This document shows positions 1-39,402 of a stretch of 39,402 nt of DNA, piece by piece. Below the pieces are notes generated by a model, which did no database searches, was not told the DNA's origin, and saw only the letters and a program-made list of their open reading frames with translations. The DNA is taken from the NCBI GenBank assembly GCA_964544485.1, contig CAZJBH010000002.1, positions 1 to 39,402 on the forward strand, read 5' to 3'. The position numbers and the translations under genes were made by a program. This DNA is from an uncultured Candidatus Saccharibacteria bacterium. Lineage in GTDB: Bacteria > Patescibacteriota > Minisyncoccia > Portnoybacterales > UBA2143. Numbering within the stretch: the stretch's first letter is position 1; the number at the start of each line of letters is the position of its first letter.

Positions 1-955
1 GGAGCATTAAAAAGCGGAAAGCTAAAGGATCAAATCCTTTATTGATTAAATCATCTAGAATTAAAGCCTGGCCTTCAGATTTAGATATTTTTTGCTGATT
101 AAAAAGCAAATGCTCATTATGCAGCCAGTAATTAACAAATTTAACTCCATTGGCGGATTCGCTTTGCGCAATTTCATTAGTATGATGAACCGGGATATGC
201 TCTATTCCTCCCATATGTAAATCAATCGTTTTATCAAGGTATTTATTGCTCATAACCGAACATTCTAGATGCCAGCCAGGAAATCCTTGTCCGTTTTTAA
301 CTAAAGAAGATTCAAAGGGAGATTCCCAAGATTGGAGCGCGTTCTGGTGTTTGCCAGCTTTAAAGAACCAAACTGCAAAATCAGCTGGATTTTTTTTATC
401 TGAATCAGCTACTTCTCCTTTGCCAGCGCTGCTTAATTTATCTTCTAAAGGCTGTTTTGAGAGCTGAGTATAGTTTTTTGCTTTAGAGATATCAAAATAG
501 ATTGCTAGATCAGTTGAATAGGCAAATCCTTTATCTAATAGAGTTTGGACCATTTTAATCATTTCCGGAATGCATTCAGTCGCTCTTGGTTTAAAATCAG
601 GTTCTAATAAATTTAAGCGCTGGGTGTCTTTTTCAAAAATCTGAATATATTTATTAGCAATTTGTTTTGGAGAAAGTTTTTCTTTTTTAGCGCTTTGTTC
701 AATTTTATCTTCGCCTAAATCCTGGTCTCCGGTTAAGTGACCGACATCAGTATAATTTCTAACATGGCAAACTTGATAACCTAGATATTTTAAAGTTCTG
801 ACTACGCTATCAGCGCAAAACATGCCTCTTAGATTGCCTAAGTGTTGAGTCCAGTAAACAGTTGGTCCGCAATGATAAAAGCTAACTCGATTTTTTTTAA
901 TTGGTTTGAATTCTTCTTTTTTGCGAGTTAAAGTATTGTATATTTTTAAAGCCAT
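1..955 (-). CDS. cysS: cysteinyl-tRNA synthetase, N-terminal ~318 codons (3' end runs off the window)
   Basis: Absent from the ORF track because it is open at the window edge. Hand translation of the minus strand from the ATG at 955-953 gives MALKIYNTLTRKKEEFKPIKKNRVSFYHCGPTVYWTQHLGNLRGMFCADSVVRTLKYLG...NYTDVGHLTGDQDLGEDK, a class-I HIGH-type N-terminus typical of CysRS. The frame is still open at bases 58-2 (LDDLINKGFDPLAFRFLML). The start overlaps the corA stop by 10 nt. Confidence 0.8.
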   Translation of the reverse strand, partial: MALKIYNTLTRKKEEFKPIKKNRVSFYHCGPTVYWTQHLGNLRGMFCADSVVRTLKYLGYQVCHVRNYTDVGHLTGDQDLGEDKIEQSAKKEKLSPKQIANKYIQIFEKDTQRLNLLEPDFKPRATECIPEMIKMVQTLLDKGFAYSTDLAIYFDISKAKNYTQLSKQPLEDKLSSAGKGEVADSDKKNPADFAVWFFKAGKHQNALQSWESPFESSLVKNGQGFPGWHLECSVMSNKYLDKTIDLHMGGIEHIPVHHTNEIAQSESANGVKFVNYWLHNEHLLFNQQKISKSEGQALILDDLINKGFDPLAFRFLML

Positions 956-1863
956 TTTTTCTTTTTAAAATAAATAACCATTATGAGAGTAGTAATAATC
1001 ATTAAAGCCAGGATATATATCCAAGCGTAATTATTCTGGCTAATTAAAGGAATGTTGGCAAACATATTCATGCCAAAAAATCCAACAATTACGCTTAACG
1101 GAAAAGTAATGAAAGAAACTACGGTTAAGAATTTCATAATATCGCTGAGTTTGTAAGAAAGCAGAGAATTATTAGTTTGTTCAATTGAAGTTATTAATTC
1201 TTTATTATTTTCTAGAGTATTCCAAACTCGGATAATTGAACCAATCACTTCTTGAGAAAGGGGAGTAATTTCTTTGCCAAATAAGCGTTTGGCTTTTTTC
1301 TCTAGAATTTCCAAAACTGAGCGTTGCGGTTTAATCGCTCTGCGAAAATCAATCAAATCTTTTTTTAGGATTGCAATTTCAGAAAGCATTTCTTTTTCTT
1401 TGCCTTGAAAAACTTCTTTTTCAATTTGATCAGCTTTTTCAGTCATATGGTCAAGCATGGGTAAGCAAGAATCAATTAGCCAGTCAAGCAGATTAAAAAG
1501 CAAGTGCCCGGAACTGGTAAAACATCTTTGCTGATAATATTTCTGGACTTGGCAATCATTTAAAAACACTTCCAAGGCCGGCACTTTTTTATTATGCGAA
1601 GTAATTAAAGTATTGTTGAAAAGAATAAAGTCAATTTCAACCGGTTTGGTTTCTTTTTTTTCTTCATAGTAAACCGGGAAATGAAGCACCATAAAAAGCT
1701 GATTTGGATATTCTTCAATTTGAGGGCGATGTAAAGGAGGAAGGAATTGCTTAACAATTAAGGGATGGAGTTTAAAATTTTCTTTTAATTCATCTAAGTC
1801 TTTTTGTTCAGGTTTATGGATATCAATCCAAGTTATTTGATTATGCTCTATTTTTTTTATCAT
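946..1863 (-). CDS. corA: CorA-family Mg2+/Co2+ transporter
   Basis: 305 aa. It has two C-terminal TM helices, and the signature GMN motif (GFFGMNMF) sits at the end of the first helix. The soluble N-terminal domain is of typical CorA length. Confidence 0.85.
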   Translation of the reverse strand: MIKKIEHNQITWIDIHKPEQKDLDELKENFKLHPLIVKQFLPPLHRPQIEEYPNQLFMVLHFPVYYEEKKETKPVEIDFILFNNTLITSHNKKVPALEVFLNDCQVQKYYQQRCFTSSGHLLFNLLDWLIDSCLPMLDHMTEKADQIEKEVFQGKEKEMLSEIAILKKDLIDFRRAIKPQRSVLEILEKKAKRLFGKEITPLSQEVIGSIIRVWNTLENNKELITSIEQTNNSLLSYKLSDIMKFLTVVSFITFPLSVIVGFFGMNMFANIPLISQNNYAWIYILALMIITTLIMVIYFKKKKWL

Positions 1864-1948
1864 AAACTTATTAATTAATGATTATTTGTATTCTATCAGA
1901 TTTTAAGAAAATTAAAAATAGTTTGAGGCTTGCCAAAAAAGATAAATT

Positions 1949-1976
1949 TTGACAAAATGTTAAAAAATGATAAAAT
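1949..1976 (+). promoter_or_regulatory. sigma70-like promoter for grpE (TTGACA-N16-TAAAAT)
   Basis: TTGACA at 1949-1954, a 16-nt spacer, then TAAAAT at 1971-1976. The -10 box ends only 8 nt before the grpE ATG (1985). Confidence 0.4.
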
Positions 1977-1984
1977 ACACATAA

Positions 1985-2479
1985 ATGGATAAACAAAAAG
2001 AAATTACTTACCTTGAAGAAGAATCAGAAGATTCAGCTTCTAAAACAAAATTAATTAAGCTTAAAAAGAAATTAAAGCAATGTCAGCAAGAAAAAGAGGA
2101 GTATTTATCCCAGATGCAAAGAGCCCGGGCAGATTTGATTAATTATCAGAAAAGACAGGAGAAATTAACTGAAGAATTAAAGAAATTTGGCCAAGCTAAA
2201 TTAGTTTTTGATCTTTTGCCTGTTTTGGATAGTTTAAAACAAGGAGCTAAACAAAATCAGGAAATCAAATGTTTAAAAGATCAATTTGAATCAATTTTAA
2301 AACATTATCAATTAAATGAAATCAAAACTAAACAAGAAAAGTTTGATCCTAATTTTCATGAAGCGATTGATCAAGTTGAATCAGAGCAAGAATCTGGTAT
2401 GATTATAGAGGAAGTTCAAAAAGGATATTTATTAGGCGATAAAGTTTTAAGGCCAGCCAGGGTAAGAGTGGCGAAATAA
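1985..2479 (+). CDS. grpE: nucleotide exchange factor GrpE
   Basis: 164 aa with a coiled-coil N-terminus. The C-terminal part has LLPVLDSL, FDPNFHEAI and VLRPARVRVAK, which are typical GrpE blocks. It sits upstream of dnaK. Confidence 0.9.
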   Translation: MDKQKEITYLEEESEDSASKTKLIKLKKKLKQCQQEKEEYLSQMQRARADLINYQKRQEKLTEELKKFGQAKLVFDLLPVLDSLKQGAKQNQEIKCLKDQFESILKHYQLNEIKTKQEKFDPNFHEAIDQVESEQESGMIIEEVQKGYLLGDKVLRPARVRVAK

Positions 2480-2562
2480 AAATTAATTAATTTTAGAGGG
2501 TTAATAGCTGAATTTTTTAAGAATTGAATAATTCTAAAAAAGAGGCTGTTAACAAGTATTTT

Positions 2563-3024
2563 ATGCCAATTAAATGGCAACCGTTTCAAGATATGGAAAG
2601 GCAATTTCGTATGCCTCAAATGCCTCAAATGCCGGATATGCGCGGCCAAGGAGGGGATGAAATGATGCCTTTTTCTCCATTTCATCCAGCTGAAGAACCA
2701 GCTGTGGATATTTATCAAGATAAAAATAATCTTTATGTAGAAATCGCTTTAGGCGGAGTTAAGCCGGAAAATGTGAATGTTTCCATAGAAGATAATGTTT
2801 TATATATTGACGGCAAGATTGAAGAAAAAAAAGAGTCTAAAGATAAGGATTATTTTACCAAAGAAATCAGGCGGGGATCTTTTCGCCGGGCGTTAAAGTT
2901 GCCAGTAGATGTTAAAGGAAATCAAGCTAAAGCTGAAAGTTCAGGCGGTATGTTAAAGATTTCTATTCCCAAGGTAGCTAAATCAGCTCCTCAGGCGAAA
3001 AAGGTTCCAATTAAGATAAAATAA
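2563..3024 (+). CDS. small heat-shock protein (Hsp20 / alpha-crystallin family)
   Basis: The alpha-crystallin core is recognisable (VDIYQDKNNLYVEIALGGVKPENVNVSIEDNVLYIDG ... GMLKISIPK). The ORF-track start is a TTG at 2524. The first ATG is at 2563, and the true start is uncertain. Confidence 0.8.
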   Translation: MPIKWQPFQDMERQFRMPQMPQMPDMRGQGGDEMMPFSPFHPAEEPAVDIYQDKNNLYVEIALGGVKPENVNVSIEDNVLYIDGKIEEKKESKDKDYFTKEIRRGSFRRALKLPVDVKGNQAKAESSGGMLKISIPKVAKSAPQAKKVPIKIK

Positions 3025-3107
3025 ATTTAATAAACCAGCTTTTGCGTTAAGAAATAAGTGAGCTAAATATTTGCTTGCTTTGTTCGTTCGCAATAGTTTG
3101 ATTGAAT

Positions 3108-4997
3108 ATGTCTAAAATTATAGGAATTGATTTAGGAACTTCTAATTCCGCGGCCGCGGTTTTAGAAGGAAATAAATCAACAATTGTTCCTTCAGCTGAA
3201 GGAACTGTAGTTGGCGGAGGCAAAGCCTTTCCTTCTTATGTGGCTTTTGACAAAGAAGGTAATTTATTAGTTGGCGAGCCAGCCCGTCGGCAAGCAGTTA
3301 CTAATTCAGAAAATACAGTTTCTGCTTTTAAGCGGAAAATGGGAACTAAGGAAAAAATTAGTCTGGGAGGCAAAGAATATACTCCTCAGCAATTATCTGC
3401 TTTTGTGCTGCAGAAAATTAAAAAGGACGCGGAATCTTATCTTGGAGAGACAGTTGATAAAGCAGTAGTTACTGTTCCGGCGTATTTTAATGATTCTCAG
3501 CGTCAAGCAACCAAGGATGCTGGTTCAATTGCCGGATTAGAAGTAATTCGAATTATTAATGAGCCGACTGCTGCTTCTTTAGCTTATGGAATTGATAAAT
3601 CAGGCCAAGAGGAAAAGATTTTGGTTTTTGATTTAGGCGGCGGAACTTTAGATGTAACAATTATGGATTTTGGCGAAGGAGTTTTTGAAGTTAGATCAAC
3701 TTCAGGAGATACCGAAGTTGGCGGAACTGATATGGATGAAGTTTTAGCTGATTATATTGCCCAGGAATTTCAAAAAGAGCAGGGGATAGATGTAAAACAA
3801 GATAAAACTGCTTGGCAAAGACTAAAAGAAGCTGCGGAAAAAGCTAAGATTGAGCTTTCTTCAACTATGGAAACAGAAATTAATCTTCCTTATATCACTG
3901 CAGATCAAAACGGTCCTAAGCATTTAAGCATGAAGATTAATCGAGCTAAAGTAGAAGAATTGGTTCAGCCGATTGTTCAAAAATGCAAAGCTCCTTTAGA
4001 GCAGGCAATTAAAGATGCTAAACTTTCAGTTGATGACATTACCAAAATTATTATGGTTGGCGGTCCTACTCGAATGCCGATTGTCCAAAAATTTGTAGAA
4101 GACGCGGTTGGCAAAAAAATTGAACGCGGAATTGATCCAATGGAATGCGTAGCTATTGGCGCAGCTATTCAGGGAAGTATTTTAAGCGGAGATACTAAAG
4201 ATGTGCTTTTGCTTGATGTAACTCCGTTAACTTTAGGAATTGAGACTTTAGGCGGAGTTATGACTCCATTAATTGAACGAAATACTACAATTCCAACTTC
4301 TAAATCTCAAGTATTTTCTACTGCGGCTGATAATCAGCCATCAGTAGAGATTCATGTACTTCAAGGAGAAAGGCCAATGGCAGCGGATAATCGAAGTTTA
4401 GGTCGGTTTATGCTGGATGGAATTCCTCCAGCTCCGCGCGGAGTTCCTCAGATTGAAGTTTCTTTTGACATTGACGCGAATGGAATTCTTAATGTGAGCG
4501 CTAAGGATAAAGGAACCGGCAAGGAACAGAAAATTACGATTACTGATTCTTCAGCTTTATCTAAAGAAGATATTGAAAAAATGAAGCAGGAAGCAGAACA
4601 ATATTCTGATGAAGATAAAAAGAAAAAAGAAATGATTGAAGTTAAAAACAATGCTGATACTTTAATTTTTTCTACAGAAAAAGCGTTAAAAGAAGCAGGT
4701 GATAAATTAAAAGAAGAAGATAAAAAAGAAGTTGAAGAAAAATTAGAGGCTTTGAAAAAATCTAAAGATGGAGATGATTTAGAAGTAATTAAGAAAGCGA
4801 ATGAAGAATTATCTCAATCAGTTCAGAAAATCGGCCAGCAATTATATCAAACAGTTCAAGAGCAGCAAAAAGAACAGGAAGAGCCAGAAATTAAAGGAAA
4901 GCAACAAGATAATCAGCAGCAAAAACAAGAAGAAACTAAACAAGCAGAGACAGAAGAAGTTAAGGGAGAAGAGGAGAAACAAGAAGAGGGAAAATAG
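3108..4997 (+). CDS. dnaK: molecular chaperone DnaK (Hsp70)
   Basis: [19 protein letters not shown] and other Hsp70 signatures run the full length, followed by a charged Q/E/K-rich tail. The track start is a TTG at 3102, and an ATG lies at 3108. Confidence 0.95.
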
Positions 4998-5010
4998 AGT
5001 AAGCGAAAAG

Positions 5011-5226
5011 AGGACGTTCTTTAGAAGGCGTGTCCTTCTGAAAGAAGGACGGCGCCTTATAAGGAATGTCCTCTAAAGAGAGACTATCTATCGAGGACAC
5101 TCTTTAAAAGATACGTCCTTTTAACAAAGAACATATCTTTTAAGGAGCGTCCTCTAATTTACCTGCAATGACAATCCTTTTTTAACTTTCTACAAAGAAC
5201 ATACCTTTTAAGGAATGTCCTCTAAA
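5011..5226. repeat. intergenic repeat array: three AGGAC-N16/17-GTCCT inverted repeats plus 34-bp and 18-bp direct repeats
   Basis: Inverted repeats lie at 5011-5036, 5046-5072 and 5094-5119. A 34-bp direct repeat lies at 5124-5157 and 5192-5225 with 3 mismatches. An identical 18-mer TAAGGAATGTCCTCTAAA lies at 5060-5077 and 5209-5226. Confidence 0.8.
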
Positions 5227-5240
5227 TCAACGAAGAATAG

Positions 5241-5275
5241 AAAAAAGGCGGCCTTTATTAGGTCGCCTTTTGGTT
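5241..5275. terminator. bidirectional rho-independent terminator between dnaK(+) and the 5280-6083(-) gene
   Basis: The stem AAGGCGGCC (5245-5253) / GGTCGCCTT (5261-5269) is 9 bp with one G-T pair and a 7-nt loop. It is flanked by an A-run on the left and a T-rich run on the right. Confidence 0.65.
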
Positions 5276-5279
5276 TTGT

Positions 5280-6083
5280 TTAATCAAGACATTCGGTTCC
5301 GACTACGGTACAGGGTGTTCCTGGCGGTACCGGGGTGACTTTGTCCTGGTAGTATACCATTCCTAGCTCCGGGTTTCCGTCACAGTTCAAAAGATAAAGA
5401 GCGTTTTTGCTTGGTTCCGGAATCCAGAGATGGCATTCGGTTGGTCCTCCGGTACACCACTGATCTGTAATCCAGTGCCGGTCCAGGACATAGCTGCTCT
5501 TCTTTCCCGGATTAATAAAGTCTGCCGGGTTGTCAAAAATGAATTTGACCCATCCGTCATGGACCACGCCAATGGCCAGTACATTGTTGCAGTAATTAAT
5601 CTTGTTTTTGAGATGACTGTGAAGGTAGAGCACGGTTCCATCTGGAATCGGAGATTCATCTCCACAATCTACACACCACATTCCCCAGACGCGAATTTCA
5701 AGTAAAGCCTGGGACCCGCCTTTCATGAGTCCGTAATGGACTTCATTTCCGATAATGAAATGATCCGTGGCTGTGTTTTGGCTTTCCTCGCCAGAGTCAT
5801 TATACGACCGGATCAAGACATAATAGGCGGCGCCTTTGTTTAGTTCAATACTGTATCCGGAAACATCCCCTAGATCAAAATGCGCCCACCAATTTTGAGA
5901 AGGGTAGGGAGCATAATAGATCCTGTATCCGGTGGCGCCCGGGACCAGGTTCCAATTGAGCGTCAAATAGTTTCCATTGACCTCCATGTTTACATCCGGA
6001 GCTGCTAGCTCCGCGCAGGCTAAACCTGCGGATCCAATTGCCAAGACTGCTGTTAAAATTAATGTTAAAAATACCTTTTTCAT
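5280..6083 (-). CDS. secreted hypothetical protein: signal peptide, FN3-like N-terminal domain and an 8-Cys C-terminal domain
   Basis: 267 aa. The signal peptide is MKKVFLTLILTAVLAIGSAGLACA|E, with an AXA-type cleavage site. LTLNWNLVPGATGYRIYY resembles an FN3 strand pattern. The mature C-terminal half has 8 Cys. An AGGAGA RBS precedes the ATG. GC is far above the local background. Confidence 0.75.
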   Translation of the reverse strand: MKKVFLTLILTAVLAIGSAGLACAELAAPDVNMEVNGNYLTLNWNLVPGATGYRIYYAPYPSQNWWAHFDLGDVSGYSIELNKGAAYYVLIRSYNDSGEESQNTATDHFIIGNEVHYGLMKGGSQALLEIRVWGMWCVDCGDESPIPDGTVLYLHSHLKNKINYCNNVLAIGVVHDGWVKFIFDNPADFINPGKKSSYVLDRHWITDQWCTGGPTECHLWIPEPSKNALYLLNCDGNPELGMVYYQDKVTPVPPGTPCTVVGTECLD

Positions 6084-6151
6084 CTTTCTCTCCTTTCATT
6101 CTTTTGGGTTTTGATTTAAAAGATCTACCTCCTTGTCTTGATTATGTCGTT

Positions 6152-6231
6152 ATCTTATCTTAAAATAGATTTTTTGTCAAGGGCTTGATTAATTTTAGCC
6201 TCTTGACAAAAATTCAATTATTTGCTAGATT
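6152..6231. promoter_or_regulatory. divergent promoter pair embedded in a ~15-bp inverted repeat (candidate operator)
   Basis: The arms are TTTTTGTCAAGGGCT (6171-6185) and AGCCTCTTGACAAAAA (6197-6212). The plus-strand promoter is TTGACA 6203-6208, N17, TAGATT 6226-6231. The minus-strand promoter is TTGACA (complement of 6175-6180), N17, TAAGAT (complement of 6152-6157). Confidence 0.45.
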
Positions 6232-6274
6232 ATATTTACCTGAGATACAGGTTTTTTTATTTGGAGGTAAAATT

Positions 6275-6982
6275 ATGGATACAAAACAAATTCTTAATAT
6301 AATTTGGCAAAGGAAATGGCTCGTTTTTTGGACAACTGTCTTAGGGCTTTTTTTAGCTTTTGATATTATGGTTTTGCAAACCCCGATGTATAAAGCTAGT
6401 TCCAGAGTTTTAGTGGTTCAAAAACAAGTAGCTGGACAAGATATTTACGCGGTTTCTAAATCAGCTCAGTATTTATCGCAGGTTTTAAAAGAAGCGGTTT
6501 ATTCTGATGATTTTTTCAATAAAACCATTCAAGCTTCTGATGGAGAAGTAGAGCCGCAAAATTTTCCAACTAATCTTAAAGACCGTAGGGAAGAATGGGA
6601 AGATACAGTAAAGATTACTGTTGCGCGCGATTTAGGTTTAATGGAAATTGATGTTTATTACCCGCGTCAGGAAAAAGCTAGACAAATAAGTTTAGCAGTT
6701 ACTAAGATTTTAGCTGAAGAACATCAAGCTTATCATGGAGCCGGTAAAAATGTAGAAGTCAGAGTATTAGATTATTCTGCGGTAACTGACGCGCCAACTA
6801 CTTTGCGCTTATGGATAACAACTTTGTTAGGCTTATTATTTGGCTTGCTAGCAGGATCTTTATGGGCAGTTAGAAAAAATATTAAAGATTCTATTCAACA
6901 AAATCAATTACAAAGCCAAGAAGAAAATTTAACTAATCAGGAAGTTGATTATCAAGAACCAATTGATGGATTACCTTTCTAA
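6275..6982 (+). CDS. Wzz-like polysaccharide chain-length determinant protein (no kinase domain)
   Basis: It has an N-terminal TM (WLVFWTTVLGLFLAF) followed by PMYKASSRVLVV, and a C-terminal TM (LWITTLLGLLFGLLAGSLWAV). This is the PCP/Wzz topology. A GGAGGT RBS at 6263-6268 favours the ATG at 6275 over the track start at 6185. Confidence 0.6.
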   Translation: MDTKQILNIIWQRKWLVFWTTVLGLFLAFDIMVLQTPMYKASSRVLVVQKQVAGQDIYAVSKSAQYLSQVLKEAVYSDDFFNKTIQASDGEVEPQNFPTNLKDRREEWEDTVKITVARDLGLMEIDVYYPRQEKARQISLAVTKILAEEHQAYHGAGKNVEVRVLDYSAVTDAPTTLRLWITTLLGLLFGLLAGSLWAVRKNIKDSIQQNQLQSQEENLTNQEVDYQEPIDGLPF

Positions 6983-7005
6983 ATTAGATTTTTCTTGGCA
7001 AATTT

Positions 7006-7032
7006 AAAAGACAGCTTTTTAAGCTGTCTTTT
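7006..7032. terminator. bidirectional terminator between convergent genes
   Basis: A perfect stem AGACAGCT (7009-7016) / AGCTGTCT (7022-7029) with a 5-nt loop, flanked by AAA and TTT. Confidence 0.6.
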
Positions 7033-7052
7033 AATATTCTAGTCTAGATTTA

Positions 7053-8351
7053 TTATTCTTGATTTATTTTCAGCCAGCTGGCAATTAGAATCCAAAGATT
7101 CCATTGAAGAGCAGTAGTTCTAAGAATATTATCAAATGAGCTGGCTGCGATTAGGCTGATAAAAATCGCTAAAATGCCAATTCCCATAGTTTTGGAAATT
7201 TTAGAATTTAAGCAGGTTTTTAAAAGCTTTTGCAGAGTTCCCAGAAAGAGCCATAAATAAATGCTTAAGCCAATTAAGCCGGTTTCAGTCATGATTTTTA
7301 AATAATCATTATGAGCATCTAAGCTGCCAAAACTATATCCGCGTAAATACTCTACTAAATAATTGAATACTCCGATGCCATGGCCAAGCCAAGGTTGCCA
7401 AAAAGCGATTGGCAGAACATCTTTCCAAAGTCGAAATCTCCAGATAATTGAACCATATGGGTCTAAAGAAATTAAATTCCAAAGCCGTTCTTGAAAAACC
7501 TCAGAAAGCAAATAAGCGGCAAAAAAACAGAGAACCCCGATTAAAAGCATTTTCTTATATCTAATTAAGCCAATGATTAAAATAAAGATGAGAAAAGCTG
7601 CATAAGCAGAGCGGGTATAGGTGAAAAATAAAAGGCCTCCGGCGACAAAAATAAAGAAAAGCATTTGAAGCTTGCTCCAGCCTATTTTGTCTTCTGATTC
7701 AATTTTTTTAAAAGCAAGTAAAAAACTGATTGCTAAACCAAGAATGAAGAAAGAATAAAAAGCAAATAGATTAGGATGGGCAAAAGTTCCAAAAATCCTT
7801 TTGAATCCTCCAAATTGGTCTGGCATGCCTAATCCGAAAACTTGCTGGATAAAAGCGAATAAGGCCGGGATAATATAGCTTAATAGAATAAAAGATATGA
7901 TTAAATACCAATCCTTTTTATTGGTTGTTAATTTATAAGCCATAAAATAAATTAGAAAGATGCTGGATATTCTGATAAATTCTTGCAAGCTAATCAAACT
8001 GTTATATGAATAAAAAATGCTAATGAAAATAACTGACAAAAAAGCAATAATTGGCCAAAAAAGAGGAGCTTTGAAAAGATTTTTAAGATTAGCTAAAAAG
8101 AAAATAGCTCCAATAATAAAAACCAGGCTGCCAAGAATTGTATTTACATTTAAATAAGGAAGAGTTGAATGCAATTTAAATTCAAATTGGCTAAAAAAAT
8201 CTAAACATGGCCTGATTAAGATTAATCCGAGCAAGAAATAAAAAAGAGGCCTTTGTTGCGCTTTTTTTAATTTTTGCTTGGCTTGGTTTAAATCATCCTG
8301 GATATTATAGAAGCCAGCCTCTTGATTTGATTTGCTATTGACTTTTTCCAT
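7053..8351 (-). CDS. O-antigen ligase / polymerase-like (Wzy_C family) polytopic membrane protein
   Basis: 432 aa with about 10-12 TM segments. It contains TRSAY...FL and a periplasmic-loop-type HNDYLKIMTETGLIGL block, typical of the O-antigen ligase family. Confidence 0.65.
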   Translation of the reverse strand: MEKVNSKSNQEAGFYNIQDDLNQAKQKLKKAQQRPLFYFLLGLILIRPCLDFFSQFEFKLHSTLPYLNVNTILGSLVFIIGAIFFLANLKNLFKAPLFWPIIAFLSVIFISIFYSYNSLISLQEFIRISSIFLIYFMAYKLTTNKKDWYLIISFILLSYIIPALFAFIQQVFGLGMPDQFGGFKRIFGTFAHPNLFAFYSFFILGLAISFLLAFKKIESEDKIGWSKLQMLFFIFVAGGLLFFTYTRSAYAAFLIFILIIGLIRYKKMLLIGVLCFFAAYLLSEVFQERLWNLISLDPYGSIIWRFRLWKDVLPIAFWQPWLGHGIGVFNYLVEYLRGYSFGSLDAHNDYLKIMTETGLIGLSIYLWLFLGTLQKLLKTCLNSKISKTMGIGILAIFISLIAASSFDNILRTTALQWNLWILIASWLKINQE

Positions 8352-8406
8352 AAAATTTGGCAGAATAAGAACAAAGGAGGAAATCCTTTTTTTAATTTAT
8401 TCTACA

Positions 8407-9474
8407 ATGAAATCAAATAAAAATTCAATTAAAGATATTGTTTTAGCTCTGACCTATCAATGCAACAGTTGTTGCAAGTTTTGTAATATTTGGAAAAGCA
8501 AGAAAACTTTTTCTTTATTGCCAGAGGATTATAAAAATATACCACAAAGTGTAAAAAACATCAATCTTTCCGGCGGAGAGCCTTTCTTAAGAAAGGATTT
8601 GCCGCAAATTATTAAATCTATTAGCCGCCAAGTTCCTAAGGCTAAAATTATTATTTCTACGAATGGTTTTAAGCCAAGTTTAATTAAAAAAAACATGCAG
8701 CAAATCATTAAATTCAAGCGGGATATCGGAGTCGCGGTTTCAATAGACGGATTTGGCAAAGTTCACGAAGATTTAAGGGGAGTTAAAGGTGGATATAGCT
8801 TGGCTTTGGAAAGTATTCGTTTATTAAAGGAATTAGGCATTCAAGATATTAAAATTGCTTTTACCCTAGGGAATTATAATATAGATCAATTAAAAAGAGT
8901 TTATCGATTAAGCCAAGAATTAAAAGTTGAATTTAGCTTGGCGATTTATCATAACTCAGCTCATTATTTTTCCACTAGCGCGAATAAAGTTTCTAAGATA
9001 AAAACAATTAAAAAAGAATTGCTTTGGCTAATTGAGCAAGAACTTAAATCTTATTCTTTAAAGCGCTGGCTAAGAGCGTATTTTACCTGGGGTGTAATTT
9101 GGTATTTAGAAAACAAGGAAAGAATTTTGCCTGATTATTCCGGTAAAAACTCTTTATTTATTGATTCTTACGGAAATATTTATCCTTCTGATGTTTGGAG
9201 CTTGCGATTAGGCAAGTTGCAAGAAATAAAGGATTGGAAAGAATTTCAGAAACAAGCGGGAAAACAAGTTGATATAGAAAAAGCTCCGGTTAATTGGATG
9301 GTTTGTACTGCTCGGCAGGCGATTAAAAAACATTGGTTTCAGGTTATTTCTTGGATAATAGTTAATAAGATGAGTTTAATTTTAACCAGACAAACAGTTT
9401 TAGAAGCTGATTTTAGCCGATTAAATTTATTTACTCAAGCAGGTAAAATTATTAAAAAAATTAGCATATTCTAA
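8407..9474 (+). CDS. radical SAM enzyme (single CX3CX2C cluster, Cys-less SPASM/twitch-like C-terminus)
   Basis: CNSCCKFC gives Cys at positions 1, 5 and 8, i.e. CX3CX2C, followed by the SAM-binding NLSGGEPFL. The track start at 8332 would overlap the divergent gene, so the first ATG at 8407 is preferred. Confidence 0.75.
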   Translation: MKSNKNSIKDIVLALTYQCNSCCKFCNIWKSKKTFSLLPEDYKNIPQSVKNINLSGGEPFLRKDLPQIIKSISRQVPKAKIIISTNGFKPSLIKKNMQQIIKFKRDIGVAVSIDGFGKVHEDLRGVKGGYSLALESIRLLKELGIQDIKIAFTLGNYNIDQLKRVYRLSQELKVEFSLAIYHNSAHYFSTSANKVSKIKTIKKELLWLIEQELKSYSLKRWLRAYFTWGVIWYLENKERILPDYSGKNSLFIDSYGNIYPSDVWSLRLGKLQEIKDWKEFQKQAGKQVDIEKAPVNWMVCTARQAIKKHWFQVISWIIVNKMSLILTRQTVLEADFSRLNLFTQAGKIIKKISIF

Positions 9475-9475
9475 T

Positions 9476-10768
9476 ATGAAAATTTTACAGATTAACAAAT
9501 TTTTTTATTTAAAGGGCGGATCTGAGAGATATTTCTTTGATCTAGCTGATTTATTGTCTCAAAATAAAGAACAGGTTTTTGTTTTTAGTATGAAGAGTTC
9601 TGAGAATTTTGATTATCCTGGACAGGAAAATTTTGTTGAAGAAGTTGATCTGTCAAAAAATCAAGGATGGATAAAAGATATTCAAAAAGCTGTAAAAATT
9701 TTTTGGAACAAGGAAGCGGCTAAAAAACTAGAAAAAATAATTATTCAAGAAAAACCGGATCTAGCGCATCTGCATAATTTTTTCGGACAGCTTTCTCCTT
9801 CAATTATCTATACTTTAAAAAAATATCAGATTCCAATTGTAATAACTTTGCATGATTATAAATGGATGTGTCCGAATTATACTTTTTTTAGCCAAGGACA
9901 AGTTTGTTATGATTGCTTAAATAATCGGAATTACAGGAATTGCTTAACTAAAAAATGCATTAAGAATTCTTATCTTAAAAGCGGGCTTGGCTATTTAGAG
10001 GCTAAATGGCAAAAAGACATATTGAAATTATCAGATAAGATTGATTTTTTTATTGCGCCAAGCAGATTTATTAAAAACAAACTTAAAGAATCAGGAATTG
10101 AATCTTCTAAAATTAAGCAGATCCCAAACTTTATTAATCGCGATTGGATTGATTTTAAAGATGATACTAAAACAATTCGTCCGTATTTTTTGTATTTCGG
10201 GCGCTTGAGCCAAGAAAAAGGAATTCAATTATTAATCAATGCTTTTTTAAAAATAGCTGAGGATTATCCTAATTGGGATTTAAAAATTGCCGGAGAAGGT
10301 CCGGAATATTTTAAAATTGCTCAATTAGCTGAAGAGAACGCGCAAATTCAAATGCTGGGCCAGATTAAAGGAAAAAATTTAAAATCTTTAATTAATCAAT
10401 CCTATGCTGTAGTTGTTCCTTCTTTATGGCCTGAAAATTTTCCTTATACTGTTTTAGAGAGTTTTGCCTTGGCTAAGCCGGTAATTGCTGCTAAAACAGG
10501 CGGTCTGATTGAAATGCTAAATCAGGAAAAGAACGGACTTTTATTTAAGCGCGCTGATTCAGAAGATTTAAAAGAAAAATTAATTTGGGCGATTAAGCAT
10601 TTTAAGAAAATGCAAGATAAGGGCAAAGCTGCTCAAATGGATTTATTGAAAAAATATCAGCCAAGCAGCCATTATGAGAAAATAAGCAGAGTTTATCAGC
10701 AGGCTAAAACAATTAATGCTTGGTCTTGTTGCGAAATAAAAGAGCCGGTTTCCAATAATTTAAATTAA
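9476..10768 (+). CDS. glycosyltransferase family 4 (GT-B, retaining)
   Basis: The C-terminal domain has the ENFPYTVLESFALAKPVIA...GGLIE (E-X7-E type) signature. The N-terminal domain carries a 5-Cys insert, CPNYTFFSQGQVCYDCLNNRNYRNCLTKKC. Confidence 0.8.
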   Translation: MKILQINKFFYLKGGSERYFFDLADLLSQNKEQVFVFSMKSSENFDYPGQENFVEEVDLSKNQGWIKDIQKAVKIFWNKEAAKKLEKIIIQEKPDLAHLHNFFGQLSPSIIYTLKKYQIPIVITLHDYKWMCPNYTFFSQGQVCYDCLNNRNYRNCLTKKCIKNSYLKSGLGYLEAKWQKDILKLSDKIDFFIAPSRFIKNKLKESGIESSKIKQIPNFINRDWIDFKDDTKTIRPYFLYFGRLSQEKGIQLLINAFLKIAEDYPNWDLKIAGEGPEYFKIAQLAEENAQIQMLGQIKGKNLKSLINQSYAVVVPSLWPENFPYTVLESFALAKPVIAAKTGGLIEMLNQEKNGLLFKRADSEDLKEKLIWAIKHFKKMQDKGKAAQMDLLKKYQPSSHYEKISRVYQQAKTINAWSCCEIKEPVSNNLN

Positions 10769-10770
10769 TT

Positions 10771-12108
10771 ATGCAAGAGAAAAAGATTATCAATCTATTA
10801 GTTATTCTAAGCATTATCCTTTCTTTAATAGGTGTATTTTTTGTTTTTTCTAATGACTGGGCTAAAATTGATTATTTTTTAGCTGGTTTTAATGGCTCTG
10901 ATCAAGGAACAAGCAAATTTTCTTTTTTAAAATATTTACCTGAATTATTCGGCTTAAACCAGGAAAAAACATATTTATTGCTTTTCCAAAATAATTTGGA
11001 ATTAAGGCCATCAGGCGGATATTTGGGAAGTTTTGCAATTATTAAGTTTAAAAATGCCAAGATAACTCATTTAGGGATTCATGATACAAATATTTTTGAC
11101 GGATTTGGCCAAGAACAAACACAGCCGCCTCAGCCATTGCAAGATCATTTAGGAATAGAGAATTGGCAGATGAGAGATGGAAACTGGTCTCCGGATTATT
11201 TAATTTCAGCCAAGCAAGTAAAAGATTTTTATCATTTGCAGGGAGGAGAAGAAACTTTTGACGGAATTATTGCGGTTAATGCTACGGTTTTATCGCGTCT
11301 TTTAGAAATTATTGGCCCGGTTTATTTAACTAATCTTGATAAAGAATTTACTTCAGAGAATGTATTATATGAGCTTGAATACGAAGTAGAAAAAAATTAT
11401 TTTAATCACGGGATTGAACAAGGAGAAAGAAAATCCGCTTTAAAAATCTTTATCAAAAAAGTATTAGCTGAATTGATTGACAAAAAGTATTTAACTGATC
11501 AAAATTTAAGAAAACTTGCTTTGGAAGAGTTAGACAAGAAAAATATTTTGCTTTATTTTAAAAATGATAAATTGCAAGATTTTGTTGAAAAGAAAGATTG
11601 GGGCGGAAGAGTTGAAAATAATTATCCGGGTAATTATTTAATGCTTGTAGAAGCTAATTTAATCGGTAAAAAAAGCAATGCTTTTATTCAGAGAAAAGTT
11701 GATTATGCAATTGATTATTCTAACTCAAAACCAAAAGTTAATTTAGAAATTAATTTTACTCATAGCAATCCTAATAAAGATTGGTTTAATCATGATTACC
11801 GTTGTTATTTAAGGGTTTATCTGCCTAAGGGATCTTGGCTGGTTAAGTTTTCAGGATTAAATCAAGAACCGAATTTTAGCCAAGGATTAGGTAAAACAAT
11901 TATCGGCGGATATTTAGTTATTCCAGCCGGTGAATCTAAAAAAATCAGTTTTGAATATCTTTTGCCGGAAGGAATAGGAAAAGAATTATTGATTCAAAAA
12001 CAGCCAGGGATAGATAGTATTGAATATGATTTTCAGATTAAATATTCAAATAAACAAGATAATTCTTTTAATAAGCTTATTTGGCGGGATGAGTTAATCC
12101 AATTATGA
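10771..12108 (+). CDS. DUF4012 domain protein (N-terminal TM anchor)
   Basis: LLFQNNLELRPSGGYLGSFAII matches the hallmark NNxExRPxGG block that I associate with DUF4012. It has a single N-terminal TM and is translationally coupled to the flanking GT4 genes. Confidence 0.6.
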   Translation: MQEKKIINLLVILSIILSLIGVFFVFSNDWAKIDYFLAGFNGSDQGTSKFSFLKYLPELFGLNQEKTYLLLFQNNLELRPSGGYLGSFAIIKFKNAKITHLGIHDTNIFDGFGQEQTQPPQPLQDHLGIENWQMRDGNWSPDYLISAKQVKDFYHLQGGEETFDGIIAVNATVLSRLLEIIGPVYLTNLDKEFTSENVLYELEYEVEKNYFNHGIEQGERKSALKIFIKKVLAELIDKKYLTDQNLRKLALEELDKKNILLYFKNDKLQDFVEKKDWGGRVENNYPGNYLMLVEANLIGKKSNAFIQRKVDYAIDYSNSKPKVNLEINFTHSNPNKDWFNHDYRCYLRVYLPKGSWLVKFSGLNQEPNFSQGLGKTIIGGYLVIPAGESKKISFEYLLPEGIGKELLIQKQPGIDSIEYDFQIKYSNKQDNSFNKLIWRDELIQL

Positions 12109-13205
12109 AAATAGCCATGGTCGGACAAAAAGGAATTCCCACCTTATATGGAGGAATTGAGCGTCATGTTGAAGAGCTGGCTTTGCGTATGGCTAAAAGA
12201 GCTGATTTAAAAGTTTTTGTTTATGCGCGCAATTATTACACTCCTAAAAGGATTAAGAAGTATAAAAAAGTTAATTTGATTCATCTTCCTTCTTTGCCAA
12301 CTAAGCATTTGGATGCGATTAGCCATACTTTTTTAGCTTGTTTGCACAGCGCTTTTAGATTAAAGCCAGATGTGATTCATATTCATGGAATTGGCCCAGC
12401 GCTTTTAACTTGGCTGCCAAAAATATTAATTCCTTCAGCTAAAGTAATTTTTACTTATCATTGCCAAGATTATTATCATCAAAAATGGGGTTTTTTAGCT
12501 AGATTTTCTTTATATTTAGGAGAAAAGATTGGATGCTATTGGGCTGATGAAATTATTGCTGTATCCAAAGATTTACAGGATTATATTCAGGAAAAATATC
12601 AGCGTCAGGCTCAATTTATTCCGCACGGAGTTAATCAGCAAGAAGTTATCCAGCCTAGAATAATTCAGCAATGGGGATTAGAAAAAGAAAATTATATTTT
12701 AGTAGTCAGCCGATTAATCAGGCATAAGGGGATTCATTATTTAATTAAAGCTTATCAGGAGTTGAATCCAAATAAAAAATTAGTTATTGTTGGCCCTTGT
12801 TTTCATACTCATGATTATGAAAAAGAAATAAAAAGAATGGTTGATAATAATCCAAATATTTTATTTTTAGGCGCGCAATCAGGCAGAGCTTTGCAAGAAC
12901 TTTTTGCAAATGCTTATCTTTTTGTTAATCCTTCAGAACAAGAAGGAATGCCTTTATCAGTTTTGGAAGCAGGAGGATTTGGTTTGCCTCTGCTTTTATC
13001 TGATATTAACGCGCACTCTAAAATGTTCGCTAATCTGCCTTATTTTTTTAAAAATAAGAATGTTTTTGATTTAAAAAATCAATTGGCTTATATTCTTAAT
13101 CAGAGAAATAAATCTCTAAGCCAAGGGAAAGAAATCAAGGAATATGCTCGAAAAATATATGATTGGGAAAACGTTGTGGAAAAAACTATTTTAGCTTATG
13201 CTTAA
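12105..13205 (+). CDS. glycosyltransferase family 4
   Basis: MKIAMVGQKGIPTLYGGIERHVEEL at the N-terminus and EQEGMPLSVLEAGGFGLPLL (E-X7-E) at the C-terminus. It has an ATGA overlap with the upstream gene. Confidence 0.8.
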   Translation: MKIAMVGQKGIPTLYGGIERHVEELALRMAKRADLKVFVYARNYYTPKRIKKYKKVNLIHLPSLPTKHLDAISHTFLACLHSAFRLKPDVIHIHGIGPALLTWLPKILIPSAKVIFTYHCQDYYHQKWGFLARFSLYLGEKIGCYWADEIIAVSKDLQDYIQEKYQRQAQFIPHGVNQQEVIQPRIIQQWGLEKENYILVVSRLIRHKGIHYLIKAYQELNPNKKLVIVGPCFHTHDYEKEIKRMVDNNPNILFLGAQSGRALQELFANAYLFVNPSEQEGMPLSVLEAGGFGLPLLLSDINAHSKMFANLPYFFKNKNVFDLKNQLAYILNQRNKSLSQGKEIKEYARKIYDWENVVEKTILAYA

Positions 13206-13243
13206 TTGCTGGTATAATAAAGTTAAATAATATTTAACTTTTT

Positions 13244-14050
13244 ATGGAGAAAAATAAGATTACTCAATCAATTATGATTGCCGCTACTACTTTGATAGCG
13301 GCTTTCGCTTGGGAAAGTTTGGAAAATATTTTTATTTCAGGCAAAAGCTGGATTTGGGCTGGATCAAGTTTTTTTATTTTGCTTGTTTTTTTAAGTTTGA
13401 CTTGGATTTTATCAGAATCCAAAAGCACCAGTTTGATTAATATGGCGGCAATCTATATTTCTTTCTTATTTATTTTTGGATTTGAACTGGCTTATTTGCC
13501 GATTTTAGCGATTTCTTTCGGATTGTTTTTCTTTGGCGCTTATCGGGCTTTAGATGAAAAAAAAGCGCGTTTAAAAATACAGCTTTTTAGCATTCTGAAA
13601 AAGGGAATGCCAATAACCATTACTGGACTTGCTTTAATTATTTCAGCCGCTTATTATTTCTCTCCTATGGGACAAACAGGAGATGATAAAATATCTATTC
13701 CAGAACCTCTTTTTGAATTAATTGCCGATCCATTAATTAAAAATATAGAAAGCCAATTGCCGACTAATCCTTTATCGCAAGAATTAGAGGTTGACGCTTC
13801 TAAGCGCCAGCAAATTAAAGACCTTTTATATGAGCGGATGAATCAGGAAATAAATCGATATAGCCAGAAATATCAAGAATACTTTCCTTTAGGGTTGTCA
13901 ATCGGAGTCTTTTTTGCTATAAAGACAATCGGTTTCTTCGTCATTTATTTAATTATCTTTTTGGCATTTATTATTTTCAAGCTTTTGGTTCATTTTAAAG
14001 CAGTAAAAATACAAGAAGAATCTGTATTAAAGCAGGTAATTGAAGTATAA
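13244..14050 (+). CDS. hypothetical polytopic membrane protein
   Basis: 268 aa with several hydrophobic helices. I recognise no motif. A TGGTATAAT extended -10-like box lies just upstream, at about 13212-13220. Confidence 0.5.
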   Translation: MEKNKITQSIMIAATTLIAAFAWESLENIFISGKSWIWAGSSFFILLVFLSLTWILSESKSTSLINMAAIYISFLFIFGFELAYLPILAISFGLFFFGAYRALDEKKARLKIQLFSILKKGMPITITGLALIISAAYYFSPMGQTGDDKISIPEPLFELIADPLIKNIESQLPTNPLSQELEVDASKRQQIKDLLYERMNQEINRYSQKYQEYFPLGLSIGVFFAIKTIGFFVIYLIIFLAFIIFKLLVHFKAVKIQEESVLKQVIEV

Positions 14051-14085
14051 TGGCGATTGTTTAGTTAATCAGCAATATTTAAATT

Positions 14086-15183
14086 ATGAAGGATTATTAT
14101 GAAATTTTAGGCGTTGATAAAAACGCTAATGAATCGGAAATAAAAAAAGCATATAGAAAATTAGCTTTAAAATATCATCCAGATAAAGCTCCTCAAGACA
14201 AAAAACAAGAATACGAAAAAAAATTCAAAGAAGTAAGCGAAGCTTATCGGGTTCTTTCAGATAAAGAAAAAAGAGCCCAATATGATCAATATGGCCAAAC
14301 TTTTGAAAATCAAGGATTTGGCCAACAGGGTTTTTCTCAGCAGGATTTTGGATCTTTTTATGATGCTTTTGGTGGTAAAGATAGTTTTGAAGATTTGGGT
14401 TTTGATAGGATTTTTGAACAAATTTTTGGCTTTAGCAGAAACAGGGGAAGATCTAGGACAGTTGGCCGTCCAGGAGAGGATATTGCAATTGATACAGAGA
14501 TAAGTTTAGAACAGGCTTATACTGGGGTAGAAAAAGAAATTGAATTAAGAAAATTAAAAGTTTGTCAGAAATGCCAGGGCAAAGGAGGAGAAAATCTAAA
14601 AACTTGTCCTAAATGCCAAGGTTCTGGCTATGAACAGATTAGGTCCGGAAATATTCTTCAAATGTTTATTCAGCAGCGTCCTTGTTCTGAGTGCCAAGGC
14701 CGAGGTCAAATTCCAGAGAAGCCATGTCCTGAATGCCGCGGACAAGGGAGAATCAGAGAATTGGATAAAATTAAAGTAAAAATTCCAGCCGGTATAGCTG
14801 ATGGCCAAACTTTGCAAATGTCTCAATCCGGAGAAGCCGGCCAATACGGAGGTCCGGCCGGAGATCTGTATGTAAATATTCATGTTAAACCGCATTCAGA
14901 TTTTCAAAGGCAAGGAGATAATTTAATTTATAATTTGAAAATTGGTTTTGCTCAGGCAGCTTTAGGTGATAAAATAGAGATACCAATTATTAATAACAGC
15001 AAAATAGGTTTAAAAATTCCAGCCGGAACTCAGCCAGGAGATGTTTTAAAAGTTAAGGATAAAGGCATGCCTAGCTTATACGGACGCAGTAAAGGCGATT
15101 TATTAGTTAAAATTCAAGTTGAAATTCCTAAAAAACTTTCCCGCCAGCAAAAGAAATTAATTCAAGAATTAAAAAATGTTTAA
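14086..15183 (+). CDS. dnaJ: co-chaperone DnaJ (type I)
   Basis: It has a J-domain with HPD (YHPDKAP) and a G/F-rich linker. Four CxxCxGxG zinc-finger repeats follow ([32 protein letters not shown]). Confidence 0.95.
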
Positions 15184-15186
15184 TTT

Positions 15187-15738
15187 ATGCGTGAGTTTTT
15201 AACAAATTTTAGCATTGGAGCAGCTTCAGGCTGGGATATTTTTATTATCCTTATTTTTCTGATTGCTATTTTGATTTATGGTCTTTTCTTGGGCAGAAAT
15301 AGAATGATTGTTTTACTAATCAGCACTTATTTTTCTTTGGTAATTACTCAAGTTATTCCTTGGCAGAAAATAGTTTCAGTTGGTTGGCTGGGAATAGGAG
15401 AAGAGCCGTCTTCTTCTTTAAAAATTATTATTTTTTTAGGCTTAATTCTTCTTTTCTATTTTTTAATCCCGCGTTCAATTTTAAGCTCTACTTTAAGATT
15501 AAGAAAAAGAGGGGATGCTTCTTGGATAATTTTATTTTTATTAAGCATTCTCCAGATTGGCTTATTAGCTATGATTATTTTTTCTTTTCTCCCTAAACAA
15601 GCAAGCGCTGATTTAGGCTCTTTGATTCAAAGAATGTTTATTGGCGATTCAGCTGAATTTATTTGGACGCTTTTGCCAATTTTAGGAATAGTTTTAATTA
15701 AAAGAAAGAAAAAAATTGATAAGAAGAATAAGAAATAA
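15187..15738 (+). CDS. hypothetical membrane protein, possibly CvpA-like
   Basis: 183 aa with about 4 TM helices and a basic tail. Its resemblance to CvpA topology is weak. Confidence 0.4.
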   Translation: MREFLTNFSIGAASGWDIFIILIFLIAILIYGLFLGRNRMIVLLISTYFSLVITQVIPWQKIVSVGWLGIGEEPSSSLKIIIFLGLILLFYFLIPRSILSSTLRLRKRGDASWIILFLLSILQIGLLAMIIFSFLPKQASADLGSLIQRMFIGDSAEFIWTLLPILGIVLIKRKKKIDKKNKK

Positions 15739-15740
15739 GG

Positions 15741-15768
15741 TTGATTTTTATTCTAAAAATGTTAAGAT
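15741..15768 (+). promoter_or_regulatory. promoter for tRNA-Lys (TTGATT-N16-TAAGAT)
   Basis: TTGATT at 15741-15746 and TAAGAT at 15763-15768. The tRNA begins 12 nt after the -10 box. Confidence 0.4.
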
Positions 15769-15780
15769 AATAAAATATTT

Positions 15781-15851
15781 GCCCCGTTAGCTCAGTGGTA
15801 GAGCAGCTGGCTTTTAACCAGTTGATAGGGGTTCGATTCCCTTACGGGGTA
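15781..15851 (+). tRNA. tRNA-Lys (anticodon UUU), CCA not encoded
   Basis: Cloverleaf folded by hand. The acceptor is GCCCCGT/ACGGGGT (G1-U72) and the D-arm is GCTC-AGTGGTA-GAGC. The anticodon arm is GCTGG-CTTTTAA-CCAGT, so the anticodon is TTT. The T-arm is AGGGG-TTCGATT-CCCTT and the discriminator is A. Confidence 0.9.
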
Positions 15852-15857
15852 CTGAGT

Positions 15858-15889
15858 AAAAATCTCGATTTTTAATCGGGATTTTTTTA
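15858..15889 (+). terminator. rho-independent terminator after tRNA-Lys
   Basis: An 11-bp stem, AAATCTCGATT (15860-15870) / AATCGGGATTT (15874-15884), with one G-T pair, running into a T7 tract. Confidence 0.65.
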
Positions 15890-15931
15890 TACACATTGAT
15901 TCTCTAGGTTAAAAATGATAGGATATAGCTT

Positions 15932-16339
15932 ATGAAAAGAGTTTCTAAGAAAAAATTAAAAGAAATTGCTGAAAGATATAATCTTGCCGATATATATGTT
16001 TTTGGATCCCAGGTATCTGGTTTTTCTCATCCGGGAAGTGATTTTGATATTGGAGTGAGATTCATTAAAAAGTTGCCGTCAATAAAAAAAAGAACCCGAG
16101 TTTACGGGGATCTTTATGTTGAATTAAGTTCTTGTTTTAAAAAAGAAAATCTTGATTTGGTTTTTATTCAAGAGGCTCCTTTGCATATTCGATACAAAAT
16201 TTTAACTCAAGGAGAATTAATTTATACCCGAGATCAAATTGAATCTTGCAATTATTTGGAAAAAACAGTTTTAACTTATAATGACTATAAATATTTTATT
16301 GATGAATTTCATGAAGGCATTTTGGAATTTAATCGTTAA
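15932..16339 (+). CDS. mntA: MNT-type nucleotidyltransferase (antitoxin of a HEPN/MNT type VII TA pair)
   Basis: The minimal NTase motif is present: FGSQVSGFSHPGSDFDIGV (GS-X9-DxD). The size is 135 aa. It lies directly upstream of the HEPN gene with a 3-nt spacer. Confidence 0.8.
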   Translation: MKRVSKKKLKEIAERYNLADIYVFGSQVSGFSHPGSDFDIGVRFIKKLPSIKKRTRVYGDLYVELSSCFKKENLDLVFIQEAPLHIRYKILTQGELIYTRDQIESCNYLEKTVLTYNDYKYFIDEFHEGILEFNR

Positions 16340-16342
16340 TTA

Positions 16343-16792
16343 ATGGCTATGACTAGAAAATTAAATTTTGATAAAGAAAAAATTATTCAAAGAATAAATG
16401 ATATTGATCAGGCTGTTTTAGAACTAAAAAGATTTCAAGAAATAGATTTCAGAGAATTTCAAGAAAATAAAGATAATTATGCTTTAGCTTGCTATTATCT
16501 TAGAATTGCCATTGAAGGAGTTCTTAGTATTAGTACTCATTTATTGTCTCGATTGCCTTCTAATGGAAAGAAAAAAGATTATAGCCAGTCTATTTTGTCT
16601 TTAGGAGAGTATGGGGTTTTGCCTTTAGAATTTGCTAAAAGAATTAAAGGAATGGCTGGGCTAAGAAATCGTTTAGTTCATTTATATTGGGAGGTTGATC
16701 CCAAAGAAATATTTTCTATTATTAATCAAGATATTAAAGATTTTAATAAATTTATTCAATATATCCAAAAATATCTTAAAGCTATTAAATAA
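16343..16792 (+). CDS. hepT: HEPN (DUF86) RNase toxin
   Basis: The R-X4-H HEPN catalytic motif is present as RNRLVHLY near the C-terminal third. The size is 149 aa, and it is paired with the MNT gene. Confidence 0.8.
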   Translation: MAMTRKLNFDKEKIIQRINDIDQAVLELKRFQEIDFREFQENKDNYALACYYLRIAIEGVLSISTHLLSRLPSNGKKKDYSQSILSLGEYGVLPLEFAKRIKGMAGLRNRLVHLYWEVDPKEIFSIINQDIKDFNKFIQYIQKYLKAIK

Positions 16793-16801
16793 TAAATTAA
16801 T

Positions 16802-18226
16802 ATGAAAAGAATTTTAGCTTCTAATATTTCTGAGCATAAAGGAGAGAAAATAAAATTAAATGGCTGGGTTCATTCGCGCCGTGATCATGGAAAACTTATT
16901 TTCATTGATTTGCGCGATCGAAGCGGTTTAGTCCAGCTTGTTTTTTTGCCGGAAAATAAAGCTTGTTATCAATTAGCTAATTCTTTGCGCAGCGAATGGG
17001 TGATTGAAGCGATTGGCAAAGTGAATGAACGGCCCGGGTCAATGAAAAATGAGAATATTACTAGCGGAGGATTTGAGATTGAAGCAGAAGAGCTTAAGAT
17101 TTTAAATCAAGCTAAAACTCCTCCTTTTGAAATTGCAGATGAATATAAAACAGATTTAAAAAAAGAAGGGCGGGTTAATGAAGAGGTTAGGCTGACTTAT
17201 CGGTATTTGGATTTAAGAAAAAGCAATATGCAGCGTAATTTAACTATTCGGCATAGAGTTGCTACTCAAATTAGAAATTATCTTGATAAAAAAGGATTCA
17301 GAGAAATAGAAACTCCTATTTTAACTAAATCAACGCCTGAGGGAGCGCGTGATTTTTTGGTGCCAAGCAGAATCCATCCGGGATGTTTTTATGCTTTGCC
17401 GCAAGCTCCTCAGCAATTAAAACAGCTTTTAATGGTTGCTGGAGTAGAAAGATATTTTCAATTTGCAAAGTGTTTTAGAGACGAAGATTTGCGCGGAGAC
17501 AGACAGCCGGAATTTACTCAATTAGACATAGAAATGTCTTTTATTAAGCCAAAACAAATAATGAATATTGTTGAAAAAATGCTTATTCAGGTAATTCAAT
17601 CTTTGATTAAAATAGATAAGCAGCTTTCTAAACGCTTAACTTTTAATCCTTTTGCGGTTTTAGATTATGATGAAGCGATTAAAAAATATGGCAATGATTC
17701 GCCTGATTTAAGAGAAGATAAATCTAATCCAAATGAATTAGCTTTTGCCTGGATTGTTAATTGGCCGCTTTTTGAATATAACAAGGAAGAAAAAAGATAT
17801 GATCCTTGTCATCATATTTTTACTGCTCCGCAAGAAAAAGATATTGATTTGTTAGACAAGGATCCATTAAAGGCTAGGTCTTTGCAATATGATTTAGTTT
17901 TAAACGGGCATGAAATTTGCGGAGGAAGCATTCGAATTCATCGCCAGGATATTCAGCAAAAAATGTTTGAATTGGTCGGTTTAACCAAAGAGGAAATTAA
18001 AAGCAAATTCAGCCATCTATTAAAAGCTTTTGAATATGGGGCTCCGCCTCACGGAGGAATGGCTATGGGATTAGATCGATTTCTAATGATTCTGCTTAAT
18101 CAAGAAAGCATTCGAGAAGTGATTGCTTTTCCCAAAAGCGGAGATGGTTCTGATCTAACTATGGGCGCTCCTTCTAAAATTTCAAAAGAACAGTTAAAAG
18201 AGTTAAATTTGAAGATTGTCGAATAA
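16802..18226 (+). CDS. aspS: aspartyl-tRNA synthetase, bacterial-type motifs but lacking the GAD insertion domain
   Basis: It has an N-terminal OB fold (GWVHSRRDHGKLIFIDLRD). Motif 2 is FRDEDLRGDRQPEFTQLDIEMSF and motif 3 is GGMAMGLDRF. It is only 474 aa long. Confidence 0.9.
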   Translation: MKRILASNISEHKGEKIKLNGWVHSRRDHGKLIFIDLRDRSGLVQLVFLPENKACYQLANSLRSEWVIEAIGKVNERPGSMKNENITSGGFEIEAEELKILNQAKTPPFEIADEYKTDLKKEGRVNEEVRLTYRYLDLRKSNMQRNLTIRHRVATQIRNYLDKKGFREIETPILTKSTPEGARDFLVPSRIHPGCFYALPQAPQQLKQLLMVAGVERYFQFAKCFRDEDLRGDRQPEFTQLDIEMSFIKPKQIMNIVEKMLIQVIQSLIKIDKQLSKRLTFNPFAVLDYDEAIKKYGNDSPDLREDKSNPNELAFAWIVNWPLFEYNKEEKRYDPCHHIFTAPQEKDIDLLDKDPLKARSLQYDLVLNGHEICGGSIRIHRQDIQQKMFELVGLTKEEIKSKFSHLLKAFEYGAPPHGGMAMGLDRFLMILLNQESIREVIAFPKSGDGSDLTMGAPSKISKEQLKELNLKIVE

Positions 18227-18242
18227 ATGCGGTTTTAGGAAA

Positions 18243-19067
18243 ATGATAAATTCATTAATTTTTTTATTAGTTATTGCTAACCCATTTTATTTATTTTTTT
18301 CTTTTCCTTTACAAAATCTTAATCAAGAGATTGGTTTTAGAGAATTAGCTAGTTGGGAAAAATCACTAGCTTCAGCTTTGAAAAACGCTAATCCTAATTT
18401 TCTTCCAATTCGGAATTGGGGAATCGATGATCCTGGGATTGAATCCCAAGCAGCAGGAATTTTTAGTTTTAATCCAAAAGCGGAAAAAAATATTTCATTT
18501 CAATCAAATGAAATTCTTTTTTATCAAAATCAAAATTTAATTTTACCGATTGCTAGTCTAACTAAGTTAATGACTGCAGTGGTTGTTTTAGAAGAATTAA
18601 AAGAAACAGAATTAAATCAAGAAATAATTGTTTCCGAGAATGCAGTTTCTGTTTTTGGCAGCCAAGCCGGTCTTCAAGCTGGAGAAAGATTAACTATTAA
18701 AAATATTTTACAAGCTCTTTTAATAGAATCTAGTAATGATGCAGCTTATGTTTTAGCTGAATCAATAGAACAGAAAACCGAAAAAGATTTCGTTTTTTTA
18801 ATGAATCAAAAGGCTAAAGAATTGGGTTTAAAAAATACTCGTTTTGCTGATCCAAGTGGGCTTAATCCGGCTAATATTTCTACAGTTTATGATATTGCTT
18901 GTTTAGTGAAATATAGCTTTAATTATCCTTTGATTTGGCAGATAACTAAAACAATTCAAATTGATGTTGTTTCTTTAGGCGGGGAAAAACATACTTGGAC
19001 AAATACAGATAAATTATTAAATAAATATCAAAATATTATTGCCGCAAAAGCGCTTTTTAGAAACTGA
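18243..19067 (+). CDS. D-alanyl-D-alanine carboxypeptidase (S11 PBP) homolog, C-terminally truncated at the KTG box
   Basis: SxxK is present (ASLTKLM) and SxN is present (ESSNDAA). The protein ends ...NIIAAKALFRN* where KTG is expected. The track start at 18216 overlaps aspS, and an ATG at 18243 precedes the TM/signal segment. It may be a pseudogene. Confidence 0.6.
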   Translation: MINSLIFLLVIANPFYLFFSFPLQNLNQEIGFRELASWEKSLASALKNANPNFLPIRNWGIDDPGIESQAAGIFSFNPKAEKNISFQSNEILFYQNQNLILPIASLTKLMTAVVVLEELKETELNQEIIVSENAVSVFGSQAGLQAGERLTIKNILQALLIESSNDAAYVLAESIEQKTEKDFVFLMNQKAKELGLKNTRFADPSGLNPANISTVYDIACLVKYSFNYPLIWQITKTIQIDVVSLGGEKHTWTNTDKLLNKYQNIIAAKALFRN

Positions 19068-19130
19068 AAAATTAATTAATTGGGTTCATAAAGCATATGC
19101 TTGGTAAAATTATTAAATTAAAAAATTAAT

Positions 19131-20180
19131 ATGTTGGATATTTTTCATATTGCGAGAATTTTAGGATTAAGCGCTATTTCTTTTTTGTTCGCTTTAGCTT
19201 GGACTCCTTTATTGACGCGAATATTAATTAAGCTTAAAGCAGGCAAACAAATTCGTTCTGAAGGAGCTCCTATTTTTCATAAATTACATCAAAAAAAACA
19301 AGGGACCCCGACTATGGGGGGATTGCTTATTTGGATAACAGTTTTAGTAATTGCTTTGTTTTTTTGGCTTTTAGCATATTTAACTGAAGGAACAATTTTA
19401 GCGGAGATTGATTTTCTAAGCAGGGGACAGACCTTATTGCCATTAGGCGCTTTAATTGCTTCTGCTTTAATCGGTTTAGGAGATGATTTATTAGGCGTTT
19501 TTAAAATTGGTTCAAATGGAGGCGGTTTTAAAGTTAAACATCGTTTAATTCTGTATACTTTCATTGCTAGTTTTGGAGCTTGGTGGTTTTATTACAAATT
19601 AAATTGGGATTTAGCGCATATTCCTTTTATCGGCGATTTTAATCTTGGATTGTGGTATCCTTTGCTTTTTATTTTTATTTTAGTAGCAACTGCTTTTTCA
19701 GTTAATGAAACAGATGGATTAGATGGATTAGCCGGAGGAATTTTAATGATTGGATTTGCTTCTTATGGAGTCATCGCTTTTTCTCAAGGGAAAATGGATT
19801 TAGCTGCTTTTTGCGGAGTTATTATTGGCGCTTTGCTTGCTTTTCTGTGGTTTAATATTTATCCGGCTAGATTTTTTATGGGCGATACCGGAGCCATGTC
19901 TTTAGGAATTACTTTAGGAATTATTGCTATGTTAACGAATGCTTTTATGATTTTACCGTTTATCGGTTTTATCCTAATGATTGAATCTTTATCAGTTATT
20001 TTCCAGACTTTTTCTAAAAAAATCAGAGGTAAAAAAATATTTTTATCAACTCCGATTCATCATCATTTTGAAGCTAAGGCTTGGCCAGAAACAAAAATTA
20101 CTATGCGTTTTTGGATTTTAAACGGAGTTACCGCAGCAATCGGACTAATCCTGGTTTTTGTTGACCAGATTATAAGGTGA
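19131..20180 (+). CDS. mraY: phospho-N-acetylmuramoyl-pentapeptide transferase
   Basis: NETDGLDGLA and PIHHHFE motifs in a 10-TM protein, located beside ftsW and murG. Confidence 0.92.
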   Translation: MLDIFHIARILGLSAISFLFALAWTPLLTRILIKLKAGKQIRSEGAPIFHKLHQKKQGTPTMGGLLIWITVLVIALFFWLLAYLTEGTILAEIDFLSRGQTLLPLGALIASALIGLGDDLLGVFKIGSNGGGFKVKHRLILYTFIASFGAWWFYYKLNWDLAHIPFIGDFNLGLWYPLLFIFILVATAFSVNETDGLDGLAGGILMIGFASYGVIAFSQGKMDLAAFCGVIIGALLAFLWFNIYPARFFMGDTGAMSLGITLGIIAMLTNAFMILPFIGFILMIESLSVIFQTFSKKIRGKKIFLSTPIHHHFEAKAWPETKITMRFWILNGVTAAIGLILVFVDQIIR

Positions 20181-21277
20181 TGTCAATTAAAGCCAAACAA
20201 CCAGACTATATTTTAATTATTAATGTATTATTTTTAGTAATCATTGGATTAGTTGTTTTATCAAGCGCTTCAATTGTTATTTCCCAAGATTATTTTGACG
20301 AGAGTTATTATTTTTTAAAACATCAGCTTATCTATGGCTTATTGCTTGGCGGAATCGGTTTTTTTATTTGTCAAAGAATTAATTACCGTTTTTGGAAAAA
20401 AATTTCTTTTCCTTTAATTATTTTATCAATTTCTCTCTTAGCATTAGTTTTATTTCCTAAGATAGGCATAGAGCACGGAGGAGCTAGGCGCTGGATTGGA
20501 TTAGGAGGATTAAGTTTTCAACCGTTTGAAATAGTCAAAATTGTTTTTATTATTTATCTAGCTGGCTTATTAAGCCGCAAAGGCAAGGATGAGAATGTGA
20601 TTAAGAAAAGTTTTTTGCCAATCGGAATTATTTTCAGCCTTATTTGTATTTTGCTTTTGCTCCAACCAAGCACTAGCGCAGTTGGTTTGATGGTTCTCAT
20701 CTTAACTACCCTTTATTTTCTAGCTGGTATTCGGCTGAGTTATATTTTTGTCCTTTTTGCCTTGGCTTTAGCTAGTTTTTTTGCTTTAATAAAGACAAGC
20801 GCTTATCGAATGAATCGTTTGACCGTGTATTTGCATCCAGAAACTGATCCGCAGGGGATTGGTTATCAAATCAACCAGGCTTTAATGGCAATTGGGTCAG
20901 GCGGACTTTTCGGGCTTGGCTTGGGACACAGCATTCAAAAGTGGCAATATTTACCTGAAGTTATTGGCGATTCAATTTTTGCCATTATTGCTGAAGAATG
21001 GGGGTTAATCGGAGCTTTGTTAATTATCTTCTTGTTTTTCTTATTTGCTTGGCGCGGTTTGCGAATATCTAAAAATGCTCCGGATAAGTTTGGTTATCTT
21101 TTAGCCGGAGGAATTACTTGTTGGATATTTTTCCAGGCATTTATCAATATCGCGGCTATTTGCGGAATAATTCCATTAACCGGTATGCCTTTGCCATTTA
21201 TAAGTTACGGAGGAACCGGATTAGCAATTCTTTTAAGCAGCGTTGGAATTTTAGTCAATATTTCAAAATATAATTAA
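20177..21277 (+). CDS. ftsW: SEDS-family lipid II flippase / peptidoglycan polymerase (FtsW/RodA)
   Basis: Polytopic protein with the PEVIGDSIFAIIAEEWG and PLPFISYGG blocks typical of FtsW/RodA. Its start overlaps the mraY stop (GTGATG). Confidence 0.88.
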   Translation: MMSIKAKQPDYILIINVLFLVIIGLVVLSSASIVISQDYFDESYYFLKHQLIYGLLLGGIGFFICQRINYRFWKKISFPLIILSISLLALVLFPKIGIEHGGARRWIGLGGLSFQPFEIVKIVFIIYLAGLLSRKGKDENVIKKSFLPIGIIFSLICILLLLQPSTSAVGLMVLILTTLYFLAGIRLSYIFVLFALALASFFALIKTSAYRMNRLTVYLHPETDPQGIGYQINQALMAIGSGGLFGLGLGHSIQKWQYLPEVIGDSIFAIIAEEWGLIGALLIIFLFFLFAWRGLRISKNAPDKFGYLLAGGITCWIFFQAFINIAAICGIIPLTGMPLPFISYGGTGLAILLSSVGILVNISKYN

Positions 21278-21298
21278 GATATATATTAAATTAATATT

Positions 21299-22435
21299 AT
21301 GAGAATTCTATTAACTGGCGGCGGTACTGGAGGACATATTTATCCTTTAGTAGCAGTGGCTAATAAAATTAAACAAATTTATCAAGAGCAAGGGAAAGAT
21401 CAAGATTTAAAATTATATTTTTTAGGAATCGGCGGTTTAGCTGAAAAAGAATTAATTAATCACGGCATAAAAACAAAAACTATTTTTACTGGAAAATTAC
21501 GCCGCTATTTTTCAATTCATAATTTTATTGATATTTTAAAACTTCCGATTGGCTTAGTTCAATGTTTTTGGCATCTCTTCTTTATTATGCCGGATGTCAT
21601 TTTTAGCAAAGGAGGGTTTGATAGCGTTCCAGTAGTAATTGTTGGCTGGATTTATCGAATTCCAATAATTATTCATGAATCAGACAGTATTCCTGGATTA
21701 GCTAATAGGATTAGCGCTAAGTTCGCTAAAAGAATCGGACTTGCTTTTAAAACAGCTATTTCTTTTTTTAAAGAAGAAAAAACCGCTTTATTGGGCAATC
21801 CAATCAGAGAAAAAATAGTAAGGGTATGTTTATCCCAAGAAGCATCAGAAAAGAAAAAAGCAAAACAATTTTTTCAGATTAGCGATTTAGAAAGACCAAT
21901 AATTTTAGTTCTTGGAGGCAGCCAGGGAGCTAAAAAAATTAATGATTTAATTTTAAAATCACTTTATGATCTTTTAAATGAATACGAAGTTATTCATCAA
22001 TGCGGAGTTAAAAATGAAGAGCAGATAAAGAAAATTTTTGAAGACAAGCTGCCTGAGCATTATCATGTTTTTCCTTTTTTAAAAGAGCAAGAAATGGCCT
22101 ATGCTTATTTATCAGCTGATTTAATAATTTCGCGCGCTGGAGCAGGAAGCATTTTTGAAATTTCTGCTTGCGGCAAGCCAAGTATCATTATCCCGCTTCC
22201 TAAATCAGCTGGGAATCATCAAAGAGAGAATGCTTTTAGTTTTGCCAGATATGGAGCAGCAGTAGTTATGGAGCAGGATAATCTTACGCCGCATCTTTTA
22301 TTACATGAGATTAAAAAGATTTTAGAACATTCTGAACAAAGAATTTCAATGAGTGAAAATGCTAAAAACTTTTCTATTTTAGAATCGTCAAAATATATTG
22401 CTGAGGAAATAATTAAATTAGCAATTAAAAAATGA
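21299..22435 (+). CDS. murG: UDP-GlcNAc:lipid I GlcNAc transferase
   Basis: N-terminal GGGTGGHIYP, C-terminal GGSQGA and SRAGAGSIFE blocks. Confidence 0.9.
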   Translation: MRILLTGGGTGGHIYPLVAVANKIKQIYQEQGKDQDLKLYFLGIGGLAEKELINHGIKTKTIFTGKLRRYFSIHNFIDILKLPIGLVQCFWHLFFIMPDVIFSKGGFDSVPVVIVGWIYRIPIIIHESDSIPGLANRISAKFAKRIGLAFKTAISFFKEEKTALLGNPIREKIVRVCLSQEASEKKKAKQFFQISDLERPIILVLGGSQGAKKINDLILKSLYDLLNEYEVIHQCGVKNEEQIKKIFEDKLPEHYHVFPFLKEQEMAYAYLSADLIISRAGAGSIFEISACGKPSIIIPLPKSAGNHQRENAFSFARYGAAVVMEQDNLTPHLLLHEIKKILEHSEQRISMSENAKNFSILESSKYIAEEIIKLAIKK

Positions 22436-23805
22436 AAAAAGATCGGAAAATTAAAGTTAGATTAGCCCCAAGTCCAACTGGCAAATTGCATATTGGCACA
22501 GTTAGAACAGCTTTGTTTAATTATTTATTTGCTAGAAAAAACAAAGGTATTTTTGTTTTACGAATAGAAGATACTGATCAGGAAAGAAGTGAAAAAAAAT
22601 ACGAGCAAGATATTTTAAATGGATTAAAATGGCTTGGCTTGAATTGGGATGAAGAATATTATCAAAGCCAGCGGACTAAAATTTATCAAAAATATTTAAA
22701 AGAATTGCTTGATAGCAATAATGCTTTTTGGTGCGACCATACTAAAGAAGAATTGGAAAAAGAAAAACAAGAGCAAATAGCTAATAAACAGGCTCCGCGT
22801 CATATTTGCAATCGCAAAGGCAAGGCTAAACAGGGGATTATTCGTTTTCGCTGTCCAAATGAAAAAGTTGCTTTTAATGATTTGATTAAGGGGGAATTAG
22901 AATTTGATGGCGGATTATTAGGGGATATTAGCATTGCTAAAGATGAAAATACTCCATTATATAATTTTGCCGCGCCAATAGATGATTCTTTAATGGAGAT
23001 TAGTCATGTGATTAGAGGGGAAGATCATATTTCAAATACCCCCAAGCAAATCCTATTATTAAAAGCGCTTAATTTAGAAATTCCTGAATACGGGCATCTT
23101 CCTTTAACTTTAGGTCCTGATAAAACCAAATTAAGCAAACGTCATGCAGTTACCTCTATTAGCGAATATCAAAAAAAAGGATATTTGCCTGAAGCAATGA
23201 TTAATTTCATGGTTTTTTTAGGCTGGCATCCAGGAAGCGAAAGAGAAATTTATTCTTTATCTGAATTAATTCAAGAATTTTCTATTAAACAAATGAATAA
23301 ATCTAATGCAATTTTTAACCTTGATAAATTGAATTGGTTTAATAGTTACTATATCAAGCAAATGGATTTAAGCGATTTAACTCAAAAATGTCTTGAATAT
23401 TTGCCAGAAGGAACTGATTTTGAATATGCTAAAAAAATAGTGGCTTTGGAAAGGGAAAGGATTAAAACGCTTTCCGAGATAAAAGAAATGACTCAATTTT
23501 TCTTTGTTGACGAATTAAATTATGATAAAGAATTATTAATCTGGAAAGATATGGATTTAGCTCAGGTTAAGCAGAATCTAGAGATTCTCTATAAAACCTT
23601 GCAAAAGATTGATAATTTTAATCAAAAAGAGCTAGAGGGGAGTATTATGCCTTTAACAGAGAAGTATGGCAGAGGAGAGCTGCTGTGGCCTTTAAGAGCG
23701 TCTTTATCAGGACAAAAGGCTTCGCCTAGTCCTTTTGAAATTATGGAAGTTTTAGGCAAAGAAAAAACATTAGCTAGAGTTAAACAATCGATTGAAAAGA
23801 TATGA
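22432..23805 (+). CDS. gltX: glutamyl-tRNA synthetase
   Basis: RLAPSPTGKLHIGTVRTALFNY (HIGH region) and KLSKR (KMSKS region). It overlaps murG by 4 nt. Confidence 0.9.
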   Translation: MKKDRKIKVRLAPSPTGKLHIGTVRTALFNYLFARKNKGIFVLRIEDTDQERSEKKYEQDILNGLKWLGLNWDEEYYQSQRTKIYQKYLKELLDSNNAFWCDHTKEELEKEKQEQIANKQAPRHICNRKGKAKQGIIRFRCPNEKVAFNDLIKGELEFDGGLLGDISIAKDENTPLYNFAAPIDDSLMEISHVIRGEDHISNTPKQILLLKALNLEIPEYGHLPLTLGPDKTKLSKRHAVTSISEYQKKGYLPEAMINFMVFLGWHPGSEREIYSLSELIQEFSIKQMNKSNAIFNLDKLNWFNSYYIKQMDLSDLTQKCLEYLPEGTDFEYAKKIVALERERIKTLSEIKEMTQFFFVDELNYDKELLIWKDMDLAQVKQNLEILYKTLQKIDNFNQKELEGSIMPLTEKYGRGELLWPLRASLSGQKASPSPFEIMEVLGKEKTLARVKQSIEKI

Positions 23806-25076
23806 TTAGAAAAATATTTTTCATTTTTTTGTTATTGATTATCCCTTTGATTACCCAAGGGAATTTGATTGATGATTTAAATCGTAAAATTCAGGAGCAT
23901 GAAGCTCAGAAAATAGAGCTGGAAAAACAGGCTCAGGAATATCAAAGAGTAATTAATCAAAAGCAAAGCGAAATTAATACTTTAAATAATCAAATTGCGA
24001 TTTATAATGCTCGGATTAATAAGATTCAGGTAGAGATTAATCTTACCCAGGATCAGATTGATCAAACTGAATTAGAGATTATTCGTTTGGAATATGGGAT
24101 TGAAGATGCGCAGGAAGATATAGATAAAAATAGGGATAATTTAGCAGTGATTATCCAGTCAATTGCTGAATTTGATCAAACTAGCCAATTAGAAATGATG
24201 TTGCAAAGCGATGATTTTTCAGAATATTTTAATCAGATTGCTTATTTAGATAATCTTCAATACAGTGTTAAGGAAAAAGTGGTTGAATTAAAAAAACTTA
24301 AGCAAGGATTACATATTAATAAGCAAGAGCAAGAAGAAAAAAAAGAACAATTAAAATCTTTGGAAGAACAATTAGCCGGTCAGAAATATTCATTGGCTGC
24401 TCAAAGGAATTCTCAAAAAACTTTACTTAATCGCACAAAAGGGCAAGAAAATAGATATCAACAAATGCTGGCGGAAATAGAAGCGCAAAAAAAAGAAATT
24501 TTAGGGGATATTAACGGATTAATGCAGCGTCGGGCAGCTGAATTAGCTCGATTAAAAGAAATGCAGCAAAAGCCTCCTTCTCAATATTGGGCTTCTGAAA
24601 ATTGGTTTTATCGACAAGATGATTCAAGATGGGGGAATGATAGAATTGGCATGTCTAATTCTAAATTAAAGGATTATGGCTGCGCTATTAGTTCAGTAGC
24701 TATGGTCTTTACTTATCATGGAGAAACTATTAATCCGGCTCAGCTGGCCAGAGAGCCGATTTATTATTCCAGTTTGATTATCTGGCCGAGCCAATGGGAG
24801 AGTTTGCAAAAAGTATTAGCAACTTATCGGACTGCAGCTGATTGGTTTAGGATTGATCGAGAAGTTGGCGCTGGTTATCCAGTGATTGTTAGAATTCAAG
24901 CAGATGGATATAGCGGAGCGCATTATGTGGTTATCCATCATAAAACCAATGATGGGAGATATGTGGTTCATGATCCTTTGTTTGGTTCAAATATTTATTT
25001 ATCCTCTAGCCGCGCCTATATTGGCAAGCTTTATGACACTACTACTAGCATTAATCAAATGATTGTTTATCATTAA
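23802..25076 (+). CDS. secreted coiled-coil protein with a C-terminal C39-like / papain-fold cysteine peptidase domain (PcsB-like architecture)
   Basis: It has an N-terminal signal/TM segment and about 230 aa of heptad-rich Q/E/K coiled coil. The C-terminal domain has a candidate nucleophile in YGCAISSVAMVFTYHG and a candidate His in GAHYVVIHH. Confidence 0.55.
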   Translation: MIRKIFFIFLLLIIPLITQGNLIDDLNRKIQEHEAQKIELEKQAQEYQRVINQKQSEINTLNNQIAIYNARINKIQVEINLTQDQIDQTELEIIRLEYGIEDAQEDIDKNRDNLAVIIQSIAEFDQTSQLEMMLQSDDFSEYFNQIAYLDNLQYSVKEKVVELKKLKQGLHINKQEQEEKKEQLKSLEEQLAGQKYSLAAQRNSQKTLLNRTKGQENRYQQMLAEIEAQKKEILGDINGLMQRRAAELARLKEMQQKPPSQYWASENWFYRQDDSRWGNDRIGMSNSKLKDYGCAISSVAMVFTYHGETINPAQLAREPIYYSSLIIWPSQWESLQKVLATYRTAADWFRIDREVGAGYPVIVRIQADGYSGAHYVVIHHKTNDGRYVVHDPLFGSNIYLSSSRAYIGKLYDTTTSINQMIVYH

Positions 25077-25078
25077 AT

Positions 25079-25768
25079 ATGAAGCCAAATCCGAATAAAA
25101 AATTAATTGTTCAAATTAATCGAGAGAAATACGCGCGTTATCCGATTAAAACAGATTTGATTACTCAAAAAAACAAAGATTTAGTTGCAACGATTAAAAA
25201 ATATATTCAAGGAATAACTCAGCCAGGGGATACTTTATTTATTAGCGAAAAGATAATTGCAATTATGCAAGGAAGAGCTTATCCAATTGATCAAATTAAG
25301 CCAAGCAAAATAGCAATTTGGCTAAGTAAAAAAGTTTATAAGAATCCAGCTGGAATTGGACTCGCTTCTCCGGAAACTATGCAATTAGCAATTGAAGAAG
25401 TTGGCCTTTGGCGGATTATTTTGGCAGCTTTAGCCGCATTTATAACTAAGCTCTTTGGTATTCGGGGAGTTTTTTATTTAATCGCTGGAGAAAAAGCGCG
25501 CGGCATAGACGGCCCGGTTGATTATGCAATTCCTCCTTATAATACTTATGCCAGCAAGATTCCAAAGAACCCAAAAAAAACAGCTGAAAGAATAAGCCAA
25601 GCAGTTAATTTGCCTGTGGCAATTGTTGATGTTAATGATTTAGGCGCTAGAATTTTAGGCGCTAGCCAAGGAGTTAATAAAAATATTTTAATTAAAGCTT
25701 TACAAGATAATCCTTTGGGGCAAACTGATGAATCAACCCCAATTGGTATCTTGAGGAAAGTATTTTAA
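25079..25768 (+). CDS. CofE-like (F420-0:gamma-glutamyl ligase family) protein
   Basis: PGDTLFISEKIIAIMQGRAYP and the C-terminal GQTDESTPIGILRK resemble the CofE-family blocks as I remember them. No search was performed. Confidence 0.45.
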   Translation: MKPNPNKKLIVQINREKYARYPIKTDLITQKNKDLVATIKKYIQGITQPGDTLFISEKIIAIMQGRAYPIDQIKPSKIAIWLSKKVYKNPAGIGLASPETMQLAIEEVGLWRIILAALAAFITKLFGIRGVFYLIAGEKARGIDGPVDYAIPPYNTYASKIPKNPKKTAERISQAVNLPVAIVDVNDLGARILGASQGVNKNILIKALQDNPLGQTDESTPIGILRKVF

Positions 25769-25772
25769 ATAT

Positions 25773-26174
25773 ATGACTCGAGCCAGAGTTTTTTCACTTT
25801 TATTGCTTGTGATGGTAATTGCGTTTTATGCGGTTTTGCATAATAGCGATTTGATTTATTTGCAAAAAATTGATCAGCAAATTGATCAAAAAATAGTTTC
25901 CCCAGTTAAACATTTTGGCAACTTTCTGAAACAAAAATTCTTTCCTGAAAAAATTAATCAAGCTCAGGATAAACTTAGCCAAACCATAGATGAAAAACAG
26001 GATCAGCTTGAAGAAAAAAGCAAAAAATATGCTAAAGAAAAAACTAAATCATGGTTTACTCATAAGCTGGATACAGTTAAGCAAGCTTTAAATCCCCTAA
26101 AAATCAAAATTCAACAGGGGAGCGATTGGCTTAAAGAAAGGGCAATCAAAGTTAAAGATTCTGTATTTAATTAA
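25773..26174 (+). CDS. hypothetical protein with an N-terminal TM anchor and a charged helical region
   Basis: 133 aa. It is co-oriented with the upstream gene and separated from it by only 4 nt. I recognise no motif. Confidence 0.5.
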   Translation: MTRARVFSLLLLVMVIAFYAVLHNSDLIYLQKIDQQIDQKIVSPVKHFGNFLKQKFFPEKINQAQDKLSQTIDEKQDQLEEKSKKYAKEKTKSWFTHKLDTVKQALNPLKIKIQQGSDWLKERAIKVKDSVFN

Positions 26175-26246
26175 GGAGAGTAGTAAAATATAATTTATTA
26201 AAAGAAAGAGGGGAGAATGGAGCAAGGGATTATCCACAAAAACAAT

Positions 26247-26275
26247 TTGACAGCCTAAAAGCTGTATTTTAAGAT
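26247..26275 (+). promoter_or_regulatory. promoter for the xer-nuclease pair (TTGACA-N17-TAAGAT)
   Basis: TTGACA at 26247-26252, a 17-nt spacer, then TAAGAT at 26270-26275, about 50 nt upstream of the ATG at 26326. Confidence 0.45.
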
Positions 26276-26325
26276 AATAATAAGGTCGCATAATATACCT
26301 TAATACACTATTAATAAAAAAGATA

Positions 26326-27258
26326 ATGAGAAAAAGCAATCAGCCATTAATTTCTTATTTAACTAGTTTTTTAGATTGGTTAGATATTGAAAAAGGTTTA
26401 TCTAATAAATCACAGGAAAACTATTCCCGCTTTTTAAATAAGTTTGTCAATTGGTTAAAAGAAAAAAAAATATCAGATTTAAAACCTCATCAGCTCTCCC
26501 CTAGTCATATTTGGGATTATCGAGTTTATCTTGCGCGTCAATCAAAAAAGCCATTAAAAAAATCAACTCAAAATTATTATTTAATTGCTTTGCGTTCTTT
26601 TTTGAATTATTTTGCTAATCAAGATATACTTTGTTTACCGGCTGAGAAAATAAAATTAGCTAAGACTAAAGGTGAAAAAAAAGTTCATTTTTTAACTTAT
26701 GAACAAATTGAAAAACTATTATCTATTCCGGATACAAATAAAAAAAATGGCTTAAGAGATAGAGCCATTTTAGAAATTTTATTTTCAACCGGTTTAAGAA
26801 TAGCTGAGTTAGTAGCTCTTAATCGAGATCAAATAAATATTAAATCAAATTCTAAATATTTTGAATTAGGTATTATTGGTAAAGGAAGTCATCCAAGAAC
26901 TGTATATTTTTCAGAGCGGGCTATCTATTGGCTTAACAAGTATCTAGAAACTAGAGCTGATTTAGAAAAACCTCTTTTTATTAATTACCAAGGCAGAAAA
27001 AATAAGCCAAGCCGTTTAACTGATCGTTCAATTGAAAGAAATATCAAAAGATACGCTCTAATAGCCGGTTTGCCGTCTAATACTACTCCTCATACGCTTC
27101 GTCATTCATTTGCTACTGATTTATTAAATAAAGGAGTTGATTTAAGATTAATCCAGGAATTTTTAGGGCATCAGAATATAATTACTACTCAAATTTATGC
27201 TCATGTAACTAATAAAAAATTGCGTGAAGTTCATCAAAAATTTCATGGGAAAAAATAA
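26326..27258 (+). CDS. tyrosine site-specific recombinase, XerC/XerD-like
   Basis: It has an N-terminal SAM-like core-binding domain. The catalytic residues are in GLRIAEL (R), HTLRHSFAT (H-x-x-R) and LGHQNIITTQIYAHV (H...Y). Confidence 0.88.
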   Translation: MRKSNQPLISYLTSFLDWLDIEKGLSNKSQENYSRFLNKFVNWLKEKKISDLKPHQLSPSHIWDYRVYLARQSKKPLKKSTQNYYLIALRSFLNYFANQDILCLPAEKIKLAKTKGEKKVHFLTYEQIEKLLSIPDTNKKNGLRDRAILEILFSTGLRIAELVALNRDQINIKSNSKYFELGIIGKGSHPRTVYFSERAIYWLNKYLETRADLEKPLFINYQGRKNKPSRLTDRSIERNIKRYALIAGLPSNTTPHTLRHSFATDLLNKGVDLRLIQEFLGHQNIITTQIYAHVTNKKLREVHQKFHGKK

Positions 27259-27261
27259 ATT

Positions 27262-28407
27262 ATGCGTATTTCTTATTCCGGATTAGAATCTTTTTCTAAT
27301 TGTCCGGCAAAATATAAATATCAATATATTGATCGAATTAAAGCTGTTAAATCAAAAGAAGCTGTTTTTGGCACCTTAATTCATGAATGCCTTAAGCTTT
27401 TTCATGAGCCAAGCCAGCCAGTCCCCTTATCTGAAGATGAATTATTAAAAATTTATACTCAAAAATGGAATTCTTCAGTTTATCAAGACAAACAAGAAGA
27501 AGCTTTTGCTTTTCATCAAGGAATTGAGATTCTTAAAAATTACTATGTTCAAAATCAAAGCAAGAATTTTAATATAGTTAATTTAGAATCTCCTTTTGAA
27601 GCTTTAATTAAAGATAAAGATAAAAATGAATTTCATCAAATTACCGGACGAATAGATAGAATTGATAAATTAGAAGATGGATCTTTTGAAGTGATTGATT
27701 ATAAAACAAGCAAAAAAATGCCTGCCCAAAGAGAAATTGACAATAATTTTCAATTATCAGTTTATTATCTTGGTTTAACTAATCGTTGGCCTTCTTTGAA
27801 AGAAAAGAATAAGCCGATTAAATTATCTTTATATTATCTTAAACATGGAGAAAAATTATCTACTTTTCAAAATCAGGAAAAAATAAAACAGAATCAGGAT
27901 AGAATTTTAGAATTAATTGATCAAATTAAACAAAGTAATTTTGACCCAATTTTAAATCCCCTTTGCGATTGGTGCTCTTATCAGAAATATTGTCCTTTAT
28001 TTAGGCATAAATTTATTAAGCAAGATTCCCCTTCTTTGGATGAGAAGAAAATCCAGGAAATTATTCAGGAATATTTTGAGCTTAAAGAGAATCAATCGCA
28101 AGAGAATCAAAGATTAGCGCAATTAAAAGATCAGATAAATAAATATTGCGATGAGAATAATTTAGACAGAATTTTTGGCGATCAAGGATATATCGCCAGA
28201 AGCATTCAAAAAAGATATGATTATGATGCTGATAAATTAAAGCAAATTTTAGAACCCTTAGGAAAATGGAGTCAAATTTTAAGTTTAGATACAAAAAAAT
28301 TCAAAGCGCTTTATGATTCTCTTCCCTATCAAGTCAGAAAAAAAATTCAAAAAGCTAAAACTAAAGAAAAAGAATTTAAAACGATTTCAATTAGAAAAAA
28401 TAAATAA
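27262..28407 (+). CDS. PD-(D/E)XK nuclease with Cas4/AddB-type 4-Cys Fe-S module plus a ~130-aa C-terminal extension
   Basis: One Cys is near the N-terminus (SNCPAKY) and CDWCSYQKYC (CX2CX5C) lies downstream. The nuclease core is GRIDRID...FEVIDYKT (D...E-x-K) with QLSVYY (QxxxY). It starts 3 nt after the xer stop. Confidence 0.75.
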   Translation: MRISYSGLESFSNCPAKYKYQYIDRIKAVKSKEAVFGTLIHECLKLFHEPSQPVPLSEDELLKIYTQKWNSSVYQDKQEEAFAFHQGIEILKNYYVQNQSKNFNIVNLESPFEALIKDKDKNEFHQITGRIDRIDKLEDGSFEVIDYKTSKKMPAQREIDNNFQLSVYYLGLTNRWPSLKEKNKPIKLSLYYLKHGEKLSTFQNQEKIKQNQDRILELIDQIKQSNFDPILNPLCDWCSYQKYCPLFRHKFIKQDSPSLDEKKIQEIIQEYFELKENQSQENQRLAQLKDQINKYCDENNLDRIFGDQGYIARSIQKRYDYDADKLKQILEPLGKWSQILSLDTKKFKALYDSLPYQVRKKIQKAKTKEKEFKTISIRKNK

Positions 28408-28761
28408 TTATTGATTATATTTTTCAAAATTTCCGCATGGAGAATATCCTTTTTCTTGGGCTTCTTTTTCTGAATCAAACCAAATTTGATTTTGAGGAGA
28501 TATTTTTTTTGACCAAGGACAATCAGGATGATGATATTTGTTGCTGTTAATACTGCCAATTAATCTATTTTCTTTTGTTGTTGATGAAGCGGTTTTTTTA
28601 ATTTCTGTCTGAGGAGAATGAATTATAATTGGACTTTGCGATTTTTTTAAATCAATTAATAATCCAGCTCCAAAGCTAGATAAACCAATTAAGAGAATAG
28701 TTAAAATCCACAAAAAATCAGTTTTATTTTGCTTGACTGAATCTTTAAAATCAGATAACAT
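28408..28761 (-). CDS. membrane-anchored small protein with a C-terminal Ada-N-like motif (YHxxxC...F.S..EA...GY.PC)
   Basis: 117 aa with one TM (FLWILTILLIGLSSFGAGLLI). The C-terminal KYHHPDCPWSKKISPQNQIWFDSEKEAQEKGYSPCGNF resembles the metal-binding region of the Ada N-terminal domain. Its stop codon abuts the nuclease stop, with no spacer at all. Confidence 0.55.
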   Translation of the reverse strand: MLSDFKDSVKQNKTDFLWILTILLIGLSSFGAGLLIDLKKSQSPIIIHSPQTEIKKTASSTTKENRLIGSINSNKYHHPDCPWSKKISPQNQIWFDSEKEAQEKGYSPCGNFEKYNQ

Positions 28762-28785
28762 ATATAAAGTTAATAAAATTTTATT

Positions 28786-29058
28786 ATGTCAAAGACAAAA
28801 GCTTCTGGGACAACGACCTTAGGACGCGATTCTAATCCAAAATATTTAGGATTAAAATTAGCATCAGGACAAAAAGCCCAGTCCGGTTCAATTATTGTTA
28901 GACAAAACGGTTTAGTCTATCTGCCTGGAAAAAATGTTCGCAAAGGCAGAGATAATACCCTTTATGCGGTTGCTGAGGGAGTAGTTAAATTTGCTACTAA
29001 AAAAATTAAGCGTTTTGACGGAAACAGAAGAAAGGCAAAAGTAATTAGCGTGGAATAG
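28786..29058 (+). CDS. rpmA: 50S ribosomal protein L27
   Basis: GRDSNPKYLGLKLASGQKAQSGSIIVRQNG...GRDNTLYA matches the conserved L27 core. Confidence 0.92.
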   Translation: MSKTKASGTTTLGRDSNPKYLGLKLASGQKAQSGSIIVRQNGLVYLPGKNVRKGRDNTLYAVAEGVVKFATKKIKRFDGNRRKAKVISVE

Positions 29059-29086
29059 AAAAATAAAAGGAGCGCTCTCTAAAAGA

Positions 29087-29121
29087 ATAAAAAAAAGGCA
29101 ATTAAATGCCTTATTTTTTTT
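29087..29121. terminator. bidirectional terminator between rpmA(+) and rplI(-)
   Basis: Stem AAGGCA (29095-29100) / TGCCTT (29107-29112), with an A8 run on the left and a T8 run on the right. Confidence 0.6.
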
Positions 29122-29575
29122 ATTCTTTTTCTTCTTGTGGAGTAATAATAAGTTTTATTCCGCATTCTAGATTATGAGGCAGCTCAATAGTTATATCATA
29201 CTCCCCTGTTTCTTTGATTGGCTCTTTTAATTTAATTTGTTCTTTATTAACTGAAAATCCGAGTTGATTTAATTTTTCGCTTATTTTTTCCGCATTAATC
29301 GCTCCATATAATTTTTTTTCATCGCTAACCTTGCTTTTTATTTCAATTTCATAACCATCAAGTTGGCTGGCAATATTTTGGTAATTAAGTAATTCTTGTT
29401 CTGCTTCTTGTTCTTCTTGTTTTTTTAGCTGATCAAGCTTATTTAATTCCTGCTGAGTAGCTAGAATGGCTTTTTTGTTTGGTAATAAAAAATTCCTGGC
29501 ATAGCCATCTTTAACGATTTTAACTTCTTTCTTTTTGCCTAATTTTTTAATATCTTGCAATAAGATTACTTTCAT
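29120..29575 (-). CDS. rplI: 50S ribosomal protein L9
   Basis: MKVILLQDIKKLGKKKEVKIVKDGYARNFLLPNKKA is the canonical L9 N-terminus. I prefer the ATG at 29575 to the track start at 29596, which would overlap acyP. Confidence 0.9.
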   Translation of the reverse strand: MKVILLQDIKKLGKKKEVKIVKDGYARNFLLPNKKAILATQQELNKLDQLKKQEEQEAEQELLNYQNIASQLDGYEIEIKSKVSDEKKLYGAINAEKISEKLNQLGFSVNKEQIKLKEPIKETGEYDITIELPHNLECGIKLIITPQEEKE

Positions 29576-29579
29576 ATTT

Positions 29580-29858
29580 TTAGTGTTTAATTCCAAAGCT
29601 ATTCAGCGGTTTTTTAATTTCTTCCCATTTAATTTCAATTTTATCAACTTTAGCTAAGATAGGTCCATTATAGCACCAGTCAATAAATTTTTTCAAGTTT
29701 TCTTTTTCTCCTTGGGCTTTAATTATAACCGAGCCATTGTTTCGGTTTTTTGCCCACCCGGTTAAATTAAATTTGCGCGCTTTTTTACGAGCGCTGTCTC
29801 GATAAAAAACCCCTTGAACACGCCCGTGAATTTTTAAAATAACTTGTTTATTCTCCAT
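29580..29858 (-). CDS. acyP: acylphosphatase
   Basis: 92 aa. HGRVQGVFYR and GWAKNRNNGSV are the acylphosphatase signatures. Confidence 0.85.
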   Translation of the reverse strand: MENKQVILKIHGRVQGVFYRDSARKKARKFNLTGWAKNRNNGSVIIKAQGEKENLKKFIDWCYNGPILAKVDKIEIKWEEIKKPLNSFGIKH

Positions 29859-31077
29859 TATTTAAGACTTCTAAAGCTTTTTTTAGTTGAGGATCTTCCA
29901 TCTGATCAATATCTTCTTCAGTTATTTCTACTTCATAATCAGGGCTGATTCCTTCTTCGCTAATAGAAATTCCATTTGGGGTAAGCCATTTAGCAACCGT
30001 GATTTTAATACTTGCTCCGTCTTTTAATTTTTCCATTTGCTGAACTGATCCTTTGCCAAAACTTTGCTTGCCAACAATTGGAATATTGACTATATCTCTT
30101 AAAGCGCCAGCAACGATTTCTGAAGCAGAAGCAGATCCTTGGTTAATCAGAACTACTGTTGAAAGATTGTTAATTCCTTGATATCCTTTGCTCCGATAAA
30201 GAATATCATCTTCTCCGTTGCCAAAAGTTTCTTTGACTATTGTTTCTCCTTTTGGTAAAAACCAGCTAGCAATATCAACCGCAACTTCTAGATACCCGCC
30301 CGGATTATTGCGCAAATCAAGAATTATTCCTTGAGCCGGAGTTTTTGAAATTTCTTGAATAACTTTAGCAAATTCTTGGCTTGAATTTTCAGTAAAATGA
30401 TAAAATTGAATATGGGCAAATTTACCTTGGTTATCTTTTTTTCCGGAAAGATTTAATAAATCCCATTTAATAATTGGAATTTCTATTTTATCTCGAATAA
30501 TGGTAATATCCTTAGCTTCTTCCCATCCTTCTCTAGCGATTAATAATTTAACCGGTTTTCCTTTTTCTCCGCGAATTAATTGGACTGCTTCGTCTAAGGT
30601 TAAATTAGAAGTTAATTTATCATCAACTTTTAATACATTATCCCCTGCTTTAAGTCCGGCTTTTTCTGCCGGGCTGTTTTCTAATGGAGAAATAATTGTT
30701 AAAGTTTCTTTCCGAATGCCTACTTCTGCTCCAATGCCAAAGAAAGAGCCTTGAATATTTTCCATGAATTGCTGGCTATCTTTTGGTTCCATGAATACAG
30801 AATAAGGATCATCAAGCGATTCTAAAAGTCCTGAGATAGCGCCATAGATCATTTCTTGTTTATCTAAATCATTTCTATTCACATATTTTGTTTCTACAAC
30901 GCGCCAAGCATCCCAAAAAATGCTAAAATCAACATTTTCTGAATATTCAGATGTTTTATTATCTATTCCTTCAATTTTTTCAACTGATGGCCTTAATTCG
31001 TTGCCAACAAAATAGCCGATTCCAAAGATAAGAATTAAACAAATGATTAAACTTATTTTTGCTAAATATTTTTTCAT
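29848..31077 (-). CDS. ctp: carboxy-terminal processing protease (S41) with PDZ domain
   Basis: It has an N-terminal TM and a PDZ domain (GLKAGDNVLKVDD). DLRNNPGGYL and GSASASEI (Ser nucleophile region) are also present. Confidence 0.88.
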   Translation of the reverse strand: MKKYLAKISLIICLILIFGIGYFVGNELRPSVEKIEGIDNKTSEYSENVDFSIFWDAWRVVETKYVNRNDLDKQEMIYGAISGLLESLDDPYSVFMEPKDSQQFMENIQGSFFGIGAEVGIRKETLTIISPLENSPAEKAGLKAGDNVLKVDDKLTSNLTLDEAVQLIRGEKGKPVKLLIAREGWEEAKDITIIRDKIEIPIIKWDLLNLSGKKDNQGKFAHIQFYHFTENSSQEFAKVIQEISKTPAQGIILDLRNNPGGYLEVAVDIASWFLPKGETIVKETFGNGEDDILYRSKGYQGINNLSTVVLINQGSASASEIVAGALRDIVNIPIVGKQSFGKGSVQQMEKLKDGASIKITVAKWLTPNGISISEEGISPDYEVEITEEDIDQMEDPQLKKALEVLNNGE

Positions 31078-31085
31078 TTCAAATT

Positions 31086-31874
31086 TTAATTATAGCGGTA
31101 TTTTAAAAAGTATTTTAAAGCGCTCAAAGTATGTATGCGGGTATATTTATTTAAGAAAAAATCTAATATTCCGCCCCATTTTTTGCTAATCCGATAATAA
31201 TAATGGGACATTTTTGCTTCTGGAAGATAGATCACTTTTAAATTATTTTTCCAAAAACGCTGGCACCAGTCTGTATCTTCTAAATACATAAAAAATCTTT
31301 CATCTAGCAGGCCAATTTTTTCAAGTAATGATTTTTTTGTCATCATAGCGGATCCTTGTATCCAGTCAACCGGAGTTGGTTTTGAAAAATCATAATTATT
31401 TAATAAAAAGTGATTTAGTCTTTTTTTGCCCCAGTTTAATTTTCCTAAAAAAGTGCGCCGGGCAAAAAATGTTCCAATTGTAGGAAAAGCAAAACAAGAT
31501 TTTTGCGGTTGATTGTTAAAAGCGAGCAATTTGGGTCCAACTAAACCAACTTCATGATTTTTTTCAAAATAGTCTAGCATTTTTTCTATAGTATTTTTTA
31601 AGACCATAATATCTGCGTTTAAAATTAGCAAATATTCCCCTTTTGCTTTTTTGATTCCAGCATTAGTCATTTTAGCATAACCGACATTTTTAGTAAAAGG
31701 AATGAATTCTACTTGAGGAAATTTTTCTAAAATCATTTCTCTTGAAAATTTTTCGCTTTCTCCGTCTACAATAATTATTTCATGTTCAAGATTGCCAATA
31801 TTCTCATATATGGATTTAAGGCAAAGTTTAAGCAAGATAGGAGTTTTGTAATGAGTGATAATAATACTAATCAT
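31086..31874 (-). CDS. glycosyltransferase family 2
   Basis: MISIIITHYK...IIIVDGES...LILNADIMV gives a GT-A fold with a DxD-like motif. Confidence 0.8.
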   Translation of the reverse strand: MISIIITHYKTPILLKLCLKSIYENIGNLEHEIIIVDGESEKFSREMILEKFPQVEFIPFTKNVGYAKMTNAGIKKAKGEYLLILNADIMVLKNTIEKMLDYFEKNHEVGLVGPKLLAFNNQPQKSCFAFPTIGTFFARRTFLGKLNWGKKRLNHFLLNNYDFSKPTPVDWIQGSAMMTKKSLLEKIGLLDERFFMYLEDTDWCQRFWKNNLKVIYLPEAKMSHYYYRISKKWGGILDFFLNKYTRIHTLSALKYFLKYRYN

Positions 31875-31876
31875 TT

Positions 31877-32911
31877 TTAATCAAATATATTTTTACAAAC
31901 TTTTTGAATTTCATTAAAATTATCTCCTTTTGGCAATAAAACATATTCTTGGTTAATAAAGGTATGATAAAGCAGCCCGTTTTCGCTGTTATCAAAATAT
32001 CTAACGCTAATTTGTTTTTTGTCTAAATTATTGGCTAAATTAATCAAAGTTTTAATATCTGCTAATTGCATATCTGTTTTTAAGTGGTCTCCTAAAACAT
32101 CTAAAGTTTGATAAATTTTAACTGGATTGGCTAAAAAACCCAAAGAAAGCGCTTTTTCTTTAATTGCTAAAAGAACTTGTTGTTGCCTATTCATACGGTC
32201 AAAATCATCTGTAGAATATCTGGAACGGACATAGTATAAGGCGGTTTTGCCGTCTAAATGATTATTTCCTTCTGGAACTTGGAAAACCCATTTTTCTTCT
32301 CCTTCAATTTCTTTAATTTGCCAATATTTATTTTCTTCCCATCCTTCTCTAGCCCATTGAAAGCTTTCTTGAAAGGGTTGATTTAGATAAACATCTATTC
32401 CTCCTAGAATATCAATTATTTTAATTAATCCTTGAAAATCAGCTGAAGCAGCAAAATCAATATATTCTCCGGATAGATAAGAAAGAGTTTTTTTAGCGCA
32501 TTCTAATCCTCCTTGCGCATAGGCAAAATTAATTTTTTTCTTATTCTCATCGCACCAAAGTTGAGCGTAAATATCGCGCGGAAATGAAATCAAAGCTAAT
32601 TTATCGCTTTTTTTATCTATGCTTACCATAATCATAGTATCAGATAAATATTTTCCTTCTCCGGGATCATCTGGTCCGCGAAATCCCAATAAAAGAATAT
32701 TTATCCGATCCGGATTTTTTTTAGGTAAATCAGGCAAATCTTTGCCGCTTGGCAGCATATTTGCTAAACCATCCCAATTAACCACTTTGCTAATTGTAAA
32801 ACTGGCTTTAAAAAAGAAAAGCGAAAAAAAGCCGATTAAAATTAAAATTAAAATGATTGGCCAAATTCTGCGTTTTTTCTTTTTGGGGAGATATGAATTT
32901 TGATCTTGCAT
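31877..32911 (-). CDS. LytR-CpsA-Psr (LCP) family glycopolymer-peptidoglycan ligase
   Basis: It has an N-terminal TM, then INILLLGFRG...SDTMIMVSIDKKSDKLALISFPRD, the LCP core signature. Confidence 0.85.
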   Translation of the reverse strand: MQDQNSYLPKKKKRRIWPIILILILIGFFSLFFFKASFTISKVVNWDGLANMLPSGKDLPDLPKKNPDRINILLLGFRGPDDPGEGKYLSDTMIMVSIDKKSDKLALISFPRDIYAQLWCDENKKKINFAYAQGGLECAKKTLSYLSGEYIDFAASADFQGLIKIIDILGGIDVYLNQPFQESFQWAREGWEENKYWQIKEIEGEEKWVFQVPEGNNHLDGKTALYYVRSRYSTDDFDRMNRQQQVLLAIKEKALSLGFLANPVKIYQTLDVLGDHLKTDMQLADIKTLINLANNLDKKQISVRYFDNSENGLLYHTFINQEYVLLPKGDNFNEIQKVCKNIFD

Positions 32912-32913
32912 AA

Positions 32914-33969
32914 TTAATTTTTAAACCAAGTTTGAATTTGTTTTAATCCTATTTTCTTATTAGCCATAATTATTTTCCTTTTGCGCCAGGCATTCGGCAT
33001 TTGTTTAAATAAATCTTTTAAGGCTTTTAAAGTATAAGCTTCAAAGATTAAAATATAGGCCCAAGAACCGCATTCTTTGATTAGAATTTCAGGCATTCTT
33101 TTAATAAAATGCCAAGGTAGCTCATTTTTAATTTGCATCAAACGCTGATTTTTAAAAGCTAAATATTTGCTAAATTTATTAATTTTTCTTCTTTCTCTAA
33201 TAATTTCTAAATAATTTGTTGCAGCGCTTTCTCCAGCGGTTCTGTCATGCCAAGCTAGCGCTTCTGGCTGATAATAGCTTTCCCAGCCGTATAATCTTAA
33301 ACGCCAAGCTAAATCAACATCTTCTTTATAGGCAAAAAAATCTTCGTCAAAATATTCTTTTTTGTGATTCAATTCTATTTTAATATTTTCTAAAGCTTTT
33401 TTGCGATAAACCGGGGCTGCTCCATCAGCTCCGAAAATAGGTTCAATTTTATTTTCTTTAAAATTATCAATTTGTCCTTGTTCTTGATTGATGATTCGTC
33501 CGTTTTTAAGCATTTTTAATCCTTTGGTATCAATGATATAACAAACATTGTAATCAGCAAAATTATTTAAAAAATTTGCTTTTCCGCTCCAGCGAAGAAG
33601 CTTTCCCTGCATAGCTGCTGCTTGAGGAAATTGCTTAAATGCTTTTATTATTTGACTGATAAAATGCTTATCCAAAACTATGTCTTGATTTAGGCAAAGA
33701 ATGTATTCTCCTTGAGCTTGCTTAATTCCTTGATTTTGCCCTTTGGCAAATCCAACATTTTTTTTATTGTAATTTATCTTAATCTGTTTATTTTCAGCTT
33801 TAATTTTTTTTAAATAATTAATTGTTTTATCAGAAGAAGCATTATCTGTGATTATAATTTCCAGATTTGGATAAGTTTGATTTAAAACCGAAGTTAAACA
33901 AGACTGAATATATTTTTGGCCGTTAAAAGAAAGCAAATGGATAGTAACTAATGGATTAGTTTGTTTCAT
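32914..33969 (-). CDS. glycosyltransferase family 2
   Basis: VTIHLLSFNGQKYI...IIITDNASSD...CLNQDIVL gives a GT-A fold. The DVDLAWRLRLYGW block is typical of the rhamnosyl/GT2 clade. Confidence 0.8.
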   Translation of the reverse strand: MKQTNPLVTIHLLSFNGQKYIQSCLTSVLNQTYPNLEIIITDNASSDKTINYLKKIKAENKQIKINYNKKNVGFAKGQNQGIKQAQGEYILCLNQDIVLDKHFISQIIKAFKQFPQAAAMQGKLLRWSGKANFLNNFADYNVCYIIDTKGLKMLKNGRIINQEQGQIDNFKENKIEPIFGADGAAPVYRKKALENIKIELNHKKEYFDEDFFAYKEDVDLAWRLRLYGWESYYQPEALAWHDRTAGESAATNYLEIIRERRKINKFSKYLAFKNQRLMQIKNELPWHFIKRMPEILIKECGSWAYILIFEAYTLKALKDLFKQMPNAWRKRKIIMANKKIGLKQIQTWFKN

Positions 33970-35554
33970 AATTTAGAGAGTATAGAATCGCTAAATTAGC
34001 GATGAAAAATAAAAGTACCTTGTCATTCAAGAGTACTATGTCAAATACACTATAACTTAAAATCCAAACTAAGGCAAGCAGGAAAAACCCGCTCCAAATT
34101 ACAAGAAAAGAGTTTTTTGGAGATTCTGATTCTTGATTAAAAATCAGCCAGGATCTTTTTAGTATTTTGTAGAAAATAATTAATAGAATAATTAAAGCAA
34201 AAATTCCCATTTCAGCGGCTATTTGTAGATATAAGCTATGAGCTGAAGATCCTTTTTCCGCATAATTTAAATCTTGTTTTAAAATGCTTGGATAATTGCC
34301 AATCCCCACTCCTAGCCAAGGATGAATTAAAATAGAATCAGCTGTTCTTTGCCAAATTTCTAATCTTCCTTTAATTGAGGCTTCATTAAAATCTATGATA
34401 GTTTTAGCCCTTTCAAAAGCAGAAGTTTTTTCGCTGATTGCTTGGCTGCCTAATTGAATATACTGGGGAGCGAATAAAATTCCAGAAGCAATTGGAAAAA
34501 GAATGAAAAATAAGATTAAGCTAAAAAAGACAAGCTGTATTTTTTTAGCGTATATTTTTTTATTCTTTGACTTAAAAAAGCAAGTAAACTTATTAATCGT
34601 TGGCGACCAGTTGGCTAATAACAAAAAAAGAAAAAAAATCAAAGTTGTTCCGGCTCCAACCCAAGCGCCGCGTGAACCAGAGAAAATTATAGCCAATAAG
34701 CAAGCAATCAATAAGATATAATTTATAATTCTTTTTGTATGTTTTTTTTCTAAATAAATTAAAGTTAAGAAAAAAGGCAGGGCTAGAATGCAAAAGAAAG
34801 CAAATGAATGCGAATCAGGAAAAATAGAAAAGATACGCAAAGTTGGCATTTGATAAGAATAATAAGAAAACCAGGTATTGCTGTAAGAAAGCAAATTACT
34901 TAAATCAATTCCATAAAAAAGGTTAATTATATGCCGGTCCCACCAATGCCAAAATTGATGAAGATTAGTAAAAAAAATTAATCCTAATTGTAAAAAACCT
35001 ATTCCTAAAACAATTCCAATTGCTGTTTTAAAAGCGCTAATTATTTTTTTTAAAAGAATCTGGTTTTGAAAAGCTAAGTTTCTGATAACTATAAAAATTA
35101 AGCAAGCATTGATTAAGAAGATTATTTGTTTAATTCCCAACCAAATATTTTCCGCTGTTAATAAAGAAATTATTGCTAAAATTAAAAATATGCCGAATAA
35201 ATATTCTATTTGAAAATGCTTAAATTTTTCTTTTAGCTTCCATTTATTTTGTTTTTTAATTAATTGGATGCTAATTCCTTGTTTAAAGAATAGAATTAAA
35301 AAAAGCGCAATTGATAAAATTCGCCAATTTGCCAAAGTATCTATATTCTGAGTAATTGGCAAAGCAATGAATAAAGGGATAGAAGCGATAAAAACCCAAA
35401 GAGAATCTTCTAAGGGTTCAAAAATGAAATAGAAAAGCAGAATTCCAGTAATGACTAAAGATAATTCGCGCGGGAGTAAGTTAAAGGCCATTAATCCAAT
35501 TGCTGCTATTTCTGTTAATAGGATAAGAATATTTTTTGCTTTTTGCTGTTTCAT
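33956..35554 (-). CDS. O-antigen ligase-like (Wzy_C family) polytopic membrane protein, second paralog
   Basis: 532 aa with more than 10 TM segments. It contains SGSRGAW and the loop HSLYLQIAAEMGIFALI, which matches the HNDYL..ETG block of the first paralog. Confidence 0.6.
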   Translation of the reverse strand: MKQQKAKNILILLTEIAAIGLMAFNLLPRELSLVITGILLFYFIFEPLEDSLWVFIASIPLFIALPITQNIDTLANWRILSIALFLILFFKQGISIQLIKKQNKWKLKEKFKHFQIEYLFGIFLILAIISLLTAENIWLGIKQIIFLINACLIFIVIRNLAFQNQILLKKIISAFKTAIGIVLGIGFLQLGLIFFTNLHQFWHWWDRHIINLFYGIDLSNLLSYSNTWFSYYSYQMPTLRIFSIFPDSHSFAFFCILALPFFLTLIYLEKKHTKRIINYILLIACLLAIIFSGSRGAWVGAGTTLIFFLFLLLANWSPTINKFTCFFKSKNKKIYAKKIQLVFFSLILFFILFPIASGILFAPQYIQLGSQAISEKTSAFERAKTIIDFNEASIKGRLEIWQRTADSILIHPWLGVGIGNYPSILKQDLNYAEKGSSAHSLYLQIAAEMGIFALIILLIIFYKILKRSWLIFNQESESPKNSFLVIWSGFFLLALVWILSYSVFDIVLLNDKVLLFFIANLAILYSLNYETN

Positions 35555-36705
35555 TAATATCCTTCTAATCTTTTTGATTTTTCGTGTTGACGCATTCTTT
35601 CTAAGGCTTTAGCTTCAATTTGCCTAATTCTTTCGCGAGTTACTCCAAATTCTTGCCCGACTTCTTCTAAAGTATGAGTGATCCCATCTTTTAATCCAAA
35701 ACGCATTGATAAGATTTTTTGTTCGCGAGGGGAAAGATCAATTAAAATTTCTTCTAATCTTTTGCGCAACAAGCGCTTGCCTGCTATCTGGCTGGGAGAT
35801 AAGCTTTTTTCGTCTTTAACAAATTCTCCAAGTAGGCTTTCTTCTTCGCTGTCTCCAACCGGAGTTTCTAGAGAAATAGTTTCTTGAGATATTTTTTGTA
35901 TTTGGCGGACTCTTTCAATTGGCTCCCCCATTTCAGCCGCTATTTCTTCAGCTAAAGGTTCTCTGCCTAAATTTTGCAATAAAGAGCGTCTGACTTGGGT
36001 ATATTTACTAATAGTTTCTACCATATGAACCGGAATTCTAATAGTTCTGGCTTGATCAGCTAAAGCTCTAGTAATCGCTTGTCTAATCCACCAAGTTGCA
36101 TAAGTGGAAAATTTATATCCTTTGGTATAATCAAATTTTTCTACTGCTTTAAAAAGTCCGATATTTCCTTCTTGAATTAAATCAAGCAAACTTAAACTTC
36201 GGCTTCGGCCAACATATTTTTTAGCAATACTAACAACTAATCTTAGATTAGCTTGAGTCAGCTTTTGTTTTGCTTCTTCATCTCCTTGAACAATTCTTTT
36301 GGCTAATTTTACTTCTTCTTGAGCGGTTAATAAAGGAACTTGGCCAATCTCTCTTAAATACATTTGAACACTATCAAATTGTTCTGGCTTAATCGCTTTT
36401 CCTTTATTCTTTTTATTTGATTTTTCATTAGATTCTAGAAATTCAATTGATTCTACAATATCTATATTGTTTTCTCTGATTTTTTCAAAAGCGTTTTCTA
36501 ATCCTTGGATATCATATTCTATCCTTGGAGAAAGCTGTAAAAGTTCTAATTCAGTTACAAACCCTCTTTCTCTCCCCCGGTTGATTAATTGATCTAATTT
36601 TTCTTGATCAATCAAGTCTTTTTTTGATTTTCTAGCTGCTCTGATTTGTTTTTTAACCGGCTTTTTTTTAGTTGAAGCTTGAATGGATCTTTTTTTTCTT
36701 GGCAT
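35554..36705 (-). CDS. rpoD: primary RNA polymerase sigma factor (sigma-70 family)
   Basis: Region 2 ([16 protein letters not shown]), region 3 and region 4 ([20 protein letters not shown]) are all present. Confidence 0.92.
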
Positions 36706-36706
36706 A

Positions 36707-38470
36707 TTATATTTGCTTTAATAAGTTATTAAAGTTTTTAGTTAGTTTTTCTAATAAATTTTTATTATTCTCTTGTTCAGCTTGTTTAATTTGTTGATTT
36801 AATTCTTGAAGTTTGGTTTGCAGATATTTCTTTTTTAATTGATTCAGGCAAAAATTGATTTCTGTTTTAGGTTCAAAATCTTCAGTTAGCTCTTGCTGCG
36901 CTTCAGCTTTAAAACTTAAATCATCTATTTGATCTTGGTATTTTTTTGATATTTGTTTTTTTATTTCTTCAACTGATTTATTTTGTTTAAGCTTTTTATA
37001 AATTGTCTGCAAATCAGTATTTGAAAAAATATCGCAAGAATGATTTTTGCATTCTTTGATTTGTTTGGGATGAGTTAGTAAAAGCCCAAGCGCGTATTCT
37101 TCTAAAGGAATATATTTTTTAGGCTGAATTGGATTTGATTCTTTTTTTTGATAAAAATCATTATTTATCCTAATTTTATCCAGTTCTTGTCTTAAAGCGG
37201 ATTCAGAGATTTGCGCTTGAACGCTTAATTTCTCAAGCCAATGCGATTGTTCTACTTGATTAGTAATCCGTTTGATTATCGGCAAAATTTGATTAGCAAT
37301 CTTTTTTTTGCCTTCAGCTGTTTGATTGCCAAAGTTGCGCAAAGCTGTTTGAATATGGTAATCAAGAATATGCTCAGCTGATTTAATCGCTTTTTCCCAA
37401 TTATCTTTATTTTCCAAAATTACATCAGCTGGATCTTGTTTTTCCGGCAATTCAATTACTTGAGTATTAAATCCGTATCCTAAAGCTAGATCAATCGCTC
37501 TTTTAGTAGCGTTTTCTCCCCCTGCATCCATGTCAAAAGCCATAGCTAAATTATCAGTATATCGTTTAATGATTTTCATTTGCTGTTCAGATAAAGCAGT
37601 TCCTGAACTGGCAACTGCATAATCAAATTTATTCTGATGAGACATAATGACATCCATTTGTCCTTCTACTAAAATGCATAAATTGTTTTTTCTAATTCCT
37701 AGCTTGGCTTTGTCTAAACCGTAAATAATTTTGCTTTTGTCGTAAATTAAAGTATTTGGCGTATTGATATATTTGCCCATATTTTCATTCGGATGATTTG
37801 GATTTTCTCTTCCGGTAAAACCAACAATTTGGTTGTTAATATCAGTAATCGGAAACATAATTCGATTTCTAAACCGGTCATAATATGGATTATTTGAATT
37901 TGCTTTTTCGCTTTTAATAGCTAATCCGGCTTTAGCTATTTCCGAATCAGGATATCCGCGTCCATTTAAAAAATCTTTTAAGCAATGCCAATCATTAGGC
38001 GCGTATCCAATTTTCCATTCTTGAATAGTTTGTTTTTTTAAGCCGCGCGAAATTAAATATTTTTGCATTTGTTGACCAGTTTTGCTAGCTTCTAATTGTT
38101 TATTAAAAAACTGATTAGCTAATTCGCAAATTTGATAGAGTCTATTTCTTTCGGTGCTTAGCTGTTTAGCTAAAATCGGATCTGTTTTTTGTAATTCTAC
38201 ACCGGCTCGTTGAGCTAGTATTTTTAAAGCATCGCCGAATTCAATTCCTTCAATTTCCATAACAAAGTCAAAAATACTTCCTCCCTTATTGCATCCAAAA
38301 CAACGCCATAACTGGCGTTCTGGAGAAACCATAAAAGAAGGGCTTGATTCAGCATGAAAAGGACAGGGCGCTTTGTAATTGCGTCCTGCTTTTTGGAGTT
38401 TAATATATCCGGAAATTAAATCTACAATATCTATTCTGTTTTTAATTTCTTCAATTTCATTACCTGGCAT
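36707..38470 (-). CDS. dnaG: DNA primase
   Basis: Zinc ribbon [25 protein letters not shown] and TOPRIM ([15 protein letters not shown]). It lies directly upstream of rpoD with a 1-nt spacer. Confidence 0.92.
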
Positions 38471-38472
38471 AA

Positions 38473-38979
38473 TTATTTTTTAAACTTAACTAAATTTTTC
38501 TTTTTTCCGTTTAGAATTTTATCAACCATTTCAATCTCTTTTCTAATTCCTTCAATCAAATTATATTTTTTGAGTTGATTAATTTTAACCCAAGCATGGT
38601 TAATCGTGTCTGAATCGTATTTAATTTTACCTGATTTATATGGACAATACCAGCTTAAAACAATACAAGGAATTCCGTCTGATCGGATAAAAACCATATC
38701 TAATAGATATTCTATTTTACCAACTTTTAAATTAACTTCTTCTAAAATTTCTCGATGCAATGATTTTTCTATAGCAAAATACCAATGATCTTGAGTTGTT
38801 TTAGGAGTGTGGATATAGTCATCAGTCTCTAATCCTCCGCCTGGCACAGTCCATAAGCCAGGAAAAGCTTTTTTCTCAAAGCTGCGTTGAGTAATTAAAT
38901 ATTTATACTCATCTTTTTCTTTTTTATAAATAATTGCCGTAGAAGCAATCCGATGCAATTCTTTATGTTTTAATTTCAT
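38473..38979 (-). CDS. NUDIX hydrolase
   Basis: The Nudix box is split by an insert: PGGGLETDD...REILEEVNL. 168 aa. Confidence 0.7.
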   Translation of the reverse strand: MKLKHKELHRIASTAIIYKKEKDEYKYLITQRSFEKKAFPGLWTVPGGGLETDDYIHTPKTTQDHWYFAIEKSLHREILEEVNLKVGKIEYLLDMVFIRSDGIPCIVLSWYCPYKSGKIKYDSDTINHAWVKINQLKKYNLIEGIRKEIEMVDKILNGKKKNLVKFKK

Positions 38980-38986
38980 AAATTTA

Positions 38987-39015
38987 TTGACAAGAATTAA
39001 ATATTTTGTTAGTTT
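38987..39015 (+). promoter_or_regulatory. candidate promoter for the downstream structured RNA (TTGACA-N17-TAGTTT)
   Basis: TTGACA at 38987-38992, a 17-nt spacer, then a weak -10 TAGTTT at 39010-39015. Confidence 0.35.
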
Positions 39016-39021
39016 TTAATT

Positions 39022-39332
39022 ACATTGTTCTTTGCCGCTAGGGATCTTTGAAGAATTAAGGGAGACTGTTTAATTGTGCAGATAAGTACCGAGTGGGGAA
39101 AAGTTCGAGCTTAAACAGAACGAATTTGAGAAGGTGTCTTTGTTGGTTCACGAAAAAGCTAATAGGAGTCGCACACTCCTTGTGCAATAGTTTTTCTGTA
39201 GAGCTAACTTACTTGTCCATCCAAGGAAATATCCTTCTCGTTGATCGGAATTCGGTACCTTAATTTCTCTAGCGGCTTCGCTAAACCAAGACCGAAAAGC
39301 ATAATGCTGAGTAGGTCTTTTTTATTTTTTCA
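39022..39332 (+). ncRNA. unclassified structured RNA (~245-nt core closed by an 11-bp terminal helix, plus intrinsic terminator)
   Basis: There is no ORF. GC is about 42% in line 39061-39120 against about 25-30% background. Long-range helix GCCGCTAGGGA (39034-39044) / TCTCTAGCGGC (39266-39276). Nested helix GTACCGA (39086-39092) / TCGGTAC (39252-39258). Hairpins at 39054-39075 and 39164-39180. Terminator AAGACC (39288-39293) / GGTCTT (39314-39319) followed by a T-run. The strand is assigned from the promoter and T-run. Confidence 0.5.
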
Positions 39333-39376
39333 GATATTTTTAGAATGAATTTATAAGAACTTTTATTTTTAAAAAT

Positions 39377-39402
39377 TGGCGGAGAGGGAGGGATTCGAAC
39401 CC
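39377..39402 (-). tRNA. 3' fragment of a tRNA (T-arm, acceptor, G73, encoded CCA); probably tRNA-Ser
   Basis: The reverse complement reads GGGTTCGAATCCCTC-CCTCTCC-G-CCA, i.e. T-loop TTCGAAT, acceptor 3' strand CCTCTCC, discriminator G. The anticodon lies outside the window, so the identity is a guess. Confidence 0.6.

Follow-up and report, generated by a model that had tools for sequence, protein, structure and literature searches.

Bacterial FN3 surface proteins (PF00041; the 'GYxLYYAPYP...GAAYY' repeat subtype), among them giant multi-repeat proteins, P0147, P0152 and P0072, are homologous to the N-terminal domain of the protein described here. P0147 and P0152 also share its N-terminal layout, in which an FN3 domain comes after a predicted signal peptide, but proteins of this group carry up to 37 matched FN3 stretches (among the matches listed) where a single one is present here, and MopE-like, Lcl_C or RHS modules where this protein has an orphan Cys-containing domain. 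A literature search for FN3 proteins of Patescibacteria found no paper.

A second comparison is with O-antigen/capsule-type variable loci and genomic islets, which the gene resembles in lying beside wzz and Wzy_C, in occupying a variable slot between conserved housekeeping genes, and in its non-core composition. Clusters of the O-antigen/capsule type usually exceed the core genome in AT content, whereas the gene described here is GC-richer and single, the glycan genes adjoining it are of normal composition, and mobility signatures are absent from the locus. Within the CPR, strain-variable, Cys-rich extracellular proteins of Peribacteria have been proposed to function in attachment, on grounds as indirect as those available here (PMC4736985). 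The likeness to these proteins is one of description only, namely occurrence in CPR bacteria, a predicted signal peptide, a high proportion of Cys, strain variability and a neighbourhood of cell-envelope glycan genes; the Peribacteria proteins differ in being large rather than 267 aa long, and in belonging to genomes of 58.5% GC with no compositional anomaly reported.

The window analysed here is a stretch of 39,402 nt, and its minus-strand gene at 5280-6083 is best explained, with somewhat better than even confidence, as an accessory gene of one Patescibacteria (CPR) clade that would encode a surface protein, possess its own transcription, occupy a variable slot in which it is ancestral, and retain persistent GC-rich codons. 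The features on which this reading draws are collected in Table 1.

Table 1. Coordinates of features at the dnaK-wzz locus, numbered from the first letter of the window.
Feature	Position	Strand	Basis or remark
DnaK	3102-4997	+	
Island of ~8.2 kb between dnaK and orf268-dnaJ	4998-13243	.	Pfam annotations
Long-hairpin repeat (GAGGAC...GTCCTC), ~2.5 copies of 62-65 nt	5009-5222	+	dnaK stop to terminator; 3 matches vs 0 expected
Bidirectional intrinsic terminator, gene (-) and dnaK (+)	5243-5271	.	hairpin and U-run
CDS, 267-aa predicted exported protein	5280-6083	-	stop codon 5280-5282; intact ORF in four other lineages
Orphan C-terminal domain, ~157 aa, 8 Cys, predicted beta-rich	5283-5753	-	no noteworthy library match
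FN3-type beta-sandwich domain, aa 28-110	5754-6002	-	weak Pfam match, homology to FN3 repeats, AF2 and Foldseek
Signal-peptide codons, aa 1-23	6015-6083	-	MKK, hydrophobic core, invariant Cys23 at or near cleavage site; sequence reading
Shine-Dalgarno AAAGGAG, 6 nt 5' of ATG	6090-6096	-	sequence reading
Promoter-like TTGACA-17-TAAGAT, sigma-70-like	6152-6180	-	consensus scan, 10/12 matches
Palindrome, arms 6164-6181 / 6202-6219	6164-6219	.	18-nt arms, 89% complementary inverted repeat
Wzz	6275-6982	+	
Wzy_C	7053-8351	-	

The slot between dnaK and wzz

In six related genomes dnaK, orf268, dnaJ and orf183 are directly adjacent, and the glycan island of the window interrupts this ancestral dnaK-orf268-dnaJ operon, with the gene at its dnaK-proximal edge. 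Besides the gene itself, the island holds wzz, Wzy_C, a radical SAM gene, a GT4 gene, a DUF4012 gene and a second GT4 gene. The first-pass annotation of this DNA had located the gene at the break between dnaK and a glycan locus and had described it as inverted relative to its neighbours, and both descriptions agree with the borders and strands in Table 1.

Arrangements at this slot differ among related loci (L numbers). The order in L001 is Wzy-wzz-gene, with the gene convergent with dnaK; the gene is likewise convergent with dnaK in L002, divergent from wzz in L003-5, and represented in L008 by a C-domain-only homolog in the order dnaK, homolog, wzz, Wzy. Samples ERZ24794671 (L001), SRR31818007 (L002), ERZ27315536 (L003), 3300005915 (L004) and 3300025669 (L005) are the sources of five of these loci. 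This shared synteny speaks against the annotation's description of the gene as foreign. L007, L009 and L014 have nothing in the slot, and L018 has an unrelated lipoprotein gene in it; gain and loss must therefore be frequent, and the distribution of the gene is patchy but old.

No mobility gene, tRNA or bounding direct repeat was found at the gene's borders within the window, whose sole tRNA is at 15781 and whose sole recombinase, at 26326-27258, is 20 kb away. Hairpin repeats are present on one side of the gene only, as a block with a predicted RNA fold of -115 kcal/mol (z -10.8) that L001 and L002 lack in the corresponding spacer; a comparison with Rfam returned for them only sub-threshold, miRNA-precursor-like matches typical of generic hairpins.

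The annotation had placed the gene's own promoter inside a palindrome, and the minus-strand promoter-like site does overlap the inverted repeat, whose arms hold two divergent TTGACA -35 boxes, one for the gene and one for wzz; a plus-strand promoter-like site on the wzz side lies at 6203-6231. The 21 nt around the gene's -10 element are identical at every position in L002, and the Shine-Dalgarno sequence of the gene reads AAAGGAGG in L002 and AAGGAG in L001 and L004. An invertible switch for wzz was considered and set aside, as no flanking inverted repeats were found. At the other end of the gene, the terminator hairpin has a folding energy of -13.7 kcal/mol on the gene's strand (z -4.3) and is followed by UUUUUU. 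L001, L002 and L004 each have a hairpin and U-run at the corresponding position, the stem differing by compensating changes, and L008 aligns across the same stretch (by alignment only, the folding having covered L001, L002 and L004). The terminator that had been called the gene's own is confirmed as a hairpin and is common to the gene and dnaK. Together, the promoter and terminator signals mark the gene out as a separate predicted transcription unit.

Nucleotide composition

The GC content of the ORF is 47.3%, against 32.3% for the window as a whole and a mean of 31.9% (SD 2.7%, maximum 39.7%) for 804-nt windows not overlapping it (z = 5.6). GC3 is 0.496, against a mean of 0.234 (SD 0.037, maximum 0.305, range 0.16-0.31) in the 32 other ORFs of the window, each of at least 150 aa (z = 7.0), and the strand-symmetric tetranucleotide distance reaches its maximum for the window at 5301-6100 (z = 5.9). 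The rise in GC is coterminous with the ORF, with 43-54% in the 100-nt bins of 5301-6000 and 23-30% in those of 6101-6300. The observation that the gene is far GC-richer than its surroundings is thus borne out: eight GC values that the annotation had counted by hand over 60-nt lines were all exact on recount, and the windowed GC, tetranucleotide and codon-usage statistics that it had proposed as a check deviate strongly.

Part of this excess resides in the protein. GC2 is 0.40, against 0.19-0.38 elsewhere in the window, and recoding the 267-aa protein with the window's codon usage yields 38.2% GC, still about 6 points over the window mean. Amino-acid content nevertheless accounts for only about 40% of the GC excess, and the fallback explanation of the annotation, a composition driven by amino-acid content (here that of a Gly-, Pro-, Cys- and Trp-rich exported protein), holds for that share but is highly improbable as a full account. 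The recoded sequence has a GC3 of 0.26 where 0.50 is observed; codon preferences are reversed relative to the background for Val (GTC 0.52 instead of 0.08) and Thr (ACC 0.50 instead of 0.15, ACT 0 instead of 0.60), and likewise for Asn, Tyr, Asp and Pro; and the L004 ortholog, encoding a 57%-identical protein, has a GC3 of 0.24. The GC3 and codon-usage results thus refute amino-acid content as the sole cause, and because it covers so limited a share of the excess, the unusual choice of codons would seem to be a lasting one. Translational selection for C-ending codons was rejected as an explanation, the C3 of dnaK being 0.07, as was an effect of export class, since exported core proteins of the window have a GC3 of 0.16-0.22 (Peptidase_S11 0.155, S41 0.205, LytR 0.22).

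The same contrast with neighbouring genes recurs in relatives. GC3 of the gene is 0.50 against 0.22-0.30 in the window, 0.46 against 0.22 in L002, 0.34 against 0.12-0.17 in L001 and 0.445 against 0.30-0.335 in L008, but 0.24 against 0.25, the background level, in L004. GC3 is therefore raised in three of the relatives' four copies, although synonymous sites are saturated between lineages and the codon-sharing excess between the two sub-clades is about 0; because of L004, raised GC3 is not a universal trait of the family. At truly neutral synonymous sites, decay of a GC3 of 0.5 would be expected.

Family, descent and rival accounts

The family was assembled from three sources: an index of 5.8 billion proteins, searched twice; 1.84 billion representative sequences, scanned once with HMMER; and loci retrieved by way of DnaK, on which tblastn was run locally. 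It consists of five distinct proteins in these searches (for the scan, among the best 150 of 12,648 matches): the 267-aa protein, its full-length homologs P0002, P0003 and P0006, the last of which came from the HMMER scan, and the C-domain-only homolog P0154. The scan used a full-length profile, and the best 150 matches are dominated by FN3 repeats, such that C-domain-only relatives scoring below about 123 bits could be hidden. Two C-domain-only profile searches of a word-indexed protein database gave nothing new beyond P0154, pattern A1 found no relative in GTDB genomes, JGI metagenome contigs or IMG/VR, and pattern A4 recovered only two known family members from JGI metagenome contigs. All family members come from related Patescibacteria whose DnaK is about 80% identical; the closest relatives by DnaK carry the labels Parcubacteria or Ca. 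Portnoybacteria.

P0154 (MAF20148.1), a hypothetical protein of a marine Parcubacteria MAG (L008), matches the C-domain profile with 33% identity and an E-value of 8e-63, and is the only C-domain homolog outside the four orthologs in the searches of the 5.8-billion-protein index and among the best 150 of the 12,648 HMMER matches. It resembles the gene of the window in filling the slot from dnaK to wzz and in having a GC3 above that of its neighbours, but it is without FN3, its N-terminus is lipoprotein-like or Tat-like (KREFL...AAAAC; A-A-A-C), and wzz is in a different orientation in L008.

These orthologs bear on two accounts in which the gene would be new to its surroundings. That a fragment of another organism was mis-joined into the contig is scarcely credible: the composition changes abruptly in a metagenome-type contig, and the exact protein sequence is present on one contig only, but three independent assemblies (ENA, Logan, JGI) join homologs to the same flanking genes, and the terminator and -10 region are conserved. 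The window and L002 align through the 3' end of dnaK (87-96% identity over 4528-4927) and over the terminator and the gene's last 40 nt (88%). That the gene came recently, by horizontal transfer, from an unrelated donor of higher GC and has not yet ameliorated was in essence the proposal of the first-pass annotation, and the strength of the GC, GC3, codon and tetranucleotide deviation, its confinement to the ORF, the inverted orientation and the island-edge position are all in its favour. It is nonetheless very unlikely. Orthologs occupy the same slot beside dnaK and wzz in related Patescibacteria, most of them with raised GC3, and the lineages involved have DnaK only about 80% identical and saturated synonymous sites; no homolog of the full protein or of the C-domain was found outside the clade in the protein searches (for the HMMER scan, among the best 150 of 12,648); the borders carry no integrase, tRNA or direct repeat; and the promoter, ribosome-binding site and terminator look native and are conserved. 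Orthologs at the same locus in the same lineage were the very observation against which the annotation had staked its claim of a recent, foreign gene, and that claim falls with them. On sequence comparison, this accessory gene is specific to its lineage and old, rather than foreign and recently arrived.

Substitution rates for the gene (dN 0.29-0.36, dS at least 2 or saturated, dN/dS about 0.15) demonstrate purifying selection on its predicted product. Distances between C-domains meet the four-point condition for (window, L002)|(L001, L004), in agreement with dnaK and wzz similarities and as vertical descent would have it, in a comparison of five sequences only with a short internal branch.

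A different origin of the GC-rich codons would be allele exchange within the clade, whereby the dnaK/wzz slot acts as a recombination hot-spot like serotype or O-antigen loci, Patescibacteria that differ in genomic GC swap alleles of surface proteins repeatedly, the conserved flanks serve as anchors, and the copies of the window and L002 derive from GC-richer relatives. This account has a minor but appreciable chance of being correct. Occupancy of the slot varies from empty to this FN3-Cys family, the C-domain-only form or an unrelated lipoprotein, and related genomes cover 29-40% GC. Accessory secreted or lipoprotein genes near wzz in relatives also have raised GC3 (0.51 against 0.35-0.39 in L018, 0.37 against 0.19-0.27 in L009, 0.33 against 0.13-0.18 in L014), whereas the exported core genes of the window do not. 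Protein divergence of the gene is star-like, being nearly equal for all pairs (36-44%), while that of the DnaK C-terminal region is graded (10-32%), a contrast that may fit accelerated evolution as well as allele exchange. Finally, nucleotide identity between the window and L002 falls from about 90% in the flanks to 46-75% within the gene. Against allele exchange, a GC-richer donor copy was found in no database searched (in the HMMER scan, among the best 150 of 12,648), gene distances group like those of dnaK and wzz, and a comparison by domain shows no mosaic breakpoint. The gene and dnaK also retain similar synonymous memory of the link between the window and L002, with a shared-codon excess of 0.23 for the gene and 0.38 for dnaK (estimated SE about 0.07 and 0.08; difference not significant).

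The encoded protein and its possible role

The 267-aa protein begins with MKK and a 19-residue hydrophobic core (residues 4-22, mean Kyte-Doolittle hydropathy 2.28), followed by ACA|E, and the n- and h-regions are kept in all orthologs. Of the signal peptide with an AXA site that had been annotated, the charged n-region, the hydrophobic core and ACA|E stand, but the AXA motif is not kept in orthologs (P0002 SYAC|E, P0003 GATC|D). Cys23 is invariant in all four orthologs. The residues preceding it (G-L-A, S-Y-A, G-A-T and K-A-T) nowhere form a canonical lipobox ([LVI][ASTVI][GAS]C), and Pfam LPAM_1 matches the 267-aa protein, with its non-canonical GLAC, weakly (E 2.4). The protein may be a substrate of signal peptidase I or may be anchored by a lipid.

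The FN3-like N-terminal module of the annotation, whose motif LTLNWNLVPGATGYRIYY begins at residue 40, is upheld by homology and by a predicted beta-sandwich. The Pfam fn3 match (PF00041) covers residues 31-104 with 15.9 bits (E 0.016), under the 25-bit gathering score, and orthologs P0002, P0003 and P0006 have no Pfam match at E<=0.1. Among related proteins, P0152 with 33.2 bits and P0072 with 167.5 bits exceed that score and P0147 (24.2 bits) falls just under it, and the FN3 domain is 36-38% identical to two P0147 repeats (BLASTP, E 2e-15); the full-length profile matches 12,648 proteins, mostly giant ones among the matches listed. AF2 predicts strands at 31-36, 39-44, 52-59, 67-72, 76-80, 86-94 and 108-111 with pLDDT 56-83, and Foldseek aligns the region with single FN3 domains (4u3h, 7t87_C, 3teu and others) at TM 0.59-0.68 and rmsd 2.1-3.4. 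The alignment behind the model is three sequences deep, giving moderate confidence in the FN3 fold, and the full-length model (pLDDT 48.4) is usable for the FN3 part only.

Cys residues are at 23, 137, 140, 165, 210, 217, 234, 258 and 265, and the eight from 137 to 265 lie in the C-terminal half, as first counted; five are invariant across the five family members, and C137 and C217, a predicted disulfide pair, are jointly absent in P0006. No noteworthy match to the C-terminal domain was found in Pfam, NCBIfam, PHROG or PDB sequences, and Foldseek returned nothing from the PDB at E<=0.001 for its AF2 model (pLDDT 49.5). Similarity, structure and taxonomy comparisons of the kind the annotation had suggested give an FN3 domain, a C-domain without a fold match, and family members that, among the matches listed, all come from related Patescibacteria.

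Several candidate matches were rejected. A beta-trefoil lectin of the MytiLec/MITSUBA type was suggested by one 40-residue stretch of the C-domain that matches the three identical designed repeats of MITSUBA-1 at 6-7 bits each, but the summed E-value of 4e-4 weakens to 0.011 with a more diverse profile, no three-fold repeat (three tandem units of about 45-50 residues) is seen in the C-domain, and Foldseek lends a beta-trefoil no support. Neither FAM3A/ILEI (E 0.45) nor Wnt-3 (E 0.13) is a significant match among PDB sequences. The PHROG and NCBIfam libraries contributed nothing beyond noise of the FN3 type (tail fibre J, E 0.006) and a spurious match of the signal peptide to AimP.

On the preferred reading, that of an old accessory gene, the product would be small, exported and located at the cell surface. 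Its Sec-type signal peptide would end at the invariant Cys, a single FN3 beta-sandwich would probably act as a stalk or spacer, and a beta-rich head domain of about 160 aa, not described before, would be stabilised by three or four disulfides. Transcription would start at a sigma-70-like promoter divergent from that of wzz and stop at the conserved hairpin common with dnaK. The gene would have filled its slot, a variable one on the dnaK side of a cell-envelope glycan island, before the lineages that share it diverged from their common ancestor, and their synonymous sites would have turned over only afterwards. Because it would predate that turnover, its GC-rich codon usage would not be the un-ameliorated trace of a recent transfer, and would persist via selection, local bias or within-clade allele exchange. 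Export and disulfides are predicted from the sequence, and a role in surface binding or adhesion, or in the host interaction suggested by the annotation, is plausible for such a protein. As the C-domain is without a recognisable fold, calling it a binding head is conjecture. A bolder version is doubtful, namely that the GC-rich codons are actively maintained across lineages with otherwise saturated synonymous sites, either by nucleotide- or translation-level selection on an exported, disulfide-bonded protein or through a slot at which lineages exchange surface or host-specificity alleles from a GC-richer accessory pool, and that the Cys domain is a new binding fold for the attachment of episymbiont-like cells.

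A GC3 deviation of z = 7 is by itself insufficient to call recent transfer, for here a gene of 'foreign' appearance predates the divergence of lineages between which synonymous sites are saturated. That GC-rich codons persist in reduced genomes rich in AT poses a puzzle of molecular evolution, modest but real; the general impact is limited by a family of five sequences and by nothing in it pointing to a new mechanism. If the C-domain proves to be a binding module, however, the protein, with 267 aa comprising one FN3 domain and a head, would be a small and tractable candidate for how the ultra-small CPR/Patescibacteria make contact with partners or with their own glycan layer, a field with almost no experimental handles.

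A GC-rich gene at the edge of a glycan island

The minus-strand ORF between dnaK and wzz has a GC content of 47.3%, as against 32.3% for the window (z = 5.6 relative to 804-nt windows not overlapping it; mean 31.9%, SD 2.7%, maximum 39.7%), and a GC3 (GC share at third codon positions) of 0.496, as against 0.155 to 0.305 in the 32 other window ORFs of at least 150 aa (mean 0.234, SD 0.037; z = 7.0). The window-wide maximum of strand-symmetrised tetranucleotide distance falls at 5301-6100 (z = 5.9), and in 100-nt bins the rise in GC is coterminous with the ORF, at 43-54% over 5301-6000 and 23-30% in the promoter region at 6101-6300. Windowed GC, GC3, codon usage and tetranucleotide deviation thus bear out the first-pass annotation, which had called the gene GC-rich from hand counts of 60-nt lines, all eight of which were exact on recount. 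Re-encoding the protein with the window's codon usage gives a computed 38.2% GC and a GC3 of 0.26, so that amino-acid content accounts for about 6 of the 15 excess GC points and codon choice for the remainder (codon fractions, gene versus window: GTC 0.52 and 0.08, ACC 0.50 and 0.15, ACT 0 and 0.60, AAC 0.58 and 0.14, TAC 0.50 and 0.12, CCG 0.56 and 0.23).

Gene order in the window is CorA(-), GrpE, Hsp20 and DnaK, then the target gene, Wzz, Wzy_C, radical SAM, GT4, DUF4012 and GT4, then orf268, DnaJ and orf183. Because dnaK, orf268, dnaJ and orf183 are directly adjacent in six related Patescibacteria genomes (L010, L011, L013, L015, L021, L022), the 8.2-kb glycan block, itself of ordinary composition, represents an island that splits a chaperone operon. 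The gene lies at its dnaK-proximal edge, the break between dnaK and the glycan locus where it had been placed; the accompanying question of whether dnaJ or wzz directly follows dnaK in siblings has a divided answer, orf268-dnaJ following in some and wzz in others.

A ribosome-binding site, AAAGGAG, precedes the ATG by 6 nt, and the promoter within a palindrome and the terminator previously assigned to the gene were both recovered. Each arm of the palindrome carries one of the two divergent -35 boxes, and the terminator hairpin, which on the gene's strand folds as RNA at -13.7 kcal/mol (z -4.3), is predicted from sequence and fold to serve the plus strand as well, behind dnaK; it recurs in the related loci L001, L002 and L004, where changes in the stem compensate each other. 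A mechanical ORF call starts wzz at a TTG at 6185, within the palindrome; the true start is probably the ATG at 6275 (MDTKQ...), from which the protein lines up with every ortholog at the N-terminus.

The spacer that separates the dnaK stop codon from the shared terminator carries an imperfect long hairpin of 62-65 nt (GAGGAC...GTCCTC) in about 2.5 copies, a block that occurs nowhere else in the window; the 291 nt around it (4995-5285), taken as dnaK-strand RNA, fold at -115 kcal/mol (z -10.8). The block matches no Rfam family, and neither L001 nor L002 has it in the corresponding spacer, L002 carrying a different GC-rich palindrome instead; it may represent a REP- or MITE-like element, or else act to stabilise the dnaK 3' UTR. 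Elsewhere in the window, two small ORFs directly after tRNA-Lys(UUU), in strongly AT-rich sequence (25-27% GC), look, by their motifs, like an MNT-HEPN toxin-antitoxin pair. The lowest-GC part holds a recombinase and a nuclease, beside which, near 29 kb, cumulative GC skew peaks and the genes switch from the plus to the minus strand; the region from 26326-28407 to about 29000 could be a replication terminus with an Xer/dif system, or a mobile element.

Coordinates of features in the window and in related loci
Feature	Locus	Position	Strand	Remark
dnaK	window	3102-4997	+	
Glycan island	window	4998-13243		
Hairpin block	window	5009-5222		
Terminator hairpin, then U-run	window	5243-5271	both	directly 3' of target gene stop codon
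Target gene	window	5280-6083	-	
Promoter-like TTGACA-17-TAAGAT	window	6180..6152	-	target gene side
Palindrome	window	6164-6219		
Promoter-like TTGACA-17-TAGATT	window	6203..6231	+	upstream of wzz
wzz	window	6275-6982	+	
dnaJ	window	14086-15183		beyond island
tRNA-Lys(UUU)	window	15781-15852		
Nucleotidyltransferase-like ORF	window	15932-16339		GS...DFD
HEPN/DUF86-like ORF	window	16343-16792		R-x4-H
Tyrosine recombinase	window	26326-27258		Phage_integrase/XerC-D type
PD-(D/E)XK/Cas4-like nuclease	window	27262-28407		
wzz	L001	234-884		
wzz	L008	8627-9265		
Secreted/lipoprotein gene	L018	7922-8452	-	
Secreted/lipoprotein gene	L009	8807-9682		
Secreted/lipoprotein gene	L014	4765-5685		
Secreted/lipoprotein gene	L007	8905-9927		

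An export signal, an FN3 domain and an orphan domain

The product, of 267 aa, has an export signal at its N-terminus, followed by a single FN3 domain and a conserved domain that contains Cys. MKK, a 19-residue hydrophobic core (mean Kyte-Doolittle hydropathy 2.28) and A-C-A↓E can be read at its N-terminus, in agreement with the signal peptide with an AXA site described earlier, and the LTLNWNLVPGATGYRIYY motif begins at residue 40. The module first described as FN3-like is an FN3 domain, a member of a well-known superfamily: its Pfam fn3 score of 15.9 bits (E 0.016) is below the 25-bit cut-off, which P0152 (33.2 bits) and P0072 (167.5 bits), two related proteins, exceed, but it is 36-38% identical to the repeats of P0147, another FN3-bearing protein, and its AlphaFold model (pLDDT 56-83 over residues 30-100) superposes on single FN3 domains with TM 0.59-0.68 and rmsd 2.1-3.4. 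The family profile matches 12,648 proteins, the best of them giants in which as many as 37 stretches match.

For the C-terminal 160 residues, Pfam, NCBIfam, PHROGs and PDB sequences gave no match, nor does Foldseek find one with their predicted model (beta-rich, of low confidence at pLDDT 49.5, from a family of only five sequences); this domain makes up an orphan family, hitherto undescribed, of five sequences. Besides the target protein, the matches listed contain four members, the full-length P0002, P0003 and P0006 (60%, 58% and 57% identity) and P0154 (33%, C-domain only). Searches covered 5.8 billion clustered proteins, with the whole protein and two C-domain profiles, and 1.84 billion representatives, with HMMER and a full-length profile, where the matches listed are dominated by FN3 and cover C-domain-only relatives down to about 123 bits; pattern scans of GTDB species genomes, JGI metagenome contigs and IMG/VR produced no further member. 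The target protein has Cys at 23, 137, 140, 165, 210, 217, 234, 258 and 265, and five Cys positions are invariant in the whole five-member family. The joint loss of C137 and C217 in P0006 suggests that these two pair. No catalytic motif is conserved among the five, in which H155 (in YLHS) is the only invariant His.

A shared locus and the age of the gene

Every family member found occupies the same genomic place, and L002 aligns with the window over the entire dnaK-to-promoter unit, at 87-96% over the dnaK 3' end (4528-4927), 88% over the terminator and final 40 nt of the gene, 46-75% in the gene body, 77% over the signal peptide and RBS, and 21/21 nt around the -10 element. As both gene junctions recur in independent assemblies, an assembly chimera is very unlikely.

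Gene order and GC3 in lineages carrying the family
Lineage	Arrangement	GC3, gene	GC3, neighbours
Window	gene between dnaK and wzz	0.50	0.22-0.30
L002	gene convergent with dnaK	0.46	0.22
L001	Wzy(+) - wzz(+) - gene(+) - dnaK(-)	0.34	0.12-0.17
L008 (marine Parcubacteria MAG)	dnaK(+) - P0154(-) - wzz(-) - Wzy(-) - radical SAM(+)	0.445	0.30-0.335
L004 (arrangement of L003-5)	gene divergent from wzz, as in window	0.24	0.25

By the four-point condition, C-domain distances group the window with L002 and L001 with L004, weakly in this five-member family, and dnaK and wzz give the same grouping. DnaK of the window is 80% identical to that of L001 or L008 and 89.5% to that of L002 (available C-terminal part only); between lineages, Wzz is 50-63% and the target product 56-64% identical. 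With dN of 0.29-0.36 and dS of at least 2 or not computable through saturation, dN/dS is about 0.15, indicating purifying selection on what is a conserved, separately transcribed gene. Synonymous memory was measured as the degree to which identical codons at identical residues exceed what the codon usage of each gene predicts. Between the two sub-clades it is about 0 for both the target gene and wzz, and 0.09-0.11 for dnaK; between the window and L002 it is 0.23 for the target gene and 0.38 for dnaK, a difference that is not significant (standard errors, by our estimate, about 0.07 and 0.08). Congruent grouping and synonymous memory together argue that the gene was in the locus before complete turnover of synonymous sites, co-inherited with its flanks. 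The first-pass annotation had taken it for a recently acquired foreign cassette, a reading that fails on distribution, donor and mobility; homologs at the same place beside dnaK and wzz in relatives are what it had itself named as evidence to the contrary.

In other relatives the slot is empty, dnaK being followed by wzz (L007, L009, L014), or holds an unrelated 176-aa lipoprotein (L018). Unrelated small secreted or lipoprotein genes lie in or beside the slot in all four, none with a Pfam match. The orientation of wzz varies among lineages while flanking genes keep theirs: it runs in the direction of dnaK in the window, L007, L009, L014 and L018 but is inverted in L001 and L008; in L003-5, whose contigs end before dnaK, it is divergent from the target gene. 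No inverted repeats flanking wzz were found in the window.

Codon usage and likely role

In four of the five lineages the family gene has a higher GC3 than its neighbours. An offset left over from a single ancient transfer would be expected to have faded, so this one seems to be maintained. Ordinary translational selection is ruled out as its cause by the C3 (C share at third codon positions) of dnaK, 0.07, and a general effect of export by Peptidase_S11, S41 and LytR_cpsA_psr, with GC3 of 0.16-0.22. Position on the minus strand of a G-skewed region can account for part of the C3 enrichment, not the total; Wzy, on the same strand, has a C3 of 0.19. Selection or a local bias may keep the codon usage GC-rich, or exchange of alleles within the clade may underlie it. 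Among the unrelated secreted and lipoprotein genes around wzz, GC3 is above that of neighbours in L018 (0.51), L009 (0.37) and L014 (0.33) and only slightly so in L007, which hints at a pool of accessory surface genes with, perhaps as a rule, a higher GC content than the core genomes of this clade.

The protein would be exported by Sec and then either released by signal peptidase I cleavage or tethered via the invariant Cys23, the lipobox being non-canonical. By analogy with many bacterial surface proteins, the FN3 domain would act as a spacer, and the C-terminal domain, presumably held by three to four disulfides, would form the functional head, probably ligand-binding. The neighbouring Wzz and Wzy_C fit a surface role, in binding a partner cell or the cell's own glycan layer, as would, by analogy, the strain-variable Cys-rich extracellular proteins of CPR bacteria, for which a role in attachment has been proposed (PMC4736985). 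Small accessory exported surface proteins in a variable slot beside glycan genes are a familiar kind, to which this gene belongs; its sole surprising element is the persistent GC-rich codon usage.

Follow-up and report, generated by a model that had tools for sequence, protein, structure and literature searches.

A candidate stand-alone, lineage-specific structured RNA gene between tRNA-Ser(GGA) and the NUDIX-dnaG-rpoD array of a Patescibacteria contig

The P4 helix of RNase P RNA is a long-range pseudoknot, its CR-I and CR-V strands enclosing P5-P18 and its 5′ strand carrying a bulged U. Stable RNAs are often trimmed to a closed core. CPR bacteria are known for RNase P RNAs that have diverged to below the Rfam cut-offs, and 10 of 35 circular CPR genomes required sub-threshold scores for their detection (Lui et al. 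2021, PMC8172020). Beyond this report of diverged RNase P, our search of the literature found nothing on small RNAs of the Patescibacteria. Concerning stand-alone small RNA (sRNA) genes, which are set apart by a promoter of their own, an intrinsic terminator and the lack of an ORF, all three of these features were found in the stretch of DNA that is described here.

The window, by which we mean the whole stretch of DNA that was analysed with its 39,402 nucleotides, is a 39.4-kb contig of low G+C content (32%) from a member of the Patescibacteria/Paceibacteria. The homologues of its NUDIX hydrolase carry the names Portnoybacteria, Parcubacteria and Patescibacteria, the best of them being 79% identical. 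The NUDIX gene (38473-38979, minus strand) is the first gene of a NUDIX-dnaG-rpoD array, and the last 423 nt of the contig (38980-39402) lead from its start to the 3′ end of a tRNA-Ser(GGA) (39377-39402, minus strand) that is truncated at the contig end. These final 26 nt, all of this tRNA that the window holds, are identical to the 3′ end of the tRNA-Ser(GGA) of a related locus (L016). For the sequence between the two genes an initial annotation, all coordinates of which were found to be correct, had proposed a stand-alone structured RNA. A promoter, a terminator, a strand-specific fold and the lack of an ORF support that proposal for the plus strand, and on the basis of sequence and folding models we consider it probable, albeit by a modest measure, that the stretch is a gene of its own for a small non-coding RNA, restricted to one lineage (an orphan), divergent from NUDIX and convergent with the tRNA.

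In agreement with the initial annotation, the gap between the two genes (38980-39376) contains no ORF of more than 56 aa, and a protein search of a collection of 5.8 billion proteins revealed no relative of its longest ORF. A 12-codon ORF behind GGGAG (GUG at 39076) was rejected, as its spacing is weaker than the GGAGG-N7-ATG arrangement of the genome and as there is no downstream gene for it to regulate. A decayed MazG-like gene was likewise rejected as the origin of the stretch, since tblastn detected no remnant of it, even though a MazG-like gene fills the gap in several relatives. The sequence GAATTC-GGTACC, which might suggest the multiple-cloning site of a vector, is simply part of a helix (helix X, see below). 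The enrichment in G+C that had been pointed out (25 of 60 positions in 39061-39120) is borne out by the 243-nt core (39034-39276), the G+C content of which is 0.42 compared to 0.32 for the window and to 0.15 and 0.10 for the flanking spacers, the edges being sharp.

The sigma-70-type promoter (38987-39015, plus strand) is composed of a -35 box TTGACA and a -10 box TAGTTT at the annotated spacing of 17 nt, and the spacer additionally holds an extended -10 TG. The distance between the NUDIX ATG and the -35 box is 7 nt, and the transcription start is predicted to lie near 39022. Of the 6 positions of the -10 hexamer, only 3 agree with the consensus. With an expectation of 0.01 for the whole window, TTGACA-N14-TGn-TAnnnT was found at two places, the twin copy at 6203 preceding a gene with a GGAGG-ATG start. 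A pattern scan of the window for TTGACA-N16-18-TAnnnT gave five matches (1949-1976, 6152-6180 on the minus strand, 6203-6231, 26247-26275 and 38987-39015), all five of which are located in spacers (1.0 expected by chance). Near-consensus -35 boxes are apparently in use by this organism, its promoters being readable straight from the sequence.

In the intrinsic terminator (39288-39331, plus strand), AAGACC...GGUCUU encloses a second stem, AGCA/UGCU, and UUUUUUAUUUUUU follows. The terminator had been described as strong, and while the hairpin and the U-run are indeed present, its strength is better termed adequate, as the hairpin (39288-39319) is an interrupted stem of 6 bp and 4 bp with a folding energy of -11 kcal/mol and T6AT6 behind it. 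The terminator scan did not list this element because its loop is larger than 8 nt.

Comparison with shuffled sequences indicated that the core folds at z = -3.6 on the plus strand (1 of 300 shuffles being as good) and at z = -1.5 on the minus strand, the corresponding values for the whole gap being -3.1 and -0.65. Moreover, the G-U pairs present in three helices would become A-C mismatches on the other strand. In the plus-strand fold, the 5′ strand of P1, GCCGCUAGGGA (39034-39044), pairs with 39266-39276 over 11 bp including one G-U at a probability of approximately 1.0, which agrees with the annotated pairing of the two ends, and a P1-like helix (at least 11 bp with at least 6 G-C pairs) was obtained in just 2 of 300 shuffles. 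It is followed by a weakly structured 5′ insert of 41 nt (39045-39085, plus strand), which contains inverted repeats, shows pair probabilities of 0.2-0.5 and for which CUUUGA/UUAAGG, AAUUAA/UUAAUU and AAUUAAGG with 39258-39265 are rival pairings. The AATTAA/TTAATT hairpin that had been placed here is weaker than annotated, attaining a probability of 0.19 and competing with the pairing AATTAAGG/CCTTAATT (39054-39061/39258-39265).

The nested helix that had been drawn between 39086-39092 and 39252-39258 is present and longer than claimed: the 5′ strand of this helix X, GUACCGAGU (39086-39094, plus strand), pairs with 39250-39258 over 9 bp with one G-U at a mean probability of 0.95. Next to it, the purine junction GGGGAA and hairpin A occupy 39095-39127 (plus strand, probability 0.92), a stretch that had been likened to CR-I and CR-V, hairpin A being made up of AAGUUCG/CGAAUUU (7 bp) and the 13-nt loop AGCUUAAACAGAA. 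Domain B (39128-39239, plus strand; probabilities of 0.9-0.99) is closed by the 7-bp helix GAGAAGG/CCUUCUC and comprises a 67-nt interrupted hairpin (39142-39208, with AGGAGU-CGCAC-ACUCCU at its apex) as well as a small hairpin (39212-39225), and GCACA-CUCCU-UGUGC is another hairpin that may form in this domain. Finally, the 3′ strand (39250-39276, plus strand) is pairable over its full length, through the 3′ strand of helix X (39250-39258), CCUUAAUU (39258-39265) and the 3′ strand of P1 (39266-39276). The annotated GAGAAGG/CCTTCTC and AGGAGT/ACTCCT helices were recovered at probabilities of 0.96-0.99, while the proposed crossing pair ACAGAA/TTCTGT gained no support, its 3′ arm being located inside the long hairpin.

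Homologues of the element were sought in 80 loci around NUDIX orthologues of species-representative genomes and in 15 further loci obtained by exact-protein look-up, with flanks of up to 10 kb and a total of approximately 0.5 Mb. Neither nhmmer nor blastn (word size 7) detected a homologue in the 80 and then 95 related loci, and the sole match of a single-sequence covariance model of a 177-nt core against the same (approximately 95) loci was the window itself. JGI metagenome contigs were scanned with two transition-tolerant patterns, one for the P4-like hairpin and one for the junction together with the 3′ strand, without yielding a homologue, and two scans of viral contigs were equally negative, while BLAST against phages returned only matches of approximately 30-40 nt and BLAST against plasmids none. 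Employing k-mer look-ups in the SRA with the whole element and its two halves, the sequence was found in only one public run, the DNA metagenome X1, at a depth of approximately 5x, and in an independent Logan assembly of this run the element is contiguous with NUDIX. The contigs of runs X1-X3 contain no diverged copy of the element at 80% likeness. As no homologue was found, there is no covariation and no sign of selection on the fold, and the importance that the initial annotation had implied for the RNA is therefore unsupported. In run X2, a sister sample from the same study, a 474-bp contig is approximately 93% identical to the 5′ end of NUDIX (window 38900-38982) and diverges right behind the start codon, and it may thus belong to a close relative with another upstream region.

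The array NUDIX-dnaG-rpoD-Wzy-GT2-LCP-GT2-ctp-acyP-rplI is conserved in loci L085 and L093, in contrast to the upstream side of NUDIX, which is highly variable among the relatives. In L016 a complete tRNA-Ser(GGA) directly adjoins the NUDIX ATG, and other relatives carry MazG-like, DNA-alkylation-repair or DUF2207 genes between the tRNA and NUDIX. L085 (9837-10003) and L001 (2337-2503) share an arrangement in which, 21 nt behind an intact tRNA-Ser(GGA), there lies the 3′ half of another class II tRNA, complete with the variable arm, the T arm, the acceptor and the CCA, the latter overlapping the NUDIX start codon. This displaced half would appear to be a scar left when DNA was inserted or replaced at the end of the tRNA. 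Since the element is missing at the orthologous site of the relatives, it would appear to be a young, lineage-specific insertion and not a housekeeping RNA; judged by these sequence comparisons, the RNA unit was inserted in one lineage, at a variable site next to a tRNA.

Structured elements are also found at this site in two of the relatives. In locus L017 the region immediately upstream of NUDIX (2256-2470, minus strand of the locus) is occupied by a structured RNA gene in antisense orientation. Its promoter, TTGACC-17-TATTAT, lies 5-6 nt away from the NUDIX ATG, a terminator is present and the fold gives z = -3.7; its core of approximately 135 nt is closed by a helix of approximately 20 bp and has no Rfam match at gathering thresholds. 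In L019 a G+C-rich structured element of approximately 330 nt lies between a MazG-like gene and NUDIX (2075-2470, minus strand of the locus), with a TTGACA-17-TAAGAT promoter, a terminator and z = -2.9, and belongs to no Rfam family. These two RNAs share only a 3′ hairpin, CCCGUGGA...GAUGAAGCGGG (Smith-Waterman z = 4.95), and homology of the window RNA with those of L017 and L019 was rejected at Smith-Waterman z = 0.9 and 0.3, respectively. Elsewhere in the window, the strongest-folding spacer is located downstream of dnaK (5077-5279; z of approximately -8 on both strands) and holds GGAC...GTCC hairpin arrays together with 34-bp direct repeats.

Based on these findings, the following scheme may be proposed for a stand-alone RNA gene. 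A strong promoter of the housekeeping type, facing away from the adjacent NUDIX start codon, would direct initiation by RNA polymerase near 39022, and transcription would end at the hairpin and U-run near 39320-39331, yielding a primary transcript of approximately 300 nt that may be trimmed to the 243-nt core closed by P1. The predicted RNA would fold into a rod of P1 (11 bp) and helix X (9 bp), topped by a three-way junction from which a short hairpin and a long branched arm would emanate. The AT-rich spacer, the RNA, the terminator and a second AT-rich spacer would have been inserted as one unit between tRNA-Ser(GGA) and the NUDIX-dnaG-rpoD operon. With respect to function, a stable protein-binding or regulatory RNA that acts in trans would seem the most likely role. 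Prediction of sRNA targets among the 48 start regions of the window performed no better than a reversed-sequence control. Its placement would moreover allow an influence on the operon, as a side effect or as an alternative role: the RNA gene and the tRNA face each other, and any read-through from the tRNA promoter into dnaG-rpoD would have to pass the RNA gene, so that transcription of the latter and the two-way terminator hairpin may insulate dnaG-rpoD from such read-through or dampen it in an antisense manner.

Insertion could also have left DNA without any function. The stretch would then be either what a decayed mobile or integrative element, with the 11-bp P1 as its terminal inverted repeats, left behind at the 3′ end of the tRNA, or filler with a fortuitous fold. 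The position of the stretch, 100 nt from the tRNA 3′ end at a site that is occupied differently in nearly all relatives, would fit this explanation, as would the insertion scar at the same tRNA in L001/L085, the exact coincidence of the edges of the G+C island with the inverted repeat, and the orphan status of the element in every search; furthermore, non-functional inserted DNA can also yield a z near -3.5 and one good promoter. A mobile origin is, however, at odds with the searches for further copies, as the window contains only this one and neither the 0.5 Mb of related loci nor the metagenome and viral scans added another. It is also at odds with the lack of a target-site duplication or flanking direct repeat. 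Within the DNA searched, the same findings speak against a MITE or IS-derived repeat. A copy of the tRNA 3′ end was not found within the element, as no repeat links 39377-39402 with it. The promoter and terminator are intact and rightly placed, and the fold is strand-specific, unlike that of repeats which exist at the DNA level. We regard inert DNA as an unlikely but serious rival.

The same holds for the possibility that the stretch acts solely in cis, either as a module that is placed between tRNA-Ser and NUDIX-dnaG-rpoD and works by antisense or insulation, or through a minus-strand copy that would serve as a structured leader of the operon. As the tRNA 3′ end adjoins the NUDIX ATG in L016 and a tRNA 3′ fragment does so in L001/L085, the operon is probably co-transcribed with the tRNA in these relatives, and since the RNA gene is convergent with the tRNA, any read-through from the latter would be antisense to the RNA gene. 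In keeping with a function in cis, a scan of the minus strand of 38700-39402 detected nothing promoter-like for NUDIX, although a weak one is possible in the 54-nt AT-rich spacer, and the terminator hairpin faces the tRNA gene on the minus strand and is followed there too by 5 U in the next 8 nt. The antisense-oriented structured RNA genes upstream of NUDIX in L017 and L019, unrelated in sequence, point in the same direction, whereas in most relatives the site is occupied by protein genes and not by RNA genes. The minus-strand fold, no better than that of shuffled sequences, speaks against a structured leader.

A broader proposal, which we hold to be rather doubtful, is that the stretch represents the first member of an undescribed class of structured RNAs of approximately 245 nt in a poorly sampled lineage of the Paceibacteria, with the RNAs of L017 and L019 as functional analogues. 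Such an RNA might act as a stable ribonucleoprotein or as a regulatory RNA, encoded head to head with the NUDIX-dnaG-rpoD operon, and the RNAs of L017 and L019 would be its analogues as fast-evolving antisense or insulator controllers of a primase/sigma-factor operon that is fed by read-through from tRNA-Ser. If transcribed, the stretch would add one more unclassified structured RNA to the Patescibacteria, in which many are suspected despite the tiny genomes. Its main interest would reside in its placement between a tRNA and a primase/sigma-70 operon that are fused in some relatives, which suggests that genes at the core of replication and transcription could have their expression rewired by an inserted RNA gene. 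At present, the element is a single-genome orphan and opens no long-standing question.

The least probable reading, according to which the stretch is a drastically reduced or rearranged RNase P RNA of this organism, is very unlikely, the resemblance being at chance level because the motifs form a local hairpin, lack a counterpart of P5-P18 and occur frequently by chance. GGGGAAAAGUUCGAGC and ACAGAACGAAUUU do resemble CR-I and CR-V and are complementary to one another, and a second CR-I/P4-like pair is formed by AAGUACCGAGU and AUUCGGUACCUU, its 3′ arm directly behind CGGAA. However, the putative P4 strands (39101-39107 and 39121-39127) enclose nothing but a 13-nt loop and form a continuous helix of 7 bp with one G-U and without a bulged U, in line with the initial annotation, which had doubted these motifs on account of their wrong topology, a mere 4 nt separating them. 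There is no room for P5-P18 or for a specificity domain in canonical order. Matches to CR-I with up to 3 edits number approximately 55 in the window, and the combination of a CR-I-like match with ACAGAA within 40 nt was encountered 11 times in 1.08 Mb of Paceibacteria DNA (approximately once per 100 kb), mostly in genes. As an essential housekeeping RNA, RNase P would furthermore be expected to have recognisable relatives, and none were found in the DNA searched.

Covariance models lead to the same conclusion. At gathering thresholds, a tRNA-Lys is the only match to Rfam 15 in the window, and scans of 503 nt and 316 nt at E ≤ 10 gave no match to RNase P (RF00010/RF00011), 6S (RF00013 and related models), SRP or tmRNA, thereby substantiating the earlier statement that the stretch fits none of these classes. 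The scans listed only noise of 10-14 bits, namely tiny enterobacterial sRNAs, and the tRNA 3′ end; as noise of this level was listed for other families, RNase P must have scored below it.

Compared to type A RNase P RNA (RF00010), the stretch shares a P1-like helix at its ends, GGGGAAAAGUUCG as a likeness of CR-I, ACAGAAC as a likeness of J2/4-CR-V and a host group known for aberrant RNase P RNAs, and differs in having no long-range P4 pseudoknot, bulged U, P2/P3 arrangement or specificity domain. With 6S RNA (RF00013) it has in common the location of a gene resembling that of a stable RNA next to rpoD, the paired termini and a large asymmetric internal loop (41 versus 7 nt, between P1 and helix X), and it is distinguished by a three-way junction and a branched arm in place of a rod with a central bubble, as well as by the lack of a match to the 6S model. 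SRP RNA (RF00169/RF01854) gave no model match, and the predicted fold contains no GNRA-capped hairpin resembling helix 8. No tmRNA (RF00023) was found by ARAGORN, and the tmRNA model matched nothing but the 3′ end of the adjacent tRNA, which is on the opposite strand. The stretch thus lacks the hallmarks that define RNase P, 6S, SRP and tmRNA. With stand-alone or orphan sRNA genes, in contrast, it shares a promoter of the type used in the genome, the lack of a credible ORF, a hairpin followed by a U-run, an intergenic location and a restricted distribution, while from typical base-pairing sRNAs it differs in its length (approximately 300 nt, with a closed core of 243 nt), in its more compact fold and in that no seed or target could be pinpointed. 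Taken together, sequence and predicted structure would suggest that the stretch behaves like an ordinary stand-alone bacterial sRNA gene, albeit one that is larger and more compact than most.
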